Assembly (NCBI RefSeq): GCF_003334385.1 | Contig: NZ_QOWN01000001.1 | Strand: one strand, 5' to 3' | Length of the DNA: 64,000 bases | Source: Escherichia coli | Lineage (GTDB): Bacteria > Pseudomonadota > Gammaproteobacteria > Enterobacterales > Enterobacteriaceae | Shown: one piece after another, positions 1 through 64,000 of the stretch | Layout: every line of letters begins with the position of its first letter | Numbering within the stretch: the first letter of the stretch is position 1 | Notes under the pieces: model-generated | Database searches by the model: none | Told to the model about the DNA's origin: nothing | The model's input: the letters and a program-made list of their open reading frames with translations, nothing else | Made by a program: the position numbers and the translations under genes

Positions 1-805
1 CCATTCAATGCCAAGACCGTAATAGAGCGGCGTTGGCACCATAATCAGTTCTTGCGTCATAGGTTCGTTGCTTTCTGGCAACATGCCCATAAACCACGCC
101 AGCGCATATCCGGCCGCCATCGCAATTACCAGTGAGGCCACGCGTAAGTAAGGGTTACGTTGACGGTTAAGCAGGATAATTAAGGCTAAGACCACGCCTG
201 CCAGCAGCAGATTTTTCGGTGCGCCGAAGGTGTTATCGCTCATGGCTGCGTAACCGCCGCCAATGGACGTTAACCCAACCTGAATTAGCGACAGGCCGAT
301 AATCATCACCACAACGCCAGAAACCAGCGGCGTAATAATGCGGCGCGCCAGATGCAGAACGCGGGAGATCACCATCTCGGTGCAACTTGCCAGCATCAAC
401 GTGCCGAACAAAGCCGCCATCATGGTAGGAACATCAGCACCACCGGTTTTCAGCGCGGTACCGCCCATAATCAGCGGGGCAACAAAGTTGAAGCTGGTGC
501 CCTGAATAGACAACAGCCCGGAGCCAACCGGACCCCAGGCCTTAATTTGAATAATCGATGCCACACCGGAGGCAAACAGCGACATACTAATAATGTGTTG
601 CGTGTCTTGTGCCGGTAAACCCAGCGCCTGGCAGATTAATAGCGCTGGCGTGATCACCGCAACGAACATCGCCAGCAGATGCTGACAGGCGGCAAACAGG
701 GTTTGAGGAAGCGGCGGACGATCTTCAAGACGGTAAATCAGTTCGCTGTTTTGAGTCTGCGCAACCGGTTGCGCATTTTCTGACTCGAGGGTGGAAACAG
801 ACATC
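1..805 (-). CDS. xanP: Xanthine permease XanP (NCS2 family), N-terminal part; 3' end lies beyond window start
   Basis: Minus-strand frame open to the window edge; ATG at 803-805; my translation begins [33 protein letters not shown], recognised as XanP; divergent from gltS. Confidence 0.85.
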
Positions 806-1083
806 GAAAACAATCCCGTGGTAGCAAAGCGGGCATTTTAGCTGACCGAAAGAGAAAAGCAAACGTTTGCCACATCCTCATCTAAATATTTAAATGAGAT
901 AAATGCACTTTTTTATATAACTTTTGGTATTTTTCTGCTTAAAATCCATGCCATTTGTTCATTAACAGCTGAGAATTTGACCCAGGAAAGCATAACTCGA
1001 TACCCGTCATAGTTCATGAAGTTGCCACTGCGCGATGAAGTATGACGAGTATGAAAGAGTGATGCGGATACAAAGGAGTAACT

Positions 1084-2289
1084 ATGTTTCATCTCGATAC
1101 TTTAGCAACGCTTGTTGCCGCAACGCTGACGTTGCTGCTCGGGCGTAAGTTGGTCCATTCCGTCTCCTTTTTGAAGAAATACACCATACCGGAACCTGTT
1201 GCGGGTGGTTTGTTGGTGGCGCTGGCGCTACTAGTACTGAAAAAAAGCATGGGCTGGGAAGTCAACTTTGATATGTCCCTGCGCGATCCGTTAATGCTGG
1301 CTTTCTTCGCCACCATTGGCCTGAACGCCAACATTGCCAGTTTGCGTGCCGGTGGGCGTGTGGTTGGCATCTTCTTGATTGTGGTTGTTGGTCTGTTGGT
1401 GATGCAAAATGCCATTGGCATTGGTATGGCTAGCTTGTTAGGGCTTGATCCGCTGATGGGGCTGTTGGCCGGTTCTATTACGCTTTCCGGCGGTCACGGT
1501 ACGGGCGCTGCGTGGAGTAAATTGTTCATTGAACGTTATGGCTTCACCAATGCGACGGAAGTGGCGATGGCCTGTGCAACGTTCGGTCTGGTGCTGGGCG
1601 GCTTGATTGGCGGTCCGGTGGCGCGCTATCTGGTGAAACACTCCACCACGCCGAACGGTATTCCGGATGACCAGGAAGTCCCGACGGCGTTTGAAAAGCC
1701 GGATGTGGGACGCATGATCACCTCGTTGGTGCTGATTGAAACTATCGCGCTGATTGCTATCTGCCTGACGGTGGGGAAAATTGTTGCGCAACTTTTGGCT
1801 GGCACTGCTTTTGAACTGCCGACCTTCGTCTGTGTACTGTTTGTTGGCGTGATTCTGAGCAACGGTCTGTCAATAATGGGCTTTTACCGCGTCTTTGAGC
1901 GTGCGGTATCCGTGCTGGGTAACGTAAGCTTGTCGTTGTTCCTGGCGATGGCGTTGATGGGGCTGAAACTGTGGGAGCTGGCTTCGCTGGCGCTGCCGAT
2001 GCTGGCGATTCTGGTGGTACAGACCATCTTCATGGCGTTGTATGCCATCTTCGTTACCTGGCGCATGATGGGCAAAAACTACGATGCGGCAGTGCTGGCT
2101 GCGGGTCACTGTGGTTTTGGCCTCGGTGCAACGCCAACGGCAATCGCCAACATGCAGGCGATCACTGAACGCTTTGGCCCGTCGCACATGGCGTTTTTGG
2201 TGGTGCCGATGGTCGGTGCGTTCTTTATCGATATCGTCAATGCGCTGGTAATTAAGTTGTATTTGATGTTGCCGATTTTTGCCGGTTAA
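1084..2289 (+). CDS. gltS: Sodium/glutamate symporter GltS
   Basis: 401-aa ORF, polytopic membrane protein; sequence recognised as GltS. Confidence 0.95.
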   Translation: MFHLDTLATLVAATLTLLLGRKLVHSVSFLKKYTIPEPVAGGLLVALALLVLKKSMGWEVNFDMSLRDPLMLAFFATIGLNANIASLRAGGRVVGIFLIVVVGLLVMQNAIGIGMASLLGLDPLMGLLAGSITLSGGHGTGAAWSKLFIERYGFTNATEVAMACATFGLVLGGLIGGPVARYLVKHSTTPNGIPDDQEVPTAFEKPDVGRMITSLVLIETIALIAICLTVGKIVAQLLAGTAFELPTFVCVLFVGVILSNGLSIMGFYRVFERAVSVLGNVSLSLFLAMALMGLKLWELASLALPMLAILVVQTIFMALYAIFVTWRMMGKNYDAAVLAAGHCGFGLGATPTAIANMQAITERFGPSHMAFLVVPMVGAFFIDIVNALVIKLYLMLPIFAG

Positions 2290-2457
2290 CCGATGAAGCG
2301 GCGGTAGAAGTGCCGCCGCAACAAAGACAAATGCCTGATACGCTTCGCTTATCAAGCCTGCGTATTGATTCATAATTTATTGAATTTGTAGGGTGATGAA
2401 TCGCATCCGGCAGGAAGGTAGGGTAACCTGAAATGGCGGTCTTCTCACTGCCGCCTT

Positions 2458-4539
2458 TTACGCATTCGAGTAACGTTCCGTCTCCGGCATCCAGCGTTCT
2501 ATCAGGGCTTTTGCCTGTTGTGGGTAACGTTCGTGAATATGGCGTGCCAGGCGCTGAACTTCCGGGATCATCGCCTGATCGCGCAGTAAATCCGCCACTT
2601 TAAATTCAGCATTACCCGTCTGACGCGTGCCTAACAATTCGCCAGGGCCGCGAATCTCCAGATCTTTTTGCGCAATCACAAAACCGTCGTTACTGTCGCG
2701 CAGCACTTGCAGGCGAATTTGCGCCGTTTTAGAAAGCGGCGTTTTGTAGAGCAGCACGCAGTGAGAAGCCACCGCGCCACGACCTACGCGCCCGCGCAGC
2801 TGGTGTAACTGCGCCAGACCCAGACGCTCCGGGTTTTCGATAATCATCAGACTGGCGTTAGGCACATCAACGCCGACTTCAATAACGGTTGTGGCAACCA
2901 GCAGGTGTAGCTCACCTTGTTTAAACGACGCCATCACCGCCTGTTTCTCGGCAGGTTTCATCCGCCCGTGTACCAGGCCAACGTTCAACTCTGGTAGCGC
3001 CAGTTTCAACTCTTCCCAGGTAGCTTCCGCCGCCTGCGCTTCCAGCAATTCCGACTCTTCAATCAACGTACAAACCCAGTATGCCTGACGACCTTCAGTT
3101 ATGCAGGCGTGGTGCACGCGGTCAATGATGTCGGTACGGCGGGTATCAGGAATAGCGACCGTAGTCACTGGCGTGCGGCCTGGCGGCAGCTCATCTATCA
3201 CCGAGGTATCGAGATCGGCATACGCAGTCATTGCCAGCGTGCGGGGGATCGGCGTGGCGGTCATGATCAACTGATGCGGATGGAAGCCCTGCTGCTGGCC
3301 TTTCTCCCACAATGCCAGACGCTGATGCACGCCAAAACGATGCTGTTCGTCGATAATCACCAGCGCCAGGCCGTTAAACTGCACCTGTTCCTGGAAGATG
3401 GCGTGTGTACCGACAATCATCTGCACCTGACCGCTGGCGATGGCTTCCTGCTGTGCCAGCCGTGCTTTACCTTTCTGCTTACCGGCGAGCCAGCCCACTT
3501 CGATACCGAGCGGTGCAAACCAGTTGCGGAAGTTATTGGCGTGCTGCTCGGCGAGTAATTCGGTTGGTGCCATCAATGCTACCTGTTTGCCGTGGGCAAT
3601 CGCACGCAACGCGGCGAGGGCGGCGACCAGCGTTTTACCGGAACCTACATCGCCCTGCACCAGACGCATCATCGGCACATCCAGCGCCATATCGCGCTCG
3701 ATCTCCGCCACTACGCGTGCCTGTGCGCCCGTTGGCTTGAACGGTAAGGCGGCGAGGAGTTTATTTTTCAGCGTGTCATTGGCGCTCAGCGGCTGGGCAT
3801 GAAAACGCTGTGCTCCGGCACGTAAGGCTAACATGCTGAGGTTGTGCGCCAGCAGTTCTTCCAGAATCAGACGACGTTGCGCCGGATGCTGCCCGGTTTC
3901 CAGATCGCTAAGCTGTAGCGTCGGTGGCGGGCGGTGCAAAGTGCGCAACGCTTCCGGTAGCGTCATCATTCCTTGTGACAGTTCCGGCGGCAGGAGTTCT
4001 TCAATGGCGCAGGTGTCGAGCAGATCCAGCGCCTGGTCGGTTAATTTACGCAGCGTGGCCTGCTTTACGCCTTCCGTTGTTGGATAAACCGGCGTGAGCG
4101 TTTCCTGTAATTCTGGCGTGCTGAGATCGCCCTGCACGCGGTATTCCGGGTGGATCATCTCCGCACCATATTTACCGCGCTTTGCTTCGCCATAAGCCAG
4201 TACACGGCGGCCCGCCGCCAGGCTATTTTTCATTGCCGCGCTGAAATTGAAAAAGCGCATGGTGAGGATGCCGGAACCGTCGCTGATCTGGCAGGTCATC
4301 ATCCGCCGACCGCCGAAGGAGATATTGCAGTTCAGCACTTCGCCTTCCACCGTGGCATAAACGCCCGGCAGTAGTTCTCCGATGGGGTAGAGATGGGTGC
4401 GATCTTCGTAGCGCAGGGGAAGGTGTAAGAGTAGATCCTGCACGGTATGCAGGTTGATTTTCGCCAGTTTGTTACTAAGTGCTGCGCCAACGCCCGTTAG
4501 GGAACTGAGTGGGACAGCATCTAACAGGCGACCTTTCAT
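2458..4539 (-). CDS. recG: ATP-dependent DNA helicase RecG
   Basis: ORF track frame 2458..4572; start moved to internal Met (MKGRLLDAVPLSSLTGVGA...) giving 693 aa; helicase motifs (GSGKT, DEQHRFG) present. Confidence 0.95.
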   Translation of the reverse strand: MKGRLLDAVPLSSLTGVGAALSNKLAKINLHTVQDLLLHLPLRYEDRTHLYPIGELLPGVYATVEGEVLNCNISFGGRRMMTCQISDGSGILTMRFFNFSAAMKNSLAAGRRVLAYGEAKRGKYGAEMIHPEYRVQGDLSTPELQETLTPVYPTTEGVKQATLRKLTDQALDLLDTCAIEELLPPELSQGMMTLPEALRTLHRPPPTLQLSDLETGQHPAQRRLILEELLAHNLSMLALRAGAQRFHAQPLSANDTLKNKLLAALPFKPTGAQARVVAEIERDMALDVPMMRLVQGDVGSGKTLVAALAALRAIAHGKQVALMAPTELLAEQHANNFRNWFAPLGIEVGWLAGKQKGKARLAQQEAIASGQVQMIVGTHAIFQEQVQFNGLALVIIDEQHRFGVHQRLALWEKGQQQGFHPHQLIMTATPIPRTLAMTAYADLDTSVIDELPPGRTPVTTVAIPDTRRTDIIDRVHHACITEGRQAYWVCTLIEESELLEAQAAEATWEELKLALPELNVGLVHGRMKPAEKQAVMASFKQGELHLLVATTVIEVGVDVPNASLMIIENPERLGLAQLHQLRGRVGRGAVASHCVLLYKTPLSKTAQIRLQVLRDSNDGFVIAQKDLEIRGPGELLGTRQTGNAEFKVADLLRDQAMIPEVQRLARHIHERYPQQAKALIERWMPETERYSNA

Positions 4540-4544
4540 GGCAC

Positions 4545-5234
4545 TTACCCTGCAGCCTGCATAGTAGCCCACCAGTCGGCATCAGCTTCGATCTCGCCTT
4601 GCTGATTGACGTGGGGATAAGGCAGGCCTTTGCGTTTTGCGACTTTCGCCAGCACCGGATAGCCGCCTTCAAACAACAGGCGTTGTTGCTCTGCTTCCGG
4701 CAACATGCTGTTTTCACGCAGGTACATGCCTGCATTTTGCCGCTGACGCTGGGCTTCGTAAAGAATGAGGGCTGAGGCAACGGAAACATTCAGCGACTGC
4801 ACCATGCCGATCATCGGAATGATGATGTCCTGATCCGCCAGGGCCAATGCTTCCTGCGTGATGCCCGTTTTCTCCTGTCCCATCAAAATGCAGGTCGGGC
4901 GAGTGTAATCAATTTCGCGGAAATCGACAGCGTTATCAGAAAGATGGGTTGCCAGAATCTGCATGCCCTGGCCTTTGAGATGAGCGACGGCATCGCCAAT
5001 GGTGCGGTGTGTTTTCACCTGTACCCAGCTGTTACTACCCGCCGCTGCCGAAGCCATGGTGCGCATGCGGCTACCAGGCCAGACGGCGTGAACTTCATGT
5101 ACGCCAACGGCATCTGCGGTACGAATAATCGCAGAAACGTTATGAGGTTTGTGGACCTGCTCCATGCAGACGGTCAGATCAGGCTGCCGCCTGGCGAGCA
5201 TTTCGCAGATGCGTGCATAACGTGTTGGGTTCAT
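4545..5234 (-). CDS. trmH: tRNA (Gm18) 2'-O-methyltransferase TrmH (SpoU)
   Basis: 229-aa ORF recognised as TrmH; lies between spoT and recG in the spo operon. Confidence 0.93.
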   Translation of the reverse strand: MNPTRYARICEMLARRQPDLTVCMEQVHKPHNVSAIIRTADAVGVHEVHAVWPGSRMRTMASAAAGSNSWVQVKTHRTIGDAVAHLKGQGMQILATHLSDNAVDFREIDYTRPTCILMGQEKTGITQEALALADQDIIIPMIGMVQSLNVSVASALILYEAQRQRQNAGMYLRENSMLPEAEQQRLLFEGGYPVLAKVAKRKGLPYPHVNQQGEIEADADWWATMQAAG

Positions 5235-5240
5235 AAAACA

Positions 5241-7349
5241 TTAATTTCGGTTTCGGGTGACTTTAATCACGTCTGGCATCACGCGGATTTTGCGCATGAT
5301 ATTCGCCAGATGCACACGGTCACGAGCGGTCAGACGAATAAAGGCGCTGTAGACGCGACCATCTTTCTCTTCCGTATTCAAACTTTGAATATTCGAAGTC
5401 GTGGTGTTAATTGCCGCCGTCAGGTTTGCCAGCGCACCCTGATGATTGAACATCTCCACCTTGATTTCGGTGATGAACTCCTGCGCCGTCTCTTTATCCC
5501 ATTCCACAGCCATAAACTTCTCTGGCTCTTTCTGGTAGCCACGGATATTACGGCAGGATTCATGGTGGATCACCAGACCTTTACCGGGGCTGACGTGGGC
5601 GATAATCGGGTCGCCAGGAATAGGGCGGCAGCATTTCGCAAAGGTGATCAGCACGCCATCGGCACCTTTAATGGGCAGATGTCCGTGGCTTTGGGTTGCC
5701 GGTGGAATGGAGGCGTCCCCATGTTGCAGATTTTTCGCGACCACCACGCTCATTGCGTTACCAAGTCCGATTTCTGCCAGCAGATCGTCAAGCGTTGCCA
5801 GCTTCATGCGATCCAGCTCGCGCTGAATATTTTCCTGCGGGATTTCATTCAGCTTACGGCTACCACCCAAAGCATGGTTGAGCAGACGACGGCCCAGGCT
5901 TACAGAATCATCACGCTTGAGGTTTTTCAGCAACTGACGAATTTTGGCGCGCGCTTTCGAGCTAACGACAAAGTTCAGCCAAGCGGCATTCGGGCGAGCG
6001 CCCGGAGCGGTAATGATTTCAACGGTTTGACCGCTGGTAAGCGGCTGCGACAGCGGGTAAGGCTGGCGGTCAACGCGTGCGCCCACGCAGGCATGACCGA
6101 TATCGGTATGCACTGCATAAGCGAAGTCGACGGGCGTTGCACCGGCAGGCAGCTCGACAATGCGCCCTTCCGGTGTGAAAACGTAAATCTCATCCGGGAA
6201 GAGATCGGATTTAACGCTCTCGATAAATTCAAACGAACTACCGGCGCTCTGTTGCAGCTCCAGCAGGCTTTGCATCCAGCGCTGGGCGCGGATTTGTGCG
6301 GTAGTACTGGTTTCGCCGTGCTCTTTATAAGCCCAGTGCGCGGCAACACCCATCTCCGCCATCTGGTCCATATCTTCGGTACGGATCTGGACCTCAACCG
6401 GCACACCGTGCGGGCCGATCATCGAGGTGTGCAAAGACTGATAGCCGTTCGCTTTTGGAATGGCGATATAGTCTTTCACGCGGCCCGGACGCGGCTTGTA
6501 CAGGCTGTGCATCTGGCCCAGCACGCGATAACAGGTGTCAGAATCATTGACGATCACGCGGAAAGCGTAGATGTCCATGATCGAGTGAAAACGCTGCTCT
6601 TTGAGCACCATTTTGCAGTAAATCGAATAAAGATGCTTCTCGCGACCACTGACGCGGCACGGTATTCCCGCTTCCTGCAAACGCCCTTCGATTTCAGAAA
6701 GAATCTTCTGGATCATCTCTTTACGGTTGCCGCGCGCGGCTTTCACCACTTCTTTGATTACGCGATAACGGTTGGGATACAGCGCCTCAAAACCCAGCTC
6801 TTCGAGTTCGGTTTTAATGTGGTGGATACCTAAACGGTGCGCCAGCGGGCTATAAATTTCGAGAGTTTCACGGGCGATGCGGCGACGTTTGTCCGGGCGA
6901 AGTGAGCCCAGCGTGCGCATGTTGTGGGTACGGTCGGCAAGTTTGATGAGGATGACGCGGATATCCTGCACCATCGCCATAATCATCTTGCGAAAGTTTT
7001 CGGCCTGCGCCTCTTTCTTATCGCGGAACTTGAGTTTATCAAGTTTCGACACCCCCTCTACCAGCTCGGCGACGCTTTTACCAAAAAGCTGTTCCATATC
7101 CTGGTAGGTGGCGGGAGTATCTTCAATCACGTCATGCAGCAGCGCCGCCATCAGCGTTTCATAGTCGAGTTTCATCTCGGCCAGAATGCAGGCAACCGCT
7201 ACCGGGTGCGTGATATAGGGTTCACCGCTTGAACGTGTTTGCCCCTCGTGAGCATCACGTGCAACGAGATACGCCTGCCGCAGACGCTTGATTTGGTCTT
7301 CCGGCAGGTAGGTTTGAATCAGTTGATTCAGGCTTTCAAACAGATACAA
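5241..7349 (-). CDS. spoT: Bifunctional (p)ppGpp synthetase II / ppGpp pyrophosphohydrolase SpoT
   Basis: 702-aa ORF beginning MYLFESLNQLIQTY; HD hydrolase and RelA/SpoT synthetase regions; initiator codon is TTG (revcomp of 7347-7349). Confidence 0.96.
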   Translation of the reverse strand: MYLFESLNQLIQTYLPEDQIKRLRQAYLVARDAHEGQTRSSGEPYITHPVAVACILAEMKLDYETLMAALLHDVIEDTPATYQDMEQLFGKSVAELVEGVSKLDKLKFRDKKEAQAENFRKMIMAMVQDIRVILIKLADRTHNMRTLGSLRPDKRRRIARETLEIYSPLAHRLGIHHIKTELEELGFEALYPNRYRVIKEVVKAARGNRKEMIQKILSEIEGRLQEAGIPCRVSGREKHLYSIYCKMVLKEQRFHSIMDIYAFRVIVNDSDTCYRVLGQMHSLYKPRPGRVKDYIAIPKANGYQSLHTSMIGPHGVPVEVQIRTEDMDQMAEMGVAAHWAYKEHGETSTTAQIRAQRWMQSLLELQQSAGSSFEFIESVKSDLFPDEIYVFTPEGRIVELPAGATPVDFAYAVHTDIGHACVGARVDRQPYPLSQPLTSGQTVEIITAPGARPNAAWLNFVVSSKARAKIRQLLKNLKRDDSVSLGRRLLNHALGGSRKLNEIPQENIQRELDRMKLATLDDLLAEIGLGNAMSVVVAKNLQHGDASIPPATQSHGHLPIKGADGVLITFAKCCRPIPGDPIIAHVSPGKGLVIHHESCRNIRGYQKEPEKFMAVEWDKETAQEFITEIKVEMFNHQGALANLTAAINTTTSNIQSLNTEEKDGRVYSAFIRLTARDRVHLANIMRKIRVMPDVIKVTRNRN

Positions 7350-7367
7350 GGGCGACCCGCTTTGTGA

Positions 7368-7643
7368 TTAACGACGACCTTCAGCAATAGCGGTAACGGC
7401 TTGTAATTCAGCGGCTTCCTGCTCTTGCTGTTCCTGGCGTTCGCGAACGTCGAGGATCTGGTTGTTGATCAGACCTTCTTCGATTTCGCGCAGCGCGATT
7501 ACAGTGGTTTTATCGTTTTCTTCCGGTACCAGCGGATCCTTTCCGCCTACCTGCATCTGACGAGCGCGACGCGCGGCGACCAGTACCAGGTCAAAACGGT
7601 TACCAATTTTCTCTACAGCGTCCTGAACAGTTACGCGTGCCAT
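7368..7643 (-). CDS. rpoZ: RNA polymerase omega subunit
   Basis: 91-aa [32 protein letters not shown]... recognised as RpoZ. Confidence 0.95.
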
Positions 7644-7697
7644 ACTTAAAAAGCTCCACAGGTGAAGAAATGACTGGGCATGATACTGAAATCAGGT

Positions 7698-10875
<3,178 letters not shown>

Positions 10876-11165
10876 GGTTCTCTCCCTAAAAATCTGTCTG
10901 GCAGGGTAGCGATTTGTGCGCATTGTCACGATTGAGATTTTTTAAGGGGAGGGGAAATTGATAACTTGTAGTTATGTGAAATCGCTATTTTCTGTAGCAG
11001 AGATGCATTCTTCTGACTTCTTGTCTGAGAAAATGCATAAGAAAAAATAGGTTAAAACTGAGGGGGGAAAAGAAAGGTGCAATATTTAGCCATTGTGTTC
11101 ACTGCACCTGGACCTTGGCTTACGCATCGGGTGTCTCAATCAACAAAAAGAGTTTTTAGTTTCTG

Positions 11166-11990
11166 CTATTTCTTCTCTGTAATTTTTACACTGTTTTCCA
11201 ACTGCTTGATGCTGACCTGCGGGGTCGGCAACTCCTCAGGCATGGTTCCGCCAAGTTCCTGAATGGTTTGCCTCACCTTGCGACCCACGTCAAAGTGTGT
11301 GGTGTTTGCTTGCTGTTTTGAATTCACGCCATCCCGCTTGAGTTTTTCTTCTGTTTGGGTAGCTCGAAAGAGATTAGCCGCCAGTTCTGTTGAACCCATA
11401 TGATCCAGGATCTTCTGATTCTTTTTCAGCCCCTTCCGCTGATGAATAGCTTTCTGATCTAATCCACCATACAGCCCCTGGTAACCATGATTCTGAAATA
11501 TGGCGAAATCAGTAGCTGTCGCTACCCCAGCTTGCTGTGCTGCCTCAACCAATTGTTTGTTATGTTCTTTCAACTCATTTCTCAGAAACAGACGCTTTTC
11601 GTCTTCACGAAGTTGCTTAAATGCTTCATCGTCAGCAAGCTCCTGCCGTCGGGTCTGGATAGCAAAATAAGTCTGCCCTGCCGCAATGACCGGTTTCGCA
11701 GGGTCGCCGTTTTGTACTACCAGGTAACAGGCATAGCGGGAGAGTACGATGTCTTTTAATGCTCTTTTGGCATTTGAGCCAATTTTGACCATATCGAGGA
11801 TCTCCTCGAAATGGTCATCAATTGTGTGACCACTGTTCTCACAGGCTTCTTTGGCGCGCGTTAATACAGGTATAAAGTGACGATACTCTGAATAACCCAG
11901 TAGTTTCCCAAGTTGTCTTGCTGACCATTGTTCTGCTCCGTTTGCATTAATCAGTTTTATCTCTTCAAAAGGTTGATGATGTTCGTTCAT
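11166..11990 (-). CDS. dinD: DNA damage-inducible protein DinD
   Basis: ORF track frame 11166..12002; start at MNEHHQPFEEIKLINANG (274 aa); LexA box sits just upstream. Confidence 0.88.
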   Translation of the reverse strand: MNEHHQPFEEIKLINANGAEQWSARQLGKLLGYSEYRHFIPVLTRAKEACENSGHTIDDHFEEILDMVKIGSNAKRALKDIVLSRYACYLVVQNGDPAKPVIAAGQTYFAIQTRRQELADDEAFKQLREDEKRLFLRNELKEHNKQLVEAAQQAGVATATDFAIFQNHGYQGLYGGLDQKAIHQRKGLKKNQKILDHMGSTELAANLFRATQTEEKLKRDGVNSKQQANTTHFDVGRKVRQTIQELGGTMPEELPTPQVSIKQLENSVKITEKK

Positions 11991-12035
11991 TGCCCACTCC
12001 ATGTGATATCAATTGCAAAGAAAGTAAATCTGTAA

Positions 12036-12051
12036 CTGTATTTATATACAG
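12036..12051. promoter_or_regulatory. LexA operator (SOS box) in the dinD promoter
   Basis: Palindrome CTGTATTTATATACAG matching CTGT-N8-ACAG, about 45 bp upstream of the dinD start. Confidence 0.8.
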
Positions 12052-12210
12052 TTGTGAGTATCTCACGTTCTCAGTGTGCTGGGCAAAAAAACATCGCAAA
12101 ATCTGGAGCAGGCACGCAAAACAGAATTGAATGTTGCGGGGAAGAAAAATGCCGCTCTGTTTGAGTGGCGGCATTTGTGAAGGCGGAAAAGTAAGAATTG
12201 GCGTTACGAG

Positions 12211-13074
12211 TTATTCGATGTTCTGAATCTGCTCGCGCATCTGCTCAATCAACACTTTCAGCTCGATGGCGGAGTTTGTCACTTCGGCATTGATAGACTT
12301 CGACGCAAGAGTGTTCGACTCGCGGTTGAACTCCTGCATCATAAAATCCAGACGACGACCAACCGCTTCTTTTTTCTTCAGAATGTTGTAGGTCTCTTTG
12401 ACATGCGCTTCGAGGCGATCCAGTTCTTCGGCAACGTCAATTCGTTGTGCCAGCAGAACCAGTTCCTGCTCCAGACGGTTGTTTTCCAGTTGCACCTGAG
12501 CATCTTCCAGCTTCGCGACCAGACGCTCACGCTGCCATTGCAGGATTTCCGGCATATGGGAGCGGACTTTGACCACTTCGGCGGTGACGCCTTCCAGACG
12601 CTGCTCGATCAATGCTTTCAGTGCCTGACCTTCGGTTTCGCGCGCGACAATAAAGTCGTCCAGCGTACCATCCAGCGCCGCGAGAATTTCAGCGGCAATG
12701 GCGTCAAGATCCTGCTCCTGGGCTGCCATCACGCCCGGCCAGCGTAGAATATCAACCGGGTTGATTTCCCCTTCGTCACTCTGCATTTTTACCCAGTTCG
12801 CGGCAGTTACCAGCTGTTTAGCCAGTTTTTCGTTGAGGATCAGCTCACCTTGCGCGCTAACATCTGGCTCATAGCGCAGGGTACATTCCACTTTACCGCG
12901 CGTCAGGCGAGAACGAATACGCTCGCGAACGACAGGTTCAAGGCTACGGAACTGCTCCGGCAGACGAAAGTAAGTTTCCAGATAACGCTGGTTTACCGAG
13001 CGCATTTCCCAGGTTGCGCTCCCCCATTCACCCTTGATTTCACGCCGGGCGTAGGCGGTCATACTGCGGATCAT
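12211..13074 (-). CDS. yicC: UPF0701 protein YicC
   Basis: 287-aa ORF recognised as YicC. Confidence 0.9.
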   Translation of the reverse strand: MIRSMTAYARREIKGEWGSATWEMRSVNQRYLETYFRLPEQFRSLEPVVRERIRSRLTRGKVECTLRYEPDVSAQGELILNEKLAKQLVTAANWVKMQSDEGEINPVDILRWPGVMAAQEQDLDAIAAEILAALDGTLDDFIVARETEGQALKALIEQRLEGVTAEVVKVRSHMPEILQWQRERLVAKLEDAQVQLENNRLEQELVLLAQRIDVAEELDRLEAHVKETYNILKKKEAVGRRLDFMMQEFNRESNTLASKSINAEVTNSAIELKVLIEQMREQIQNIE

Positions 13075-13200
13075 AGACGTTCCTGTTTATAAAAGGAGAG
13101 GTGGAAGGATTATAGCCATCGATGCCTTGTCAGGATAGGAATAACCGCCGGAAGTCCGTATAATGCGCAGCCACATTTGTTTCAAGCCGGAGATTTCAAT

Positions 13201-13917
13201 ATGCGTCCAGCAGGCCGTAGCAATAATCAGGTGCGTCCCGTTACCCTGACTCGTAACTATACAAAACATGCAGAAGGCTCGGTGCTGGTCGAATTTGGCG
13301 ATACCAAAGTGTTGTGTACCGCCTCTATTGAAGAAGGCGTGCCGCGCTTCCTGAAAGGTCAGGGCCAGGGCTGGATCACCGCAGAGTACGGCATGCTGCC
13401 ACGTTCTACCCACACCCGTAACGCTCGTGAAGCGGCGAAAGGTAAGCAGGGTGGACGCACAATGGAAATCCAGCGTCTGATCGCCCGTGCTCTTCGCGCG
13501 GCAGTAGATTTGAAAGCGCTGGGTGAGTTCACCATTACGCTGGACTGCGACGTGCTTCAGGCTGATGGTGGCACGCGTACCGCGTCGATTACGGGTGCCT
13601 GCGTGGCGCTGGTAGATGCGCTACAGAAGCTGGTGGAAAACGGCAAGCTGAAAACCAATCCGATGAAAGGGATGGTAGCCGCAGTTTCTGTCGGAATTGT
13701 GAACGGCGAAGCGGTTTGCGATCTGGAATACGTTGAAGACTCTGCCGCAGAGACCGACATGAACGTAGTGATGACCGAAGACGGGCGCATCATTGAAGTG
13801 CAGGGGACGGCAGAAGGCGAGCCGTTCACCCATGAAGAGCTACTCACCTTGTTGGCTCTGGCCCGAGGGGGAATCGAATCCATTGTAGCGACGCAGAAGG
13901 CGGCGCTGGCAAACTGA
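13201..13917 (+). CDS. rph: Ribonuclease PH, full-length (rph+)
   Basis: ORF track frame from 13177; start at ATG 13201 ([20 protein letters not shown]...), 238 aa ending ...[14 protein letters not shown]; stop TGA 13915-13917 immediately before the attenuator hairpin. Confidence 0.93.
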
Positions 13918-13924
13918 TTTTTAA

Positions 13925-13950
13925 GGCGACTGATGAGTCGCCTTTTTTTT
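13925..13950 (+). terminator. pyrE attenuator (intrinsic terminator hairpin plus T-tract) between rph and pyrE
   Basis: Stem GGCGACT / AGTCGCC with loop GATG, followed by TTTTTTTT at 13943-13950. Confidence 0.8.
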
Positions 13951-13982
13951 GTCTGTAGAAAAGTAAGATGAGGAGCGAAGGC

Positions 13983-14624
13983 ATGAAACCATATCAGCGC
14001 CAGTTTATTGAATTTGCGCTTAGCAAGCAGGTGTTAAAGTTTGGCGAGTTTACGCTGAAATCCGGGCGCAAAAGCCCCTATTTCTTCAACGCCGGGCTGT
14101 TTAATACCGGGCGCGATCTGGCACTGTTAGGCCGTTTTTACGCTGAAGCGTTGGTGGATTCCGGCATTGAGTTCGATCTGCTGTTTGGCCCTGCTTACAA
14201 AGGGATCCCGATTGCCACCACAACCGCTGTGGCACTGGCGGAGCATCACGACCTGGACCTGCCGTACTGCTTTAACCGCAAAGAAGCAAAAGACCACGGT
14301 GAAGGCGGCAATCTGGTTGGTAGCGCGTTACAAGGACGCGTAATGCTGGTAGATGATGTGATCACCGCCGGAACGGCGATTCGCGAGTCGATGGAGATTA
14401 TTCAGGCCAATGGCGCGACGCTTGCTGGCGTGTTGATTTCGCTCGATCGTCAGGAACGCGGGCGCGGCGAGATTTCGGCGATTCAGGAAGTTGAGCGTGA
14501 TTACAACTGCAAAGTGATCTCTATCATCACCCTGAAAGACCTGATTGCTTACCTGGAAGAGAAGCCGGAAATGGCGGAACATCTGGCGGCGGTTAAGGCC
14601 TATCGCGAAGAGTTTGGCGTTTAA
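13983..14624 (+). CDS. pyrE: Orotate phosphoribosyltransferase
   Basis: ORF track frame from 13968; start at ATG 13983 ([15 protein letters not shown]..., 213 aa). Confidence 0.95.
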
Positions 14625-14631
14625 AGAAACT

Positions 14632-14655
14632 CGCCGGATGAAAAGTCATCCGGCG
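14632..14655. terminator. Hairpin between convergent pyrE and slmA (probable bidirectional terminator)
   Basis: Perfect inverted repeat CGCCGGATG-aaaagt-CATCCGGCG. Confidence 0.5.
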
Positions 14656-14660
14656 TCATA

Positions 14661-15257
14661 TTACTGCAACTGTGCCGCAATTAGCGGCCAGCGGGCGTCA
14701 AAATCATCCGTCGGGCGGTATTTAAATTCGCTGCGGACAAAACGTGACAGCATACCTTCACAGAAGGCCAGGATCTGGCTTGCCAGCAGGGTTTCATCGG
14801 TGGTGTAACCTTCACCCTCACGCATTCTCTTTTCACGCAATACCTGGCGCAGCTGCGCTTCAATACGCTCGAACAGCTGGTTGATGCGCCCTTGCAGGCG
14901 ATCCTGTTCAAACATTAGCGCATGACCAGTGAGGATGCGGGTCAGGCCAGGATTACGCTCACCAAAACCGAGAAGCAGCAACACAATCAGACGCAGGCGC
15001 GCTGTGGTGTCTTTCTCATCTTTCAGAATCAGGTTGATGCGAGTAATCAGGCTATCTTCGATAAACTCAATCAGGCTATCGAACATGCGGGTCTTACTGG
15101 GGAAGTGGCGATACAGTGCCGCTTCGGAAACGCCGACAGAGGCGGCCAGTTTTGCCGTCGTGATACGTTGGCTTCCATCGCTGGATTCCAGCATCAGCGC
15201 CAGAGACTGAAGTATTTCCTCGCGACGGTTCCTTTTCGCAGTTTGTTTTTCTGCCAT
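14661..15257 (-). CDS. slmA: Nucleoid occlusion factor SlmA (TetR family)
   Basis: ORF track frame 14661..15299; start at internal Met [20 protein letters not shown] (198 aa). Confidence 0.92.
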
Positions 15258-15363
15258 GTTACAAAATACCCCTGAAAATAAGCACTTGCCAGGCGGCACC
15301 CACGCTATGACCGCAAACGAAATGTTTGCGGCTATGTTATGACGTTATTCGGATGCGTATGTG

Positions 15364-15822
15364 TTACTGACGACCAGAGTGACCAAAGCCGCCTTCACCG
15401 CGGTCGGTGGCGTCGAAATCTTCCACCAGATTAAATTCAGCCTGTACTACCGGAACAAAAATCATCTGGGCGATGCGTTCGCCAGGTTGAATGGTGAAGC
15501 TGTCCTGACCACGGTTCCACACGGAAATCATCAACTGGCCCTGATAGTCAGAATCGATCAATCCTACCAGGTTACCAAGCACGATACCGTGCTTATGTCC
15601 CAATCCGGAGCGCGGCAGCATCATTGCCGCCAGTGAAGGATCGGCAATATGAATCGCCAGCCCGGTCGGAACCAGCGTAGTGTCACCCGGAGCCAGTTCT
15701 ACGGCGTCGTTGAGACAGGCACGCAGGTCAAGTCCGGCAGAGCCAGAGGTGGCATAAGTCGGGAGCGGAAATTCCTTCCCAACGCGCGGGTCCAGAATCT
15801 TAACGTCGATTTTTTTCATCAT
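15364..15822 (-). CDS. dut: dUTP pyrophosphatase
   Basis: 152-aa [36 protein letters not shown]...; start may be the second ATG (one codon shorter). Confidence 0.93.
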
Positions 15823-17020
15823 AACGGGTCACGATCTCGTCGAGTAATAATTGGCCAAGGAGCTCTTTGCGCTCAAGCGGTAAGACTTTATCTCCGTCCT
15901 GCCAGAAAAGGTGTAATGCGTTGTTGTCGCTGTTAAATCCTTGAGTTGGCTGGGAAACATCGTTCGCGCAGATCAGATCAAGGTTTTTACGGATACGTTT
16001 TTGCCGGGCGTATTCTTCCACATTATTTGTTTCGGCGGCAAATCCAACGACGTAGGGTCGATGGTCTTTTAGTGCGGCAACGCCTGCGACGATATCGGGG
16101 TTTTTAACCATTTTTATTGTTAATTCATCACCCTGCGTGGCCTGCTTTTTGATTTTCTCTGGGGCCACGGTAGCTGCGCGATAATCCGCCACGGCGGCGC
16201 AGCCGATAAAAATATTTTGCTGCTGTACAGAAGCATTCACGGCGGCTTCCATTTCCAGCGCGGTCATCACATCAACACGTTTAACAAACGGTGGCGTCGG
16301 TAGTGAAACCGGACCTGATACCAGCGTGACGTTCGCGCCACGACGGGCAGCGGCGGCGGCGATAGCAAAACCCATCTTGCCGGAGCTGTGATTAGAGATA
16401 TAACGCACCGGATCGAGCGGTTCACGCGTCGGGCCGGCGGTAATCATAATGTTCAGATGTTTCAGGTCGTTGACGGGCGAAAAATGCGCTACCGCCATAT
16501 CCACAATGGTTAACGGATCGAGCATTCGCCCAGGACCGATATCACCACAAGCCTGACTGCCACTGTCTGGCCCCCAGATGAGCAAACCACGGGAAGCAAG
16601 CACCTCTAAATTATGCTGCGTGGCAGCGGCACGGTACATCTGCTGGTTCATGGCGGGGAGCACGGCTACAGGCGCAGGTGTAGCCAGACAAATCGTCGAT
16701 ACCAGGTCATTCGCCATTCCGGCAGCAACACGGGCAATCAAATCTGCCGTGGCAGGGGCGAGAATCACTAAATCAGCCCATTTACCCAGCTCAATATGGC
16801 CCATAGCGGCTTCGGCTGCCGGGTCCAGCAGACTGTCGGAAACGGGATAACCAGAAACCGCCTGCAAGCTAAGTGGGGTGATAAAGGCTTTTGCCGCTTC
16901 GGTCATGGCTACGCGGACGTCGGCCCCGCGATCGCGCAAACGACGCACCAGTTCAGGGGTTTTATAGGCAGCAATACCGCCGCTAACGCCGAGAACGATT
17001 TTTTTACCGGCCAGGCTCAT
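15800..17020 (-). CDS. coaBC: Bifunctional phosphopantothenoylcysteine decarboxylase / phosphopantothenate-cysteine ligase
   Basis: ORF track frame 15800..17092; start at internal Met [20 protein letters not shown] (406 aa); 3' end overlaps dut start by 23 bp. Confidence 0.94.
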
Positions 17021-17191
17021 GATGATTTTTCCTGTAGGGTGACACCAGAAGTTGGCGATTTTATCACAATACTTTTGTTGTCGTGCCTTCACCTGAGATT
17101 CACTTTGCGAGGCGCTTTCCAGGATTGAAAACTGGCCGTCGATTTAACGAAACGGCTATGACAGGATGCGAGCACCACAAAGGAGGTGAAG

Positions 17192-17860
17192 GTGAAAAAC
17201 AATTCACAGCTGTTGATGCCGCGCGAAAAAATGCTGAAGTTTGGTATTAGCGCCTTAACGGATGTCGAGCTGCTGGCGCTATTTCTGCGTACCGGAACGC
17301 GCGGTAAAGATGTATTAACCCTGGCAAAAGAGATGCTGGAGAATTTCGGCTCTCTTTATGGCTTGTTAACCTCTGAATATGAACAATTTAGTGGCGTTCA
17401 TGGAATTGGCGTGGCGAAATTTGCCCAGTTAAAGGGGATTGCTGAACTGGCGCGGCGTTACTACAACGTGCGGATGCGTGAAGAAAGCCCTTTACTCAGC
17501 CCGGAGATGACGAGGGAATTTTTACAAAGCCAGCTCACGGGTGAGGAGCGGGAGATCTTTATGGTGATCTTTCTCGACTCCCAACACCGGGTTATAACGC
17601 ATAGGCGTCTTTTTTCCGGCACGCTAAACCATGTTGAAGTCCATCCTCGGGAAATTATCCGCGAAGCGATAAAAATAAACGCCTCGGCGCTGATCCTTGC
17701 ACATAATCACCCTTCGGGTTGTGCTGAACCCAGTAAAGCGGATAAACTCATTACTGAACGGATAATAAAGAGTTGTCAGTTCATGGATTTACGCGTGCTC
17801 GACCATATCGTGATTGGGCGTGGAGAGTATGTTTCTTTTGCCGAACGCGGCTGGATTTAA
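17192..17860 (+). CDS. yicR: UPF0758 / RadC-like JAB domain protein YicR
   Basis: ORF track frame from GTG 17186; preferred start GTG 17192 (MKNNSQLL...), 5 nt after AGGAGG at 17181-17186; HNHPSG JAB motif. Confidence 0.88.
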
Positions 17861-18055
17861 CCCGCTATGCGCGATCCTTCGGGATCTTTGTCTGTTCGGG
17901 ACTTGAGCACATCGCTGAGTCAGCGTATACTACGCCACCTTTGAGAATCTCGGGTTTGGCATTTGGGCCTGGCAATCGAGAGTTCACATAGAACTGCGAT
18001 GACCGGGCTGTAAAGCCTGACGAGGCGCCAATACCCCATACGAAGCTCGAGCTAA

Positions 18056-18313
<258 letters not shown>

Positions 18314-18330
18314 GTACTTAGAGGAAATAA

Positions 18331-18501
<171 letters not shown>

Positions 18502-18518
18502 TTCTCGCTTTGATGTAA

Positions 18519-18549
18519 CAAAAAACCTCGCTCCGGCGGGGTTTTTTGT
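18519..18549 (+). terminator. Intrinsic terminator after rpmBG
   Basis: CAAAAAACC...GGTTTTTTG outer inverted repeat around a GC-rich core, followed by a T-tract. Confidence 0.7.
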
Positions 18550-18598
18550 TATCTGCTTGCCCCCATATTGACTGCATCTGTTCATTCCTGGAGATGCT

Positions 18599-19408
18599 AT
18601 GCCTGAATTACCCGAAGTTGAAACCAGCCGCCGCGGCATAGAACCGCATCTCGTTGGTGCAACCATTCTTCATGCAGTGGTGCGCAACGGACGCTTGCGC
18701 TGGCCGGTTTCAGAAGAGATCTACCGTTTAAGCGACCAACCAGTGCTTAGCGTGCAGCGGCGGGCTAAATATCTGCTGCTGGAGCTGCCTGAGGGCTGGA
18801 TTATCATTCATTTAGGGATGTCTGGCAGCCTGCGCATCCTTCCAGAAGAACTTCCCCCTGAAAAGCATGACCATGTGGATTTGGTGATGAGCAACGGCAA
18901 AGTGCTGCGCTACACCGATCCGCGCCGCTTTGGTGCCTGGCTGTGGACCAAAGAGCTGGAAGGGCATAATGTGCTGACCCATCTTGGACCGGAGCCGCTT
19001 AGCGACGATTTCAATGGTGAGTATCTGCATCAGAAGTGCGCGAAGAAAAAAACGGCGATTAAACCGTGGCTGATGGATAACAAGCTGGTGGTAGGGGTAG
19101 GGAATATCTATGCCAGCGAATCACTGTTTGCGGCGGGGATCCATCCGGATCGGCTGGCGTCATCACTGTCGCTGGCAGAGTGTGAATTGTTAGCTCGGGT
19201 GATTAAAGCGGTGTTGCTGCGTTCGATTGAGCAGGGTGGTACAACGCTGAAAGATTTTCTGCAAAGTGATGGTAAACCGGGCTATTTCGCTCAGGAATTG
19301 CAGGTTTACGGGCGAAAAGGTGAGCCGTGTCGGGTGTGCGGTACGCCGATTGTGGCGACTAAACATGCGCAGCGGGCAACGTTTTATTGTCGGCAGTGCC
19401 AGAAGTAA
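18599..19408 (+). CDS. mutM: Formamidopyrimidine-DNA glycosylase
   Basis: 269-aa [21 protein letters not shown]...; C-terminal zinc finger CxxC...CxxC. Confidence 0.96.
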
Positions 19409-19417
19409 TTCATGCGC

Positions 19418-19439
19418 GCCGGATGGCATACCATCCGGC
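19418..19439. terminator. Hairpin between convergent mutM and coaD
   Basis: Inverted repeat GCCGGATGG-cata-CCATCCGGC. Confidence 0.55.
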
Positions 19440-19446
19440 ATAAACG

Positions 19447-21211
<1,765 letters not shown>

Positions 21212-21557
21212 AGTAAATAGCTGACTTATGGATGTGCTGGGGATTCTATGTATTTAGCTGTGGCTTTACCATTACTTTTCCCGTTTTTGACTTAAATAGC
21301 TTCAGTTTGGTCTGATCTGCCGCTACATCTTCATTTTTTTTGTATTTTTATGCGATTCATTGAAACTCGGCCCCATTTTCAAATCTACATAGGCCGTACT
21401 GACATTATCGAAATGCTATTTTTTATCTATTTGATTTTTATGATTAAAGTATATTTTGTGTATAAAAATCATTCGGGTCGGATTGCTGCGAAAGAAATGA
21501 TACACTAGCACGTCAAAGTAAGTGCGTTATCAGTATTCAGGTAGCTGTTGAGCCTGG

Positions 21558-21569
21558 GGCGGTAGCGTG
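21558..21569 (+). promoter_or_regulatory. ops element (RfaH-dependent antitermination signal) in the waaQ leader
   Basis: GGCGGTAGCGTG, about 50 bp upstream of waaQ within a 405-bp AT-rich divergent intergenic region. Confidence 0.8.
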
Positions 21570-21616
21570 CTTTTTTCTGCTTAACTTAACCAGACAATCA
21601 CACAAAAGAGTCGCTA

Positions 21617-22687
21617 GTGGAAAAGCCATTTCGAAAAATCCTGGTCATAAAGATGCGATATCATGGGGATATGTTATTAACTACTCCTGTCATCAGTACG
21701 CTCAAGCAGAATTATCCTGATGCAAAAATCGATATGCTGCTTTATCAGGACACCATCCCTATTTTGTCTGAAAACCCGGAAATTAATGCGCTCTATGGGA
21801 TAAGCAATAAAGGTGCGGGAACTTTCGATAAAATTAAAAATGTGCTTTCGTTGATAAAAACTCTGCGTGCGAATAATTATGACCTGGTCATTAATCTTAC
21901 GGATCAGTGGATGGTGGCGCTGCTGGTACGTTGTTTACCTGCACGGATGAAAATATCGCAACTTTATGGTCATCGGCAGCATGGTATTTGGAAAAAAAGC
22001 TTCACACACTTAGCGCCAATACACGGTACACATATTGTTGAGCGTAATTTATCGGTCCTTGAGCCATTAGGTATTACCGATTTCTACACCGACACAACAA
22101 TGAGTTACGCCGAAGATTGCTGGAAGAAGATGCGCCGGGAATTAGATGCCCTGGGCGTAAAAGATCATTATGTTGTCATCCAACCGACAGCGCGTCAGAT
22201 ATTTAAGTGTTGGGATAACGATAAATTTTCTAAGGTTATCGATGCGCTGCAACAGCGAGGCTATCAGGTTGTGCTAACCTGTGGGCCCTCGGCAGATGAT
22301 CTCGCTTGTGTAGATGAGATTGCACGAGGTTGCGAAACAAAACCCATTACTGGCCTTGCAGGTAAAACACGTTTTCCTGAACTGGGTGCATTAATTGATC
22401 ATGCAGTGCTTTTTATTGGTGTGGATTCTGCGCCGGGACATATTGCAGCGGCAGTGAAAACGCCAGTCATTAGTCTATTTGGTGCAACGGATCACGTATT
22501 CTGGCGTCCCTGGACCGAGAATATTATTCAATTCTGGGCGGGGAATTATCAGAAAATGCCGACCCGGCATGAACTTGACCGCAACAAAAAATATCTTTCT
22601 GTTATCCCAGCGGAGGATGTGATCGCCGCTACGGAAAAGCTGTTGCCAGAAGATGCCCCTTCAGCTGACAGGAATGCACAATTATGA
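21617..22687 (+). CDS. waaQ: LPS core heptosyltransferase III
   Basis: 356-aa ORF from GTG 21617 (MEKPFRKILVIKMRYHGDMLL...); alternative ATG at 21653 gives 344 aa. Confidence 0.9.
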   Translation: MEKPFRKILVIKMRYHGDMLLTTPVISTLKQNYPDAKIDMLLYQDTIPILSENPEINALYGISNKGAGTFDKIKNVLSLIKTLRANNYDLVINLTDQWMVALLVRCLPARMKISQLYGHRQHGIWKKSFTHLAPIHGTHIVERNLSVLEPLGITDFYTDTTMSYAEDCWKKMRRELDALGVKDHYVVIQPTARQIFKCWDNDKFSKVIDALQQRGYQVVLTCGPSADDLACVDEIARGCETKPITGLAGKTRFPELGALIDHAVLFIGVDSAPGHIAAAVKTPVISLFGATDHVFWRPWTENIIQFWAGNYQKMPTRHELDRNKKYLSVIPAEDVIAATEKLLPEDAPSADRNAQL

Positions 22688-23808
22688 TCGTGGCGTTTTG
22701 TTTATATAAATATTTTCCATTTGGTGGGCTTCAACGTGACTTTATGCGCATTGCATCAACAGTTGCCGCACGGGGCCACCATGTTCGGGTATATACACAG
22801 TCGTGGGAAGGCGATTGCCCGAAAGCATTTGAGCTTATTCAGGTGCCAGTTAAGTCCCATACCAACCATGGACGCAATGCAGAATATTATGCCTGGGTAC
22901 AAAATCATCTCAAAGAGCATCCCGCAGATCGCGTTGTTGGGTTTAATAAGATGCCTGGCCTGGATGTTTATTTTGCCGCTGATGTTTGTTACGCCGAGAA
23001 AGTTGCGCAAGAAAAAGGTTTTTTATATCGTTTAACATCACGATATCGCCATTATGCCGCATTTGAGCGAGCGACTTTCGAGCAGGGTAAATCGACGAAA
23101 CTTATGATGCTGACCGATAAGCAAATCGCCGATTTCCAGAAGCATTATCAAACTGAACCTGAACGTTTTCAAATTCTTCCTCCCGGTATTTATCCGGACA
23201 GAAAATACAGTGAGCAAATCCCAAACAGCCGTGAAATTTATCGCCAGAAAAATGGCATAAAAGAGCAACAAAACTTATTACTGCAGGTTGGATCAGATTT
23301 TGGCCGTAAAGGTGTAGATCGCTCAATTGAAGCTTTGGCATCGTTACCGGAATCATTACGTCACAATACGCTTTTATTTGTTGTTGGTCAGGATAAGCCG
23401 CGAAAATTTGAAGCGCTGGCAGAAAAACTCGGCGTGCGGAGCAATGTGCATTTCTTCTCCGGTCGCAATGATGTGTCAGAATTAATGGCAGCCGCTGATT
23501 TATTACTGCATCCCGCTTATCAGGAAGCCGCGGGTATCGTTCTTCTAGAAGCGATCACTGCTGGGTTACCTGTTTTAACAACAGCGGTATGTGGGTACGC
23601 GCATTATATTGCGGATGCCAATTGTGGAACGGTCATCGCTGAACCTTTCTCTCAGGAACAATTAAATGAAGTTTTACGTAAAGCGCTAACTCAGTCGCCA
23701 TTGCGAATGGCCTGGGCGGAGAATGCTCGCCATTATGCCGATACTCAGGATTTGTATAGCTTGCCAGAAAAAGCCGCGGATATCATTACAGGTGGTTTAG
23801 ATGGTTGA
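22684..23808 (+). CDS. waaG: LPS core glucosyltransferase I
   Basis: 374-aa ORF; 4-bp overlap with waaQ stop. Confidence 0.95.
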
Positions 23809-24598
23809 ATTAAAAGAGCCGCTTGCCACACTTTGGCGTGGTAAAGATGCTTTTGCAGAGGTCAAAAAACTGAACGGCGAGGTCTTTCGTGAACTGGAGA
23901 CTCGTCGTACATTACGCTTTGAACTGTCCGGGAAAAGCTATTTTCTTAAATGGCACAAGGGGACGACATTAAAAGAGATTATAAAAAATCTACTCTCATT
24001 GCGGATGCCCGTTTTGGGCGCAGACAGAGAGTGGCACGCTATTCATCGCCTGAGTGATGTTGGCGTTGATACAATGAAGGGCATTGGGTTTGGCGAAAAA
24101 GGGTTAAATCCATTAACTCGCGCATCATTTATTATTACCGAAGATCTCACTCCCACAATTAGCCTTGAAGATTATTGTGCCGATTGGGCAGTCAACCCGC
24201 CTGATATACGTGTTAAGCGTATGCTGATCGCACGTGTAGCAACTATGGTGCGTAAAATGCATACTGCAGGGATAAATCACCGCGACTGTTACATTTGCCA
24301 CTTTTTGCTTCATTTGCCATTTACTGGCCGGGAAGATGAATTAAAAATTTCAGTTATCGATCTGCATCGGGCACAGATACGTGTAAAATTACCGCGCCGC
24401 TGGCGCGATAAAGACCTGATTGGTTTATATTTCTCATCAATGAATATTGGCCTGACGCAAAGAGATATCTGGCGATTTATGAAGGTTTATTTTGGGATGC
24501 CTTTACGCAAAATATTGTCTCTTGAACAGAATTTATTGAACATGGCAAGCGTTAAGGCCGAGCGTATTAAAGAGCGAACACAACGCAAAGGATTATAA
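23801..24598 (+). CDS. waaP: LPS core heptose(I) kinase
   Basis: 265-aa ORF; 8-bp overlap with waaG. Confidence 0.95.
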
Positions 24599-24634
24599 AA
24601 ATATTTATTAGTATGTACTGGAACTAACTTTATT

Positions 24635-25570
24635 ATGACTATTTATTTTATAAATTGGGTTGCAGATTATGAATTAAAAATGATTCAGTACCTGAAAAAA
24701 AAGTACAAGATAAAAAATATAACAACACCAAAAAAATATAACTGGATTAATAAAAAAATATCAAAAATAGGGATGGATAATGCATGGCTGGGGCGATTAT
24801 TCATCAAGCATTACCTCAATGATATTAAAAAAGATGACATAATTATCATTAATGACAGTGTTGTTAATAAAGGTATCAATAAACAAATATTAAAAAATAT
24901 TAACTGTCATAAAGTTTTGCTTCTAAGAAATACTGTTGGCGAAGATTTTATTCTTGATAACGCGAATTATTTCGATATTATATATGATTTTGAGCATAGA
25001 TTTATAGGGAATGAAAAGATCAAGGCAATAGAACAATTTTTTCCTATAGGAATGGATGAAATTAGAAATTATAGTTTATCTGACAAAAATAACAGCCAGC
25101 CAATATGTTTTTTCCTTGGTCGTGATAAAGGGCGTCTTCAAATAATTAATGAGTTAGCCGAGAGATTAACAACACTAGGATGTAAGCTAGATTTTAATGT
25201 TGTCAAAGATAAGACATCATCTACGACTTCAAAGTATTTGATTGAAAAACAAATATCTTATGAAGAGAATATTAGAAGAACATTAAATGCTAATATAATT
25301 GTTGATATAACCAAAGAAAACCAATCTGGCTGGACTCTTCGTATACTTGAGGCACTATTTTTCAATAAAAAATTAATTACTAATAATATAAATGTATTTG
25401 GTTCAGAAATCTATAGTGAATCTCGCTTTTTTATAATAGGTCATGATGATTGGGATAAGTTAGAGTATTTTATTAACTCATCTGTTAAACCAATGGATTA
25501 TGATAGTTTATATAAATTCAGTCCAGATAAAATGATGTCAACGATTGTTTCTGATTTTATAGACAAATAA
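24635..25570 (+). CDS. waaS: LPS core biosynthesis protein WaaS
   Basis: 311-aa ORF, very AT-rich; position and size fit K-12 waaS. Confidence 0.85.
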
Positions 25571-25613
25571 AACCGTTAAAACAGTGAGTTTTACTCAATT
25601 AATGAGAGTTTCT

Positions 25614-26693
25614 ATGAAAATAGCGTTTATCGGCGAAGCTGTTTCTGGATTTGGCGGCATGGAAACTGTCATCCGTGATGTTATTACTACCTTCAGGCAA
25701 CAACATATCCAAAGTGAAATGTTTTTCTTTTGTCGTAATGACAAAATGGATAAGGGATGGCTGGAAGGTATTAAATACTCATGTTCATTTTCCAATATTC
25801 GTTTAGGTTTTTTGCGTCGGGCGAAACATATTCATGCTCTAAGTAAATGGCTTCAGGAGTACCAACCAGATATCGTTATTTGTATTGATGTGATCTCCTG
25901 CCTGTTTGCCGCAAAAGCACGTAAAAAATCAGGAATTGATATGCCAGTATTTTCATGGCCACATTTTTCTTTAGATCACAAAAAACATGCTGAATATATC
26001 ACCTGTGCCGACTATCATTTAGCAATCAGCTCTGGCATTAAACAGCAAATGATTAATCGAGGTGTAGCAGAATCGACGATAAATGTTATTTTTAATCCCG
26101 TCGAAACTAAAGACTCAGTCATTCCCGCGCCCGAGGAAGGTGAAACGGCAACGTTTATTTATGTTGGGCGTATGAAATTTGAAGGCCAGAAAAGAGTTAA
26201 AGACCTGCTTGATGGCTTATCACAAGCGAAAGGTAACTGGAAACTCCATGTATTGGGTGATGGCTCCGATTTCGAAAAATGCCAGGCTTATGGTAGAGAA
26301 TTAAATATTGATGATCGAATTGTCTGGTATGGTTGGCAACAATATCCCTGGGAATTGGTCCAGCAAGATATTGAAAAAGTGAGTGCGTTATTGCTCACGT
26401 CATCTTTTGAAGGTTTCCCAATGACCCTACTTGAAGCCTTGTCGTGGGGGATTCCTTGTATCAGTGCCGATTGTGTCTCCGGGCCTGCTGACATTATTCA
26501 ACCTGATGTCAATGGCCATCTGTATCAACCGGGAGATATTGCTGGTTTTGTAACTCTTCTAAATAAATATATAGCAGGTGAAATTCATATCGAACATGAA
26601 AAAATTCCTGCGTCGATCGATGAATTTTACCAATCGAAGTATTACGATAGATTACATAAGGTAATTATTTCTGCTATTTCCCGGAGGAAATAA
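25614..26693 (+). CDS. waaB: LPS core alpha-1,6-galactosyltransferase
   Basis: ORF track frame from 25584; start at internal Met MKIAFIGEAVSGFGGMETV (359 aa). Confidence 0.9.
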   Translation: MKIAFIGEAVSGFGGMETVIRDVITTFRQQHIQSEMFFFCRNDKMDKGWLEGIKYSCSFSNIRLGFLRRAKHIHALSKWLQEYQPDIVICIDVISCLFAAKARKKSGIDMPVFSWPHFSLDHKKHAEYITCADYHLAISSGIKQQMINRGVAESTINVIFNPVETKDSVIPAPEEGETATFIYVGRMKFEGQKRVKDLLDGLSQAKGNWKLHVLGDGSDFEKCQAYGRELNIDDRIVWYGWQQYPWELVQQDIEKVSALLLTSSFEGFPMTLLEALSWGIPCISADCVSGPADIIQPDVNGHLYQPGDIAGFVTLLNKYIAGEIHIEHEKIPASIDEFYQSKYYDRLHKVIISAISRRK

Positions 26694-27712
26694 TGCAGCA
26701 GGTGTTTTTCCAGGAAACTGAGTTTCTTAATTCAGTTATTGATTATGATCATAAAGTAGAAACAGAAAATCTTTGTCTGGACATCGCTTATGGAACTGAC
26801 AAAAACTTTCTATTTGGTTGCGGAATTTCGATTGCTTCAATATTAAAATATAATGAAGGAAGTCGATTGTGTTTCCATATTTTTACTGATTATTTTGGTG
26901 ATGATGATCGTAAGTATTTTGATGCCCTGGCGTTGCAGTATAAAACCAGAATTAAAATATATCTGATTAATGGTGATCGACTGCGCTCATTGCCTAGCAC
27001 TAAGAATTGGACTCATGCAATATATTTTCGTTTTGTTATTGCAGATTACTTTATTAATAAGGCGCCTAAAGTCCTTTATCTGGATGCAGATATCATTTGT
27101 CAGGGGACTATTGAGCCACTAATTAATTTCTCATTTCCTGACGATAAAGTCGCAATGGTTGTTACAGAAGGGCAAGCTGACTGGTGGGAAAAACGCGCCC
27201 ATTCGTTAGGTGTTGCGGGAATTGCTAAAGGTTACTTTAACTCCGGTTTTTTATTGATTAATACTGCCCAATGGGCGGCTCAGCAGGTTTCTGCACGAGC
27301 TATTGCAATGCTAAATGAGCCAGAAATAATCAAAAAAATAACACATCCTGATCAGGATGTGTTAAATATGTTGCTGGCGGATAAACTTATTTTCGCTGAT
27401 ATTAAATATAACACCCAGTTCAGCTTAAATTATCAACTCAAAGAAAGCTTTATAAACCCAGTAACCAACGATACTATTTTTATCCATTATATCGGGCCAA
27501 CCAAGCCCTGGCATGATTGGGCCTGGGATTATCCTGTATCACAAGCCTTTATGGAGGCAAAAAATGCTTCGCCATGGAAGAATACGGCGTTGCTGAAACC
27601 GAACAATAGCAATCAATTAAGATATAGCGCAAAACATATGCTTAAAAAGCATAGATATCTAAAAGGATTTAGCAACTATCTTTTTTATTTTATTGAAAAG
27701 ATAAAGCATTAA
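26693..27712 (+). CDS. waaO: LPS core alpha-1,3-glucosyltransferase (GT8 family)
   Basis: 339-aa ORF; start shares a base with waaB stop. Confidence 0.9.
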   Translation: MQQVFFQETEFLNSVIDYDHKVETENLCLDIAYGTDKNFLFGCGISIASILKYNEGSRLCFHIFTDYFGDDDRKYFDALALQYKTRIKIYLINGDRLRSLPSTKNWTHAIYFRFVIADYFINKAPKVLYLDADIICQGTIEPLINFSFPDDKVAMVVTEGQADWWEKRAHSLGVAGIAKGYFNSGFLLINTAQWAAQQVSARAIAMLNEPEIIKKITHPDQDVLNMLLADKLIFADIKYNTQFSLNYQLKESFINPVTNDTIFIHYIGPTKPWHDWAWDYPVSQAFMEAKNASPWKNTALLKPNNSNQLRYSAKHMLKKHRYLKGFSNYLFYFIEKIKH

Positions 27713-27751
27713 AACTGGGAAACTATAAAGTAATGATATAAGGGTAGCATT

Positions 27752-28768
27752 GTGGACTCATTTCCTGCCATAGAGATAGATAAAGTTAAAGCCTGGGATT
27801 TTCGGCTAGCTAATATAAATACTTCTGAATGTTTAAATGTTGCCTATGGTGTCGATGCTAATTATCTTGATGGTGTAGGTGTTTCCATCACATCAATTGT
27901 CCTAAATAATCGACATATTAATCTTGATTTTTATATTATTGCTGATGTTTATAATGATGGTTTTTTTCAAAAAATTGCAAAGCTTGCAGAGCAAAACCAA
28001 TTAAGAATCACGTTATATAGAATTAACACTGATAAGCTCCAGTGCTTGCCTTGTACACAGGTCTGGTCAAGAGCAATGTACTTCCGTTTATTTGCATTTC
28101 AATTATTGGGTTTAACGCTTGATCGTTTGCTTTATCTTGATGCAGATGTTGTTTGTAAAGGCGATATTAGCCAACTATTACATCTGGGTTTAAATGGAGC
28201 GGTTGCTGCTGTTGTTAAAGATGTTGAGCCAATGCAAGAAAAGGCGGTATCCAGGTTGTCTGATCCTGAATTACTTGGGCAGTACTTTAATTCCGGTGTC
28301 GTTTATTTAGACTTAAAAAAATGGGCTGACGCAAAACTAACAGAAAAAGCGTTGTCTATTCTTATGAGTAAAGATAATGTTTATAAATACCCTGATCAGG
28401 ATGTTATGAATGTCTTACTGAAAGGGATGACATTATTTTTGCCTCGTGAGTACAATACAATTTATACAATTAAAAGTGAATTAAAAGACAAAACACATCA
28501 AAACTATAAAAAGCTGATTACAGAAAGTACTCTTCTTATTCATTATACAGGTGCAACTAAACCGTGGCACAAATGGGCAATTTATCCATCGGTAAAATAC
28601 TATAAAATAGCTTTAGAAAATTCCCCCTGGAAAGATGACTCTCCACGAGATGCGAAATCAATTATTGAATTTAAAAAAAGATATAAACATCTTTTAGTGC
28701 AACATCATTATATCTCAGGAATTATAGCAGGAGTCTGTTATCTTTGCCGAAAATATTACCGTAAATAA
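27752..28768 (+). CDS. waaJ: LPS core alpha-1,2-glucosyltransferase (GT8 family)
   Basis: 338-aa ORF from GTG (MDSFPAIEIDKVKAWDF...); paralogous to waaO. Confidence 0.9.
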   Translation: MDSFPAIEIDKVKAWDFRLANINTSECLNVAYGVDANYLDGVGVSITSIVLNNRHINLDFYIIADVYNDGFFQKIAKLAEQNQLRITLYRINTDKLQCLPCTQVWSRAMYFRLFAFQLLGLTLDRLLYLDADVVCKGDISQLLHLGLNGAVAAVVKDVEPMQEKAVSRLSDPELLGQYFNSGVVYLDLKKWADAKLTEKALSILMSKDNVYKYPDQDVMNVLLKGMTLFLPREYNTIYTIKSELKDKTHQNYKKLITESTLLIHYTGATKPWHKWAIYPSVKYYKIALENSPWKDDSPRDAKSIIEFKKRYKHLLVQHHYISGIIAGVCYLCRKYYRK

Positions 28769-28785
28769 CATTTAACTGGTTTATT

Positions 28786-29484
28786 ATGATTCAGAAGAGC
28801 AAGATCAAAGACTTGGTTGTTTTTACCGATGAAAACAATTCAAAGTACCTCAATGTATTAAATGACTTCTTGTCTTATAATATAAATATCATCAAGGTTT
28901 TTCGTTCTATTGATGATACAAAAGTTATGCTTATTGATACCGATTACGGTAAATTGATTCTTAAGGTTTTTTCTCCGAAAGTTAAGCGTAACGAACGTTT
29001 CTTTAAGTCTCTGTTAAAAGGTGATTATTACGAACGCCTTTTTGAGCAAACCCAAAAAGTACGAAATGAAGGGTTAAATACACTCAATGACTTTTATTTA
29101 TTGGCTGAACGGAAAACCTTACGTTTTGTCCATACTTATATCATGATCATCGAGTATATTGATGGCATAGAGTTGTGTGATATGCCCGATATTGATGATG
29201 CGCTAAAAAATAAAATTCAGCAATCAATTAATGCCTTACATCAACATGGCATGGTTTCTGGCGACCCCCATCGTGGTAACTTCATTATAAAAAATGGTGA
29301 GGTTCGAATTATCGATCTCTCCGGAAAGCGTGCTTCAGCGCAGCGTAAAGCGAAAGATCGTATTGACTTAGAGCGTCATTACGGTATTAAAAATGAGATT
29401 AGAGATCTAGGCTATTATCTTTTAGTATATCGTAAAAAAATGCGCAATTTTATGCGGCGTTTGAAAGGGAAACCAGCGCGCTAA
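28786..29484 (+). CDS. waaY: LPS core heptose(II) kinase
   Basis: 232-aa ORF, kinase-like. Confidence 0.88.
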   Translation: MIQKSKIKDLVVFTDENNSKYLNVLNDFLSYNINIIKVFRSIDDTKVMLIDTDYGKLILKVFSPKVKRNERFFKSLLKGDYYERLFEQTQKVRNEGLNTLNDFYLLAERKTLRFVHTYIMIIEYIDGIELCDMPDIDDALKNKIQQSINALHQHGMVSGDPHRGNFIIKNGEVRIIDLSGKRASAQRKAKDRIDLERHYGIKNEIRDLGYYLLVYRKKMRNFMRRLKGKPAR

Positions 29485-29554
29485 AAAAAATCCCACAATT
29501 ACATGTCTTCACCAGGACAGTTTTAAGCGGAGTTATTTATTTCACAGGTTTATC

Positions 29555-30406
29555 ATGAAGAATATTAGATACATTGACAAAAAAGATGTTGAAAACCTGA
29601 TTGAAAATAAAACATCTGATGATGTTATTATTTTTCTTTCGGGCCCTACATCGCAAAAAACACCTTTGTCAGTATTACGAACAAAGGATATTATTGCTGT
29701 CAATGGTTCTGCGCAATATCTGTTAAGTAATAATATCGTTCCTTTTATATATGTACTTACAGATGTCCGATTTTTACATCAGCGTCGTGATGATTTTTAT
29801 AAATTTAGCCAGAGAAGTCGTTATACCATAGTAAACGTTGACGTTTATGAACACGCTTCCAAAGAAGATAAACTTTATATCCTCCAGAACTGCCTCGTAT
29901 TACGGTCCTTTTACCGTCGGGAAAAAGGTGGTTTTATAAAGAAGATTAAATTTAATATTTTGAGACAGATTCACAAAGAACTGCTGATCTCTGTACCGTT
30001 GTCTAAAAAAGGTCGTCTGGTTGGATTTTGCAAGGACATTAGTCTTGGTTATTGCTCATGCCATACTATTGCCTTTGCTGCAATTCAAATCGCATATTCA
30101 CTTAAGTATGCGCGGATTATTTGTTCTGGTCTTGATTTAACGGGTAGCTGTTCTCGTTTCTATGATGAGAATAAAAATCCCATGCCCTCGGAATTAAGTA
30201 GGGATTTATTCAAAATATTGCCATTTTTTCGTTTTATGCATGATAATGTAAAAGATATTAATATTTATAATTTATCAGATGATACAGCTATTTCTTACGA
30301 TGTAATTCCATTTATTAAACTTCAAGACATCAGTGCAGAAGAATCAAAAGATATGACAAGGAAAAAAATGCAATATAGAACTTCAACCGATTCTTATGCT
30401 AATTAA
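29555..30406 (+). CDS. waaZ: LPS core biosynthesis protein WaaZ
   Basis: 283-aa ORF, AT-rich; position and size fit K-12 waaZ. Confidence 0.85.
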   Translation: MKNIRYIDKKDVENLIENKTSDDVIIFLSGPTSQKTPLSVLRTKDIIAVNGSAQYLLSNNIVPFIYVLTDVRFLHQRRDDFYKFSQRSRYTIVNVDVYEHASKEDKLYILQNCLVLRSFYRREKGGFIKKIKFNILRQIHKELLISVPLSKKGRLVGFCKDISLGYCSCHTIAFAAIQIAYSLKYARIICSGLDLTGSCSRFYDENKNPMPSELSRDLFKILPFFRFMHDNVKDINIYNLSDDTAISYDVIPFIKLQDISAEESKDMTRKKMQYRTSTDSYAN

Positions 30407-30438
30407 TCATCCTGAAACTAAAATAATATGGTATAAAA

Positions 30439-31512
30439 ATGCGCTTAGGAACTTTTCACAAAAAGAAAAGATTTTATATAAACAAAATCAAGATTAATTT
30501 CCTTTCTTTTTTATTTCGTAATAAAATAAATAATCAAATTACAGATCCAGCACAAGTTAAATCATGCCTTATTATTCATGATAATAATAAACTTGGTGAT
30601 CTAATTGTATTAAGTTCGATTTATCGTGAACTTTATAGTAAAGGGGTTAAAATAACTCTTCTCACAAATAGAAAGGGTGGGGAATTTCTCTCTAATAATA
30701 AAAATATATTTGAGTTCTGTATTAAAGAATCAACCGGTTTTCTTGAAATGCTTACTCTATGTAAGCATCTGCGGGATTTACAGTTCGATATTGTATTAGA
30801 CCCCTTTGAAACTATGCCCTCATTTAAGCATAGCTTAATATTATCAAGTTTAAAAGATTCTTACATTCTGGGTTTTGATCATTGGTATAAGCGTTACTAT
30901 TCATTTTACCATCCCCACGATGAATGTTTAAAAGAACATATGAGTACACGAGCAATAGAAATACTGAAGCATATTTATGGTGAGGGTAAATTTTCCACCA
31001 ACTACGACTTGCATTTACCAGTAGATGTTGAAGATAAAATAAAAGAATTTATTGGAGATACAAGAATAGTCATTATTAATCCATTAGGTGCAAAAAAAAT
31101 ATGCCGTCTTACGTTTGAGCAAATAAAAGTTATATATCAAGAAGTGAAAACACACTTTGAAAATTATCGGATTATATTTACCGGGTTACCGCAAGATTTA
31201 TTGACAATACCAATACTTGAAATCGAAACACTACCATTTGATGAGTTTATTTATACCGTTGCGTTGACCAAGTATAGTGATTTTGTCATTTCTGTTGATA
31301 CAGCTCTTGTTCATATCGCTGCGGCTTATCATAAACCAACGCTTGCATTTTACCCTAATTCACGTACTCCGGAATATCCCTCGCATTTAATTTGGTCCCC
31401 GAATCATCATAAATCTATACAAATAGTATCCCCAACATATACGGTAAAAGATATCGATACTGAAACTTTAACTAATTCAGTAAAGAGATTAAGTTGTATA
31501 GATAAGAAGTGA
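30439..31512 (+). CDS. waaU: LPS core heptosyltransferase IV
   Basis: 357-aa ORF; last gene of the long waaQ operon. Confidence 0.88.
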   Translation: MRLGTFHKKKRFYINKIKINFLSFLFRNKINNQITDPAQVKSCLIIHDNNKLGDLIVLSSIYRELYSKGVKITLLTNRKGGEFLSNNKNIFEFCIKESTGFLEMLTLCKHLRDLQFDIVLDPFETMPSFKHSLILSSLKDSYILGFDHWYKRYYSFYHPHDECLKEHMSTRAIEILKHIYGEGKFSTNYDLHLPVDVEDKIKEFIGDTRIVIINPLGAKKICRLTFEQIKVIYQEVKTHFENYRIIFTGLPQDLLTIPILEIETLPFDEFIYTVALTKYSDFVISVDTALVHIAAAYHKPTLAFYPNSRTPEYPSHLIWSPNHHKSIQIVSPTYTVKDIDTETLTNSVKRLSCIDKK

Positions 31513-31526
31513 GTTTTAACTCACTT
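31507..31526. terminator. Hairpin between convergent waaU and waaL
   Basis: Inverted repeat AAGTGAG-ttttaa-CTCACTT spanning the waaU stop codon. Confidence 0.45.
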
Positions 31527-31543
31527 CTTAAACTTGTTTATTC

Positions 31544-32803
31544 TTAATTAATTGTATTGTTACGATTATTAATGACGAGTAAGAGGACTATAGCGGATAT
31601 AATGATAATTGGAATGCTGCGTGCCCATATGATCACATCACTGAGTCCAATCCCCACAATGCCAAGCGTTAATATCAACAAACCCAAAGCTCGTTTTTTA
31701 TATGCTATATAAAATAGTGAAAAATAGAGGAAAAGTGTGGAAAAAATTCCCATCAGACCTTTCAGTGACCCTGCTTCAATTATCTCATTATGTAGATGTA
31801 CGTTAGAAAACTCCAATGCCCCTCTTAGCCTATTGTGTTCTGCAACTAACAAATTCATACTTTCAGCGCGTGACTCTGCTGATCTAAATGAAAAAGGTGA
31901 CTTTATGAATATATTTAAACCAATTTCGTACATTGCCAGTCTTGCACCTAGGGAAGTAACACTATTAGCATTGGTATAACTGTTTAAGTCATTTAATGCT
32001 TCATTATAGCGATTCTGTATTGGTTTATTAAATATAATAACAATGCTAGCTAATATAGCAATTAGTAGAACAATAGAGGAAGTGAATTTCTTGGGTGATT
32101 TATTATAATAAGCTATTAATGCAGCAACACAAATTATAGGGAACAGGAGTAGGGTTGCTCTGGTTTGTGTTAGCGCCAGAACATAAAGTACCGCGCAACT
32201 ATTTAATAAAAATAAAAAAGGATGATTTTTCTTAGTATAAAGAATCGCAACGCCACTAACTATCCCTATTAGCATTGTTGAATATGCTGCTCCTGTTGCC
32301 GTTCCTACACCAAAAGAAATGCGGTCATTTTCATGAATGCTATTAATATACATTGCATATCCAGCAATTAGAAATGACAGAGAATACAAAGTGTATAATA
32401 CACTCTCTTTTTTTGATTTTAGCTGGCTAGTTAGTGTCAAGAAAACAATAAAAGAACCAAATATAAATATTTTGGCAGTATTTAAATAACTATGGTAAGT
32501 AGCACGAAATGGCGAATTATCTACTTTAAACGCAGAATACCAAATTAAATCAAGCAAGCCTATTAAAAATATAGAAAGGGGAAGAATAAGGTTTTTTATA
32601 TTATAATTTTCTTGTCTGCCACGTAAAATTAGTGACAATAAGCAAACTATAGCAGTGATATTATATATTTTTATGCTGAAAGTATTATCGACGAATGCAA
32701 TTATCATTGAAAAAAAACATAATATATAAGTTATTATCTCTAAAATCATTGATGATTTCAGAGTGTAAGGTTTCAATGAATGAAGTTTAAAGGATGTTAG
32801 CAT
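31544..32803 (-). CDS. waaL: O-antigen ligase
   Basis: 419-aa polytopic membrane ORF, very AT-rich. Confidence 0.9.
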   Translation of the reverse strand: MLTSFKLHSLKPYTLKSSMILEIITYILCFFSMIIAFVDNTFSIKIYNITAIVCLLSLILRGRQENYNIKNLILPLSIFLIGLLDLIWYSAFKVDNSPFRATYHSYLNTAKIFIFGSFIVFLTLTSQLKSKKESVLYTLYSLSFLIAGYAMYINSIHENDRISFGVGTATGAAYSTMLIGIVSGVAILYTKKNHPFLFLLNSCAVLYVLALTQTRATLLLFPIICVAALIAYYNKSPKKFTSSIVLLIAILASIVIIFNKPIQNRYNEALNDLNSYTNANSVTSLGARLAMYEIGLNIFIKSPFSFRSAESRAESMNLLVAEHNRLRGALEFSNVHLHNEIIEAGSLKGLMGIFSTLFLYFSLFYIAYKKRALGLLILTLGIVGIGLSDVIIWARSIPIIIISAIVLLLVINNRNNTIN

Positions 32804-32812
32804 GTTTTACCT

Positions 32813-33772
32813 TTATAATGATGATAACTTTTCCAAAACTGCTTGACTGTTGAGGTTAATTAAATTTTCTCTTGGAGCCCTACATACCATCTGATTCTTC
32901 CCATACCCACCAATTAATCCCGGATCGGTTGGTCCATAAACCGTGATATTGGGTCTATCCAGTGCCGCCGTTAAATGGCTTAACCCCGTATCCACCGACA
33001 CTACAAATTTAGCCCCGGCCAGCACGCGGGCAACGCCTTCCAGACTCATCTTCGGCAATACTTCAACATAAGCAAATCCTTCCGCCAGTCGTTTCGCCCG
33101 TTCTTCCTCATGCGGCGCGCCCCACGGAAGTTTAATCCGTATTCCTGAATCAGCCAGTAAACCAATCAATTCTCGCCAGTGTTCTTCCGGCCAGTGTTTA
33201 TCATCACGGGTCGTCGCATGAAGAAATACGGCATATTCGCCAGCATCTGTAGGCAGGTTCGTCAGAAAATGCTGTGCGATAGCATAATCGCCCTGGGTTT
33301 GCGGTTTGCTATAGCCCAAACTTTTGGCAAACAGTTCGCGGGTGCGTTCTACGGCGTGCTGCTGTTTTGCAATATGATGCTTACGATTGTAAAACAGGCT
33401 GGCTAAAGGTTCGCGAGCGGTTTGCCAGTCCATGCCATGCTTTACGCCATGCGCCAGACGCGTCACCAGCGCCGCGCTTTTTACCAGCCCCTGAGCGTCG
33501 ATAACTGCGTCATAGTTCTCTGCTTGTAGCGCTTCACGAAACGCTTTGCGTTCCGCTTTTATGGGGGCCGAGAACCAGGCTTTACGCCAGCGACGTATTG
33601 CCACAGGAATAACTCGCTCAACGGCAGCGTGCCAGGAAGGAATCTGTGCGAACCCTTCTTCCACCACCCAGTCAAACTTAATCCCTGGGATTGCCTGCTG
33701 GGCATCAGTGAGTGCGGGCAACGTATGGAGAACATCGCCCATCGACGATGTTTTAACGATCAAAACCCGCAT
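32813..33772 (-). CDS. waaC: LPS heptosyltransferase I
   Basis: 319-aa ORF MRVLIVKTSSMGDVLHTLPALTDA... Confidence 0.95.
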   Translation of the reverse strand: MRVLIVKTSSMGDVLHTLPALTDAQQAIPGIKFDWVVEEGFAQIPSWHAAVERVIPVAIRRWRKAWFSAPIKAERKAFREALQAENYDAVIDAQGLVKSAALVTRLAHGVKHGMDWQTAREPLASLFYNRKHHIAKQQHAVERTRELFAKSLGYSKPQTQGDYAIAQHFLTNLPTDAGEYAVFLHATTRDDKHWPEEHWRELIGLLADSGIRIKLPWGAPHEEERAKRLAEGFAYVEVLPKMSLEGVARVLAGAKFVVSVDTGLSHLTAALDRPNITVYGPTDPGLIGGYGKNQMVCRAPRENLINLNSQAVLEKLSSL

Positions 33773-33775
33773 CCG

Positions 33776-34822
33776 TCAGGCTTCCTCTTGTAACAATAGC
33801 GCGTTGAGTTCTTCCAGTACGCGCTGGGGAGTAATGTTGATTAAGCTCTGGTGATAACCCTCCGCAGCGTCACCTTTACGCACTTTGTGATAGCCGGTAA
33901 TCAAACGGATCACGCGCGCTTTATGGGATAGCGGCGGTGTGAAGTCCGGGCTACTCGGACCATACAGGGCAACCAGCGGACGATTGAGCGCCGCCGCAAC
34001 ATGCATCAGGCCAGAATCGTTAGTGACAATGGCTTTACAGGCTGCAATCAGGATAACCGCTTGATCAAGCTGTGTTTCCCCCGCCAGGTTCCGACACCAT
34101 GCCTGCTGCTCGGTATTCAAAGCGGCAAGAATCTCATTGCCCGCTTCATGATCTTTCGCCGAGCCAAACAGAACCACCTGATAACCTTCATCAATCAGCT
34201 GCTTTGCCAGCTCCGCATAGTGGTAGTGTGGCCAGCGTTTTGCCGGACCAAACTCCGCACCCGGGCAAAAACCAATCATCGGACGTTCTGATGAAAGCGA
34301 AAATTGATTACAGGTATATGATTTTTCACCTTCGCTCACCTGCAACTGCGGCCATAACAATGGCTGCGGCAGATCTTGTGCTGTGCGCATAATGCCTTTG
34401 TCATAGGCCAGCGCTATATAGCGTTCCACCATTAGCGGCCAGGCTTCTTTATCGAGCACGCGTACATCGTTGAGTAAACCGTAGCGCATCTCGCCGCGCC
34501 AGCCGGTGCGATGAGGAATACCCGCGAAGAAAGGCACTAATGCAGATTTGAAGGAGTTGGGTAAGACGTAGGCGCGGTCGTAGCGCTTTTCACGCAGGCT
34601 ATGACCCAGTTTGCGGCGTTCGCCGATTTCCAGCGCTCCGTGACCGAGAGGCATAGGAATAGCTTCGTTAACTTCCGGCATCCGCGATAATAATGGACGG
34701 CACCATGCCGGTGCCATCACATCGATTATCGCCTGGGGATAGCGCGCCTGGAGCGTGCGATAGAGACTTTGCGACATCATCATGTCGCCAACCCAAGACG
34801 GGCCGATCACCAGTATTTTCAT
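33776..34822 (-). CDS. waaF: LPS heptosyltransferase II
   Basis: 348-aa ORF MKILVIGPSWVGDMMMSQSLY... Confidence 0.95.
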   Translation of the reverse strand: MKILVIGPSWVGDMMMSQSLYRTLQARYPQAIIDVMAPAWCRPLLSRMPEVNEAIPMPLGHGALEIGERRKLGHSLREKRYDRAYVLPNSFKSALVPFFAGIPHRTGWRGEMRYGLLNDVRVLDKEAWPLMVERYIALAYDKGIMRTAQDLPQPLLWPQLQVSEGEKSYTCNQFSLSSERPMIGFCPGAEFGPAKRWPHYHYAELAKQLIDEGYQVVLFGSAKDHEAGNEILAALNTEQQAWCRNLAGETQLDQAVILIAACKAIVTNDSGLMHVAAALNRPLVALYGPSSPDFTPPLSHKARVIRLITGYHKVRKGDAAEGYHQSLINITPQRVLEELNALLLQEEA

Positions 34823-34831
34823 GCAGAGCTC

Positions 34832-35764
34832 TTATGCGTCGCGATTCAGCCAGGCCATGTATTCCGTTACACCTTCAGCAACGGTTTTGAACGGTTTGTC
34901 GTAACCCGCCGCGCGCAGATTTGTCAGATCTGCCTGAGTGAACGCCTGATAGCGGCCTTTCAGTTTATCCGGGAACGGAATGTATTCGATCTGGCCTTTC
35001 TTGTGATAAGCCAGCGTAGCATCAGCTACCGCCTGGAAGGATTCCGCACGACCAGTACCGAGATTGAAGATGCCGGAAACGCCATTTTCCAGGAACCACA
35101 GATTCACATCAGCCACGTCGCCCACATAGACGAAGTCGCGTTTGAAGTTCTCGCTACCTTCAAACAGCTTCGGTGATTCACCGTTGTTAAGCTGGGTGTT
35201 GAGATGGAAAGCGACGCTCGCCATGCTGCCTTTATGGCCTTCACGCGGTCCATAAACGTTGAAATAACGGAAGCCAACAATCTGCGAGTTCGCTTCAGGC
35301 AGGATTTGACGAACATATTCATCAAACAGGAATTTTGAGTAACCGTAGACGTTCAACGGTTTTTCGTACTCGCGGGATTCAATAAAGTCGGAGGTGCGTC
35401 CGCCGTAGGTGGCTGCGGAAGAAGCGTACAGGAACGGGATTTCACGCTCCAGGCAGTAGTGCAGCAGCTCCTTGGAGTATTGATAGTTGTTATCCATCAT
35501 ATACTTGCCGTCCCACTCGGTGGTGGAAGAGCACGCGCCTTCGTGGAAAATCGCTTCGACATCGCCGAACTCTTCGCCAGCCATAATCTGGATCAGGAAG
35601 TCTTCCTTATCCATATAGTCTGCGATATTCAGATCCACCAGGTTCACAAACTTGGTGCCGTCTTTCAGGTTGTCCACCACCAGAATATCGGTGATGCCTT
35701 TATCATTCAGGGCTTTAACGATGTTGCTGCCGATAAAGCCCGCGCCGCCGGTAACGATGATCAT
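34832..35764 (-). CDS. hldD: ADP-L-glycero-D-manno-heptose 6-epimerase
   Basis: 310-aa [23 protein letters not shown]... with Rossmann GxGxxG; first gene of hldD-waaFCL. Confidence 0.96.
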
Positions 35765-36067
35765 AACTGTAACCTTCGAATTATGGAGTCAGAGACAATC
35801 TCAGACACGAATGTCTGTAATCATACCATCACATCCGAATCCCTTCAGCCCTTTACATAGAGGTGCAAGGATGCTAATTGCAACAAACTAGTTTGGGTTT
35901 TAGCTAGTCCTTCATGGCGGATGTTGGTTTTGCATGTGAATAGTGCTTTAGTATCAATATTCCGATGTATGATAAATAACGGAAGCATTTGAATGGATAA
36001 TATACAGTATACATTCTATTAATATTTATGATATAATTCTTTTTTTATATTAATGGTCTTATTAGTA

Positions 36068-36925
36068 ATGAAATCATCCACCACAATTATCACTGCATAT
36101 TTTGACATTGGTAGAGGGGATTGGACTGCTAATAAAGGGTTCCGTGAAAAACTAGCTCGTTCAGTTGATGTTTATTTTAGTTACTTTGAGCGTCTGGCCG
36201 CACTTGAAAATGAGATGATTATTTTCACTTCTCCCGATTTGAAACCAAGGGTTGAAGCGATTCGCAACGGAAAACCAACAACGGTTATCGTTATCGATAT
36301 AAAAAAGAAATTTAGATATATCAGAAGTCGTATCGAAAAAATTCAAAAAGATGAGTCGTTTACAAATAGACTTGAGCCTCGACAATTAAAAAAACCAGAG
36401 TACTGGTCACCAGAGTATGTTTTGGTATGTAACCTTAAGGCCTATTTTGTAAATAAAGCTATCAACATGGGCTTAGTGAAAACGCCTCTTGTTGCGTGGA
36501 TAGATTTTGGCTATTGCCGTAAGCCAAATGTAACTCGAGGATTGAAAATTTGGGATTTCCCATTTGATGAAAGTAAGATGCATCTTTTCACTATAAAAAA
36601 AGGGCTTACTGTCACATCTCAACAACAGGTTTTTGATTTCATGATTGGCAATCATGTATATATTATTGGGGGCGCAATTGTTGGTTCACAGCATAAATGG
36701 AAAGAATTCTATAAATTAGTTCTGGAAAGTCAAAAAATAACACTAAATAATAACATTGTGGACGATGACCAGGGCATTTTTGTCATGTGCTATTACAAAC
36801 GCCCCGATCTCTTCAACCTAAACTATCTGGGGAGAGGAAAATGGTTCGATTTGTTTCGCTGCTTCAGGAGTAACACTTTAGGGGCAAAAATGCAGGCGCT
36901 GAGAATTTTCCTTTCAAGAAAATAG
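36068..36925 (+). CDS. htrL: HtrL (YibB) protein
   Basis: ORF track frame from ATG 36053; start placed at ATG 36068 (MKSSTTIITAYFDIGRGDW...) by recollection of a 285-aa product, start choice uncertain; AT-rich gene. Confidence 0.8.
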   Translation: MKSSTTIITAYFDIGRGDWTANKGFREKLARSVDVYFSYFERLAALENEMIIFTSPDLKPRVEAIRNGKPTTVIVIDIKKKFRYIRSRIEKIQKDESFTNRLEPRQLKKPEYWSPEYVLVCNLKAYFVNKAINMGLVKTPLVAWIDFGYCRKPNVTRGLKIWDFPFDESKMHLFTIKKGLTVTSQQQVFDFMIGNHVYIIGGAIVGSQHKWKEFYKLVLESQKITLNNNIVDDDQGIFVMCYYKRPDLFNLNYLGRGKWFDLFRCFRSNTLGAKMQALRIFLSRK

Positions 36926-37199
36926 GTTTCCCTCCATTAGTGGGTAGCGTTTTGATACCAACTGAGATAGGAAAAATGATGCTTTGGCATCATTTTTTCT
37001 TTTTATATCAATGCAGTAAAATCAATCATCATTATGCCCAGCCAAAACTGTACAGCTTTTCTACTATCTGTAGGTGTTGAGAGACATCAAGTTACACGTT
37101 ATTTATCCTGAATTTTGCAGAAGTGTTAACGCGTTATCTCGTCGCGACCTATAAGTTTGGGTAATATGTGCTGGAATTTGCCCTGTCTGGAGAATCGCA

Positions 37200-38396
37200 A
37201 TGCGTGGAGAATTTTATCAGCAGTTAACCAACGATCTGGAAACCGCACGGGCGGAAGGGTTGTTTAAAGAAGAGCGCATTATTACGTCTGCGCAGCAAGC
37301 AGATATCACTGTGGCTGATGGAAGCCACGTCATTAACTTTTGTGCCAACAACTATCTCGGGCTGGCGAATCATCCTGATCTGATTGCGGCGGCAAAGGCG
37401 GGAATGGATTCTCACGGTTTCGGCATGGCTTCGGTGCGTTTTATTTGCGGCACTCAGGACAGCCATAAAGAGCTTGAACAAAAACTGGCGGCCTTCCTGG
37501 GGATGGAAGATGCGATTCTCTACTCTTCCTGCTTTGATGCTAACGGTGGCCTGTTTGAAACGCTTCTGGGTGCGGAAGACGCCATTATCTCCGACGCACT
37601 GAACCACGCGTCTATTATTGATGGTGTGCGTCTGTGCAAAGCTAAACGCTATCGCTATGCCAACAACGATATGCAGGAGCTGGAAGCACGTCTGAAAGAA
37701 GCGCGTGAAGCCGGTGCGCGTCATGTGCTGATCGCCACCGATGGTGTGTTCTCAATGGACGGCGTGATTGCCAACCTGAAGGGCGTTTGCGATCTGGCAG
37801 ATAAATATGATGCCCTGGTGATGGTAGACGACTCCCACGCGGTCGGTTTTGTCGGTGAAAATGGTCGTGGTTCCCATGAATACTGCGATGTGATGGGCCG
37901 GGTCGATATTATCACCGGTACGCTTGGTAAAGCGCTGGGCGGGGCTTCTGGTGGTTATACCGCGGCGCGCAAAGAAGTGGTTGAGTGGCTGCGCCAGCGT
38001 TCTCGTCCGTACCTGTTCTCCAACTCGCTGGCACCGGCCATTGTTGCCGCGTCCATCAAAGTACTGGAGATGGTCGAAGCGGGCAGCGAACTGCGTGACC
38101 GTCTGTGGGCGAACGCGCGTCAGTTCCGTGAGCAAATGTCGGCGGCGGGCTTTACCCTGGCGGGAGCCGATCACGCCATTATTCCGGTCATGCTTGGTGA
38201 TGCGGTAGTGGCGCAGAAATTTGCCCGTGAGCTGCAAAAAGAGGGCATTTACGTTACCGGTTTCTTCTATCCGGTCGTTCCGAAAGGTCAGGCGCGTATT
38301 CGTACCCAGATGTCTGCGGCGCATACCCCTGAGCAAATTACGCGTGCAGTAGAAGCATTTACGCGTATTGGTAAACAACTGGGCGTTATCGCCTGA
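37200..38396 (+). CDS. kbl: 2-amino-3-ketobutyrate CoA ligase (glycine C-acetyltransferase)
   Basis: 398-aa ORF recognised as Kbl. Confidence 0.96.
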
Positions 38397-38405
38397 GGAT
38401 GTGAG

Positions 38406-39431
38406 ATGAAAGCGTTATCCAAACTGAAAGCGGAAGAGGGCATCTGGATGACCGACGTTCCTGTACCGGAACTCGGGCATAACGATCTGCTGATTAAAAT
38501 CCGTAAAACAGCCATCTGCGGGACTGACGTTCACATCTATAACTGGGATGAGTGGTCGCAAAAAACCATCCCGGTGCCGATGGTCGTGGGCCATGAATAT
38601 GTCGGTGAAGTGGTAGGTATTGGTCAGGAAGTGAAAGGCTTCAAGATCGGCGATCGCGTTTCTGGCGAAGGCCATATCACCTGTGGTCATTGCCGCAACT
38701 GTCGTGGTGGTCGTACCCATTTGTGCCGCAACACGATAGGCGTTGGTGTTAATCGCCCGGGCTGCTTTGCCGAATATCTGGTGATCCCGGCATTCAACGC
38801 CTTCAAAATCCCCGACAATATTTCCGATGACTTAGCCGCAATTTTTGATCCCTTCGGTAACGCCGTGCATACCGCGCTGTCGTTTGATCTGGTGGGCGAA
38901 GATGTGCTGGTTTCTGGTGCAGGCCCGATTGGTATTATGGCAGCGGCGGTGGCGAAACACGTTGGTGCACGCAATGTGGTGATCACTGATGTTAACGAAT
39001 ACCGCCTTGAGCTGGCGCGTAAAATGGGTATCACCCGTGCGGTTAACGTCGCCAAAGAAAATCTCAATGACGTGATGGCGGAGTTAGGCATGACCGAAGG
39101 TTTTGATGTCGGTCTGGAAATGTCCGGTGCGCCGCCAGCGTTTCGTACCATGCTTGACACCATGAACCACGGCGGCCGTATTGCGATGCTGGGTATTCCG
39201 CCGTCTGATATGTCTATCGACTGGACCAAAGTGATCTTTAAAGGCTTGTTCATTAAAGGTATTTACGGTCGTGAGATGTTTGAAACCTGGTACAAGATGG
39301 CGGCGCTGATTCAGTCTGGCCTCGATCTTTCGCCGATCATTACCCATCGTTTCTCTATCGATGATTTCCAGAAGGGCTTTGACGCTATGCGTTCGGGCCA
39401 GTCCGGGAAAGTTATTCTGAGCTGGGATTAA
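38406..39431 (+). CDS. tdh: L-threonine 3-dehydrogenase
   Basis: 341-aa ORF recognised as Tdh; zinc-ADH Cys pattern. Confidence 0.96.
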
Positions 39432-39440
39432 CACGAACAA

Positions 39441-39464
39441 GGGCTGGTATTCCAGCCCTTTTAT
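39441..39464 (+). terminator. Intrinsic terminator after kbl-tdh
   Basis: Stem GGGCTGG / CCAGCCC with loop TATT, followed by TTTTAT. Confidence 0.7.
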
Positions 39465-39669
39465 CTGAGGATAATCTGTTAAATATGTAAAATCCTGTCA
39501 GTGTAATAAAGAGTTCGTAATTGTGCTGATCTCTTATATAGCTGCTCTCATTATCTCTCTACCCTGAAGTGACTCTCTCACCTGTAAAAATAATATCTCA
39601 CAGGCTTAATAGTTTCTTAATACAAAGCCTGTAAAACGTCAGGATAACTTCAGAGGTCGTCGGTAATTT

Positions 39670-40704
39670 ATGATGAACAGCACCAATAAACTTAGTGTTA
39701 TTATTCCGTTATATAATGCGGGCGATGATTTCCGCACTTGTATGGAATCTTTAATTACGCAAACCTGGACTGCTCTGGAAATCATTATTATTAACGATGG
39801 TTCAACGGATAATTCTGTTGAAATAGCAAAGTATTACGCAGAAAACTATCCGCACGTTCGTTTGTTGCATCAGGCGAATGCTGGCGCATCGGTGGCGCGT
39901 AATCGTGGGATTGAAGTGGCAACGGGCAAATATGTCGCTTTTGTCGATGCTGACGATGAAGTCTATCCCACCATGTACGAAACGCTGATGACCATGGCGT
40001 TAGAGGACGACCTCGACGTGGCGCAGTGCAACGCTGACTGGTGTTTTCGTGAAACGGGAGAAACCTGGCAATCCATCCCCACCGATCGCCTTCGCTCAAC
40101 CGGCGTATTAACCGGCCCGGACTGGCTGCGGATGGGGCTTTCTTCGCGCCGTTGGACTCACGTTGTCTGGATGGGGGTTTATCGCCGTGATGTTATTGTT
40201 AAAAATAACATTAAATTTATTGCCGGATTACATCATCAGGATATTGTCTGGACAACAGAATTCATGTTTAACGCGCTGCGTGCGCGATATACCGAGCAAT
40301 CATTATATAAATATTATCTGCATAATACGTCAGTGAGTCGGTTGCATAGACAAGGGAATAAAAACCTTAATTATCAACGTCACTATATTAAGATTACCCG
40401 CCTGCTGGAGAAATTAAATCGAAATTATGCCGACAAAATTATGATTTATCCGGAATTTCATCAGCAAATAACTTACGAGGCATTGCGTGTTTGCCATGCG
40501 GTGCGCAAAGAGCCGGATATTCTTACCCGCCAACGGATGATTGCCGAGATATTTACTTCCGGTATGTATAAGCGCCTGATTACCAATGTGCGCAGCGTGA
40601 AGGTCGGTTACCAGGCGTTACTGTGGTCTTTCCGCTTATGGCAATGGCGCGACAAAACGCGGTCGCACCATCGCATTACGCGTAGCGCCTTTAATTTGCG
40701 CTAG
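39670..40704 (+). CDS. waaH: Family-2 glycosyltransferase WaaH (YibD)
   Basis: 344-aa ORF MMNSTNKLSVIIPLYNAGDDF... with DxD-type motif (VDADDE). Confidence 0.88.
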   Translation: MMNSTNKLSVIIPLYNAGDDFRTCMESLITQTWTALEIIIINDGSTDNSVEIAKYYAENYPHVRLLHQANAGASVARNRGIEVATGKYVAFVDADDEVYPTMYETLMTMALEDDLDVAQCNADWCFRETGETWQSIPTDRLRSTGVLTGPDWLRMGLSSRRWTHVVWMGVYRRDVIVKNNIKFIAGLHHQDIVWTTEFMFNALRARYTEQSLYKYYLHNTSVSRLHRQGNKNLNYQRHYIKITRLLEKLNRNYADKIMIYPEFHQQITYEALRVCHAVRKEPDILTRQRMIAEIFTSGMYKRLITNVRSVKVGYQALLWSFRLWQWRDKTRSHHRITRSAFNLR

Positions 40705-41650
40705 CGTTAAACTTCGCCGCTTCGGGCTGTTTGCCCCAGCCTTGCCACTGATGCTGGAAGTAAACGATCAGCGTGCTCTGGCTGATGCTTTCGCTTAATA
40801 CTTCAAAGAAGCGATTAGCATAAACAGGTTCTATCGGTTTCTTCGGTTTGCACAGCTTCACGCCACGGAACGGATTACGCGGTGCATCAGGCACAGCGTT
40901 TTTCGGCGGTGTAGAAGTATCAACCTGCGGTTCATTCAGCAAGCTGCTGGCTTTCACCAGCGTAATGTCTGGCGGCAGGTTATAAACCATCTGTTGCAAC
41001 ACGCGTACCGTTGCAGGGTGAGGATGCCCAATGGCAATGGTCGAACCGTTGCGACGCGCCAGGTCAATTGCGCGATTAAATTGCACACGGATGTCCGCTT
41101 CATTTTGCGAATCGTCGAGGAATACCTTCCGTTTGATCACCTTCACGCCAGTGCCTTGCGCGGCGCGCATCGCCTGGGTATTACCGATGGTTACGCTGTC
41201 GAGGAAGTAAAGATTGTAACGCTCCAGCGCCTGCATCACTTTCTGCATACCAAACAGGTTAGAGGTCATCTTGCTGCCCATGTGGTTGTTGATCCCCACG
41301 GCATAGGGCACGTTATTGACCGCACTACGAATAATGCGCTCAATTTCGTCGCTGCTCATCTCCGGGCGTAGCGTATTTTTCTCCAGCGGCTGTTTACTCA
41401 ACGGTGCCATCGGGAGATGAATCAACACTTCGTGCCCGCTGTTATGCGCTTTGGTCGCCATCTCTCTGGCGTGCGGTGAATCGGGTAATACAGCGACGGA
41501 GATAGCGGAAGGCATCGCCAGCACCTGGTTTTCGTTGTGCGGGCGATACCCAAAATCATCAATGACGATGGCAAGTTTGCCAGCAAGTACGGGGGAGGAG
41601 AGCGCCAACAGAGCGGCAAATGCAAGAACGTTACGACGAAATGGAAACAA
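40691..41650 (-). CDS. yibQ: Divergent polysaccharide deacetylase family protein YibQ
   Basis: 319-aa ORF with N-terminal signal peptide; 3' end overlaps waaH by 14 bp (convergent). Confidence 0.88.
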   Translation of the reverse strand: MFPFRRNVLAFAALLALSSPVLAGKLAIVIDDFGYRPHNENQVLAMPSAISVAVLPDSPHAREMATKAHNSGHEVLIHLPMAPLSKQPLEKNTLRPEMSSDEIERIIRSAVNNVPYAVGINNHMGSKMTSNLFGMQKVMQALERYNLYFLDSVTIGNTQAMRAAQGTGVKVIKRKVFLDDSQNEADIRVQFNRAIDLARRNGSTIAIGHPHPATVRVLQQMVYNLPPDITLVKASSLLNEPQVDTSTPPKNAVPDAPRNPFRGVKLCKPKKPIEPVYANRFFEVLSESISQSTLIVYFQHQWQGWGKQPEAAKFNASAN

Positions 41651-41653
41651 AAC

Positions 41654-42913
41654 TTATCTTCCCAACCACGGCTGTGGATTGACCGCCTGACCCTGGCGGC
41701 GAATTTCGAAATAGAGTGAAGGCCGACCCTGACCGCCACTGCTGCCCACCAGTGCAATCGGCTGGCCCGCGCGAACCTGCGAACCAACGCTCACCAGTGC
41801 GCTCTGATTATAGCCGTAAAGACTCATGTCGCCTTTACCATGCTCAACCACCACCACCAGACCGTAGCCTTGCAGCCAGTCAGCCAGAATCACCCGACCG
41901 TCGGCAATCGCTTTAACTTCAGTACCTTCAGAAGCACCGATAACCATACCTTTCCAGCGTAATTCACCCTGTAGCTGTTCGCCATAGCGATGCAGCGTCG
42001 GCCCGCGAACCGGCCAGAATGCCTGACCACGCGGCGCGCCCAGACCACCGGTACGGGACATCAGCGATTTTTCGCTTTCGGTCGGTTTGTAGGTGGTGCC
42101 TTTGCGCGTCGCTTCTTTCTGGCGGTCGCGAACCGCCTGGGCCTCACGTGCTTCTCGTTCTGCACGCGCTTTCGCCGCGGCTTCCGCACGGGCAATGCTG
42201 TTACGCAGACGGGATTCGTTGGCGCGCAGCTCGCTCAACTGTTGCTGACCTTGCTGGATGGAAGACTCCAGCCCTGCCAGCGTCTTTTTACGCTCGTTCA
42301 GCGCCTGAGTCAGTTTCGCCTGTTGGGCGCGCTGCTCATATAACAGCGTTTGTTGCTCGCTCTGTTTCTCTTCCAGTTCAGCACGCTGCATGGCGACTTC
42401 TTCACGCGTTTGCTTCAACTGGGCAATGGTTTCTTGTCGTGCCTGGTTGAGATAGCCGAAATAAGCCTGTAAACGCTGTCCACGCTGGCTTTCTTCACCG
42501 CTGAGAATCAGCTGAATACCGGTATGCTCGCCCTGACGGAATGCGGCATCCAGTTGTGCGGCGAGGCTGCGCTCCTGGGCGGCTTTTTGCTGCTCCAGTT
42601 TGGCAATCGACGCGTTCATCTCATCAATCTGTTTATTGAGTTGATTGAGCGTGTTTTGCGTTTCGCGCAGCTTACGGGTGGCTTCAGAGATCGCTTCTTC
42701 CTGCTTTTTCAATTGTGCGAGCAGGCTTGCGCGTTGTTGTTGCTTTTGGCGTACCGCGCGCTCTTTTGCGGCGATGTCAGCCTGAATAGATTTGAGTTGG
42801 TCACGCTCATCCGCGTGGGCGGAAAAGGCGCACAACAATACGCCAGCGCTAAGAACGCTGGCGTAGATGATGGGCCTGATTGCAAACCTGCGCGGTTTCA
42901 CGGCCCGTGTCAT
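41654..42913 (-). CDS. envC: Murein hydrolase activator EnvC
   Basis: ORF track frame 41654..42937; start at internal Met MTRAVKPRRFAIRPIIYASV (419 aa); coiled-coil plus LytM-like domain. Confidence 0.92.
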   Translation of the reverse strand: MTRAVKPRRFAIRPIIYASVLSAGVLLCAFSAHADERDQLKSIQADIAAKERAVRQKQQQRASLLAQLKKQEEAISEATRKLRETQNTLNQLNKQIDEMNASIAKLEQQKAAQERSLAAQLDAAFRQGEHTGIQLILSGEESQRGQRLQAYFGYLNQARQETIAQLKQTREEVAMQRAELEEKQSEQQTLLYEQRAQQAKLTQALNERKKTLAGLESSIQQGQQQLSELRANESRLRNSIARAEAAAKARAEREAREAQAVRDRQKEATRKGTTYKPTESEKSLMSRTGGLGAPRGQAFWPVRGPTLHRYGEQLQGELRWKGMVIGASEGTEVKAIADGRVILADWLQGYGLVVVVEHGKGDMSLYGYNQSALVSVGSQVRAGQPIALVGSSGGQGRPSLYFEIRRQGQAVNPQPWLGR

Positions 42914-42946
42914 GGTATTAATCGCCTTTCCCCTCATGGGGAGGGA

Positions 42947-44491
42947 TTATTCCACGATGAACAGCGGCTTACCAGTCATCTCTTGCGGGATTTCCATACC
43001 CATCAGCGACAACATGGTCGGCGCGATGTCAGAAAGTTTGCCGCCTTCAACCGCTTTCACGTTCTTATCACCAACGTAAATCAGCGGAACTGGCTGGTTG
43101 GTGTGTGCCGTGTGTGCCTGACCCGTTGCCGGATCGCGCATCTGCTCAGCGTTACCGTGGTCAGCGGTGATCAGCAGTTGTCCACCCACGGACTCAACCG
43201 CTTTCGCGACTTCTTCCACGCAGTGATCCAGCGCTTCAACCGCTTTAACCGCCGCTTCCATCACCCCGGTGTGACCTACCATGTCGCCGTTCGGATAGTT
43301 ACAGATGATGGTGTCGTATTTGCCGCTCTTGATGGCCGCAACCAGTTTTTCGGTCAGCTCTGCGGAGCTCATTTCCGGTTGCAGATCGTAGGTAGCCACT
43401 TTCGGTGAGTTGATCAGAATGCGATCTTCGCCTTTGAACGACTCTTCTACGCCACCGTTGAAGAAGAAAGTAACGTGGGCATATTTTTCGGTTTCGGAAA
43501 TACGCAACTGAGTTTTGTCGTTTTTCGCCATCCACTCGCCGAAGGTGTTAACCAGGGAAGCGGGTGGGTAAGCAACCGCAGTTTTGATGTCAGCGGCGTA
43601 TTCGGTCAGCATCACGAAATCGACGTTAACCACTTTCTTACGCGCGAAGCCATCGAAATCAGCGTTCACGAAAGCACGAGTGATTTCACGCGCGCGGTCA
43701 GCACGGAAGTTCATGAAAATCAGTGCATCGCCGTCTTCCATTGCCGCGTCTGGCTGACCTTCAGCACGGATAACGGTCGCTTTCACGAATTCATCATTTT
43801 CGTCGCGAGCATAAGCAGCCTGCAAACCAGCAACGGCGGTATCGGCCTGGAACTCGCCCTGCGCCAGAGTCAGCAGGTCATAAGCTTTTTCTACGCGATC
43901 CCAACGGTTATCGCGGTCCATCGCGTAGTAACGACCAATGATGGACGCTACGCGGCCTTTGCCCAGCGCGGCAAATTTTTCTTCGAATTTTTTCAGCGAG
44001 GATTCAGCACTGCGCGGCGGAGTGTCGCGACCGTCAAGGAATGCGTGCAGGTAGATTTTTTCTGCGCCGCGTTCAGCTGCCAGTTCTACCATCGCCATGA
44101 TGTGATCTTCGTGGCTGTGTACGCCGCCTGCGGAGAGCAGACCCATAATGTGTACCGCTTTGCCTGCGTTTTTCGCTTTATCTACCGCGCCAGTCAGCAC
44201 CGGATTAGCAAAGAAAGCGCGATCTTTGATTTCAACGTCCAGACGAGTCAGGTCCTGATACACGATGCGGCCGGCACCCAGGTTAACGTGGCCTACTTCG
44301 GAGTTACCCATCTGACGGTCAGGCAGACCGACTTCCAGACCGGAAGCGTCGATTAGGGTATGCGGACGATTGGCCCACAGTGCATCCATTACCGGGGTTT
44401 TAGCACTAAAAATGGCGTTATCCTGCTGTTCTTCGCGATAGCCATAGCCATCCAGAATCACCAGTACCATAGGTTTTTTAGAAACCAACAT
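42947..44491 (-). CDS. gpmM: 2,3-bisphosphoglycerate-independent phosphoglycerate mutase
   Basis: ORF track frame 42947..44713; start at internal Met [21 protein letters not shown] (514 aa). Confidence 0.95.
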
Positions 44492-44736
44492 TGCGACAAC
44501 CTCATACTCAAGAGTCAAAATTTGCGTAATTTTACTACAGCTGAATCGATAAAATAGCCTCTGAAGATCAAAATATACGACCGCTCGCGGCAAGCCGATG
44601 CCAGATTTACGCTTTTTTTTTCGTCGCGCCCCGCAAAATTGCATTCCAGTTAACGCGCTGGCTGTATTTGCCGCACCGCGCAGGTATACTCCTTTCCTGG
44701 TTTTTTTAATCACTACGTCGGGAGTTGTTACCCCCC

Positions 44737-45168
44737 ATGCAAGAAATTATGCAATTTGTTGGCCGTCATCCCATACTGAGTATCGCCTGGATCGCGTTAC
44801 TGGTGGCGGTTCTTGTGACTACGTTTAAGAGCCTGACCTCGAAAGTGAAGGTGATTACTCGTGGTGAAGCTACGCGTCTGATCAACAAAGAAGACGCTGT
44901 GGTTGTGGATTTACGTCAGCGTGATGACTTCCGTAAAGGCCATATCGCAGGTTCTATTAATCTGTTGCCGAGCGAAATCAAAGCCAACAATGTTGGTGAG
45001 CTTGAGAAGCACAAAGACAAACCGGTTATCGTGGTAGACGGTTCTGGCATGCAGTGCCAGGAGCCTGCAAACGCACTGACGAAAGCTGGTTTTGCGCAAG
45101 TATTCGTGCTGAAAGAAGGCGTCGCTGGCTGGGCTGGCGAAAACTTGCCTTTGGTGCGCGGCAAATAA
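44737..45168 (+). CDS. yibN: Rhodanese-domain inner membrane protein YibN
   Basis: ORF track frame from 44725; start at [22 protein letters not shown] (143 aa). Confidence 0.88.
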
Positions 45169-45309
45169 TTTACCTGTCGTCTTTCATGATGCAGGCCGTT
45201 AGCTGCAATTAGGCCCCCAGCGACTTATTGTTATAAGCTTCTGGGGACACTCCATTTTGCTGCCGCCCTGCAACATGAAATTTCAGGGTAAAAAAACAGG
45301 AGCTAATTT

Positions 45310-45561
45310 ATGGCCAATGTTGAAATCTATACCAAAGAAACCTGCCCGTATTGCCATCGTGCAAAAGCACTGCTGAGCAGCAAGGGCGTGAGTTTCCAGG
45401 AGCTGCCGATCGATGGCAACGCCGCCAAGCGTGAAGAGATGATCAAACGCAGCGGTCGCACCACGGTTCCCCAGATTTTTATTGACGCACAGCACATTGG
45501 CGGCTGTGATGACTTGTATGCATTGGATGCACGTGGTGGACTGGATCCCCTGCTGAAATAA
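45310..45561 (+). CDS. grxC: Glutaredoxin 3
   Basis: 83-aa ORF with CPYC active site. Confidence 0.95.
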
Positions 45562-45623
45562 CGTGTGAACGTTGGCATTACATTGCGCAGTATTTAAGGA
45601 CAACACTTAAGGGTTTTCTACAC

Positions 45624-46091
45624 ATGTCAGAACAAAACAACACTGAAATGACTTTCCAGATCCAACGTATTTATACCAAGGATATCTCTTTCGAAGCGCC
45701 GAACGCGCCGCACGTTTTCCAGAAAGATTGGCAACCAGAAGTTAAACTTGATCTGGATACGGCATCTTCCCAACTGGCAGATGACGTATACGAAGTGGTA
45801 CTGCGTGTTACCGTAACGGCCTCTTTGGGCGAAGAAACCGCGTTCCTGTGTGAAGTTCAGCAGGGCGGTATTTTCTCCATCGCGGGTATCGAAGGCACCC
45901 AGATGGCGCATTGCCTGGGAGCATACTGCCCGAACATTCTGTTCCCGTATGCTCGTGAGTGCATCACCAGCATGGTATCCCGCGGTACATTCCCGCAACT
46001 GAACCTTGCGCCGGTTAACTTCGATGCGCTGTTCATGAACTATTTGCAGCAGCAGGCTGGCGAAGGTACTGAAGAACATCAGGATGCCTGA
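45624..46091 (+). CDS. secB: Protein-export chaperone SecB
   Basis: 155-aa [32 protein letters not shown]... Confidence 0.96.
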
Positions 46092-47110
46092 TGAACCAAC
46101 GTAATGCTTCAATGACTGTGATCGGTGCCGGCTCGTACGGCACCGCTCTTGCCATCACCCTGGCAAGAAATGGCCACGAGGTTGTCCTCTGGGGCCATGA
46201 CCCTGAACATATCGCAACGCTTGAACGCGACCGCTGTAACGCCGCGTTTCTCCCCGATGTGCCTTTTCCCGATACGCTCCATCTTGAAAGCGATCTCGCC
46301 ACTGCGCTGGCAGCCAGCCGTAATATTCTCGTCGTCGTACCCAGCCATGTCTTTGGTGAAGTGCTGCGCCAGATTAAACCACTGATGCGTCCTGATGCGC
46401 GTCTGGTGTGGGCGACCAAAGGGCTGGAAGCGGAAACCGGACGTCTGTTACAGGACGTGGCGCGTGAGGCCTTAGGCGATCAAATTCCGCTGGCGGTTAT
46501 CTCTGGCCCAACGTTTGCGAAAGAACTGGCGGCAGGTTTACCGACAGCTATTTCGCTGGCCTCGACCGATCAGACCTTTGCCGATGATCTCCAGCAGCTG
46601 CTGCACTGCGGCAAAAGTTTCCGCGTTTACAGCAATCCGGATTTCATTGGCGTGCAGCTTGGCGGCGCGGTGAAAAACGTTATTGCCATTGGTGCGGGGA
46701 TGTCCGACGGTATCGGTTTTGGTGCGAATGCGCGTACGGCGCTGATCACCCGTGGGCTGGCTGAAATGTCGCGTCTTGGTGCGGCGCTGGGTGCCGACCC
46801 TGCCACCTTTATGGGCATGGCGGGGCTTGGCGATCTGGTGCTTACCTGTACCGACAACCAGTCGCGTAACCGCCGTTTTGGCATGATGCTCGGTCAGGGC
46901 ATGGATGTACAAAGCGCGCAGGAGAAGATTGGTCAGGTGGTGGAAGGCTACCGCAATACGAAAGAAGTCCGCGAACTGGCGCATCGCTTCGGCGTTGAAA
47001 TGCCAATAACCGAGGAAATTTATCAAGTATTATATTGCGGAAAAAACGCGCGCGAGGCAGCATTGACTTTACTAGGTCGTGCACGCAAGGACGAGCGCAG
47101 CAGCCACTAA
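46091..47110 (+). CDS. gpsA: NAD(P)H-dependent glycerol-3-phosphate dehydrogenase
   Basis: 339-aa ORF with GAGSYGTA motif; start shares a base with secB stop. Confidence 0.96.
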
Positions 47111-47189
47111 CCCCAGGGAACCTTTGTTACCGCTATGACCCGGCCCGCGCAGAACGGGCCGGTCATTATCTCATCGTGTGGAGTAAGCA

Positions 47190-48011
47190 ATGTCGTGTGA
47201 AGAACTGGAAATTGTCTGGAACAATATTAAAGCCGAAGCCAGAACGCTGGCGGACTGTGAGCCAATGCTGGCCAGTTTTTACCACGCGACGCTACTCAAG
47301 CACGAAAACCTTGGCAGTGCACTGAGCTACATGCTGGCGAACAAGCTGTCATCGCCAATTATGCCTGCTATTGCTATCCGTGAAGTGGTGGAAGAAGCCT
47401 ACGCCGCTGACCCGGAAATGATCGCCTCTGCGGCCTGTGATATTCAGGCGGTGCGTACCCGCGACCCGGCAGTCGATAAATACTCAACCCCGTTGTTATA
47501 CCTGAAGGGTTTTCATGCCTTGCAGGCCTATCGCATCGGTCACTGGTTGTGGAATCAGGGGCGTCGCGCACTGGCAATCTTTCTGCAAAACCAGGTTTCT
47601 GTGACGTTCCAGGTCGATATTCACCCGGCAGCAAAAATTGGTCGCGGTATCATGCTTGACCACGCGACAGGCATCGTCGTTGGTGAAACGGCGGTGATTG
47701 AAAACGACGTATCGATTCTGCAATCTGTGACGCTTGGCGGTACGGGTAAATCTGGTGGTGACCGTCACCCGAAAATTCGTGAAGGTGTGATGATTGGCGC
47801 GGGCGCGAAAATCCTCGGCAATATTGAAGTTGGGCGCGGCGCGAAGATTGGCGCAGGTTCCGTGGTGCTGCAACCGGTGCCGCCGCATACCACCGCCGCT
47901 GGCGTTCCGGCTCGTATTGTCGGTAAACCAGACAGCGATAAGCCATCAATGGATATGGACCAGCATTTCAACGGTATTAACCATACATTTGAGTATGGGG
48001 ATGGGATCTAA
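47190..48011 (+). CDS. cysE: Serine O-acetyltransferase
   Basis: 273-aa ORF with hexapeptide-repeat C-terminus. Confidence 0.96.
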   Translation: MSCEELEIVWNNIKAEARTLADCEPMLASFYHATLLKHENLGSALSYMLANKLSSPIMPAIAIREVVEEAYAADPEMIASAACDIQAVRTRDPAVDKYSTPLLYLKGFHALQAYRIGHWLWNQGRRALAIFLQNQVSVTFQVDIHPAAKIGRGIMLDHATGIVVGETAVIENDVSILQSVTLGGTGKSGGDRHPKIREGVMIGAGAKILGNIEVGRGAKIGAGSVVLQPVPPHTTAAGVPARIVGKPDSDKPSMDMDQHFNGINHTFEYGDGI

Positions 48012-48025
48012 TGTCCTGTGATCGT

Positions 48026-48054
48026 GCCGGATGCGATGTAATCATCTATCCGGC
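48026..48054. repeat. REP-like hairpin between convergent cysE and trmL
   Basis: GCCGGAT ... ATCCGGC inverted repeat with REP-like core. Confidence 0.4.
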
Positions 48055-48063
48055 CTACAGTAA

Positions 48064-48537
48064 CTAATCTCTCAATACCGCTCCCGGATACCCCAACTGC
48101 CGCCAGGCTTCATACACCACTACCGACACCGCATTGGACAGATTCATGCTGCGGCTGTCCGGCACCATCGGAATGCGAATTTTTTGTTCAGCGGGCAGGG
48201 CATCAAGAATGCTCGCTGGCAGGCCGCGTGTTTCCGGGCCGAACATCAGATAATCGCCATCCTGATAGCTTACGGCGCTGTGAGCAGGTGTACCTTTCGT
48301 GGTGAGGGCGAACAGGCGCTGGGGATTTTCTGCTTCGAGGAACGCGCGATAGTCATGATGACGCGTAACGGCGGTAAACTCGTGATAGTCCAGCCCCGCG
48401 CGGCGCAGGCGCTTATCGTCCCAGGCAAATCCCATCGGTTCGATGATATGCAGACGAAAGCCGGTATTAGCGCAAAGACGGATGATGTTGCCAGTATTTG
48501 GCGGAATTTCTGGTTCGTAAAGTACGATGTTTAGCAT
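48064..48537 (-). CDS. trmL: tRNA (cytidine/uridine-2'-O)-methyltransferase TrmL
   Basis: 157-aa [30 protein letters not shown]... (SpoU fold). Confidence 0.94.
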
Positions 48538-48538
48538 A

Positions 48539-48730
48539 CTGCCCCCTTAGTGCGGGGGCAGGATAGCAGAAAATTGGTGAGCAGTGCGGCCTTTTCCCCT
48601 CACCCCGGCCCTCTCCCCGGAGGGGCGAGGGAGAAAAAAAGAGTGCGGTGTCGTTTCAGAGTGAGGGAGTACATACAGCGCCGAACGGTCCCCTCTCCCT
48701 GAGGGAGAGGGTTAGGGTGAGGGGGCGCAA
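48539..48730. repeat. GC-rich palindromic intergenic repeats between lldD 3' end and trmL
   Basis: TGCCCCC...GGGGGCA hairpin, then CCCTCTCCCCGGAGGGG and CCCTCTCCCTGAGGGAGAGGG units flanked by GGGTGAGGG; same family recurs at 55356-55555. Confidence 0.6.
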
Positions 48731-48734
48731 ACGA

Positions 48735-49925
48735 CTATGCCGCATTCCCTTTCGCCATGGGAGCCAGTGCCGCAGGCAACTCTTTACCCAGCCCCTGCAC
48801 CAGCGAATCTTGCGTAATTTCGCTGATCGATTTCGCGCCAGTCAGCGTCATCGCCACTTTCATCTCTTTTTCGATCAGATTTAGCAGGTTAGCTACACCC
48901 GCCTGGCCCGCTGTTGCCAGCGCATACAAGAAAGCACGACCCAGCAGTACGGTGTCGGCACCGAGCGCAATCATACGCACGACATCAAGCCCGTTACGAA
49001 TTCCGCTATCCGCCAGAATGGCTATATCACCTTTCACCGCATCTGCAATAGCAGGCAGTGCACGGGCGGAAGAGAGTACACCGTCCAGCTGGCGGCCACC
49101 GTGGTTAGAAACCACAATTCCATCAGCACCAAAACGTACTGCATCGCGCGCATCTTCCGGATCGAGGATCCCTTTGATCACCATCGGGCCATCCCAGAAA
49201 TCGCGGATCCATTCAAGGTCTTTCCATGAGATGGACGGATCGAAGTTATTCCCCAGCCAGCCGATGTAATCTTCCAGTCCGGTCGGTTTGCCGAGATAAG
49301 CTGAGATATTACCTAAATCATGTGGACGACCGTTCAGGCCCACATCCCACGCCCATTGCGGATGTGTCACCGCTTGCAAGTAGCGGCGCATTGCCGCGTT
49401 CGGGCCGCTCATACCTGAATGCGCATCACGGTAGCGTGCGCCCGGTGTCGGCATATCCACGGTGAAAACCAGCGTCGAACAACCCGCTGCTTTTGCTCGC
49501 TCCAGCGCGTTACGCATAAAGCCGCGATCGCGCAGTACATAAAGCTGGAACCACATTGGGCGCTTGATGGCTGGCGCGACTTCTTCAATCGGGCAAACGG
49601 AAACCGTCGAGAGAGTAAACGGAATACCATGCGCGTCCGCCGCTTTGGCTGCCTGAACTTCGCCACGACGCGCATACATGCCACACAAACCCACCGGAGC
49701 CAGTGCCACCGGCATCGACAATTTCTCATTAAACAGCGTCGTTTCCAGGCTTAAGTCGGACATGTTTTTCAGAATACGCTGGCGCAGCGCCACTTCTGAC
49801 AAATCTTCCACGTTGCGGCGCAGCGTGTATTCAGAATATGCACCACCATCCATATAGTGGAACAGGAACGGCGGCAGAATGCGTTGCGCTGCGGCGCGAT
49901 AATCGCTGGCTGCGGAAATAATCAT
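48735..49925 (-). CDS. lldD: L-lactate dehydrogenase (FMN-dependent)
   Basis: 396-aa ORF recognised as LldD. Confidence 0.96.
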
Positions 49926-50698
49926 GCGTTTTTCTCCCTCGAATGCTCATTATGCTCACCGGGCAGGCGGGTAATCCGTGCGTGGCGAGCCTGATCTTCA
50001 TCGAATCGTTTCATGGTGGTGTGAACAAAACTAAGGTGCGCCATCATTGCTTTACGCGCCCCGTCAGCATCACCGGCAAAAATGGCGTCAATGACAGCCT
50101 GATGTTGTTCGGTCAGTTGTGAAAAAACCGGTGGCACCAGATACATCCGCTGACGGCTATGCTTCACTGAGGATTGCAGGACATCGAAGAAACCGCGCAT
50201 GGTTTGCAGCAGCACGATGTTATGTGAGGCTTCGGCAATCGCCAGATGAAAACGAACGTCCGCTTGTGAGGCGATATCCGGGTCTTCACTTAGCGTTGCT
50301 TCAAAGCAAAGCTGAATCTTTTCTTTGTCGCCAGGTGTGGCGCGCATTGCCGCATGCCATGCGGTGCTGGCTTCAATGGCGTAGCGGGCTTCCAGAATAT
50401 CGAAACTGTAATCCGGATCATCGGCCATCAGTGTTTTTAGCGGCTGGACGATGTTTTGCTCCGACCATGTGTCATGACGCCAGCGAATAAACGTCCCGCC
50501 GCCGCGTCGACTGAGCAGCACGCCTTCACTCACCAGTTTTGCCAGCGCCTCGCGCAGTGAATTACGTGATACGCCGAGTTGCATCGCCAGTTGGCGCTCA
50601 GCGGGCAACTTCATGCCCGCTTCCAGGTTTTTTTCATCAATCAGCGCCCGCACACGATCGGCAACCTCGTCTGACAGGCGTCTGGGTAAAACAATCAT
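49922..50698 (-). CDS. lldR: GntR-family regulator of the lld operon
   Basis: ORF track frame 49922..50713; start at [16 protein letters not shown] (258 aa); 4-bp overlap with lldD. Confidence 0.94.
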
Positions 50699-52353
50699 TA
50701 AGGAATCATCCACGTTAAGACATAAGCCTGAAGCGTGGTGATCACGCCCACTATACAGGTGAAGATCAGGCTGTGTTTGACAGTAAAGCGGAACAAATCA
50801 GACTCTTTGCCCACCAGGCCTACCGCCGCACAGGCGATAGCGATAGATTGCGGGGAGATCATCTTACCGGTGACGCCACCGGTGGTATTGGCGGCAACCA
50901 GCAACAGATCAGAGACGCCAATTTGTTGTGCTGCGGTGGCTTGCAGCGCGGCGAACAGGGCGTTAGATGAGGTATCCGACCCGGTCAGGAATACCCCCAG
51001 CCAGCCGAGGAACGGCGAGAAGAAGGTGAATGCATGACCGGTGTGCGCCAGTGCCAGCGCCAGTGTTGATGACAGTCCGGAATAGTTCGAAATAAAGGCG
51101 AATGCCAGCACCATACCGATGGAGTAGATGGGCAGAGCCAGTTCTTTCAGCGTGCTGCCGAAGGTGCTGATAGCGTCAGACGGTTTCATCTTCAGCCAGA
51201 CAATCGAGAGCAGTGCAGCAAACAGAATGGCGGTGCCGGTGGCAGAGAACCAGTCAAACTTAAACACGGCGGCATAGGCTGTAGCCTCGCTGACCACTGG
51301 CGGCATACGGGCAACCAGTTTATCGAGGTACGGCACCGGAATATTGATCACCCACTCATACAGCGCGCCACCCGATGCGAACAGGGCTTTAAACGGCGGG
51401 ATACTCCACAGTGTTACGGTAGCTGTCAGGAACAGGAACGGTGTCCAGGCACGTAACACCTGACCCGCAGTGTAACTGGTGTGGGCCAGCGTCATATCAA
51501 CCTGTGACGCCCCCAAATCACCAAAACGGAATACACGCACTGGCTGCCAGCGTTTGAGGAACAGCGTCAGGCAGAGCAGTGATACCAGCGAAGAGATAAT
51601 GTCCGGCAGCTCCGGCCCAATGAAGTTAGAGCTAAGGTACTGAGCGATGGCAAACGAGCCGCCCGCAACCACGACCGCAGGCCACGTCTCTTTGATACCG
51701 CGCCAGCCGTCCATAATCGCCATGATCCAGAACAGCACGATAATGGTCATAAACGGTAGCTGCCGCCCCACCATCTGACCAATCTCAAAGCTGTCGATAC
51801 CTGTTACCTGTCCGGCAACCAGGATTGGAATGCCCATCGCACCAAATGCCACTGGCGCGGTGTTAACAATCAGGCACAGCCCGGCGGCGTACAGCGGTTT
51901 AAAACCCAGGCCGACCAGCAATGCGGCGGTAATTGCTACCGGTGCGCCAAAGCCTGCGGCTCCTTCAAGGAACGCGCCGAAACAGAAACCGACGATCAGC
52001 ATTTGCAGACGCTGGTCAGGGGTTATCGAAAGAATAGACGAGCGAATGATGTCAAACTGCCCGGTTTTCACCGAGATCTTATAGACGAACACCGCTGCAA
52101 TAATGATCCACGCGATGGGCCACAACCCGTAGAAGAAACCATAAACCACCGAGGCCAGCGCGTTAGCGACCGGCATTTTATAGAACAGCAAAGCCACGGC
52201 AAGGGCGATTGCCACCGTCCACGAGGCGGCGACGTATCCTTTCAGTTTGAGCTTAATCAGCGCAAAGAAGAAAAACAGGATGGGAAGCGATGCTATCAGA
52301 CTGGAAAGCCAGATATTCCCGGCGGGATCGTAGTTTTGTTGCCAGAGATTCAT
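50698..52353 (-). CDS. lldP: L-lactate permease
   Basis: ORF track frame 50698..52380; start at [18 protein letters not shown] (551 aa). Confidence 0.94.
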
Positions 52354-52643
52354 TGCAGGTCTCCTGGAGTCCACGCACATCGTGTAATGAGTCTGTTGCT
52401 CATCTCCTTGTCACACGTTGTGTAAAAGTGGCACTGCCAATTGTGTTGTGTAGGGATAATGACAATGAATGGTTAACTAAATGTTATGTATTGGCAACAT
52501 TGATGTGAGTTTTAATTGGGAAATTGTGAACCAGAGGTCAGATAAGCGAAGAATTGGTAGGGCCAATTCTTGTGGGGGGAGATGTCTGGTAAAGAAAAGG
52601 GCAATCCTCATCAGAGAATTGCCCTTAGGTTGTTGATCCAGAG

Positions 52644-52690
52644 CGCCTTATCTTGCCGGATGCGGCGTGAACACCTTACTCGGCCTATAG
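52644..52690. repeat. REP element downstream of yibL
   Basis: TTGCCGGATGCGGCGTGAACACCTTACTCGGCCTATAGG resembles the REP consensus. Confidence 0.6.
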
Positions 52691-52724
52691 GAATGTGCAG
52701 AATCACCCTGTAGATACTGTGTTC

Positions 52725-53087
52725 TTAAAACGCGGTCTTTGAAAACCCAGTCATCTCCTGCAGGCCCATTTCGCGGCCCAGTGCGGTCATTGGGTGCACA
52801 ACGACCAGTCCGCGAACACTTTTCTTCAGCTTGCCCATATCAGCCTGCTCTTTTTTGGTAATTGCGCGCTGGAATGGCATCTTCATCAGCTTCTGTGCTT
52901 CTTTACTCAGTTTTTGGCTATGAACTTCACGCAGGCGAGCAATTTCTGCTTCCAGCGTGGCTTTCTCTTTTTCCAGCTCGGCATATTTGTCTGCGGCTTC
53001 AACCAGCGAAAGATCGGCCTGCTGGTGGCGGATGGCGTCCAGGCGATCGCTGAGACGTTTGATTTCGTTTTTTTCGACTTCTTTCAT
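52725..53087 (-). CDS. yibL: Uncharacterised protein YibL
   Basis: 120-aa ORF, charged and helical; position and size fit K-12 yibL. Confidence 0.85.
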
Positions 53088-53371
53088 GTGATGGCTTCTG
53101 ATAAAGATAAATTTATAGCCCCTAGTATGCGCGACCAGGTGCTTTGTTCACAACTAATGACATTGTAATAGTTCTGTAACGTAATCATTAACATGCTCAA
53201 AAACTACGCAATTCGTTGATTAATTAAGAAATCTATAGAAAAAAGATAATAAACAGCAGCGGATGATTATTGAGGATTCAGCACGTTTTCCTTAATGTCA
53301 TCTTTACCGGGAACCTAAACTAAAATTGGCGGCCGCGCATTCCCGGCGCGGGGTAATACGGAGATATCATC

Positions 53372-53581
53372 ATGGGCAAATTAGGTGAAAACGTTCCGCT
53401 TCTTATCGATAAAGCCGTAGATTTCATGGCATCAAGCCAGGCGTTCCGGGAGTATCTGAAAAAACTTCCTCCCCGTAACGCGATTCCGTCCGGAATACCC
53501 GATGAAAGCGTGCCGTTATATCTACAACGTCTGGAGTATTATCGTCGGCTTTATCGGCCGAAGCAGGTAGAGGGGCAGTAA
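53372..53581 (+). CDS. yibT: Small uncharacterised protein (69 aa), probable YibT
   Basis: 69-aa [34 protein letters not shown]... between yibL and mtlR; symbol from recollection. Confidence 0.65.
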
Positions 53582-53592
53582 GCAGACGTTGC

Positions 53593-54180
53593 TTACTTTT
53601 GAAAGGCTTTTTTTAAGCTGATTTTGGAAATCAGCTCAGTCAGTGAAAGGACCATTGTTGATCGCACAGCCTGTTGATAGCGCTGAATTTGCATTGCATA
53701 CAAACTGGAGTCTGCTGGTTCAAACTGTGGCGGCGGTGGTAACGCCGCCACGCAGTGCAGTTCACCAAAGGGTCCAAGGATTTCGTCGTCGGTAAAGGCG
53801 TACTCGTTGCCGTCGTGATTTAGCTCTTCACGCAATGCCATCAGCAGTTCCGCATCTTCGTATTCCTGGCGGTTAATGACGCCCAACCCGTAAATGAGTT
53901 TTAAACGCACAGAAAGATCGCCCAGCGGACCATCGCCGTCGAGTAACGGTTCTACAGCATACTTCACCGCGTAATCGTCTTTGCGGAATACCTGAAGCAC
54001 CAGAAGATTTACCGCCTCGGTCAGGAGCTCGACGGCGGTGATCAGAAAGCTTCGCACGGTTTTGCCAGCATTCAGACGCTCAAGCACACGGTTTTCAAAG
54101 GCCTGGGTTTGTTCCATTGTTGCCTGCATATCTGACAATCTGTTATTCGGGCGCAGGGTGTCCTGCGCCTGGTCCACCAT
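53593..54180 (-). CDS. mtlR: Mannitol operon repressor
   Basis: 195-aa ORF; shares a base with mtlD stop. Confidence 0.93.
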   Translation of the reverse strand: MVDQAQDTLRPNNRLSDMQATMEQTQAFENRVLERLNAGKTVRSFLITAVELLTEAVNLLVLQVFRKDDYAVKYAVEPLLDGDGPLGDLSVRLKLIYGLGVINRQEYEDAELLMALREELNHDGNEYAFTDDEILGPFGELHCVAALPPPPQFEPADSSLYAMQIQRYQQAVRSTMVLSLTELISKISLKKAFQK

Positions 54181-55328
54181 TATTGCATTGCTTTATAAGC
54201 GGTTACCGCCTCGGATACAACCTCGCTGTTGGCATCAAGACCGGAAATCTGTGCCAGCGCCGCCTGCGGACCTTTGTCAGCGATCAGTGCTGCCAGTTCC
54301 TGAGCCTGCGGATCATCTTCACTGCGGAAGTGCATTGCAGCGGCAATACCTTCAATCAGGTTTTTATGTGGCAGACCATATTCCAGCGTACCGAGCAGTG
54401 GCTTGATCAGACGGTCGCCAGCACTCAGTTTACGCAGTGGCTGACGGCCTACGCGCTCTACATCATCTTTCAGATACGGGTTCTCAAAACGGCCGAGAAT
54501 TTTCTGGATGTACGCCGCATGCTTGTCAGCGTCAAAGCCGTAGCGCTTGATCAATACTGCACCACTTTCTTCCATCGCACCTTTTACCACCGCGCGGATT
54601 TTCTCGTCGAGAATCGCGTCACGAATGGTCTGATGACCGGCCAGTTTTCCGAGGTACGCGGTTATAGCATGACCCGTGTTCAGGGTGAAGAGTTTACGTT
54701 CGACAAATGCCATCAGGTTGTCGGTTAACTCCATGCCTGGGATGTTCGGCAGTGCGCCTTTGAACTGCGTTTTATCGACAATCCATTCGCTGAAGGTTTC
54801 TACCGTCACTTCCAGCGGATCGTTAGTTGCCGAAGCCGAAGGCGGTACGATGCGGTCAACGGCGGAATCGACAAAGCCAACGTGTTCTTCTACCCACGCT
54901 TTGGCGTCTTCCGGCAGGGCGTTCATCACATGGCCTTTCAGCTGCGTGGTACCGCGTACCATGTTTTCACAGGCGATGATGTTCAGCGGGGATTCATTAC
55001 CTTGTTCTTTACGTTTCACCAGCCCTTTGGCGATTGCCGGAGCAATACGTTCCAGCACAACCGGGCCAACGGCGGTAGTGACTAAATCAACCTGAGCAAT
55101 CAGATCAACGACATCATCACCAATGCTGCTGACAGCATTGACGCCGGAAACGGTATCTACCTGCTCGGTTTCACCAACCACATGTACCTGATAGCTATGA
55201 CGGGCATTCAGGGCATCAAGTACCACCTGATTGACATCGGCAAACGTCAGTTGGATACCCGCGTCTGCCAGCAGTTTACCGATAAAGCCACGACCGATAT
55301 TACCTGCGCCAAAATGTAATGCTTTCAT
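54180..55328 (-). CDS. mtlD: Mannitol-1-phosphate 5-dehydrogenase
   Basis: ORF track frame 54180..55646; start at [20 protein letters not shown] (382 aa). Confidence 0.96.
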
Positions 55329-55355
55329 AGTATTAACCTTCATCAATGTTTTTAC

Positions 55356-55555
55356 CCGAGAGGGCTGGGGTGAGGCTTTTCCCTCACCCAAACCCTCTCC
55401 GTGAGGAGAGGGGCAGCGCCGGATGCGGCGTAAGCGCCTTATCCGGCCTACAAGAACGTGCAAATTCAACAAATTGTGATGCATCCTGTAGGCCTGATAA
55501 GCGTAGCGCATCAGGCAATTAACCCCACCTTCTCCATGTGGAGAGGGTGGGATTG
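55356..55555. repeat. BIME/REP cluster plus GC-rich palindromic units in the mtlA-mtlD intergenic region
   Basis: Two inverted REP units (GCCGGATGCGGCGTAAGCGCCTTATCCGGCCTACA at 55418-55452; TGTAGGCCTGATAAGCGTAGCGCATCAGGCA at 55494-55516) flanked by CCCTCTCCGTGAGGAGAGGG and CCACCTTCTCCATGTGGAGAGGGTGG palindromes. Confidence 0.7.
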
Positions 55556-55557
55556 GA

Positions 55558-57471
55558 TTACTTACGACCTGCCAGCAGTTCCAGCACTTCATCCACGCTG
55601 GTGGTGTGTGCCAGACGCTCGATGACGGACTCATCATCCAGTGCATTGGTCAGGCTGGTGATAACCTGAATGTGCTCGTTGTTACGGGCAGCAATACCAA
55701 TCACCAGACGGGCAATGTCATCTTCTTCTTCACCGAAGCGCACGCCTTCCGGGTACTGGCAGAACACGACGCCCGTTTTCAGTACGCGATCTTTCGCTTC
55801 AACCGTACCGTGTGGCACCGCGATAGACTCACCCAGATAAGTCGGGGTCAGTTTTTCACGATCCAGCATCGCCTGAACGTATTCCGGCTCAACGTAACCG
55901 CCTTTCACCAGCTGCTCGCCAGCAAAACGAATCGCTTCTTCTTTGGTTGCCGCTTTGCGACCGAGGAAGATGTTCTCCGCGCCTAGCTTGAACAGGTTAG
56001 CACTGGAATCGTCAAAGCTGTCTTTCAGGCTGTCTTTTACTTTCTCTTCGTTTGCCGTGTGGCGTTGGGCAGCAACCAGACGTTCGGTCAGGCTGGTGTA
56101 CAGGCCGCTGTCGAGGAAGTTGGTCAGCGAAATATGCTGTGCCTGCGGAACCTGGCGCATAGCGCGTTCGGTCAGGTCACGGTGAGTGATGACGAGGTCC
56201 ACATCTGGCGGCAGGTTGTTGATCGCGCTGTTAGTAACAGAAATCTGCGACAGACCTGCATCCTGAATTTTCTTACGCAGAACGCCTGCGCCCATCGCAC
56301 TGGAACCCATACCGGCGTCACAGGCAACGATGATTTTACGTACGTGGCTCAGGTCGTTAGTCACATCGCCAGCAGACAGCGGAGATGCGCCTTTAGACTC
56401 AGCTTTCATGTCCTGCATACGACGAGTTGCTGCTTCAATATCATCTTCTTCTTTCACTTTGCTGGTTTTCAGCAAAATAGCAGAGACAACGAAGGAGACA
56501 GCCATCGCCGCACACACACCCGCGATGTTAGCGAAGTAAGCACCTTTTGGTGTCATCGCCAGTACAGCAAGGATAGAACCCGGAGACGCCGGAGAAACCA
56601 GACCACCGCCCAGGATAGTCAGCGTGAACACGCCAGTCATACCGCCGAGGATGACTGCGAGGATCAGACGCGGATTCATCAGCACATACGGGAAGTAGAT
56701 TTCGTGGATACCCCCCAGGAAGTGGATGATTGCCGCACCGCCCGCAGACTGTTTAGCGCTACCACGACCAAAGAACATGTACGCCAGCAGCACGCCCATA
56801 CCTGGACCTGGGTTAGCTTCAATCAGGAAGAAGATTGATTTACCCAGTTCATGGGACTGCTGAATACCCAGCGGCGAGAAGATACCGTGGTTAATGGCGT
56901 TGTTGAGGAACAGGATTTTCGCCGGTTCAACAAAGATAGACGCCAGCGGCAGCATGTCATGGACAACCATGAAGTTAACGCCCGCAGCCAGCATTTTGGA
57001 CAGGGCTTCAACAATCGGGCCAATGCCGAGGAATGCCAGAATAGCGAGGATCATCCCGATGATGCCTGCGGAGAAGTTATTCACCAGCATCTCAAAACCG
57101 GATTTGATCTTACCGTCTACCCAGCGGTCGAAGTGCTTAATGCACCAGCCGCCCAGCGGACCTGCAATCATAGAACCGAGGAACATCGGCATGTCTGCGC
57201 CGACGATAACGCCCATGGTGGTGATGGCACCGACTACGCCGCCACGTTCGCCGCCTACCAGCTTACCACCGGTATAACCGATCAGCAGCGGCAGGAGATA
57301 AGTGATCATCGGCCCGACCAGCTTCGCCAGCGTCTCGTTCGGTAACCACCCTGTTGGAATAAATAACGCGGTGATGATACCCCACGCGATAAACGCGCCG
57401 ATATTTGGCATCACCATGTTGCTGAGGAAACGACCAAAGCTTTGCACTTTGATCTTAATATCGGATGACAT
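55558..57471 (-). CDS. mtlA: PTS mannitol-specific EIICBA component
   Basis: 637-aa ORF recognised as MtlA. Confidence 0.96.
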
Positions 57472-57614
57472 AAAAACACCCCTTCTTATGTTTGCTGTCG
57501 CGCAGGCTGGAAGCCCGAGGTTTTTTGTTAATGTGGCGGCAGAGGTAGCCGGACCTTGTAGATACTGCGAAATCTGGCACTGAATCGGTTAACTGTCCAG
57601 TCGACGGCCTTTTG

Positions 57615-57791
57615 TGTGATATCAATCACATAAATATAGGGGGTAGAGAGGTAATTGACGTGACGTTCATCACAAAACGCTTGTGTAAAAAAGCAACAAG
57701 GCGGCGATTTTCGCTAAAAATGGCATTTAAATGTGAGTAGTGTCACATTTTTGTTTTGATGGTTTGTTGAATCTTTGTGATCTGAATCACA
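57615..57791. promoter_or_regulatory. Cluster of CRP-type palindromes in the long mtlA upstream region
   Basis: TGTGA-N6-TCACA matches at 57615-57630 (perfect), 57659-57674 (CGTGA...TCACA), 57732-57747 and 57776-57791. Confidence 0.65.
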
Positions 57792-58007
57792 AGATATTTT
57801 CTTACGGCGTTCACCTGATGTGATCTACAGCATGTTATGCCTTCGTCATACAATCGTTATGTAACTAAGCAACTCATCACCTCTAAAAATTATTCTTTGG
57901 TGTTATGGCGAGAATCGCGAACCCGGATTATTGTCAAAATATCAGCCTGACTCCCTTCTGGCTGCCAGCCCAAAAACAACACTGATAAACGTGAATCCGA
58001 GGCAGAT

Positions 58008-58370
58008 ATGTTTCTAAACTATTTCGCGTTGGGAGTGCTGATCTTCGTCTTTCTGGTGATTTTTTATGGAATCATCGCGATACATGACATCCCTTATCTG
58101 ATTGCCAAAAAGCGCAACCATCCCCATGCCGACGCTATTCATACGGCGGGCTGGGTGAGCCTGTTTACTCTGCATGTTATCTGGCCGTTTCTGTGGATCT
58201 GGGCGACGCTCTATCAACCGGAGCGTGGCTGGGGTATGCAGTCACATGTTGCGTCGCAGGAGAAAGCGACTGACCCGGAAATCGCCGCACTTTCTGACCG
58301 AATTTCCCGGCTGGAGCATCAACTCGCCGCCGAGAAAAAGACTGACTATTCCACGTTCCCGGAGATCTAA
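58008..58370 (+). CDS. yibI: Small inner membrane protein YibI
   Basis: 120-aa ORF with two hydrophobic segments. Confidence 0.85.
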
Positions 58371-58372
58371 TT

Positions 58373-59509
58373 ATGGATCTATTGATTGTTTTAACTTACG
58401 TGGCGCTGGCGTGGGCGGTCTTTAAAATCTTCCGCATTCCGGTAAATCAGTGGACGCTGGCGACGGCGGCGCTGGGAGGCGTGTTTCTGGTGAGTGGTTT
58501 GATTTTGTTGATGAACTACAACCACCCTTACACTTTTACCGCGCAAAAGGCAGTGATAGCGATCCCTATCACGCCACAGGTGACGGGAATTGTTACTGAA
58601 GTCACTGACAAGAATAATCAGCTTATTCAAAAGGGCGAGGTGCTTTTTAAGCTCGACCCGGTTCGTTACCAGGCGCGAGTTGACAGACTTCAGGCTGACC
58701 TGATGACGGCGACGCATAATATAAAGACGCTGCGTGCGCAGCTCACTGAAGCGCAGGCCAACACCACCCAGGTTTCAGCGGAGCGCGACCGTCTGTTTAA
58801 AAATTATCAACGTTACTTGAAAGGCAGCCAGGCGGCGGTGAATCCGTTCTCGGAACGTGACATCGACGATGCGCGGCAAAATTTCCTCGCGCAGGATGCG
58901 CTGGTGAAAGGCTCGGTGGCGGAGCAGGCGCAGATCCAGAGCCAGCTCGACAGTATGGTTAACGGCGAGCAATCGCAGATTGTGAGCTTAAGAGCGCAAC
59001 TTACTGAAGCAAAATATAACCTTGAGCAGACTGTCATTCGCGCGCCGAGCAATGGCTACGTTACTCAGGTACTGATCCGCCCAGGTACATACGCAGCTGC
59101 CTTGCCGCTGCGTCCGGTGATGGTCTTCATCCCCGAGCAAAAACGGCAAATTGTCGCCCAATTTCGGCAAAACTCGCTGTTACGTCTGAAACCCGGCGAT
59201 GATGCGGAAGTGGTGTTTAACGCGCTACCTGGGCAGGTGTTTCACGGCAAACTGACTAGTATTTTACCTGTCGTGCCAGGCGGTTCTTATCAGGCGCAGG
59301 GGGTATTGCAATCATTAACGGTCGTGCCCGGCACGGACGGTGTGCTGGGAACCATTGAACTGGACCCTAACGATGATATCGATGCCTTACCCGACGGCAT
59401 CTACGCCCAGGTGGCGGTTTACTCCGACCATTTCAGCCATGTTTCGGTGATGCGGAAAGTGCTGCTAAGAATGACCAGCTGGATGCATTATCTTTATTTG
59501 GATCATTGA
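58373..59509 (+). CDS. yibH: HlyD-family membrane fusion protein YibH
   Basis: 378-aa ORF with N-terminal TM segment and coiled-coil; start 3 bp after yibI stop. Confidence 0.88.
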
Positions 59510-59968
59510 GGGGGAGGGGGGAGATTATGGAACTTTGCTCCTTGTAAGGACTAATTATTTTTGCATATTACTTCATTAGCTGCGATGATTTTTCTTTAAT
59601 ATTCATTATGTTAATAAGTTCTGGATGAGTGTGCTCTCATTGGATTTTTTATCCGTCTTGTTCTGCCGCAGGATGAGACTATACATCGTCGAGATCGCAA
59701 TGATGATATGAGTTGTTCCTCCTGCGACGGCTCTAATCAAAAAAGAGCAGGAGTGCTTTTCCATCTATTGCGATGATGGCTTTATTATCTGAAGGATGAC
59801 AGTCACATTTAAAAAATATTTAATCTATAGATCACAATGTAGGGTCATGGAATATATGTATACAACTATTTTCTTCTTCACTTTTAATTATCGTATTCAT
59901 TATAAAACTAAGTTAAAAAAACTCCTGGAGAGTGAGTTATTAATATATTTTTAAATAAAATTAAGTTA

Positions 59969-60406
59969 TCATTCATCGATGCACTTTATAGAATCATCAA
60001 TGGCCATAATAGTACTATTAACTCTCAATTTTATATTTTTATCATCACTACAAATATTAACTGAATTTATATCAATGATTTTTTTATTCTTATCTTTTAT
60101 TTTATTTACTGTTTCAATGCAATCAGCGGCAAGTTGGAGTGGATTTAGATTTTTCAGATATGGTCTTATGATCTTTCCCTTACTTAATAAATAGCATGTA
60201 TAGGATTCGGAAAGTCCAGCATCTATTTTGTACCTCATTATATTAGATAAGGATGTGAGAAATTCCTTGTTATCATTCGCAGCCATATATGCCAGTCCGA
60301 GTTCAGCCTCTGCGGCCTTACAGGCAAAATAGCTTAGTGAACACGCTTTTCGTCCCTCTTTAGTACTGGCTGATATTAGTGCCCATAATATTGCTTTGTC
60401 TGCCAA
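59969..60406 (-). CDS. Hypothetical protein, candidate immunity partner of the decayed third Rhs C-terminal cassette
   Basis: 145-aa frame with TTG start and no in-frame ATG upstream; AT-rich; sits directly downstream of the decayed toxin remnant. Confidence 0.4.
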   Translation of the reverse strand: MADKAILWALISASTKEGRKACSLSYFACKAAEAELGLAYMAANDNKEFLTSLSNIMRYKIDAGLSESYTCYLLSKGKIIRPYLKNLNPLQLAADCIETVNKIKDKNKKIIDINSVNICSDDKNIKLRVNSTIMAIDDSIKCIDE

Positions 60407-60494
60407 ATCTAACTCTCTCTGAAATTGTCTTGCAGTAACTGCACTCGCAGAAATAGAGAAAAAAATACAATTGTTAATAACCTTGCCATATTTT

Positions 60495-61110
60495 TTAGTC
60501 CGTAACTGTTAATGTGCTATCTGGCTCTGAAAATATTAACTCATTTAATTTTTGCATGTCATTAGATAAACCAGTTATACAACCCTCGGAACAGAATCGA
60601 GGTCCTAAAGACGGACCAAAAGCGTTTAAACAACTATGTATTGAAAATCCATTGCGATTATAAGTTCCTGTATTAACTGACGGTACTAATCGTATGCCGT
60701 CAGGTTTTCTATTGCTTGCTCCCGGGTCATTAACATTCCAACTCCATAGGCCTTGAGGTATTGGCCATCTATTTATAAATGTGTACAACGGGGATTATTT
60801 TTACATTGCATATTATTACCAGAAGCGACTGGAATACTAAGCACATCATAAAAATTATCATCACATGGTATATCTGAAACACACGAAAGCATACCTAAAG
60901 TTATGCTGTATAAACAGGTGGCTAATCCCAAGGGGATCGATTCCAGAAATCGGGTTCAACGGATACTGATAAAAATTCCACCTACCTTCCAGCCCAATCG
61001 GAGCCTGAGTGTTATACCGCCCCTGCTGCGGTTAATGTTACCGATAATAGTTATAGTACAGCCCTGATTCATCATCATACTACTGCTGCGGCAGTCTGAT
61101 GAACTATTGC
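60495..61110 (-). pseudogene. Decayed orphan Rhs core-end plus C-terminal toxin remnant
   Basis: My translation of 60951-61110 gives [45 protein letters not shown], a stop-interrupted copy of the Rhs core end; followed by a 97-aa TTG-start frame at 60495..60788. Confidence 0.6.
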
Positions 61111-61112
61111 TT

Positions 61113-61574
61113 TTACGGATTCTCCTTATTCTTCCTTCTATCCATTCGCTTTAGCTTTTTGAGCTCTTGAAGTTTGCTCTTTGCATCAATATTACCGTTA
61201 TTTACAGCGAATTCCATCCAATAAATAGCTCTATTCAAATTATAATATTCTGATAATGTTGGATTTGTATCTGATAAAAAGACCCCATAATTAAACTGCG
61301 CTGTAACATTCCCCTGAGATGCTGATCTTTCCAAGAATCGCAATTGTTTGTAAATGTTATTTTTAGTAAAGCAGTAATATTGATATAGTCGAAATGATGC
61401 CTCTGAATCACCATGTTGTGATTTATACTTCAGTTTCATCAACTTTTCTTCACTTAAATCATAGGTCATTGCTGTAGACCCCATCATACTTTCGTTTTGT
61501 TTTATTTTCACATCAGCACCATGCAATTGACAAATAAAAGAGAAATAAAAAAATAGTAACAAGCATGCTTTCAT
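61113..61574 (-). CDS. yibG: Sel1/TPR-like repeat protein with signal peptide; putative immunity protein for the YibJ toxin domain
   Basis: 153-aa ORF, ATG start 12 bp after the yibJ stop; N-terminus MKACLLLFFYFSFICQLHGA is signal-peptide-like; Sel1-like repeats. Confidence 0.8.
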   Translation of the reverse strand: MKACLLLFFYFSFICQLHGADVKIKQNESMMGSTAMTYDLSEEKLMKLKYKSQHGDSEASFRLYQYYCFTKNNIYKQLRFLERSASQGNVTAQFNYGVFLSDTNPTLSEYYNLNRAIYWMEFAVNNGNIDAKSKLQELKKLKRMDRRKNKENP

Positions 61575-61585
61575 ACATCTACAAC

Positions 61586-62566
61586 CTATCTTATATCACT
61601 GGGTTTTTCTGGCGTACCTTGCATATTAGAAATGGGGTGCCCAGATGGCCCATATGTTATCCAATTACCAAGGTCTTTTGTTGTTATAGCCATTAGATCC
61701 TTATTTGAATTAAGGTTCGTTGGTGCTGTTAGCACTGTATCCATTTTTAACTTACCATTAGTTCCTCGCCCCCACCACGTCCATAGCGTGTCAGGTCCTA
61801 TTACATTTGTATGTAACTCTTTAGCTAATTGGCTAGCAAATGAATTTTGTCCTTTACCTGTATTACAAGAAAATAACCAAACTGTCATCCCATCTTTATA
61901 ATTCCCATCAAATTTAATTAGATATGCTAGATCTTTAGCTGTCATGATACTGCGCGTTGCGGATTCAATAGATGTGGGGGTACCATGCCCCCCGATTGTG
62001 AAAACGCCTGGGATATTAATCTCATCAGCTACAGAATGGATAAGATCACTTTCGGGGTATAAATTTATATCAACCAAACCTTGCGGATCTACATTTATGA
62101 CCGGATTCAACGGATACTGATAAAAATTCCATCCCCCCTTCAGTCCAATCGGATCCTGAGTGATATACCGCCCCAGCAGCGGGTCATAATAGCGGTGGCG
62201 GTTGTAATACAGGCCGGACTCCTCATCATACTGCTGACCCGGCAGGCGAATGAGCTGCTGCAGATGATGCGGGTTCTCATCACTCAGCAGGTTGCCCCAT
62301 TCATCATATTCTGCGCACCACGCTGTTGCCCCTTCCGTGCTGATGAGCGCCAGCGGCAGGCCGCGATGGTCGCAGTGGTACAGGTGGATTTTTCGCGCCG
62401 GCGTGTACACCGGGTCCATCTGGTTTTGCATCTGCTCCACGGTCAGGCCGCACGATGCCAGCCAGCGGCGGCTTTCCTCACTCACCCGGTCAGCCAGGAT
62501 TTCACTTTCCAGCCGGTCGAGCATCTGCACCGTGCCGGCGGGAATCCCCCACTGTGCATAGGCAAC
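61586..62566 (-). CDS. yibJ: Orphan Rhs fragment: last ~150 aa of Rhs core plus a distinct ~160-aa C-terminal toxin domain
   Basis: Frame open from 62566 (6 bp after yibA stop) with no N-terminal region; contains [57 protein letters not shown] then an unrelated tail; ORF track shows it from GTG 62530 (314 aa). Confidence 0.8.
62103..62250. repeat. Rhs core 3'-end repeat, copy within yibJ
   Basis: Near-identical to 63856-64000 (GGATTCAACGGATACTGATAAAAATTCCATCCCCCCTTCAG...). Confidence 0.85.
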
Positions 62567-62571
62567 TCACG

Positions 62572-63414
62572 CTATGAACGCTTCAGCTTATCAATAGCGG
62601 AAGTTATAATTTCATTGTCATCAAACTTGTACAACATAGTATCTAAAACAGGAAGTAGCGTTTTATCACCTAATTCACCCGCAGCTTCAATGATATCATC
62701 ATAAACAGTATTTTTTTTTAACTCATCGCATAAAACAGATAAAACCCTTTTATCTTTTCTGTAGGAAAGTCCGATTATTGCTTCAATACGGACTTCCTCA
62801 TTTTTATCCTGAAGCATCTCCACAAAACAATCCCTAATATCACTATTATCATATTTATTGATATTTATTGCAAATGCGGCCCAGTTTCTGACATCTCCAT
62901 TTGGATCTTTTAACAGATTAATCAATAGTGGAATTGTTGCTTTATCATTGATAACAGAAATAGCAAATGCTGTAGCACGTCTGACATTAGTCGATTTATC
63001 AAAAGCAGTAATTTGAGATTGTTCTACTATTTTAGGTGAATAAATTGGGTTTTTCTTGCATCGCTGAGCCGTTGACTCGATTGCCGTAGCTCGAACGCAA
63101 GCGCTCTTATCATTCAATGCCATATTGTTCAAAATATTAAAAACATTATCTTCGCATTTTTTGCAAATTTTTATTTGCCCGAGTATAAATGCTCCGATAT
63201 CTCTACGGATATAATTTTTATCAGAGCAGAACTCAATTGCCAATCTAACAGCGTCTTGCCCACCTCTTAACTGTAATACTCTGGCAGATGAAATCCTTTT
63301 CAAGGAATTGTGATCATCAAGTAAGCGAAATAATTCATCATCATTTAGTTTCTTACATTGATTATATAAACCATACTCTTTACTTGCCTTTCTTTTCTGG
63401 TATGTATTTGACAT
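62572..63414 (-). CDS. yibA: HEAT-repeat protein YibA; putative immunity protein for the RhsA C-terminal domain
   Basis: ORF track frame to GTG 63429; start at ATG 63412-63414 (MSNTYQKRKASKEYG..., 280 aa) with GGAGG 8 nt upstream; begins 20 bp after rhsA stop. Confidence 0.9.
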   Translation of the reverse strand: MSNTYQKRKASKEYGLYNQCKKLNDDELFRLLDDHNSLKRISSARVLQLRGGQDAVRLAIEFCSDKNYIRRDIGAFILGQIKICKKCEDNVFNILNNMALNDKSACVRATAIESTAQRCKKNPIYSPKIVEQSQITAFDKSTNVRRATAFAISVINDKATIPLLINLLKDPNGDVRNWAAFAININKYDNSDIRDCFVEMLQDKNEEVRIEAIIGLSYRKDKRVLSVLCDELKKNTVYDDIIEAAGELGDKTLLPVLDTMLYKFDDNEIITSAIDKLKRS

Positions 63415-63434
63415 TGCAGGAACCTCCACAAGGG

Positions 63435-64000
63435 CTATCTTTTTTTATCGTTTGACTGTCTGGAGTGACGACAATTCCAGGCTTTCTGTGTGCTTTTTGC
63501 ATCTTTAGCACTAATATCACCACAATCAATTAGTTCCTGAAGTACGTCACATCTGTCGGGTTTTTTCCCATCACTCCAGAATCTGTCATTTATTATGTCA
63601 TTGACACGATCAGTTATCCCTGTGTCTGCAACATTTCCACGAGAAGCTATCATTGTTATATCTAATGCTAGTCCCGGATTATTCAATATTAGAGAGTCAA
63701 ATATTCTTTGTGATGCTGTATCGTTCCACCATTTTGTCAATGCTTTTGCAGCATTATCATCTGCTTGCTGCTGTGCAGGGCTTTTGGGCCATGGAATTGG
63801 CAAGGGGAATGGTCTAGGAAAAACTTCTAACCCCAGAGGATCTGTATTCGTAACTGGATTCAACGGATACTGATAAAAATTCCATCCCCCCTTCAGCCCA
63901 ATCGGATCCTGAGTGATATACCGCCCCTGCAGCGGGTCATAATAGCGGTGGCGGTTGTAATACAGGCCGGACTCCTCATCATACTGCTGCCCCGGCAGGC
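63435..64000 (-). CDS. rhsA: RhsA 3' end: end of core including the DPxGL boundary plus variable C-terminal domain; 5' part beyond window end
   Basis: Frame open to window edge; my translation of 63864-64000 gives [57 protein letters not shown], continuing into [14 protein letters not shown]...; stop TAG at 63435. Confidence 0.9.
63856..64000. repeat. Rhs core 3'-end repeat, copy in rhsA proper
   Basis: Near-identical to 62103-62250 and related to the decayed copy at 60951-61110. Confidence 0.85.

What the first reader, a model, noticed from the sequence alone, without database searches (positions are those of the whole stretch)
58008..59509. yibI-yibH: small membrane protein plus HlyD-like fusion protein with no adjacent transporter
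yibH has the HlyD/membrane-fusion architecture (N-terminal TM segment, coiled-coil, beta-rich C-terminus) and is translationally coupled to the two-TM protein YibI, but no ABC, MFS or RND pump or TolC-like gene is adjacent. The pair lies between the mtl promoter and the Rhs toxin array. It could be an incomplete efflux module that borrows a distant transporter, or a non-efflux envelope function.
Basis: inference. Interest (0 to 1): 0.35.

Follow-up and report, generated by a model that had tools for sequence, protein, structure and literature searches.

The report
Orphan adaptor pair yibI–yibH
yibI–yibH is a real, strongly conserved two-gene unit of E. coli, made of an EmrA-like periplasmic adaptor and its obligate small membrane partner (DUF3302); it always travels without a pump gene, so it looks like a complete but uncharacterised envelope module rather than a broken efflux operon.

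Summary
Window 58008-58370 is yibI (120 aa, DUF3302) and 58373-59509 is yibH (378 aa). They are 2 nt apart, and yibH has its own Shine-Dalgarno inside yibI. Flanking genes are divergent (mtlA) or on the other strand (Rhs/immunity debris), and none is a pump or TolC-like gene.

YibH has the membrane-fusion-protein fold. Its closest solved relative is EmrA in EmrAB-TolC. It differs in having two N-terminal membrane helices and a very conserved C-terminal helix.

The pair is not a decayed operon:
- It is in 5407 of 5426 complete E. coli genomes.
- dN/dS is 0.02-0.07.
- A 77%-identical paralogous pair, yiaW-yiaV, lies about 14 kb away.
- In about 180 loci from genomes and metagenomes, a DUF3302 gene is followed by this type of adaptor in unrelated neighbourhoods.

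No transporter is conserved next to the long-hairpin (YibH) class. A short-hairpin sister class repeatedly sits in operons with an outer-membrane factor and a Na+/H+-exchanger-family antiporter.

DUF3302 carries a near-invariant R-x-H-P-H-x-D-A-I-H motif and a mid-membrane histidine.

Best reading (about 0.4): a self-contained adaptor module, probably TolC-docking, with YibI as an ion-coupled inner-membrane partner. A borrowed transporter remains a live rival. Function is untested.

The parts
57824..57854 (+). Sigma-70-like promoter candidate TCTACA-19-TACAAT facing yibI, 153 nt upstream of its ATG
   Evidence: It is a unique match in the window. The same hexamer pair is listed for the yibI/mtlA spacer in the genomic-SELEX promoter table of PMC3946193, where it sits in the mtlA column, but on the sequence it points towards yibI. 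The generic promoter scan did not pick it up. Low confidence.
57999..58002 (+). Shine-Dalgarno (GAGG) of yibI
   Evidence: Read directly from the sequence; 5-nt spacer to the ATG.
58008..58370 (+). yibI CDS: 120-aa DUF3302 inner-membrane protein
   Evidence: ORF; Pfam PF11742 at 3e-41; RefSeq annotation; dN/dS 0.04-0.07.
58020..58082 (+). YibI transmembrane helix 1 (about aa 5-25)
   Evidence: Hydropathy peak at residues 7-25; AF2 helix 2-35.
58083..58142 (+). YibI conserved ionisable loop, aa 26-45: [14 protein letters not shown]-x-DAIH
   Evidence: Conservation in 150 family representatives at 50% identity: H26 88%, D27 90%, P29 96%, R36 97%, H38 97%, P39 99%, H40 87%, D42 91%, H45 86%. Invariant columns are listed.
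58146..58208 (+). YibI transmembrane helix 2 (about aa 47-67), with W49, S51, H56, W59, P60, W63 and W65
   Evidence: AF2 helix 41-67. Conservation: W49 95%, S51 96%, H56 88%, W59 95%, P60 95%, W65 90%.
58275..58343 (+). YibI C-terminal amphipathic, coiled-coil-like helix (aa 90-112) after a variable linker
   Evidence: AF2 helix 90-112. The consensus L..R...LE..L is kept although the tail is otherwise variable. The only PDB sequence hits here are designed coiled coils.
58361..58364 (+). Shine-Dalgarno (GGAG) of yibH, inside the last codons of yibI
   Evidence: Read from the sequence. Gaps of -4 to +5 nt between the two genes are the rule in homologous loci.
58373..59509 (+). yibH CDS: 378-aa EmrA-like membrane-fusion (periplasmic adaptor) protein
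   Evidence: ORF; Pfam; NCBIfam; PDB sequence search; AF2 model; Foldseek; dN/dS 0.02-0.03.
58376..58519 (+). YibH N-terminal membrane hairpin: helix aa 2-20, short K/R loop (K18, R21), helix aa about 27-49
   Evidence: Hydropathy and charges; AF2 helices. The N-terminus M-D/E-LL..L.Y is conserved even in distant relatives.
58661..59026 (+). YibH alpha-helical hairpin (aa 97-218; arms of about 56 residues, about 85 A)
   Evidence: AF2 helices 97-152, 161-196 and 202-218 at pLDDT 90-97. The alignment to EmrA shows almost no length difference: YibH 54-285 against EmrA 52-279. R147 near the tip is 100% conserved.
59435..59485 (+). YibH conserved C-terminal helix (aa 355-371, [10 protein letters not shown]...)
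   Evidence: AF2 helix. Residues 353-378, which contain it, are the most conserved segment of the protein (88% mean; R361, R366 and M367 at 100%). Invariant R361 and W370 in the paired alignment.
59510..59524 (.). End of the conserved block, one base after the yibH stop, with a G-rich tract GGGGGAGGGGGGAG; the variable Rhs/immunity island starts here
   Evidence: In several E. coli genomes the match to the query ends at query base 1811, which is window 59510 (H9-H11). In Citrobacter, Enterobacter and Klebsiella, yibF-selAB follow yibH directly. Sequence.

Best explanation
yibI-yibH is a complete two-gene envelope module, not a remnant.

YibH is an EmrA-type periplasmic adaptor. It has a two-helix membrane anchor, a beta-barrel, a lipoyl domain, an alpha-hairpin of about 85 A, no membrane-proximal domain, and a conserved C-terminal helix. 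YibI is its dedicated DUF3302 inner-membrane partner, made in step with it from one mRNA.

The most likely working model has inferred steps. The two proteins assemble about 1:1 into an oligomeric ring, hexameric by analogy with EmrA, MacA and AcrA. The membrane base of that ring is built from the YibH and YibI helices. The hairpins reach and dock TolC. YibI's near-invariant His/Asp/Arg loop and its mid-membrane His56 would provide ion (H+ or cation) binding or coupling. In this model YibI takes the place that a pump occupies in classical tripartite systems.

The module is expressed mainly on entry into stationary phase and in urine, and it contributes modestly to envelope protection.

Shown here: gene reality, fold, obligate pairing, absence of a conserved pump, purifying selection, and residue conservation. 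Inferred: physical I-H contact, oligomeric state, TolC docking, ion coupling and substrate.
For: Fold and dimensions.
- Pfam and NCBIfam give MFP hits.
- The AF2 model has pLDDT 80-97 over the YibH periplasmic domains.
- The best solved matches are EmrA chains of EmrAB-TolC, 8zal/8zar (E 1.8e-20, TM 0.67, 315 columns).
- The hairpin length equals EmrA's.
- EmrA-type adaptors lack the MP domain and sit on transporters without periplasmic domains (PMC4446572).

Obligate pairing.
- In the first 81 fetched loci, mostly the genome scan, 86 DUF3302-MFP pairs were found. The only unpaired DUF3302 genes were at contig ends.
- In 124 further loci (120 metagenome, 4 genome look-ups), 96 were paired, 16 had no room downstream, and 2 were unpaired.
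- Gaps are mostly -4 to +5 nt.

No conserved pump.
- Flanks differ completely between yibIH-type, yiaWV-type, Serratia, Yersinia, Pantoea, Shewanella, Vibrio and Marinobacter loci.
- No AaeB-, YccS- or YhfK-like gene lies nearby, apart from one half-size case.
- Only one locus had an emrAB-like operon, and it was convergent.

Three-gene sets with an OMF but no pump exist: L110 I-H-OMF with a 0-nt gap, and L003 OMF-I-H. This argues that such adaptors do dock an OMF.

Selection and spread.
- The pair is in 5407 of 5426 E. coli genomes.
- dN/dS is 0.02-0.07.
- The paralogous pair yiaWV is 77% / 75% identical.
- DUF3302 forms 819 clusters at 50% identity.

Functional residues.
- R36, H38, P39, D42, W49, S51, W59 and P60 are at least 91% conserved family-wide, and H26, H40, H45 and H56 are 86-88% conserved.
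- The YibH membrane region and C-terminal helix are more conserved than its hairpin.

Physiology, all weak.
- The Keio yibH deletion is among the 15 most azithromycin-sensitive transporter knockouts, alongside tolQ, tolR, acrB and mdtN (PMC9405208).
- The yibI promoter is urine-induced in UPEC, and a yibI deletion has a competitive index of 0.33 in urine (PMC5404293).
- yibH and yiaW are induced at the transition to stationary phase in O157 (PMC2241611).
Against: There is no direct evidence that YibI and YibH touch. The AF2 run returns no coordinates or PAE, and pTM is only 0.54. No natural fusion protein was found.

The canonical TolC-binding RLS motif (RxxxLxxxxxxS) is absent at the hairpin tip. 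Only the Arg is kept.

In a sister clade the same kind of pair sits in operons with a real transporter gene: a Na_H_Exchanger in at least five divergent loci, and a FUSC-like gene in one. This favours the view that DUF3302 is an accessory subunit and that a pump is needed.

yibH is dispensable enough to serve as a neutral integration site (PMC5852967). The phenotypes come from single high-throughput screens. A 24-helix ring with no transporter has no precedent among solved MFP systems.
Confidence: 0.4

Rival explanations
1. Borrowed transporter. YibI-YibH is an adaptor sub-complex that serves an unlinked inner-membrane transporter. YibI would be an accessory subunit, analogous in position to AaeX in aaeXAB. 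Candidates in E. coli are the orphan FUSC/ArAE-like proteins YccS and YhfK, a CPA1 antiporter, or a DHA2 MFS pump.
For: In the short-hairpin sister class, a Na_H_Exchanger-family gene (Pfam PF00999, 3e-37) is in the same operon or next door in L093/L210, L102, L107, L163/L209 and L172. Gene orders differ between these loci and their I+H identity is only 35-71%. Ten of 298 genes within three positions of a pair are such antiporters, against 0 of 137 farther away.

L115 has a half-size YccS/AaeB-like gene directly downstream.

Among the best NCBIfam matches of YibH are MdtN and AaeA, the adaptors of PET/ArAE pumps.

E. coli K-12 has two ArAE-like 'putative transporters', YccS and YhfK, with no adaptor gene beside them. 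All classical MFPs need a pump.
Against: No transporter is conserved next to any of the roughly 130 long-hairpin (YibH-class) pairs examined.

Pairs with an OMF but no pump gene exist (L110, L003).

The strong conservation of ionisable residues in DUF3302 is more than expected of a passive accessory protein.

AaeX is not homologous to YibI (hhalign probability 0.1).

Co-occurrence with YccS, YhfK or CPA1 across genomes could not be tested.
Confidence: 0.3
2. Non-efflux envelope role. The pair uses the adaptor fold for something other than export through TolC. Examples are a stationary-phase membrane-stabilising or periplasm-spanning scaffold, or a sensor of cytoplasmic metal or pH through the YibI loop.
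For: The canonical RLS TolC-binding motif is missing.

The hairpin is the least conserved part of YibH.

Induction is in stationary phase and urine rather than by drugs.

Recurrent neighbours in non-syntenic Enterobacterales loci are envelope and stress genes: a DUF3313 lipoprotein, a DUF1471 YahO-like protein, PqiB, and the LysR regulator YiaU/LpsR.

A yiaW deletion is reported to raise Ca2+-mediated transformation efficiency (cited in PMC12844161).
Against: The hairpin length matches that of TolC-docking EmrA.

OMF genes are adjacent in five relatives.

The invariant Arg147 lies near the tip.

The azithromycin hypersensitivity groups with tolQ/R and acrB.
Confidence: 0.25
3. Decaying or silent remnant of a once complete efflux operon, with no present function.
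For: There is no pump. yibH deletion is tolerated and the locus is used as a neutral integration site. It lies beside a region of pseudogenes and Rhs debris.
Against: It is core in E. coli. dN/dS is 0.02-0.07. Both reading frames are intact, and the length of 378 aa is preserved from Escherichia to Yersinia. The same two-gene organisation is present across Gammaproteobacteria and beyond. There is evidence of regulated expression.
Confidence: 0.03

Closest known systems
EmrAB-TolC (MFS-type tripartite pump; adaptor EmrA, PDB 8zal/8zar, 4tko)
   Same: It is the best structural and sequence relative of YibH. It has the same domain set of membrane anchor, beta-barrel, lipoyl domain and long hairpin, with no membrane-proximal domain, and nearly identical hairpin length. 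As with emrAB, no OMF gene is adjacent in E. coli.
   Different: YibH scores 113 bits against the EmrA/EmrK model, whose cut-off is 391. It has two N-terminal membrane helices instead of one, plus a conserved C-terminal helix. There is no EmrB-like MFS gene. The partner gene is the 120-aa DUF3302 protein.
AaeXAB (aromatic carboxylic acid efflux; small protein AaeX + adaptor AaeA + PET/ArAE pump AaeB)
   Same: The gene order begins the same way: a small membrane protein gene immediately upstream of an EmrA/AaeA-like adaptor gene. YibH and AaeA are 25% identical (E 2e-16). A LysR regulator lies nearby in the paralogous yiaWV locus, as aaeR does for aaeXAB.
   Different: There is no AaeB-like gene. 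AaeX (DUF1656) and YibI (DUF3302) are not detectably homologous. The AaeA hairpin is about 50 residues shorter in total and resembles the short class.
YiaW-YiaV of E. coli (TCDB 8.A.1.1.4, uncharacterised)
   Same: It is a true paralogous pair about 14 kb away. YiaV is 378 aa and 77% identical to YibH; YiaW is 75% identical to YibI. Organisation is the same, and it is likewise without a pump.
   Different: Its neighbours differ (aldB, yiaU/LpsR, yiaT). YiaW has a shorter C-terminal tail (107 aa). Its own function is equally unknown, so it offers no functional transfer.
OMF-DUF3302-MFP-Na_H_Exchanger operons in metagenomes (L209, L210, L102, L107, L172)
   Same: They have the same DUF3302 motif set and the same adaptor N- and C-terminal signatures. 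They show that this pair can be part of a genetically complete envelope-spanning system.
   Different: The adaptor hairpin is exactly 62 residues shorter. OMF and antiporter genes are present in these operons and absent in E. coli. The organisms are unknown and nothing has been tested.

Membership tests
Membrane fusion protein / periplasmic adaptor family (HlyD, TCDB 8.A.1) | Lipoyl + beta-barrel + alpha-helical hairpin fold | tested here: met
   Pfam PF00529 at 4e-15, HlyD_D23 at 5e-9 and Biotin_lipoyl_2 at 3e-4. AF2 pLDDT is 80-97 over these domains. Foldseek versus PDB gives 72 hits at E<=1e-3; all of the top 50 listed are adaptors, with EmrA on top.
Membrane fusion protein / periplasmic adaptor family (HlyD, TCDB 8.A.1) | Inner-membrane anchoring (N-terminal TM helix or lipid) | tested here: met
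   There are two hydrophobic helices, at residues 2-20 and 29-47, with a K18/R21 loop. There is no lipobox. Having two helices is atypical.
Membrane fusion protein / periplasmic adaptor family (HlyD, TCDB 8.A.1) | Encoded with its inner-membrane transporter (RND, ABC, MFS or PET) | tested here: not met
   None lies within about 9 kb in E. coli. None is conserved in about 130 long-class loci.
Membrane fusion protein / periplasmic adaptor family (HlyD, TCDB 8.A.1) | RLS/RLT motif (RxxxLxxxxxxS/T) at the hairpin tip for TolC binding | tested here: not met
   There is no match to the motif anywhere in YibH. RxxxL occurs only at residues 102 and 168, away from the tip (motif as defined in PMC3391258). 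R147 near the tip is 100% conserved and aligns with the first Arg of EmrA's RRVPLG.
Membrane fusion protein / periplasmic adaptor family (HlyD, TCDB 8.A.1) | Works with an outer-membrane factor | not testable with these tools
   No OMF gene is adjacent in E. coli, which is also true of acrAB, emrAB and macAB, all of which use TolC. OMF genes are adjacent to the short-class pairs L003, L093/L210, L102, L110 and L163/L209.
EmrA/EmrK subfamily (TIGR00998) and EmrA equivalog (NF011715) | Score above the curated cut-off | tested here: not met
   113.5 bits against a cut-off of 390.8, and 57.1 against 563.
AaeXAB-type system | AaeA equivalog score; AaeX homologue; AaeB-like pump adjacent | tested here: not met
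   AaeA model 75.1 bits against a cut-off of 400. hhalign of DUF3302 against AaeX gives probability 0.1. No AaeB-like ORF is found.
RND_mfp generic subfamily (TIGR01730) | Score above the curated cut-off | tested here: met
   99.9 bits against a cut-off of 94.9, in two stretches. This is marginal and says only 'adaptor'.
DUF3302 (PF11742) | Full-length match to the family model | tested here: met
   3.3e-41, model positions 1-76 of 77. The family is defined by sequence only and no function is attached to it.

The most novel reading that the evidence does not exclude
DUF3302 plus its dedicated adaptor define a further class of MFP/OMF envelope system. In this class a 2-TM, His/Asp-rich small protein, together with the adaptor's own membrane hairpin, forms an ion-conducting or ion-coupled inner-membrane base with no classical pump. 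In some lineages this base is combined with a Na+/H+-exchanger-family antiporter, which would be a previously undescribed kind of inner-membrane partner for tripartite systems. E. coli would carry two copies, yibIH and yiaWV.
Probability: 0.2. Interest if true: 0.7.

Novelty: new variant of a known kind. Interest (0 to 1): 0.42.

Why it matters
YibH and YiaV are adaptors of E. coli K-12 that have no pump gene beside them and are still listed as uncharacterised (PMC11551758; PMC10971958). DUF3302 has no function at all attached to it.

This work shows that the adaptor never travels without DUF3302. It shows that the pair is a conserved, selected unit across Proteobacteria, and that relatives sit in operons with an OMF and a cation/proton antiporter. 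That turns a vague 'orphan HlyD' annotation into a defined system.

The results supply concrete experiments: named residues to mutate, candidate partners, and conditions for phenotyping. If the module works without a classical pump, or with a CPA-type antiporter, it would widen the known repertoire of tripartite envelope machines. It could also explain small contributions to macrolide tolerance and fitness in urine.

Tried and rejected
1. Homology between YibI and AaeX, the small protein of aaeXAB: hhalign probability 0.1. Rejected.

2. Solved relatives of YibI: the only hits are designed coiled coils matching the C-terminal helix.

3. Anti-phage defence role, considered because the locus abuts an Rhs array: PADLOC gave nothing for YibI and only coiled-coil noise for YibH.

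4. AaeB-, YccS-, YhfK- or EmrB-like genes near any pair: none, except one half-size FUSC-like gene (L115) and one convergent emrAB-like operon (L074).

5. Natural DUF3302-adaptor fusion proteins as Rosetta-stone evidence: none convincing in AFDB50. One 510-aa 'YiaV' from a dinoflagellate assembly may be a merged gene model.

6. Canonical RLS TolC-binding motif: absent.

7. Generic promoter and terminator scan of 57400-60000: nothing above shuffle expectation near the operon ends.

8. Fused YibI-linker-YibH AF2 model, intended to read the I-H interface: the tool returns no coordinates or PAE, so only fold, secondary structure and pLDDT could be used.

9. The genome-contig scan returned almost only Enterobacterales because hits are ranked by similarity. 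Diversity had to come from a DNA-pattern scan of metagenomes and single look-ups.

10. Inter-protein covariation analysis was considered and not run. The effective number of sequences (about 45 clusters at 80% identity) is too small to separate contact from shared phylogeny.

Full report
WHAT IS THERE

The window is E. coli K-12-type chromosome in reverse orientation. A 2-kb query around the finding is 100% identical to RefSeq chromosomes and occurs in 5407 of 5426 complete E. coli genomes; 5387 of those have at least 80% coverage, and all copies are chromosomal.

The ORFs at 58008-58370 (120 aa) and 58373-59509 (378 aa) are annotated yibI (DUF3302 domain-containing protein) and yibH (HlyD family secretion protein / inner membrane protein YibH). 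The yibI stop codon (58368-58370) is separated from the yibH ATG by two bases. A GGAG sits 8 nt upstream of that ATG, inside yibI, and yibI itself has GAGG 5 nt upstream of its ATG.

mtlA (55558-57471) is divergent. Everything downstream of yibH for several kb is on the other strand and is Rhs/immunity debris: the yibU pseudogene, yibV, the yibW/yibS pseudogenes, yibG and the rhsA C-terminus. No ABC, MFS, RND, PET or OMF gene is within about 9 kb.

ARE THESE REAL, SELECTED GENES

Yes. YibI matches Pfam DUF3302 end to end (3.3e-41). YibH matches PF00529, HlyD_D23 and Biotin_lipoyl_2.

Against Citrobacter and E. whittamii orthologues, dN/dS is 0.035-0.066 for yibI and 0.018-0.034 for yibH.

The length of YibH, 378 aa, is preserved from Escherichia through Klebsiella, Serratia, Yersinia and Pantoea.

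WHAT YIBH IS

NCBIfam places it nearest to EmrA/EmrK (1e-32), MdtN (6e-32) and AaeA (5e-21). All of these are far below the curated cut-offs. Only the generic RND_mfp model is passed, and only just (99.9 against 94.9 bits).

The closest solved sequence is E. coli EmrA (1.7e-11). In that alignment YibH 54-285 spans EmrA 52-279, so the hairpin has practically the same length.

I built a paired alignment of 39 diverse YibI + linker + YibH sequences (A3) and predicted the fused chain. Mean pLDDT is 78, and 80-97 over the YibH periplasmic domains. The model shows these elements:
- Two N-terminal helices (aa about 1-19 and 26-50).
- Beta-strands of the barrel and lipoyl domains.
- A hairpin with arms 97-152 and 161-218, about 56 residues or about 85 A per arm.
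- More beta-structure.
- A low-confidence loop (302-320).
- A C-terminal helix (355-371).

Foldseek against the PDB returns only adaptors. EmrA chains of the EmrAB-TolC cryo-EM structures come first (E 1.8e-20, TM 0.67 on the target, 315 columns), followed by Aquifex EmrA, MacA, AcrA and MexA.

Like EmrA, YibH has no membrane-proximal domain (review PMC4446572).

It differs from EmrA in three ways:
- The second membrane helix. The loop between the two helices carries K18 and R21, so the positive-inside rule puts the N-terminus in the periplasm.
- The C-terminal helix. With the membrane region, it is the most conserved part of the protein: 88% and 82% mean column conservation, against 72% for the hairpin. 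R361, R366 and M367 are invariant in 108 long-class sequences.
- The lack of the canonical RxxxLxxxxxxS TolC-binding motif. Arg147 next to the tip is invariant and aligns with the first Arg of EmrA's tip.

WHAT YIBI IS

It is a two-helix membrane protein with helices at 2-35 and 41-67 in the model. A variable linker follows, then a short amphipathic coiled-coil-like helix (90-112).

It has no solved relative, and it is not homologous to AaeX.

The family is moderately large: 819 clusters at 50% identity, and at least 7988 clusters at 90% identity.

Its conservation pattern is striking. In 150 representatives at 50% identity:
- At least 90% conserved: D27, P29, R36, H38, P39, D42, A43, G48, W49, S51, W59, P60 and W65.
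- 86-88% conserved: H26, H40, H45, H56 and W63.

This gives the motif H-D-I-P ... R-x-H-P-H-x-D-A-I-H-x-x-G-W, running from the end of helix 1 into helix 2. It includes an HxHxDxxH arrangement, an HxxxW (H45-W49), and a histidine (H56) in the middle of helix 2.

The KKR cluster in the loop predicts that the loop is cytoplasmic and that the N-terminus and C-terminal tail are periplasmic. That topology is inference and was not tested.

Such a concentration of conserved ionisable residues in and next to the membrane is what one expects of a proton, cation or metal site rather than of a passive anchor. This too is inference.

THE PAIR IS THE UNIT

E. coli has a second copy. yiaW-yiaV lies about 14 kb away, beyond selAB and aldB. 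YiaV is 378 aa and 77% identical to YibH without a gap, and YiaW is 75% identical to YibI. It also has no pump beside it; its neighbours are the LysR regulator yiaU and the MipA/OmpV-family gene yiaT.

The scan of one genome per species found relatives in 556 of the first 600 candidate stretches. In the first 81 loci fetched, mostly from that scan, I found 86 DUF3302-adaptor pairs. The only DUF3302 genes without a partner were cut by a contig end.

The flanks fall into many unrelated arrangements:
- mtlA | I H | yibF-selAB. This is the ancestral yibIH context. The Rhs island of E. coli is inserted exactly after the yibH stop codon, at window 59510 (H9-H11).
- aldB | I H | yiaU-yiaT.
- Quite different neighbourhoods in Serratia, Yersinia, Pantoea, Rahnella, Budvicia and Alcanivorax.

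Single look-ups in Shewanella, Vibrio and Marinobacter gave the same picture: a DUF3302 gene followed by a 375-381-aa adaptor and surrounded by unrelated genes.

A DNA-pattern scan of metagenomes gave 120 more loci. Together with four genome look-ups these made 124 loci: 96 were paired, 16 had no room downstream, and 2 were unpaired. Gaps between the two genes are mostly -4 to +5 nt.

The adaptor N-terminus (M-D/E-LL..L.Y...) and C-terminal motif (R-K-x-L-L-R-M-x-x-W-x-N-Y) are kept in all of them. This adaptor subtype and DUF3302 therefore belong together. The AFDB search shows the adaptor subtype also in Alpha- and Betaproteobacteria.

IS THERE A CO-VARYING TRANSPORTER

For the YibH-type (long) class, none was found. 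Only 1 of 86 pairs had a convergent emrAB-like operon nearby. There were no AaeB-, YccS- or YhfK-like neighbours.

The metagenomic set splits into two size classes that differ by exactly 62 residues in the hairpin: 124 against 62 residues between the lipoyl anchors.

In the short class an outer-membrane factor gene is adjacent on the same strand in L003, L093, L102, L110 and L163.

A roughly 400-aa Na_H_Exchanger-family protein (Pfam PF00999, 3e-37 over its full length; NCBIfam K+/H+ antiporter models at 1e-36 to 1e-41, below cut-off) is in the same gene string in five loci:
- L093: antiporter-I-H-OMF-HtrA.
- L102: I-H-OMF-antiporter.
- L107 and L172: I-H-antiporter.
- L163: OMF-I-H-antiporter, with gaps of 0, -1 and 2 nt.

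Independent gene calls with precomputed Pfam hits confirm OEP-DUF3302-MFP for L208/L209. They confirm Na_H_Exchanger-DUF3302-MFP-OEP-Trypsin-Ion_trans_2 for L210.

These loci share only 35-71% identity in I+H and have different gene orders. Antiporter hits make up 10 of 298 genes within three positions of a pair, against 0 of 137 farther away. One locus (L115) has a half-size YccS/AaeB-like gene directly downstream.

This sister clade shows two things. These adaptors are used in OMF-containing systems, and they can be genetically coupled to a cation/proton antiporter. That is an arrangement I do not know from any described tripartite system; this statement rests on my own knowledge, not on a search.

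It cuts both ways for E. coli. It supports TolC-type docking. It also shows that a DUF3302-adaptor pair can coexist with a real transporter.

EXPRESSION AND PHENOTYPES (all from the literature, all weak)

- The yibI promoter region was recovered as urine-induced in UPEC UTI89. A yibI deletion had a competitive index of 0.33 in urine and reduced adhesion (PMC5404293).
- yibH and yiaW rise at the transition to stationary phase in O157 Sakai (PMC2241611).
- The Keio yibH mutant is among the 15 most azithromycin-sensitive strains of a transporter-knockout library, alongside tolQ, tolR, acrB and mdtN (PMC9405208).
- yiaV rises 1.5-fold in commensal biofilm challenged by a pathogen (PMC3646849).
- A 1-bp insertion in the mtlA/yibI spacer became fixed in a long-term stationary-phase lineage (PMC7858067).
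- yibH is used as a neutral integration site (PMC5852967).
- The y-ome survey and a transporter survey still list these genes as uncharacterised.
- RNA polymerase holoenzyme binds the yibI/mtlA spacer in genomic SELEX (PMC3946193). The hexamer pair printed there, TCTACA-19-TACAAT, lies at 57824-57854 and faces yibI.

HOW IT MOST LIKELY WORKS

I commit, at about 0.4, to a self-contained module. YibI and YibH are made together and assemble into a ring. The YibH hairpins form an EmrA-like funnel long enough to reach TolC. The membrane base consists of the YibH hairpin helices, its C-terminal helix and the YibI helices. The conserved His/Asp/Arg residues of YibI bind or conduct H+ or a cation.

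Shown: fold, dimensions, obligate pairing, lack of a conserved pump, selection and residue conservation. Inferred: contact, stoichiometry, TolC docking, ion coupling and substrate.

The main rival (about 0.3) is that the pair serves an unlinked transporter. The antiporter operons of the sister clade and the two adaptor-less ArAE-like proteins of E. coli, YccS and YhfK, make that plausible.

A TolC-independent envelope role is at about 0.25. A dead remnant is essentially excluded.

NOVELTY AND VERDICT

The genes and their 'orphan adaptor' status are known. Their function, the obligate DUF3302 partnership, the motif and the OMF/antiporter operons of relatives are, as far as the searchable literature goes, undescribed; searching for DUF3302 returns two incidental mentions.

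I rate it a new variant of a known kind, of moderate interest. It is not surprising to a specialist that YibH is an adaptor. The comparative data do make a long-standing y-gene question directly testable.

Noticed in passing
L209 1-3930; L210 4246-10185; also L102, L107, L172 (metagenome contigs): These are operon-like strings that combine an outer-membrane factor, DUF3302, a short-hairpin adaptor and a roughly 400-aa Na_H_Exchanger-family antiporter. L209 has gaps of 0, -1 and 2 nt. L210 adds an HtrA-like protease and an Ion_trans_2 K+-channel-type gene. A cation/proton antiporter as the partner of an MFP/OMF system is not a described arrangement as far as I know.
   Followed up: partly
window 59510-59524: The block conserved among E. 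coli genomes ends one base after the yibH stop codon, at a G-rich tract GGGGGAGGGGGGAG. In Citrobacter, Enterobacter and Klebsiella, yibF-selAB follow yibH directly. The E. coli Rhs/immunity island therefore appears to be inserted exactly here.
   Followed up: partly
L002 10003-11468 (E. coli, about 14 kb from yibIH): The paralogous pair yiaW-yiaV is 75% / 77% identical to yibI / yibH. YiaV has exactly the same length as YibH. The two pairs probably mask each other in single-gene knockout screens.
   Followed up: yes
window 57824-57854: The hexamer pair TCTACA-19-TACAAT is printed in the genomic-SELEX promoter table (PMC3946193) in the mtlA column, but on the sequence it faces yibI. The pair printed for yibIH (TATACA-18-TATAAT) actually occurs at window 36008-36037, which is another spacer. 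The table row seems to be shifted or mis-assigned.
   Followed up: partly
L211 3731-5884 (yccS) and L212 3792-5894 (yhfK), E. coli K-12: E. coli K-12 has two FUSC/ArAE-like 'putative transporters' with no adaptor gene beside them, and two adaptor pairs (yibIH, yiaWV) with no pump. This is a two-and-two coincidence worth testing by phylogenetic profiling or pull-down.
   Followed up: partly
L051 11626-12294, and L065, L067, L070, L073, L075, L077: A 222-aa DUF3313 lipoprotein is the immediate neighbour of the pair in several non-syntenic Enterobacterales loci. DUF1471 (YahO-like) and PqiB genes also recur nearby. All are envelope or stress proteins of unknown or lipid-transport function.
   Followed up: partly
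hit H1, NZ_CP042350.1 (E. coli RM10410), 4194508-4197857: An IS4-like IS421 element splits the DUF3302 gene (yibI) in this strain, so loss of the pair is tolerated in nature. An IS1 insertion in yiaW also arose in a macrophage-adaptation experiment (PMC5495878).
   Followed up: no
AFDB entry A0A9P1BDX1: A 510-aa 'Inner membrane protein YiaV' from a Cladocopium goreaui (dinoflagellate) assembly is about 130 residues longer than YibH. It may be a merged DUF3302+adaptor gene model from bacterial contamination, or a genuine fusion.
   Followed up: no
window 55330-55560: The longest ORF over mtlD runs about 100 codons upstream of the annotated start, across the mtlA-mtlD spacer. Its translation there looks like repetitive extragenic palindrome sequence. 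This was not examined.
   Followed up: no
L083 8343-9380 (Aeromonas veronii): Downstream of the DUF3302 gene the adaptor is called as two fragments (108 and 159 aa), and my translation contains ambiguous residues. This is either a pseudogene or a poor stretch of assembly.
   Followed up: no

Follow-up and report, generated by a model that had tools for sequence, protein, structure and literature searches.

Distal end of the Escherichia coli rhsA element: the terminus of the main Rhs toxin and two displaced tips, each with a putative immunity gene

The window, a 64,000-nt stretch of the E. coli contig NZ_QOWN01000001.1 (assembly GCF_003334385.1), ends in a segment (59510–64000) that belongs to the rhsA element known from E. 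coli and forms its distal part. Here the main toxin gene rhsA ends, and two displaced spare tips come after it; each tip has its own putative immunity gene. From the window edge downwards the features are:

63829–64000, minus strand: copy A of the core-end repeat: rhsA core, 3' end, truncated at the window edge (repeat search, translation, HMM)
63435–63828, minus strand: RhsA C-terminal tip, a linker of ~50 aa and then Ntox34 at ~63453–63677 (Pfam PF15606, motifs)
62572–63414, minus strand: yibA, HEAT-repeat protein, cognate immunity for the Ntox34 tip (NF007244, HEAT_2, literature pairing)
62075–62530, minus strand: core-end repeat copy B, ~455 nt, with which the orphan yibJ ORF begins (HMM, rhsA alignment)
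61586–62074, minus strand: orphan tip B (yibJ-CT; DUF8616 by PGAP), 162 aa, intact in the window
61113–61574, minus strand: yibG, Sel1/TPR-like, 153 aa, signal-peptide-like N-terminus, presumed tip B immunity (weak Pfam, linkage, hydropathy)
60925–61105, minus strand: core-end repeat copy C (yibS), decayed (translation, TIGR03696, comparison with strain 201609, MG1655 pseudogene)
60495–60931, minus strand: decayed tip C (yibW), Tlde1-type L,D-peptidase domain with H-x15-SEGCI (weak Pfam, intact allele, alignment)
59969–60489, minus strand: yibV, Imm57 immunity gene (PF15596, PGAP 'frameshifted', intact allele)
59606–59804, minus strand: yibU, ISAs1-family (H-repeat) transposase remnant (NF033564, MG1655 pseudogene yibU)

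The annotation of MG1655 lists the same genes in the same order (rhsA, yibA, yibJ, yibG, yibS, yibW, yibV and yibU), which confirms the gene identities and the cassette order given in a first-pass annotation of the window. The MG1655 RhsA element (b3593–b3596, b4650–b4652 and b4615) occupies the same yibF–yibH locus and shows only four internal differences from the window segment in 4.6 kb. Tip B is intact in the window, where codon 234 is CAA (Gln), whereas MG1655 has the nonsense codon TAA (Q234*, position 61831). A 1-nt indel at 60078 makes yibV 145 aa long in the window and 111 aa in MG1655. The closest complete genome is that of strain WG5, with one difference across the segment. The main rhs gene lies upstream, beyond the window; read in the near-identical WG5 locus it is 4134 nt long, begins MSGKPAARQGDMTQYGG and has the PAAR-like N-terminus and the YD-repeat shell of a full-length gene. 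In that locus yibF abuts rhsA, and neither vgrG nor any other T6SS gene adjoins it. At the other end, yibU closes the element next to yibH, with a match to NF033564 transpos_ISAs1 that covers profile positions 96–131 of 314 and falls under the curated cut-off (E 6.8e-5). Strain 201609 carries an intact ISAs1 inside the array. As the first-pass annotation had noticed, the array is AT-rich relative to the mtl genes, its G+C content being 0.25–0.40 against 0.52–0.56 in mtlA, and the core fragments are G+C-rich within it (0.60 at 62200–62599). The array had also been singled out as the sole accessory-looking segment in the window, which is incorrect: the waa LPS-core cluster at ~24000–32800 has a G+C content of 0.32–0.37 and is accessory-looking too.

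A repeat search of the window found the three core ends independently as one family, with 62076–62247 as reference and 63829–64000 (92%) and 60925–61096 (73%) as the other members. In blastn comparisons within the window, copy B matches copy A with 94.5% identity over 163 nt (62085–62247 and 63838–64000, E 2.5e-69) and copy C with 77.4% identity over 155 nt (62102–62256 and 60951–61105, E 1e-29). This significant self-similarity, the check that had been proposed for the locus, bears out the earlier description of two near-identical copies and a diverged third, placed within ~27 nt of the boundaries given here. The core fragment of copy B had been put at ~150 nt and in fact spans ~455 nt (62075–62530). 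Copy A is short in the window, being cut off by the window edge. The identity profile shows ~460 nt in common between rhsA and copy B, including an exact run of 183 nt that should be ample for homologous recombination. In translation, each of the three copies gives the end of the Rhs core and its DPxGL motif, one reading PISGIDPLG(I/L), and all score above the 32.5-bit cut-off of TIGR03696 Rhs_assc_core (75.4 bits for copy A, 88.2 for copy B and 53.7 for the conceptual translation of copy C). Copies A and B correspond to positions 1205–1261 and 1111–1261 of the NF041261 RHS_core profile, and copy B also matches Pfam RHS (PF03527). Copy C contains in-frame stops and a +1 frameshift within the DPLG codons (~60932–60935). 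Copies B and C are orphans: the Rhs N-terminal and YD-repeat part is absent from both, leaving ~455 and ~180 nt of core, respectively. Identity between the copies collapses right after DPxGL, where tips of three different families begin, each followed by a small ORF at the place first reported.

The RhsA tip matches Ntox34 over the entire model (PF15606, model 1–80/80, residues 108–182, E 1.6e-43) and displays the GNxxD and WxCxH motifs as RGNVAD and WNCRH. Both the motif definition and the pairing of Ntox34 with Imm-HEAT proteins come from Zhang 2012 (PMC3482391); judged by the full profile, the two motifs and the HEAT partner, the tip is assigned to Ntox34. The partner YibA matches NF007244 at 466 bits and contains three Pfam HEAT_2 matches. 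Signal peptides in YibA, YibG and Imm57 were judged by hydropathy and AXA-like sites only, and hydropathy reveals none in YibA. According to Vlazny & Hill 1995 (cited in PMC3150448), yibA neutralises the toxicity of RhsA-CT.

Tip B is predicted to be a cysteine protease of clan CD (C80/Tce1-like), with His30 and Cys70 as the dyad; a His(-Gly) and a Cys end hydrophobic strands in it, as in the caspase-hemoglobinase fold. A Pfam search of tip B gave no match, so that by profile it belongs neither to Peptidase_C80 nor to DUF4347, and a profile search against the PDB returned marginal matches only, among them legumain over the His–Cys segment (E 0.77). A distant homologue of tip B is carried by a VgrG/PAAR-linked Rhs protein. 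YibG, named 'sel1 repeat family protein' by PGAP, has weak TPR_27 and Sel1 matches and an N-terminal hydropathy of 2.5. At least some part of cassette B was matched in 3508 genomes, and 3429 of these show YibG and tip B linked. YibG homologues, all with hydrophobic leaders, are encoded immediately downstream of distant CT homologues and co-vary with them. From these features we infer that YibG is exported to the periplasm as the immunity protein of tip B. The terminal position of the tip and its secreted Sel1-like partner therefore point to a predicted toxin rather than a self-processing domain.

Cassette C is decayed in both of its genes. Relative to strain 201609, tip C has lost 9 nt in frame at ~60821 and carries a -1 frameshift at ~60775, and its remnant gives weak Pfam matches to Tlde1_dom (E 0.05) and YkuD (E 0.22). 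The intact allele of strain 201609 is named 'tlde1 domain-containing protein' by PGAP. A cluster representative 96% identical to this allele (P0022) has PF10908, and another cluster, P0027, shares 87% identity with the allele and equals the remnant ORF of the window in length (97 aa). The motif reads H-x15-S-E-G-C-I, with Glu in place of the His of the published motif (PMC9638812), and in the window two frameshifts interrupt its reading frame, with stop codons ahead of it. Tip C is thus classed, from its sequence, as a pseudogene of the Tlde1/Tox-LD-peptidase family and not as a functional member. Directly downstream, yibV matches Imm57 over the complete profile (PF15596, model 1–100/100, E 2.7e-48). 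A 1-nt deletion at ~60465 cuts off the signal peptide and leaves the 145-aa ORF (59969–60406), while the intact allele of strain 201609 encodes 173 aa with the leader MARLLTIVLFFSISANA. The pairing of Imm57 with Tox-LD-peptidase was described by Zhang 2012 (PMC3482391), and the full profile together with the adjoining LD-peptidase toxin gene assigns yibV to Imm57. The HMM searches suggested in the first-pass annotation thus gave TIGR03696 on all three copies, Ntox34 on tip A, a weak Tlde1_dom on tip C and no match on tip B. The view that toxin activities are not evident from sequence held only in part, as two of the three tips are assigned to families (Ntox34 and Tlde1-type).

The comparison across strains, likewise suggested at first pass, found the cassettes in thousands of complete E. 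coli genomes, with tip states that vary among strains. Cassette A was matched in 3142 genomes, 1757 of them with both parts, cassette B is present in 3429, and the decayed allele of cassette C (at least 99% identical) occurs in 3333. Tip B is intact in most carriers. Of the 5,426 genomes, 933 have it joined to at least 1 kb of Rhs core; compared with the 3429 genomes carrying cassette B, this means that it is detached in most carriers. At the yibF–yibH locus a single core, 95–100% identical up to residue 1200, bears three different tips: Ntox34 in WG5 and the window, yibJ-CT in strain E32, and an RhsB-type tip in strains 15A and 201609. In E32 the yibJ-CT is part of the main gene (4230 nt) at the yibF–yibH locus and Ntox34/yibA is absent, and in 15A a scar of ~30 nt remains of the Ntox34 toxin. 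Aligned to rhsA, the E32-type fused gene has SNPs distributed as a mosaic along the repeat, and may therefore represent an ancestral attached state and not a recent deletion derivative. The fusion is read from the genomes of other strains; in the window strain itself tip B is detached and no exchange by recombination was seen.

The array was very probably built by successive C-terminal displacement, with cassette A live, cassette B a silent spare and cassette C a fossil. Each arriving tip and immunity cassette would have brought some Rhs core along and used it to recombine with the core of the resident rhsA. The tip present until then would thereby have been pushed downstream together with its immunity gene, the tip then being left without a start codon, a YD-repeat shell and export determinants. 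Cassette A would form the expressed end of rhsA, its Ntox34 tip being toxic upon expression inside the cell and YibA acting as cytoplasmic immunity. Cassette B would be an intact, silent spare, with a His/Cys protease tip and YibG as its immunity in the periplasm. RecA-type recombination at the ~460-nt direct repeats (183 nt identical) could fuse tip B to rhsA; a simple crossover between A and B would lose Ntox34 and yibA, and a crossover following duplication would retain both. Cassette C would be the fossil of a Tlde1-type peptidoglycan L,D-peptidase tip and a periplasmic Imm57 gene, its repeat probably too diverged for efficient recombination. The first-pass suggestion of swappable orphan tips is therefore supported for tip B, by its long-core fusions and by E32, and fails for cassette C, where no useful swapping is expected because the toxin and immunity genes are both frameshifted.

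It is possible, and rather doubtful, that the array is instead a record of past replacements, debris kept if at all for its orphan immunity genes, with tips that are never re-used. The double decay of cassette C and the spread of its decayed allele would agree with this, as would the frequent occurrence of yibA without its Ntox34 tip (including the 15A scar), the nonsense mutation of tip B in MG1655 and the lack of an adjoining T6SS gene in the WG5 locus. For cassette C this account fits displacement followed by fossilisation equally; the two differ for cassette B only. There, the intact tip of the window and of most carriers, the 183 nt identical to rhsA and the 933 genomes with tip B on a long core argue against it, as does the experimental reactivation of a Salmonella orphan by recombination (PMC3967940). 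It is improbable that the orphan modules are autonomous intracellular toxin–antitoxin pairs expressed from internal starts, as proposed for Salmonella orphan Rhs. From a GTG at 62530 the yibJ ORF runs for 314 codons without a stop and has internal in-frame ATG codons, and toxin–antitoxin-like behaviour of Salmonella RHS elements is reported (PMC7043789). However, no ribosome-binding site is recognisable upstream of yibJ, and promoter scanning found sites no commoner than chance, a result therefore uninformative on orphan expression. Cassette C is frameshifted, and YibG and intact Imm57 have export leaders, which fits toxins acting outside the cytoplasm of the producer and not an intracellular pair. 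A chance similarity or assembly artefact, with small ORFs that are unrelated housekeeping genes, has a negligible probability and is refuted by the repeat E-values, the recurrence of the arrangement in thousands of independent complete genomes, the Rhs_assc_core matches on three copies and the downstream families themselves: HEAT and Imm57 are immunity families, and published pairings join them to the very toxins that precede them here.

The earlier reading of the segment as a real rhs array is thus correct, and its layout and mechanism are textbook, having been published in Vlazny & Hill 1995 (via PMC3150448), Jackson 2009 (PMC2935791), Poole 2011 (PMC3150448), Zhang 2012 (PMC3482391) and Koskiniemi 2014 (PMC3967940); the only new element, a modest one, is the prediction that tip B is a protease. 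Jackson 2009 (PMC2935791) proposed the C-terminal displacement model and lists yibF–yibH as E. coli rhs position 10. The arrays of Jackson 2009 and Poole 2011 (PMC3150448) comprise dissociated tips that vary inside one locus, core fragments of differing length and matching cores, as found here, and the window is an instance of them, with no structural difference from those arrays, orphan rhs-CT/rhsI and cdiA-CT/cdiI modules included. In Salmonella Typhimurium LT2 the orphan rhs-CT, which has no signals for initiation or export, becomes active once it recombines with the main gene (PMC3967940). The LT2 rhs-CT/rhsI locus resembles the window in having a full-length rhs followed by an orphan tip with core sequence and its own immunity gene. 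It differs in its toxin domains and in the number of orphans, two being present here, one of them decayed; in addition, recombination was demonstrated in Salmonella, whereas for the window locus it is suggested by genome comparison. The LT2 rhs locus is part of the SPI-6 T6SS island, unlike rhsA here, which no T6SS gene flanks in the WG5 locus. Cassette C shares with Salmonella Tlde1/Tldi1 (PMC9638812) and with the Tox-LD-peptidase/Imm57 pairs of Zhang 2012 the H-x15-S-x-G-C motif, PF10908 relatives and an Imm57 with a signal peptide. In contrast to Tlde1, a stand-alone effector, the domain forms the C-terminal tip of an Rhs protein; its motif reads SEGC instead of (S/T)HGC, and the toxin and immunity genes are both frameshifted in the window. 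Tip B was compared with P. aeruginosa Tce1 (DUF4347, PDB 9qpe) and with the C80 cysteine protease domains (CPD) of MARTX and TcdA/TcdB. Its core of ~105 aa is much smaller than these clan CD domains and is without a Pfam C80 profile match, and, unlike the C80 CPD, it stands at the end of an Rhs protein, with a secreted Sel1-like protein as its dedicated partner.

The array at the right-hand end of the window is a real feature and represents the canonical RhsA element of E. coli. This element is already known, having been annotated and published, and the novelty of the locus is therefore low. All genes of the array are carried by the minus strand and are organized as follows.

Cassette A: 63435-64000, minus strand, end of the rhsA core and Ntox34 tip; 62572-63414, minus strand, yibA
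Cassette B: 61586-62530, minus strand, orphan yibJ reading frame; 61113-61574, minus strand, yibG
Cassette C: 59969-61105, minus strand, decayed yibS core end, yibW tip and yibV
yibU: 59606-59804 (199 nt), minus strand, fragment of an ISAs1-family transposase

The ORFs, composition and repeats described by the first-pass annotation were reproduced by an ORF list, a composition profile and a repeat search of 56000-64000, the latter revealing a three-member direct repeat (60925-61096, 62076-62247 and 63829-64000). The self-similarity of these core-end segments was also apparent in blastn searches within the window, with 94.5% identity across 163 nt between copies A and B (E 2.5e-69) and 77.4% across 155 nt between copies B and C (E 1e-29). 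The three copies translate into the Rhs core end, with copy C stop-ridden and ending in PISGIDPLG(I/L), and each matches TIGR03696 (Rhs_assc_core) above the curated cut-off. Copies A and B have ~460 nt in common, including an exact run of 183 nt, as measured on the near-identical WG5 locus, which reaches beyond the window edge. The G+C content is 0.25-0.40 over the tips and small ORFs, 0.52-0.56 in mtlA and up to 0.60 in the core fragments. Segment 59400-64000 is found at 99% identity or more in about half of complete E. coli genomes. A single position separates it from strain WG5, and four internal ones separate it from K-12 MG1655. In MG1655 the annotated order is rhsA, yibA, yibJ (pseudogene), yibG, yibS and yibW (pseudogenes), yibV, yibU (pseudogene), yibH, yibI and mtlA; thus, the gene names assigned at first pass are right. 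Genomes without the element apparently keep just the end of yibH.

In cassette A, the RhsA tip begins after the DPLGL motif and consists of ~50 linker residues and a full-length Ntox34 domain (Pfam PF15606, E 1.6e-43), in which the family motifs GNxxD and WxCxH are present as RGNVAD and WNCRH. YibA, a HEAT-repeat protein, lacks an export leader, and Zhang et al. 2012 (PMC3482391) name Imm-HEAT as the immunity that accompanies Ntox34 in RHS proteins. According to the account in Poole et al. 2011 (PMC3150448), Vlazny & Hill (1995) found the C-terminal region of RhsA to be toxic and yibA to be protective. The first ~215 nt of the tip (the linker before Ntox34, 63614-63828) are 100% identical to a gene named "rhsB" in NCTC10444 (genome-search match H42). 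The RhsB-type tip of strains 15A and 201609 does not have this stretch and diverges right after DPLGL. The linker may be common to different toxin ends and could constitute a second recombination site.

Cassette B retains an orphan yibJ ORF open over 314 codons, the first 152 of which encode Rhs core (NF041261 positions 1111-1261 and a Pfam RHS match) and the following 162 the C-terminal tip, termed here tip B and labelled DUF8616 by PGAP in some genomes. In MG1655 tip B is killed by a CAA to TAA change at codon 234 (window 61831), while the window carries CAA (Gln234) at this position and its tip is intact. Thus, the common reference strain has a dead tip B and the window, like many natural isolates, an intact copy. 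Tip B had no match in Pfam, NCBIfam or PDB sequence searches; similarly, none of the three tips gave a significant match to PDB chains by sequence, and NCBIfam had no match for tips B and C, the intact Tlde1 allele or Imm57. The searchable literature yielded no functional work on yibJ or yibG. An exhaustive profile-free search recovered 562 relatives of tip B, most of which form the C-terminal ends of Rhs/YD proteins or of other polymorphic-toxin-like proteins, and in an alignment of 48 diverse members His-30, Gly-31 and Cys-70 are at least 90% conserved. The structural matches of tip B are listed below.

Structural matches of tip B, with match values
P. aeruginosa T6SS effector Tce1 (DUF4347): 8.6
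V. cholerae RTX cysteine protease domain: 8.1
TcdA cysteine protease domain: 7.7
Gingipain K: 7.2
CHAT domain: 6.6
Asparaginyl endopeptidase (legumain family): 5.9

Neighbours of tip B in AFDB50 include proteins named DUF4347 and Peptidase C80, and the same kind of structural evidence had led to the proposal that Tce1 and Tce2 are cysteine proteases (PMC13323088). From the clan-CD matches, the AFDB50 neighbours and this precedent we infer a small protease of the His/Cys type for tip B. Alpha/beta-hydrolase and L,D-transpeptidase readings of its GHG...SC motif were both discarded, as the structural matches are consistently clan CD and the His-Cys spacing of 39 residues is unlike the YkuD motif. 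A yibJ-CT-like His/Cys domain also occurs three to five times inside giant proteins of 3000-6800 aa (P0043, P0046, P0047, P0049, P0051 and P0061), and in AFDB50 the same domain adjoins TNT, pierisin-like and ADP-ribosyltransferase toxin domains in actinobacterial proteins. In such giant or multi-toxin proteins it may act as a processing protease rather than as a toxin.

YibG displays a classic hydrophobic leader (MKACLLLFFYFSFICQLHG followed by AD), signal peptides being judged here from sequence alone, and weak Sel1/TPR signals. A YibG homologue lies directly downstream of the CT homologue both in a metagenomic orphan (CT 54% and YibG-like protein 45% identical) and in a VgrG-PAAR-linked full-length Rhs (45% and 26%, respectively), and both distant YibG-like proteins also have hydrophobic N-termini. 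The leader of YibG and the position of leader-bearing homologues behind distant CTs support tip B and YibG as a putative cognate pair and suggest that the toxin would act in the envelope. Taken together, tip B may represent a so far uncharacterised family of cysteine-protease toxins, small and of clan CD (C80/Tce1-like), which would act in the target-cell envelope and be neutralised by YibG, a secreted Sel1-repeat protein; here, unlike in MG1655, it would be a live spare that one recombination through 183 identical bases could arm. We hold this complete reading tentatively, slightly on the doubtful side. Tip B can now be assigned a testable activity, that of a predicted His30/Cys70 protease with a putative periplasmic immunity protein.

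Cassette C is a fossil, since its longest exact run is 26 nt and its genes are broken. The core remnant contains in-frame stops, and four lesions were read by comparison with the intact allele of strain 201609, which is ~91% nucleotide-identical and annotated as a tlde1 domain-containing protein and an Imm57 family immunity protein. These comprise a +1 frameshift within the DPLG codons (~60932-60935), the in-frame loss of 9 nt at ~60821, a -1 frameshift at ~60775 and, in the immunity gene, a 1-nt deletion at ~60465 that cuts the leader MARLLTIVLFFSISANA off from the Imm57 domain. The difference at ~60821 falls near the N-terminal side of the Tlde1-type tip and amounts to an in-frame change in tandem-repeat copy number, with two copies of the GGTAATAAT unit in 201609 (SGNNGNN) and one in the window (SGNN). 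The tip C remnant alone gives weak Tlde1 (E 0.05) and YkuD (E 0.22) matches, and PF10908 is present on a cluster representative that shares 96% identity with the intact 201609 tip. Its H-x15-S-E-G-C-I arrangement resembles the published HXX14-17-(S/T)HGCh motif (PMC9638812), and Imm57 was paired with Tox-LD-peptidase by Zhang et al. (PMC3482391). The 145-aa yibV ORF comprises a complete Imm57 domain (E 2.7e-48); it is 111 aa long in MG1655, where a 1-nt indel in an A/T run at 60078 alters the C-terminus. An intact ISAs1 lies between cassettes inside the array of 201609 (L005 7645-8781), and in several strains IS1 copies break yibA, yibG or the Imm57 gene (H31, H43, H55 and H57).

The states of the cassettes were counted, with coverage thresholds, among 5,426 complete E. 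coli genomes, a clinically biased set.

Cassette states among 5,426 complete E. coli genomes
Ntox34 tip and yibA, at least 80% covered: 1757
Cassette A, any match (many being yibA without the tip): 3142
yibJ-CT and yibG: 3429
yibJ-CT on 1 kb or more of Rhs core: 933
Cassette C, any allele: 3656
Cassette C, decayed allele (at least 99% identity): 3333
Cassette C, 90-95% band, including the intact allele: 331
Cassette C, no match at all: 1729

Cassettes are thus seen attached, detached, immunity-only or decayed, and these counts provide a ready natural data set for tip turnover. yibA without the Ntox34 tip is common, as seen from the 3142 and 1757 genomes, and looks like an immunity gene kept after toxin loss; strain 15A has a ~30-nt scar of the Ntox34 3' end directly upstream of yibA (L004 10016-10120). 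At yibF-yibH of strain E32, tip B is carried by the main gene itself (4230 nt), which is directly followed by yibG; Ntox34 and yibA are absent. In 15A and 201609 an RhsB-type tip and yhhH, directly followed by yibA, occupy a core that shares 95-100% identity with RhsA as far as residue 1200. Counting the Ntox34 tip of the window, at least three alternative tips are therefore borne by one core at one locus. The first-pass reading of displaced orphan tips is supported. The SNPs across the E32 repeat are mosaic (orphan-like, then rhsA-like, then orphan-like) and gave no single crossover point; E32 may be either a recombinant that arose by deletion or the ancestral, still attached state that preceded displacement.

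A second low-G+C block (0.32-0.37) extends over 21617-32803, with its lowest values at 24000-32000. It encodes RfaP, WaaS, WaaB (1,6-galactosyltransferase), WaaO, RfaY and WaaZ (NCBIfam) and is the waa LPS-core cluster; thus, the Rhs array is not the sole accessory-looking part of the window, as had been claimed. The waa gene set is of the K-12 core type. In WG5, which matches the rhs segment most closely, another waa gene set occupies the corresponding position, and the strain of the window is therefore mosaic relative to WG5.

A sigma-70 promoter/terminator scan of 59400-64000 gave 14 promoter-like sites against 15.9 expected and was uninformative on orphan expression. In the WG5 locus rhsA has no T6SS gene beside it. 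Rhs tip arrays reflect contact-dependent toxin diversification and preserve traces of earlier weapons and shields. The present locus is their founding example and its confirmation adds no new principle, the sole increments being the predicted clan-CD protease fold of tip B, with a putative periplasmic Sel1-like immunity partner, and its intactness here as opposed to MG1655. The anatomy is that of the C-terminal displacement of Jackson et al. 2009, in which yibF-yibH is E. coli rhs position 10 (PMC2935791), and of the orphan rhs-CT/rhsI modules of Poole et al. 2011 (PMC3150448). In Salmonella, recombination between orphan and main rhs genes was shown experimentally to arm a cryptic toxin (PMC3967940). 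Here cassette B has a 183-nt identical run for a like event, which makes it plausible that recombination through this run would join tip B to rhsA.

Follow-up and report, generated by a model that had tools for sequence, protein, structure and literature searches.

A decayed orphan Rhs toxin/immunity cassette with a Tlde1-family tip and an Imm57 immunity gene at the yibS-yibW-yibV locus of Escherichia coli

Results

The yibS-yibW-yibV segment of the 64,000-nucleotide stretch of Escherichia coli DNA analysed here (the window) is very probably the terminal and oldest orphan toxin/immunity module of the rhsA element, now decayed. Its parts can be given specific identities: yibS and yibW are an Rhs core stub followed by a Tlde1-family L,D-peptidase toxin tip, and yibV is an Imm57 immunity gene severed from its putative signal peptide. 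The main point of biological interest is that the immunity gene of the window is one T short of the intact 173-aa form, which is found in about 1% of the carriers of this allele. Beyond a tidier annotation, the significance of the locus is small.

Locus and features

Synteny with K-12 placed the finding in the rhsA-yibA-yibJ-yibG-yibS-yibW-yibV-yibU-yibH locus of E. coli, which continues into yibI-mtlA. The neighbouring ORFs of the window are lldP, yibL, mtlR, mtlD, mtlA, yibI and yibH, followed by a minus-strand run of Rhs-related ORFs. The DNA of the window is 99.9% identical to K-12, and a 2.1-kb query across the finding was 100% identical to E. coli WG5. Of 5426 complete E. coli genomes, 3353 (~62%) matched the same query with at least 99% identity, and all copies were chromosomal. 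The features on which the analysis depends are as follows.

59606..59804, minus strand: yibU, an ISAs1/H-repeat transposase remnant downstream of the cassette
59969..60406, minus strand: 145-aa ORF with the complete Imm57 domain and a C-terminal tail, severed from its start and putative signal peptide
59969-60489, minus strand: whole immunity pseudogene, from native ATG to native stop
60409..60489, minus strand: native start ATG (60489-60487) and putative signal-peptide region, now a 26-codon dead-end frame, MARLLTIVFFSLFLRVQLLQDNFRES and a stop
60459..60465, minus strand: T7 homopolymer in the putative signal-peptide codons, recognised in alignments, where T8 restores the frame
60495..60772, minus strand: C-terminal two thirds of the toxin with the Tlde1-family L,D-peptidase domain, inside the 97-aa frame 60495-60788
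60773..60923, minus strand: N-terminal third of the toxin, out of the frame of the core, ending in NNPRCTHL and a stop; in alignment it covers residues 1-52 of the MS1718 toxin
60924..61103, minus strand: Rhs core remnant, the last ~60 codons up to the DPLG(L) cleavage motif, part of the K-12 pseudogene yibS
60932..60936, minus strand: +1 insertion relative to the intact allele, directly before the DPLGL junction, found in pairwise and seven-way DNA alignments with MS1718 and SCU-102

The PGAP annotation of WG5 lists an RHS element core protein, yibA, a partial Rhs fragment (yibJ) and yibG. It labels the core stub 'RHS repeat-associated core domain-containing protein; internal stop; missing N-terminus', and the partner gene, identical in sequence to that of the window, 'Imm57 family immunity protein; frameshifted', that is, a pseudogene, with yibH next. 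In K-12 MG1655, yibS (b4650), yibW (b4651) and yibU (b4652) are labelled pseudogenes and yibV (b4615) a 'PF15596 family protein'. As the stretch is annotated in both WG5 and K-12 MG1655, the locus was already known. A decayed orphan Rhs toxin/immunity cassette is thus a known and annotated feature here, and an ordinary one for such a locus.

A preliminary description of the window had read this segment as an older displaced cassette in decay, composed of a stop-interrupted Rhs core end at 60951-61110, a 97-aa TTG-start frame at 60495-60788 and a 145-aa TTG-start ORF at 59969-60406 with no in-frame ATG upstream. Both frames are present as described, the former with the peptide quoted for it, and the core homology turned out to be slightly wider (61103-60924). 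The reading as a displaced cassette is borne out by the order of the three modules, by an intact E. coli allele and by metagenomic loci that pair Rhs with Imm57. The alignment to intact toxins elsewhere that it had proposed did yield intact counterparts of the cassette, in the MS1718 allele and in the full-length Rhs proteins of the metagenomic loci L008 and L013, and the proposed search for intact homologues of the 97-aa fragment led to intact E. coli alleles with 86-88% identity. Two features had been missed, namely the N-terminal third of the toxin, which sits in a 52-aa ORF (60773-60931), and the native ATG of the immunity gene.

The cassette region is AT-rich (24-42% GC). An Rfam search of 59400-61700 returned no RNA family, and within the cassette region no terminator-like site was found and promoter-like sites were no commoner than in shuffled sequence. 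Such a composition, with promoter-like sites at the level of shuffled sequence, would suit chance ORFs in an AT-rich spacer unrelated to Rhs; this explanation is ruled out by the matches to the Rhs core, Imm57 and the Tlde1 family and by the synteny.

The Rhs core stub

The core stub starts ~10 nt past the yibG stop and runs to the DPLG motif at 60935-60924. Three in-frame stops interrupt it (TAG 61082-61080, TAA 61040-61038 and TAA 61034-61032). With the stops masked, the stub scored 54.9 bits on TIGR03696 (Rhs_assc_core; cut-off 32.5), and it covered positions 1203-1261 of 1261 of the RHS_core model (E 4.5e-23). In blastn, the two other core ends of the window matched it at the DNA level, that of rhsA (63856-63998) with 81% identity and E 2e-28 and that of yibJ (62102-62236) with 80% identity and E 7e-24. 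Judged by these sequence scores, the match to the Rhs core is far above chance. No open frame continuous with a full-length Rhs shell is present, only ~60 codons with three in-frame stops being left; the stub is a remnant and not a functional member of the Rhs core family.

The toxin remnant

The K-12 pseudogene yibW corresponds to the N-terminal third and the C-terminal two thirds of the toxin together. All lesions were defined relative to the MS1718 allele. Because of the +1 insertion at ~60932-60936, the first third of the toxin is out of the frame of the core. At 60775-60773 a CAA codon has become the stop TAA, and an adjoining 1-nt deletion brings what follows, the 97-aa frame, back into the frame of the core. 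A 9-bp in-frame deletion in a GNN repeat lies within the N-terminal third. An intact toxin coding sequence is therefore absent from the window, given the +1 insertion, the TAA with its −1 deletion and the 9-bp deletion, and the toxin of the window is a pseudogene. Its catalytic His (SIHSC) and S-E-G-C motif (CSEGC) are both still present; the invariant G56, the Gly of NRGPIP, has been replaced by Trp (TGG 60767-60765). By itself the 97-aa fragment matched the Pfam models Tlde1_dom and YkuD with E values of 0.0083 and 0.038, respectively.

The MS1718 allele is open: the core end (DPLGL) and a 145-aa tip share one frame, followed by a 173-aa Imm57 gene. PGAP names this tip 'tlde1 domain-containing protein' and the next gene 'Imm57 family immunity protein'. 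In Pfam the intact MS1718 toxin matched Tlde1_dom (PF10908) with E 5.7e-7, a modest score of 30 bits, and its partner matched Imm57 with E 2e-44. MS1718 thus carries a second allele of the cassette, which occurs in ~300 genomes and has ~91% DNA identity.

An exhaustive representative protein search found 169 relatives of the toxin tip at E≤0.001. They include full-length Rhs proteins of 1378-1616 aa with the tip at the extreme C-terminus; these carriers came from the exhaustive search and not from the word-indexed search, which gave short orphan fragments only, none longer than 260 aa. The tip is paired with Imm57 in intact loci as well. In metagenomic sequence, the 1385-aa Rhs protein of L008 and the 1570-aa Rhs protein of L013 both carry the tip at the C-terminus, and an Imm57 gene follows directly after each. 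In two further full-length carriers, the next gene was an unannotated 163-aa one with no recognised Imm57 (P0048), or the downstream gene was cut by the contig end (P0031).

Seven residues (G56, P59, L82, H99, S115, G117 and C118) were invariant in 29 aligned toxin homologues. Among them, H99 and S115-x-G117-C118 match, at the level of sequence, the His…S-x-G-C signature of L,D-transpeptidase-like enzymes. When solved structures were searched by sequence with the intact toxin (phmmer), no relative was found and the matches were at chance level, so that a fold search was needed to tie the toxin to Tlde1a; the same kind of search with Imm57 also gave chance-level matches only, and neither the toxin tip nor Imm57 is represented by a model in NCBIfam. 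For the intact toxin, AlphaFold gave a model with a pLDDT of 90.4. Its best 42 Foldseek matches all belong to the same L,D-transpeptidase/carboxypeptidase-fold group, and the top of both fold searches contained only L,D-transpeptidase or L,D-carboxypeptidase folds. The modelled toxin tip is thus of the L,D-transpeptidase fold.

The immunity gene

The 145-aa ORF matched Pfam Imm57 (PF15596) over model positions 1-100 of 100 with an E value of 2.7e-48, and its sequence is the same as that of residues 29-173 in the unbroken O121:H19 protein. The proposal of the preliminary description that the partner ORF belongs to an immunity family therefore stands. Its choice of TTG as the start does not, as the native start is the ATG at 60489-60487, one frame away and cut off by the T7 frameshift. 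Relative to MS1718 the lesion is a change from GTGCTTTTTTT to GTATTTTTTT, and having T7 instead of T8 puts the putative signal peptide out of frame with the Imm57 domain. Since ATG 60489 is the ancestral start and is frameshifted, the TTG is an accident of ORF calling and not a gene start. The gap between the toxin stop (60497-60495) and the native ATG (60489) is 5 nt, and the same arrangement is found in MS1718.

The intact N-termini read MARLLTIVLFFSISANA in MS1718 and MARLLTIVFFFSISASA in O121:H19, each followed by VT. The consensus start of the intact E. coli Imm57 proteins is MARLLTIV(L/F)FFSISA(N/S)A, again followed by VT. The Imm57 homologues of L008 and P0205 likewise have a hydrophobic N-terminal segment that ends in a small-x-small motif. 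The signal-like segment is in frame with the Imm57 domain in MS1718, O121:H19, L008 and P0205, and out of frame in the window; an export signal is here a feature of the intact homologues examined and not part of the published definition of the Imm57 family. Judged by hydrophobicity and A-x-A motifs only, the Imm57 N-terminus would be a Sec signal peptide, in keeping with a periplasmic site of action for the toxin.

The preliminary description had further allowed that the partner ORF may still encode a working immunity protein. In that case the 145-aa ORF would still be translated from its TTG, and the product would act as an immunity protein or otherwise without a signal peptide; translation from the TTG could conceivably be re-initiation after the 26-codon leader frame. 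The Imm57 domain is indeed complete, the stop of the leader frame (60411-60409) lies 2 nt ahead of the TTG (60406) with an AGAGAGAG stretch upstream, and, like most lineages sampled, the window, O157:H7 and IAI1 have an uninterrupted ORF. Moreover, yibV mRNA is detectable in K-12 and has been reported as induced (PMC11228462), and some expression may persist. However, the toxin family acts in the periplasm and the intact Imm57 proteins have signal-like N-termini, so a product left in the cytoplasm would not reach the compartment of the toxin. In addition, K-12, LR-29-1 and SCU-102 each carry added frameshifts in the ORF, as expected without constraint, and PGAP calls the gene a pseudogene. We therefore consider a functional product from the TTG improbable. 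As the ORF has no export signal of the kind that a periplasmic immunity protein would need, a working immunity protein is unlikely in the window, and the immunity gene is probably non-functional at present.

Distribution of the T7 and T8 forms

Across the T run, 3207 of the 3363 carrier genomes were identical to the window over 81 nt. An exact match to the T8 version was found in at least 38 of the 3363 (~1% of the carriers of the allele), and in at least 7 further genomes, which may be in frame too, the match extended over 82 nt with a single mismatch. In both of the T8 genomes inspected, PGAP gives an intact 173-aa Imm57 protein (WP_000113243.1), which is identical to the ORF of the window from the TTG codon on. 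The T8 form could have been kept from the ancestor, could have arisen by reversion or, in a few genomes, could reflect a faulty assembly.

The T8 genomes might alternatively suggest that the T7/T8 run is a reversible slip-strand switch, the frameshift being a regulated off state and not decay. The T8 genomes, with their intact 173-aa Imm57 gene, have an otherwise nearly identical haplotype, and their backgrounds are varied (several O121:H19 from different laboratories, O6:H16, NCTC9064 and animal isolates). The fixity of T7 over 81 nt in most carriers speaks against this, and a contingency locus would be expected to have a run longer than 7-8 nt. As several of the T8 genomes are clonal (O121:H19), many of them owe T8 to inheritance and not to switching; some T8 runs may be homopolymer errors in long-read assemblies, and T8 may simply be the ancestral state retained. 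The partner toxin, furthermore, is dead in the T8 strains aligned. Hence a regulated switch appears extremely improbable. There is also very little probability that a switch of this kind keeps an orphan periplasmic immunity gene recoverable, to be re-opened on meeting neighbours armed with Rhs L,D-peptidases. Decay of the immunity gene remains our preferred reading.

Age of the decay

All toxin lesions of the window and the stops in the core stub are common to K-12, O157:H7, IAI1, LR-29-1 and two T8 strains, whose cassettes differ from that of the window by 0-3 substitutions in 1.2 kb. As K-12, O157:H7 and IAI1 have the toxin lesions in common, the decay is old. K-12 yibS/yibW/yibV is the same locus with the same core-stub stops, toxin frameshifts and T7 frameshift in the immunity gene as the window.

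Extra independent lesions have been added to these. K-12 and LR-29-1 have A8 for A7 at window positions 60079-60085; owing to this extra A, K-12 yibV is only 111 aa long, while the window lacks it and reads 145 aa to the native stop, its ORF being K-12 yibV without the additional frameshift. IAI1 has a TGG>TAG change in the toxin and LR-29-1 a 6-nt duplication; in SCU-102, a carrier of the other allele, Imm57 has lost 5 nt. Comparison of the two E. coli alleles gave a dN/dS of 0.23 (dS 0.27) for the toxin and of 0.32 (dS 0.15) for Imm57. Thus most of the divergence arose under constraint; the alleles split while functional, and inactivation came later.

Displacement at rhsA

Three modules lie in tandem behind rhsA, and the present one is the last of them. 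In O157:H7 and IAI1, a yibJ-type tip still ends a 4.2-kb rhs gene with yibG next, and the present module is the sole orphan behind it. The window and K-12 have a further module, RhsA-CT/yibA, in front, and yibJ is an orphan there as well. Comparison of the two arrangements indicates that, of the three, the present module came first, and the locus illustrates stepwise C-terminal displacement at rhsA.

From what is known of the family, the ancestral module would have been the 3' end of a full-length rhs gene. Its ~145-aa tip, a putative L,D-peptidase of the Tlde1 / Tox-LD-peptidase family, would have been enclosed in the Rhs shell and freed after the DPxGL motif. Family knowledge, rather than the locus itself, suggests delivery to the periplasm of a neighbour, probably by a type VI secretion system. 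There the tip would trim or mis-link peptidoglycan stem peptides. The Imm57 protein of the next gene, presumably Sec-exported, would neutralise the toxin in the periplasm. Newer cassettes, first yibJ/yibG and then RhsA-CT/yibA, very probably recombined onto the rhs core and pushed the old module downstream with ~60 core codons kept.

Relation to known systems

Imm57 was described as the immunity partner of Tox-LD-peptidase toxins on RHS proteins (Zhang et al. 2012, PMC3482391). The present pair resembles those pairs in its conserved H, S and C, its Imm57 neighbour and its RHS-borne position (PMC3482391). It differs in that the pair of the window is an orphan and both genes are disrupted.

The experimentally studied relative by fold is Tlde1a (Tae5) of Salmonella Typhimurium, whose immunity protein is Tldi1a (Tai5). 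Tlde1a is a T6SS effector, an L,D-carboxypeptidase/transpeptidase, and its L,D-carboxypeptidase and exchange activity on peptidoglycan makes it toxic in the periplasm (PMC9638812; 10.1101/2020.02.18.954545). Rhs-DUF2778 fusions have also been described (10.1101/2020.02.18.954545). The toxin tip shares only 19% identity with Tlde1a, and its catalytic His and Cys are 18 residues apart versus 9 in Tlde1a; the tip thus forms a distinct clade by this spacing. It is fused to an Rhs core whereas Tlde1a stands alone, and the immunity proteins are Imm57 and DUF2195, respectively. By analogy, the ancestral toxin was probably an L,D-peptidase acting on peptidoglycan. In the literature searched, where just two papers name Imm57, we found no experimental test of any member of the toxin clade or of any Imm57 protein.

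Orphan rhs-CT/rhsI modules left by C-terminal displacement were described by Poole et al. 2011 (PMC3150448) and, as cited there, by Jackson et al. 2009. The present module is made up in the same way: behind a full-length rhs gene lie a short core up to DPxGL, a toxin tip and its immunity gene. Other orphans, too, have been described with in-frame stops in the core that they keep (PMC3150448). Many described orphans, however, are intact and can be reactivated, whereas the module of the window carries multiple inactivating lesions. Downstream of the cassette, BLASTP aligned 36 aa of the yibU remnant with the MS1718 transposase of ISAs1 at 56% identity (E 1e-10).

Two cassette alleles at one chromosomal site

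The chromosomal site of the decayed toxin/immunity cassette was found to hold two cassette alleles, whose DNA is about 9% apart when window positions 59969-60923 are compared with positions 6107-7067 of the MS1718 locus (L002). The dS between them is 0.27 for the toxin and 0.15 for the immunity gene, while the downstream flank is almost the same in both. The decayed form was counted in approximately 3364 genomes and the other form in approximately 300, and the toxin frame is open in both inspected genomes of the latter (n=2).

Among K-12, O157:H7, IAI1 and O121:H19, the decayed cassette (window 59930-61130) differs by 0-3 substitutions per 1.2 kb, a divergence that looks small for DNA free of constraint when phylogroups are compared. 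Five of the six inspected genomes share one accession for the neighbouring protein YibH; SCU-102 has a different one. Therefore, the entire neighbourhood of the cassette is perhaps exceptionally uniform, or may have been exchanged recently.

Homopolymer lengths and the immunity gene

Two homopolymer runs vary in length among the carriers:
60459-60465, minus strand: T-run within the part of the Imm57 gene that encodes the signal peptide, T7/T8 length polymorphism, T7 in the window
60079-60085: A-run, A7 in the window versus A8 in K-12 and LR-29-1

The T7 state of the window is a frameshift in the Imm57 gene. Of the 3363 carriers, no fewer than 38 show T8 together with an intact 173-aa Imm57 gene; their backgrounds vary, with several O121:H19 isolates among them, and seven further genomes gave an 82-nt match with one mismatch. 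As A8 constitutes a second frameshift, yibV of K-12 is annotated at only 111 aa, whereas its A7 counterpart in the window is a 145-aa ORF that reaches the native stop. The A-run thus sets the window apart from K-12 MG1655, and E. coli WG5 was identical to the window across both compared stretches (2.1 kb and 1.2 kb).

Toxin variants and the His-Cys loop

In the alignment of homologues (MS1718 residues 99-118), the His-Cys loop of the Rhs-borne toxin clade comprises 18 residues, HSCxNxFGPS…xCSEGC, with additional and largely conserved cysteines. The loop is shorter in the stand-alone Tlde1-domain proteins of the same alignment.

A window-type toxin variant from a Logan assembly (P0002) carries an extra 2-nt deletion, corresponding to about 60770-60785 in the window. 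It offsets the 1-nt deletion and restores an open frame of 131 aa (…NNPRCTFINRWPIPQG…), and this reopened frame keeps Trp at the position of the invariant Gly.

The same toxin tip is borne by a 1428-aa metagenomic Rhs protein (P0048), which adjoins a BACON-domain protein. In place of Imm57, a 163-aa protein is encoded after P0048; it gave no Pfam match, and may represent an alternative immunity family for the Rhs-borne toxin clade.

Module stacking and transposase remnants

In O157:H7 and IAI1 (positions 1-1307 of each locus), a 4.2-kb rhs gene has the yibJ-type tip and yibG as its live end. The window (61113-63429) and K-12, by contrast, carry them as orphans behind an additional RhsA-CT/yibA module. 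Thus, the number of stacked modules is lineage-specific (two versus three).

A short transposase remnant was also located:
59606-59804, minus strand: yibU, ISAs1/H-repeat transposase remnant, 56% identical to the intact MS1718 ISAs1 transposase across 36 aa

In MS1718, an intact ISAs1 element lies directly upstream of the cassette and cuts short its Rhs core stub.

Follow-up and report, generated by a model that had tools for sequence, protein, structure and literature searches.

Organization of the yibJ locus

We have analyzed a stretch of 64,000 nucleotides of an Escherichia coli genome (the window), within which yibJ lies among a group of rhs genes. The gene order of this region is mtlADR-yibIH-...-yibG-yibJ-yibA-rhsA, with all of the rhs genes on the minus strand; the features discussed here are collected in Table 1. 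The yibJ reading frame opens after an in-frame stop (62567-62569), 5 nt past the yibA stop codon (62572-62574). The position directly after yibA had been noted in the original prediction and holds, at a distance of 5 nt instead of 6 bp. The first start codon in the frame is a GTG 41 nt downstream of the yibA stop, and yibG begins 11 nt after the yibJ stop. The GC content falls from 0.61 in the Rhs core fragment of yibJ to ~0.39 in its tail and 0.32 in yibG. Such a fall from core to tip is usual for Rhs tips.

Table 1. Features of the yibJ region (positions in the window) and loci with Sel1-like-repeat (SLR) partner genes
Feature	Position or locus	Strand	Remarks
yibJ ORF	61586-62530	minus	314 codons; GTG start at 62528-62530; the tail is its end
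YibJ C-terminal domain, putative toxin	61586-62074	minus	162 aa and stop; predicted clan CD (caspase/CPD-like) cysteine peptidase, 'Tox-Caspase' / DUF8616
Rhs core remnant of yibJ	62075-62530	minus	152 aa; boundary end segment 62075-62104
His30 codon (TIGGHG)	61985-61987	minus	predicted general base of catalytic dyad; just after beta-strand 24-28
Cys70 codon (LFSCNTG)	61865-61867	minus	predicted nucleophile; just after beta-strand 64-68
Gln82 codon	61829-61831	minus	CAG in the window
yibG	61113-61574	minus	153-aa SLR protein; predicted cognate immunity protein
YibG predicted Sec signal peptide	61518-61574	minus	MKACLLLFFYFSFICQLHG, cut before ADV; from sequence features
yibA	62572-63429	minus	HEAT-repeat protein
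rhsA main gene, 3' core end	63864-64000	minus	cut by window edge; recombination partner, would put YibJ tip on full-length RhsA
Second orphan module, decayed	59969-61078	minus	downstream of yibG; yibS/yibW/yibV/yibU in K-12
97-aa ORF of second module	60495-60788		weak Tlde1/YkuD L,D-transpeptidase-like match
Last ORF of second module	59969-60406		frameshifted Imm57 immunity protein (PGAP)
SLR partner loci	L003 Salmonella; L008 Paraburkholderia; L010 Luteimonas (lipobox LVGC)		directly 3' of toxin
SLR partner loci	L005 VgrG-PAAR-Rhs; L006 2449-aa YD protein; L016 metagenome Rhs		directly 3' of toxin
SLR partner loci	L018/L019 VgrG-DUF2169-PAAR-Rhs; L009, L012-L015 several Streptococcus species		directly 3' of toxin

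YibA matches the NCBIfam model PRK09687 ('putative lyase') at 3e-140. It is a HEAT-repeat protein whose gene lies immediately behind the RhsA tip, which makes a role as the immunity protein of RhsA more likely; an Imm-HEAT class was paired with an RHS toxin (Ntox34) by Zhang et al. 2012, whose text makes no mention of yibA (PMC3482391). On the other side, the decayed module downstream of yibG consists of an Rhs-core remnant with stops, followed by the 97-aa ORF, whose Pfam matches are weak (E 0.008 and 0.04), and the frameshifted last ORF.

The 152 residues upstream of the tail are the end of an Rhs core, corresponding to positions 1111-1261 of the 1261 positions of NCBIfam RHS_core (2e-90) and matching TIGR03696 (4e-25) and Pfam RHS (5e-15) as well. 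The residues before the tail fit the Rhs boundary motif PxxxxDPxGL, and the tail begins directly after DPQGL. Translation yields exactly the 162 residues quoted in the original prediction, ending in PSDIR, and sequence comparison finds them unrelated to the RhsA tip; the claim of a tail of ~160 residues after DPQGL, distinct from that of RhsA, is thus confirmed. The locus has the makeup of an Rhs orphan toxin/immunity module: a core fragment with PxxxxDPxGL but no N-terminal delivery region, a variable tip and a downstream candidate immunity gene, all following a main rhs gene. Judged by its sequence, the core remnant contributes a predicted site of autoproteolysis and a stretch of homology through which recombination with rhsA could occur.

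A protein family with a conserved His-Cys dyad

Searched alone, the E. coli tail gave no match in Pfam-A, NCBIfam, PDB sequences or PADLOC, and a word-indexed homologue search returned Escherichia and Salmonella only. Such a search is insufficient here, and the wider family became visible because an exhaustive HMMER search was used: phmmer against 1.84 billion cluster representatives gave 562 matches at E<=1e-3 and 80 at E<=1e-10, a similarity far beyond chance. Two contexts are seen: in Rhs/YD proteins of about 1100-2450 aa, and in fragments of these, the domain comes last, and giant proteins of 2000-6800 aa contain 2-5 copies of it internally. Neighbours in the AlphaFold database (AFDB) outside Escherichia include Rhs fragments annotated as DUF4347 or Peptidase C80, and also actinobacterial multi-toxin proteins whose source names include pierisin-like, TNT, enterotoxin and T7SS signal; these are names only and do not give domain order. 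In recent assemblies PGAP labels the yibJ ORF 'DUF8616 domain-containing protein'. A second divergent Rhs tip of the same fold family (AFDB A0A376S9M4, A0A9P2VKJ6 and A0A793N7A2; 33-35% identity) is also found in E. coli, O157 included.

Only two columns, His30 and Cys70, are invariant among 64 aligned homologues, and these lie in the TIGGHG and LFSCNTG segments that the original prediction had singled out as conserved motifs. Over a larger set of 160 domain copies, His30 is present in 155, Gly31 in 156 and Cys70 in 156, and position 69 is occupied by Ser in 103 copies, by Ala in 47 and by Gly in 5. The rare losses of His and Cys are paired and, bar one fragment, fall in internal repeats of giant proteins. 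Among these, the proteins P0025, P0028, P0029, P0031, P0033 and P0043 (3000-6800 aa, apparently actinobacterial) hold 3-5 domain copies a few hundred residues apart, and some copies, for example P0025 3112-3278 and 3259-3425, have neither the His nor the Cys. The catalytic residues had been proposed to be a His together with either a Cys or a Ser. The His and the Cys are borne out; Ser69 gives way to Ala or Gly in 52 of the 160 copies, and the nucleophile is therefore predicted to be Cys70, which is also the sole Cys of the tail domain.

The order of the dyad, His-Gly followed by (Ala/Ser)-Cys, is that of clan CD, with the His of VFTIGGH30G and the Cys of VWLFSC70 each coming after a predicted hydrophobic beta-strand. 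When a profile of the family is aligned with sunflower AEP1, a legumain (6azt, E 0.55), His30 falls on the His of NHGGPG and Cys70 on the Cys of LEACESG, which we take to be the catalytic residues of legumain. When the 64 relatives were scanned singly, weak matches to clan CD Pfam families were obtained: DUF4347 (9 relatives), Peptidase_C80 (3), C13 (4), CHAT and C25. For DUF4347 (PF14252) the 9 of 64 have E<=0.1 (best 9e-6), and for Peptidase_C80 (PF11713) the 3 of 64 likewise (best 3e-4); the E. coli tail matches neither model, PF11713 not even at E<=10. The placement of the family comes from these one-by-one scans together with the predicted fold, since direct profile searches returned nothing. 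None of the columns conserved at >=90% in the 64-sequence alignment is a Lys or Arg, and the tail has 13 Lys plus Arg against 16 Asp plus Glu (pI 5.7). Given the lack of a conserved basic residue, the low pI and the single Cys, the cofactor InsP6 is probably not needed.

Predicted fold

AlphaFold2 run with the 64-sequence alignment gave a confident model of the tail (pLDDT 93, pTM 0.89), in which a helix lies between the His30 strand (24-28) and the Cys70 strand (64-68). The nearest structural neighbours of the model are Tce1 and then the cysteine protease domains (CPDs) of MARTX, TcdA and TcdB. Foldseek against the PDB agrees weakly, with the MARTX CPD and AEP at E about 0.01 and TMq 0.35. 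The model thus has the alpha/beta fold of clan CD (caspases, legumain, gingipain, clostripain, separase, CPD, CHAT), and the tail is predicted to be caspase/CPD-like. The original prediction had suggested a hydrolase and had considered the family unassignable. The suggestion gains from the predicted fold and from the weak profile matches of the relatives, and a placement in clan CD could after all be reached through relatives, structure prediction and structural neighbours; the profile and structure searches did not place the tail in any non-enzymatic family.

YibG as the candidate immunity protein

YibG shows weak TPR_27/Sel1 Pfam matches and is annotated by PGAP as a 'sel1 repeat family protein'. 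Its N-terminus is predicted to be a Sec signal peptide: it has an MK n-region, a hydrophobic core whose highest Kyte-Doolittle mean over 10 residues is 2.5, and L-H-G ahead of the predicted cut. Homologous SLR genes are found right downstream of the toxin gene at 10 loci from distant taxa. A genome-locus search with a 12-sequence alignment of the toxin domain returned 8 loci. The ten partner proteins align end to end. Against YibG, most of the nine non-E. coli partners score between 2e-29 and 6e-5 and two score 0.1 and 1.2, with E-values scaled to a nominal database of 1e6 sequences. Of the 8 Gram-negative partners, 7 have a signal peptide or lipobox. At an acidobacterial locus and next to an actinobacterial WXG100 toxin the downstream genes are of other, non-SLR kinds. 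Among complete E. coli genomes yibG is found in 3472 and the toxin domain in 3497.

This linkage suggests that YibG is the cognate immunity protein of the tail. The original prediction of a toxin domain past the Rhs cleavage site and next to yibG likewise agrees with the SLR linkage and with the resemblance to Tox-Caspase domains discussed below. An export signal is found on YibG and on most of its Gram-negative homologues, which places the target of the tail most likely in the periplasm or envelope; in E. coli the toxin would meet YibG in the periplasm. A signal peptide is absent from the partner at L018/L019, a betaproteobacterial Rhs linked to a type VI secretion system (T6SS) (L018 8111-8455), and from the Streptococcus partners (L009 6356-6736, L014 6417-6740); the site of action may thus differ within the YibG family. 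In an AlphaFold2 model of the tail fused through a linker to mature YibG, two confident domains were obtained, with YibG all-helical (pTM 0.57); this model informs on the domains and not on a complex.

In some O157:H7 strains with an intact full-length RhsA and tip, yibG carries a nonsense allele (Trp119 to stop; L001 7120, equivalent to window position 61219). The allele is confined to 32 of the 3472 genomes, an O157 sublineage, and as an argument against an immunity role we have set it aside. In oral streptococci (L009, L012, L013, L014 and L015), YD/Rhs tip cassettes form arrays. Their caspase-fold toxin ORF is split by frameshifts or cut short, and the Sel1-repeat genes next to it, at times two different ones in tandem, are intact; these look like immunity genes retained after decay of the toxin.

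Distribution and genomic layouts

Of 5426 complete E. coli genomes, 3497 (about 64%) have the tail, and in 3488 of these it is >=99% identical. The yibA-yibJ junction, that is, the orphan layout of the window, was found in 2949 genomes. Other strains, among them O157:H7 and NCTC86, have this tip at the end of a full-length RhsA of 1409 aa; yibG follows it directly and yibA is absent. The description of yibJ as an orphan cassette is therefore correct for the window but does not extend to all strains. Compared with the 3' core of K-12 rhsA, the core fragment of yibJ has ~94% nucleotide identity over ~480 nt; compared with O157 rhsA the value is 95%. Through a deletion caused by homologous recombination, one layout would therefore turn into the other, and the recombined layout does occur in natural E. 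coli.

In K-12 MG1655 the codon for Gln82 of the tail is TAG (L007 5921-5923), which accounts for the annotation of its yibJ as a 233-codon pseudogene; in the window this codon is CAG and the tail is intact. The window thus comes from a close relative of K-12 and not from MG1655. The stop allele occurs in 359 genomes, MG1655 included, and the listed carriers are K-12-type laboratory strains. Another 3087 genomes differ from the 57-mer of the stop allele.

The original prediction also took the orphan to look silent unless recombined onto rhsA. This is plausible, given the missing N-terminal delivery region and the ~94% identity to rhsA, but silence as such is not established. Consensus-based promoter and terminator scans gave nothing above shuffled expectation, genomic SELEX placed RpoD sites in the yibA>yibJ and yibJ>yibG spacers, and in Salmonella internal promoters drive the expression of rhs tips. 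As to delivery, relatives of the tail have VgrG, PAAR and DUF2169 neighbours that link them to T6SS, and the N-terminus of O157 RhsA matches DUF6531 at 5e-18 and PAAR marginally, at E 0.18.

Proposed function and alternatives

We consider it probable that the tail is an exchangeable Rhs tip with the activity of a clan CD endopeptidase using His30 and Cys70, that it is neutralised by YibG, and that in the window it is kept as a stored orphan cassette. If borne by a full-length Rhs protein, as in O157:H7, the tip would be enclosed in the Rhs shell and released by the Rhs aspartyl autoprotease, cutting between DPQGL and the following Val, and a T6SS would carry it into a neighbouring bacterium. 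There the released tail would cleave one or more proteins of the recipient envelope or periplasm through Cys70 and His30, unless exported YibG, a two-repeat Sel1-like protein, binds and neutralises the incoming toxin. The cassette in the window, with only the last 152 residues of the Rhs core, would not be deliverable by itself; it may be kept as a stored tip available for recombination onto rhsA, and may also carry the immunity gene yibG along.

Several other readings were weighed against this one. The tail could be an anti-eukaryotic effector, inactive in bacteria, like Tce2 or the CPDs that need a cofactor, with YibG as a chaperone or adaptor. Its nearest structures are indeed Tce1 and the InsP6-activated CPDs of MARTX, TcdA and TcdB; Tce2 harms yeast and not E. 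coli, and neither Tce protein has an immunity gene; the domain tips RhsA in EHEC O157:H7; and the O157 sublineage of 32 genomes keeps an intact toxin next to a broken yibG. We nevertheless regard this reading as unlikely. A dedicated small SLR gene follows the toxin in soil and water bacteria and in orphan arrays as well, which is the signature of interbacterial polymorphic toxins, an InsP6 pocket of the CPD style is improbable in so acidic a domain with no conserved basic column, and the yibG nonsense allele is rare. It is more doubtful still that the domain is an autoprocessing ('releasing') peptidase and not a toxic payload, as most internal Tox-Caspase and CPD domains are. That reading draws on the C80 CPDs, which act in cis, on the 2-5 internal copies in giant actinobacterial proteins, on the source names of the AFDB relatives given above, and on Zhang et al., who described most versions in this way (PMC3482391). 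In the Rhs proteins, however, nothing but this domain follows DPxGL and no payload lies downstream of it, the Rhs aspartyl protease motif already takes care of release, and the tail has its own conserved candidate immunity gene.

That the copy in the window is a decaying remnant with no present function seems very improbable to us. It is an orphan with no delivery region, the same reading frame is interrupted at Gln82 in MG1655 and 358 other genomes, and the next module downstream is visibly decayed; yet the window allele is intact, and its sequence is almost uniform among the E. coli genomes that carry it. Decay would in any case concern this copy only and does not conflict with the biochemical identity of the domain. 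The faintest chance is left to a serine hydrolase of the esterase or lipase type acting through Ser69 and His30, which we rejected. Its layout, with HG after one strand and a small residue followed by Ser after the next, resembles an oxyanion hole and nucleophile elbow, and a periplasmic immunity protein would suit a lipase, an SLR immunity protein being cited for a T6SS phospholipase in PMC7216683. Ser69 is nonetheless variable over the 160 copies, and the tail has no GxSxG elbow with a conserved Ser as in alpha/beta-hydrolase esterases and lipases.

Returning to the proposed YibG-neutralised endopeptidase, we would put forward more tentatively, and at somewhat less than an even chance, that YibJ-CT and YibG are the first characterised caspase-fold antibacterial toxin-immunity pair: a cofactor-independent clan CD protease delivered by Rhs and T6SS, with an envelope or periplasmic target and an exported Sel1-repeat inhibitor. 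If true, this would be a pairing of protease and inhibitor not described so far, and the substrate of the tail would be new biology. Roughly two thirds of the complete E. coli genomes have the cassette, as toxin or as spare. Both genes belong to the E. coli 'y-ome' of genes with no assigned function (PMC11551758); a predicted His30/Cys70 dyad and a defined partner make them directly testable.

Comparison with known systems

In the literature searched we found no experimental work on YibJ-CT or YibG, and no experimentally characterised caspase-fold antibacterial toxin or Sel1-repeat protease inhibitor. The tip has been treated in an in-silico study of EHEC EDL933, in which PCR showed that the real RhsA carries the YibJ tip (z5014 fused to z5017) and z5018 (yibG) was named RhsAI, an SLR protein. 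There the tip was modelled on 3HO6 (TM 0.73) and read as an inhibitor of small GTPases; since 3HO6 is the cysteine protease domain of TcdA, this reading should be corrected. The same study matched the tip of z0268, an Rhs of the T6SS island, to the MARTX CPD. The peptidase C80 CPDs of Vibrio cholerae MARTX and Clostridioides difficile TcdA and TcdB are internal, act in cis and are activated by InsP6, whereas YibJ-CT is terminal and acidic, with no conserved basic residues and no PF11713 match.

Tce1 (PA0256, PDB 9qpe, DUF4347) and its paralogue Tce2 (PA2372), described in 2026, are putative cysteine protease cargo of the Pseudomonas aeruginosa H3-T6SS protein Hcp3. Toxicity of Tce2 to yeast depends on Cys115; E. 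coli is not harmed by either protein, and no immunity gene accompanies them. Both are free-standing Hcp3 cargo proposed to be anti-eukaryotic, while YibJ-CT is fused to Rhs and has a conserved candidate immunity gene; it shares 12% identity with Tce, and the E. coli tail does not match PF14252.

The orphan layout has its counterpart in the rhs-CT/rhsI orphans of Salmonella Typhimurium (PMC3967940, PMC7043789), where a core fragment, a tip and an immunity gene likewise lie downstream of the main rhs gene and share homology with its core. Recombination of such orphans onto the main rhs gene was shown experimentally in Salmonella (PMC3967940). The toxin type of yibJ is different, and its recombination and expression are putative.

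The YibJ tail corresponds to the Tox-Caspase domain defined by Zhang, de Souza, Anantharaman, Iyer and Aravind in 2012 as a caspase-like fold with a His and a Cys, likely a toxin as the C-terminal domain of RHS proteins and mostly a releasing peptidase when internal, and repeated in giant toxins of Streptomyces, where some copies have no catalytic residues (PMC3482391). Fold class, His/Cys pair, C-terminal position on RHS and internal repeats with some dead copies are all seen here too, and the tail is, in the same way, the last His/Cys domain of an RHS toxin with an adjacent candidate immunity gene. On these sequence features we regard it as a real member of the toxin type predicted in 2012. 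The two differ in their partners, which for Tox-Caspase is Imm36 of Actinobacteria in an account that is a prediction only (PMC3482391), and for YibJ is an exported Sel1-like-repeat protein.

Follow-up and report, generated by a model that had tools for sequence, protein, structure and literature searches.

At one end of the Escherichia coli sequence analysed here, a stretch of 64,000 nucleotides referred to as the window, the 3′ end of an rhs gene is followed by a gene for a HEAT-repeat protein. This locus raises the question of whether the two genes encode a toxin and its antidote and, if so, what kind of toxin is carried at the tip of the Rhs protein. Both genes lie on the minus strand of the window, and the features of the region are as follows.

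63828–64000, minus strand: 3′ end of the rhsA core, conserved and truncated by the window end (from the translation).
63908–63894 and 63842–63828, minus strand: the aspartyl-autoprotease motifs DPIGL and DPLGL, with 17 residues between them.
63438–63827, minus strand: RhsA-CT, the polymorphic tail of 130 residues (translation after DPLGL); release by cleavage is predicted.
63717–63827, minus strand: N-terminal module of the tail, proline-rich and then helical (matches to other Rhs tips; AlphaFold2).
63453–63677, minus strand: Ntox34 (PF15606) domain, tail residues 51–125 (Pfam match and signature residues).
63435–63437, minus strand: rhsA stop codon TAG (sequence).
63423–63427, minus strand: Shine-Dalgarno sequence GGAGG of yibA, 8 bases ahead of the ATG.
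62572–63414, minus strand: yibA, 280 residues, HEAT-repeat immunity protein (Imm-HEAT; NF007244, PDB entry 1OYZ).
61586–62530, minus strand: yibJ, an orphan rhs fragment with a retained core 3′ end and a different tip (translation, RHS Pfam match).
61113–61574, minus strand: yibG, encoding a protein with Sel1-like repeats that presumably confers immunity to the yibJ-type tip.

The minus-strand rhsA frame is open from position 64000, the end of the window, to the TAG codon at 63437–63435, and the gene extends past the window. A preliminary description of the locus, made from the sequence alone, had placed a tail directly after DPLGL; a tail of 130 residues is indeed encoded there, although the strand had been left unstated, and the start that had been given, 63863, is that of an entry in a list of open reading frames, at an internal TTG leucine codon 12 codons before the tail, and is not the start of the gene. 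The composition was for the most part described correctly. The tail begins with a proline-rich stretch (seven of its first 21 residues are Pro), the other 109 residues are rich in Asp and Asn (16 and 9, respectively), matching the domain of ~110 residues that had been proposed, and the C-terminus is basic, with a pI of 9.6 for the last 30 residues. The count of two cysteines was an error: the tail contains three, at positions 93, 102 and 119, and C93 and C119 alone are conserved in the family to which it belongs. The position of yibA had also been given correctly, with its ATG (63414) exactly 20 bases past the rhsA stop codon and a GGAGG site at 63427–63423. No terminator-like site was found between rhsA and yibA on the minus strand. 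Because of this, together with the 20-base gap and the strong ribosome-binding site, yibA is probably co-transcribed with rhsA. The GC content is 0.49 at the end of the core (63800–63949) and 0.58–0.61 in the yibJ core remnant, and 0.30–0.41 across the tip and yibA, with 0.36–0.41 in the tip itself. This drop in GC at the junction is the classical boundary between an Rhs core and its tip.

Over its 393 bases the tip has the same DNA sequence (100% identity) as rhsA in E. coli K-12 strains MG1655, BW25113 and DH5alpha, and between positions 56436 and 64000 the window and the MG1655 locus share 99.92% identity, with five mismatches and one gap in 7.6 kb. In MG1655, selB-selA-yibF are followed by rhsA (1377 residues), yibA, the yibJ rhs fragment, yibG, a further rhs fragment and a frameshifted Imm57 gene, and then by yibH-yibI-mtlA; the right-hand part of this order is also present in the window. 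RefSeq names the identical DNA rhsA and yibA, labelling the tip as a "polymorphic toxin type 34 domain-containing protein" and YibA as a "HEAT repeat domain-containing protein". YibA scores 466.5 bits against the NCBIfam model NF007244 (PRK09687; cutoff 275), and it aligns over residues 1–280 with residues 1–280 of PDB entry 1OYZ, "hypothetical protein yibA", with an E-value of 5e-183. The naming of the pair as the tip of RhsA and the HEAT-repeat protein YibA in the preliminary description is thus fully supported by the RefSeq names, the DNA identity and the match to 1OYZ. Among 5426 complete E. coli genomes the tip is found in 1792, at 99% identity or more in 1791 of these; counts of the tip range from 1752 to 1792, and the tip and yibA occur together in 1761 E. 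coli genomes. The E. coli rhsA tip and yibA were also found on a 1.5-kb contig (QFQM01000625.1; L005) of a metagenome-assembled genome named "Flavobacterium psychrophilum", with a tail protein that is 100% identical; this contig almost certainly entered the bin as a contaminant from E. coli.

The core of RhsA ends in DPIGL, 17 residues and DPLGL, followed by Glu, in the PxxxxDPxGL pattern given for Rhs proteins (PMC8636562, PMC3150448). In Rhs1, catalysis is carried out by the Asp of the second motif, with the toxin beginning at the next residue (PMC8636562). The spacing between the DPIGL and DPLGL motifs equals that in the experimentally cleaved Rhs1 (PMC8636562), and by analogy we infer that the released fragment would start at the Glu encoded from position 63827.

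The proline-rich start of the tail is not peculiar to this toxin. The proteins P0013, P0019, P0022, P0024 and P0032 match residues ~1–50 of the tail only, including the DPLGL-E junction; beyond this point their C-termini are unrelated, Ntox16 being one of them. Since different C-termini follow the same ~50 residues, the linker is, as judged from these matches, a common module with which several enterobacterial Rhs tails begin, and it lies outside Ntox34. The preliminary reading of this region as a proline-rich linker holds, but it had missed the module that is common to other Rhs tips. In the AlphaFold2 model, helices are present from tail residue 17 on. The module possibly has a role in packaging within the Rhs shell or in entry into the target cell. 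In other Rhs proteins the module was seen to precede at least four unrelated toxin C-termini.

Tail residues 51–125 match the Pfam family Ntox34 (PF15606) over the complete model (positions 1–80 of 80; E-value 1.6e-43, 147 bits). Ntox34 was defined by Zhang, Aravind et al. (2012) as an all-alpha domain with the conserved elements GNxxD, K, C, C, K and WxCxH (PMC3482391); it was found on RHS carriers, with "Imm-HEAT" as partner, and was placed in a table among predicted RNases (PMC3482391). The corresponding residues of the tail are G64-N65-x-x-D68, C93, K115 and W117-x-C119-x-H121. The tail, for which the preliminary description had given no family, thus belongs to a named family with a named partner. 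NCBIfam and PADLOC gave no match for the tail; for the Ntox34 domain a word-index protein search yielded nothing but fragments, and for the linker it had no result. In a scan of 1.84 billion proteins, using representatives of 50% identity clusters, 41 representatives matched Ntox34 at E-values of 1e-3 or below, and the family is therefore small. An alignment of 19 diverse members shows that N65, T113, K115, C119 and S122 are invariant and that G64, D68, C93, L96, A116, W117 and R123 are nearly so; no His or Glu is among the invariant residues of this alignment. C102 is replaced by Ser, Asn or Glu, or is missing, in most homologs, and in place of H121 many members have P, Q, N, G or R.

The AlphaFold2 model of the tail, calculated from a 19-sequence alignment, has a mean pLDDT of 82, with values of ~95 in the Ntox34 core (residues 65–120). 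The domain consists of helices only (residues 69–86, 92–102 and 107–116), in an all-alpha arrangement. The GNxxD motif is located in the loop before the first helix, C93 opens the second helix, and the invariant K-A-W-x-C-x-x-S-R run is located at and after the end of the third. A Foldseek search against the PDB revealed no relative (best E-value 4.4), and in AFDB50 only Ntox34 proteins were found, from E. coli, Neisseria, Snodgrassella and Xanthomonas. Searches of all PDB chains with the tail sequence and with the 19-sequence profile likewise gave nothing, the best E-values of 0.74 and 0.031 both belonging to unrelated proteins. The Foldseek comparison suggested in the preliminary description thus finds no relative outside the Ntox34 family in either the PDB or AFDB, and the accompanying statement, that no nuclease or deaminase motif can be recognised and that the activity is not evident, still stands, as neither the sequence nor the fold allows an activity to be assigned.

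The association of Ntox34 with a YibA-like protein extends beyond E. coli to distantly related bacteria. A YibA-like gene lies directly downstream of the Ntox34 domain, starting within 0–150 bases, in 11 of the 11 other loci examined (two long metagenomic Rhs genes, four metagenomic contigs, Neisseria lactamica, Snodgrassella alvi, Xanthomonas hortorum and two contigs labelled Streptococcus), and the products of these genes are collinear with YibA in blastp alignments (E-values 2.6e-79 to 9e-7). As the YibA-like gene is present in all 11 of these loci, the pairing is a property of the Ntox34 family. A model of the complex was obtained as a single chain, with RhsA-CT fused to YibA by a (GGGGS)6 linker and 11 paired homologs in the alignment; it has a pTM of 0.67 and a pLDDT of 66–83 for the toxin, which is below that of RhsA-CT alone, with a disordered tail. 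This fused single-chain model gives no sign of confident docking and is uninformative about the interface. Among the loci compared, the Ntox34 and HEAT cassette of the N. lactamica contig (L006, 320–1501) is 93.6% identical at the nucleotide level, over 1.2 kb, to that of a contig labelled Streptococcus infantis (L007, 2403–3595), and a similar cassette is situated mid-way in a 470-kb Streptococcus oralis contig (L008). Either these cassettes have been transferred between oral bacteria of different phyla or the contigs are mislabelled.

Experiments on toxicity have been published for this tail. As described in Poole et al. [quoted passage not shown] The toxicity assay of the tail with and without yibA that was proposed in the preliminary description had therefore already been done. 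Nte2 of Neisseria cinerea, a type VI secretion effector with the architecture PAAR-Rhs-Ntox34, is toxic on expression in the cytoplasm of E. coli, and Nti2 relieves this toxicity; the label "RNase" given to Nte2 derives from the NCBI domain database (PMC8263058). For no Ntox34 member has a biochemical activity been reported in the accessible literature; the RNase assignment is a database prediction, and no fold relative supports it. Together, the toxicity and rescue described in the literature and the conserved pairing of Ntox34 with YibA-like genes substantiate the toxin-immunity arrangement that had been proposed from the gene order.

The locus thus very probably encodes an Rhs-borne toxin/immunity cassette, the tail of which, once freed after DPLGL, has its effect in the cytoplasm and is bound and thereby neutralised by the HEAT solenoid YibA. 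The tail would be cut off after DPLGL within the Rhs shell and, in strains with a type VI secretion system (T6SS), would be injected into neighbouring cells. No hydrophobic segment was found in the RhsA tail or in YibA, and YibA, a soluble protein, has no signal peptide. A cytoplasmic site of action is proposed for the toxin since expression in the cytoplasm is toxic and the immunity protein lacks an export signal. YibA may shield the producer by wrapping around and sequestering the small helical domain. The K-12 orthologue of the rhsA reading frame, which extends beyond the window, encodes 1377 residues with matches to RHS_repeat and DUF6531, indicating a YD/RHS-repeat shell; its N-terminus (L011, 3260–4759) matches DUF6531 with an E-value of 6.8e-18 and the PAAR motif only marginally, with an E-value of 0.24 over model positions 51–69 of 70, i.e., the last 19. 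Neither vgrG nor eagR adjoins rhsA in the K-12 and Sakai loci, where the upstream neighbours are selB-selA-yibF. The delivery of RhsA in a K-12-type strain is uncertain because of the lack of vgrG and eagR next to K-12 rhsA and the marginal PAAR match. The delivery domain of K-12 RhsA, an Rhs protein without T6SS neighbours, may be truncated.

There are two other views of what the cassette does in its host. In K-12-like strains, the pair might serve as a module similar to type II toxin-antitoxin systems, which slows or blocks growth of the producer itself under stress, rather than as an injected weapon. Salmonella Rhs tips have internal promoters and behave as type II toxin-antitoxin loci (PMC7043789), the block of recovery from stationary phase described for the present tail (PMC3150448) would suit such a role, and the tip and yibA have been kept, with at least 99% identity in 1791 genomes, despite a K-12 locus without adjacent T6SS genes and with a marginal PAAR match. 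However, no sigma-70-like site was found on the minus strand between 63435 and 64000, where the total of sites is below shuffle expectation, the internal Met58 is not preceded by an evident ribosome-binding site, and in K-12 the tail remains part of a full Rhs protein of the delivery type. A role of this kind is rather doubtful; it would also be compatible with delivery, to which it may be added or which it may replace. According to the other view, the tip is a mere relic that has lost its function in this lineage and is decaying. The neighbourhood is full of rhs fragments and contains a frameshifted Imm57 gene, and K-12-type strains are known to lack a functional T6SS. Nevertheless, the reading frames of the rhsA tip and yibA are both intact, the tip is at least 99% identical in 1791 of its 1792 carriers and co-occurs with yibA, and on expression the tail is toxic and yibA protective, as described in PMC3150448. 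The relic view is accordingly highly unlikely.

The target of the toxin may tentatively be regarded as a nucleic acid, most likely RNA, with N65, D68, T113, K115, S122 and R123 as the active or binding site and C93 and C119 in a structural role. This target is favoured because of the cytoplasmic site of action, the invariant cluster of Lys, Arg, Ser, Thr, Asn and Asp residues, the basic tail and the published prediction. The folded Ntox34 core, with ~55–60 residues, is small for an enzyme, which counts against this reading. About equally likely is a mode of action that is not that of a nuclease. Ntox34 could be a stoichiometric inhibitor that uses its three-helix core and its invariant basic tail to bind an essential cytoplasmic target, or else an enzyme of a new kind that relies on the conserved Cys at the start of the second helix. 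Put more broadly, it is conceivable that Ntox34 is an orphan three-helix toxin of ~60 residues and not an RNase, which either performs new chemistry on Cys93/Cys119 and the Asn/Asp/Lys/Arg cluster or captures its target, with the YibA solenoid as a cage. The very small folded core, the orphan fold and the tiny family, with its 41 representatives among 1.84 billion proteins, point in this direction, as do the lack of a conserved His or Glu and the presence of the conserved C93 and C119, of which the former opens the second helix. The table that lists Ntox34 as a predicted RNase also contains Ntox15, which is a DNase, and RES, which is an NAD-degrading enzyme. On the other hand, effectors that are injected in few copies are nearly always enzymes, and metal-independent RNases without His exist, e.g., RelE. 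The C-terminal pI of 9.6 would fit nucleic-acid binding, and no candidate target for a non-nuclease toxin has been identified; the phenotype of the tail as given in PMC3150448, mild and specific to stationary phase, fits a non-nuclease mode better.

The three Cys residues and the single His of the motif suggest yet another possibility, a CCCH zinc site that would make the domain a metal-dependent nuclease or a zinc-finger-like binder. In the E. coli protein C93, C102, C119 and H121 are spaced as C-x8-C-x16-C-x-H. In the 19-member alignment, however, C102 and H121 vary, so that only two potential ligands are conserved and a conserved CCCH metal site is therefore rejected; a zinc-dependent mechanism of this type has hardly any probability.

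Next downstream of yibA lie what appear to be remains of other cassettes. YibJ gives an RHS Pfam match only; its tip has no match in the version of Pfam-A used, and carries the RefSeq name DUF8616. Over 314 residues YibJ is 97% identical to the C-terminus of the full-length Rhs protein ECs_4470 of E. coli O157:H7 Sakai, encoded at the same locus (L016, 5009–9711). In Sakai, yibG follows the full-length rhs gene directly and the locus has no Ntox34/yibA cassette. As yibJ and yibG correspond to the main pair in Sakai, where Ntox34 and yibA are absent, the Ntox34-yibA cassette appears to have displaced an older yibJ/yibG tip into an orphan position. The N-terminus of YibG is hydrophobic and resembles a signal peptide, a hint at a periplasmic site of action for the yibJ-type toxin. 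Further downstream, at 59969–60788 on the minus strand of the window (L011, 9749–10860), another short piece of rhs core, interrupted by a stop codon, is accompanied by a frameshifted immunity gene of the Imm57 family. This region is a third, decayed toxin/immunity remnant in the rhs array.

The rhsA-yibA pair is already known with respect to its identity, its family, its partner and, since 1995, its toxicity and rescue. As a feature of the genome it is an ordinary textbook K-12 pair, of which the toxin family has been named and the structure of the antidote solved. Its remaining value is narrow and lies in the combination of the rare Ntox34 domain, with no structural relative outside its family, a tractable organism and a crystallised immunity protein. 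Ntox34 is thus an easy and well-posed target for finding the activity of a toxin, and no surprise in itself.

Several known systems resemble the cassette to different degrees. The CdiA-CT/CdiI systems share with it a modular C-terminal toxin past a demarcation motif, an immunity gene directly downstream and displaced orphan pairs further downstream. They differ in the carrier and in the route, which in CdiA is two-partner secretion, with a VENN motif, and RhsA is not a member of this group. Closer in design are the T6SS Rhs effectors of known structure, Photorhabdus Rhs1-Tre23, Pseudomonas protegens RhsA and Pseudomonas aeruginosa Tse5, which follow the same carrier logic as the RhsA described here, with a YD-repeat shell, a DPxGL-x17-DPxGL autoprotease, an encapsulated variable toxin and an adjacent immunity gene. 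The toxin domains of these effectors, an ADP-ribosyltransferase, a pore former and others, are of known activity and unrelated to Ntox34.

Nte2 of N. cinerea resembles the RhsA tip in toxin family, in its Rhs carrier and in the rescue by a downstream gene, and the Neisseria Ntox34 domains are ~65% identical to that in the window. Nte2 has a clear PAAR domain and comes from a T6SS-positive host, whereas K-12-type RhsA has a marginal PAAR match and no T6SS neighbours. The tail agrees with Ntox34 as defined by Zhang et al. (2012) in its full-length HMM match, in all signature residues, in the all-alpha prediction, in the Rhs carrier and in the downstream HEAT gene; the published signature overstates the conservation, since the middle Cys (C102) varies, as does the His of WxCxH. 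Finally, the locus is the same as the "ext-a1" tip of E. coli K-12 RhsA (b3593) with dsORF-a1/YibA (Vlazny and Hill, 1995), with 100% identity of the tip DNA and the same gene order, and there is no difference of substance between the two.
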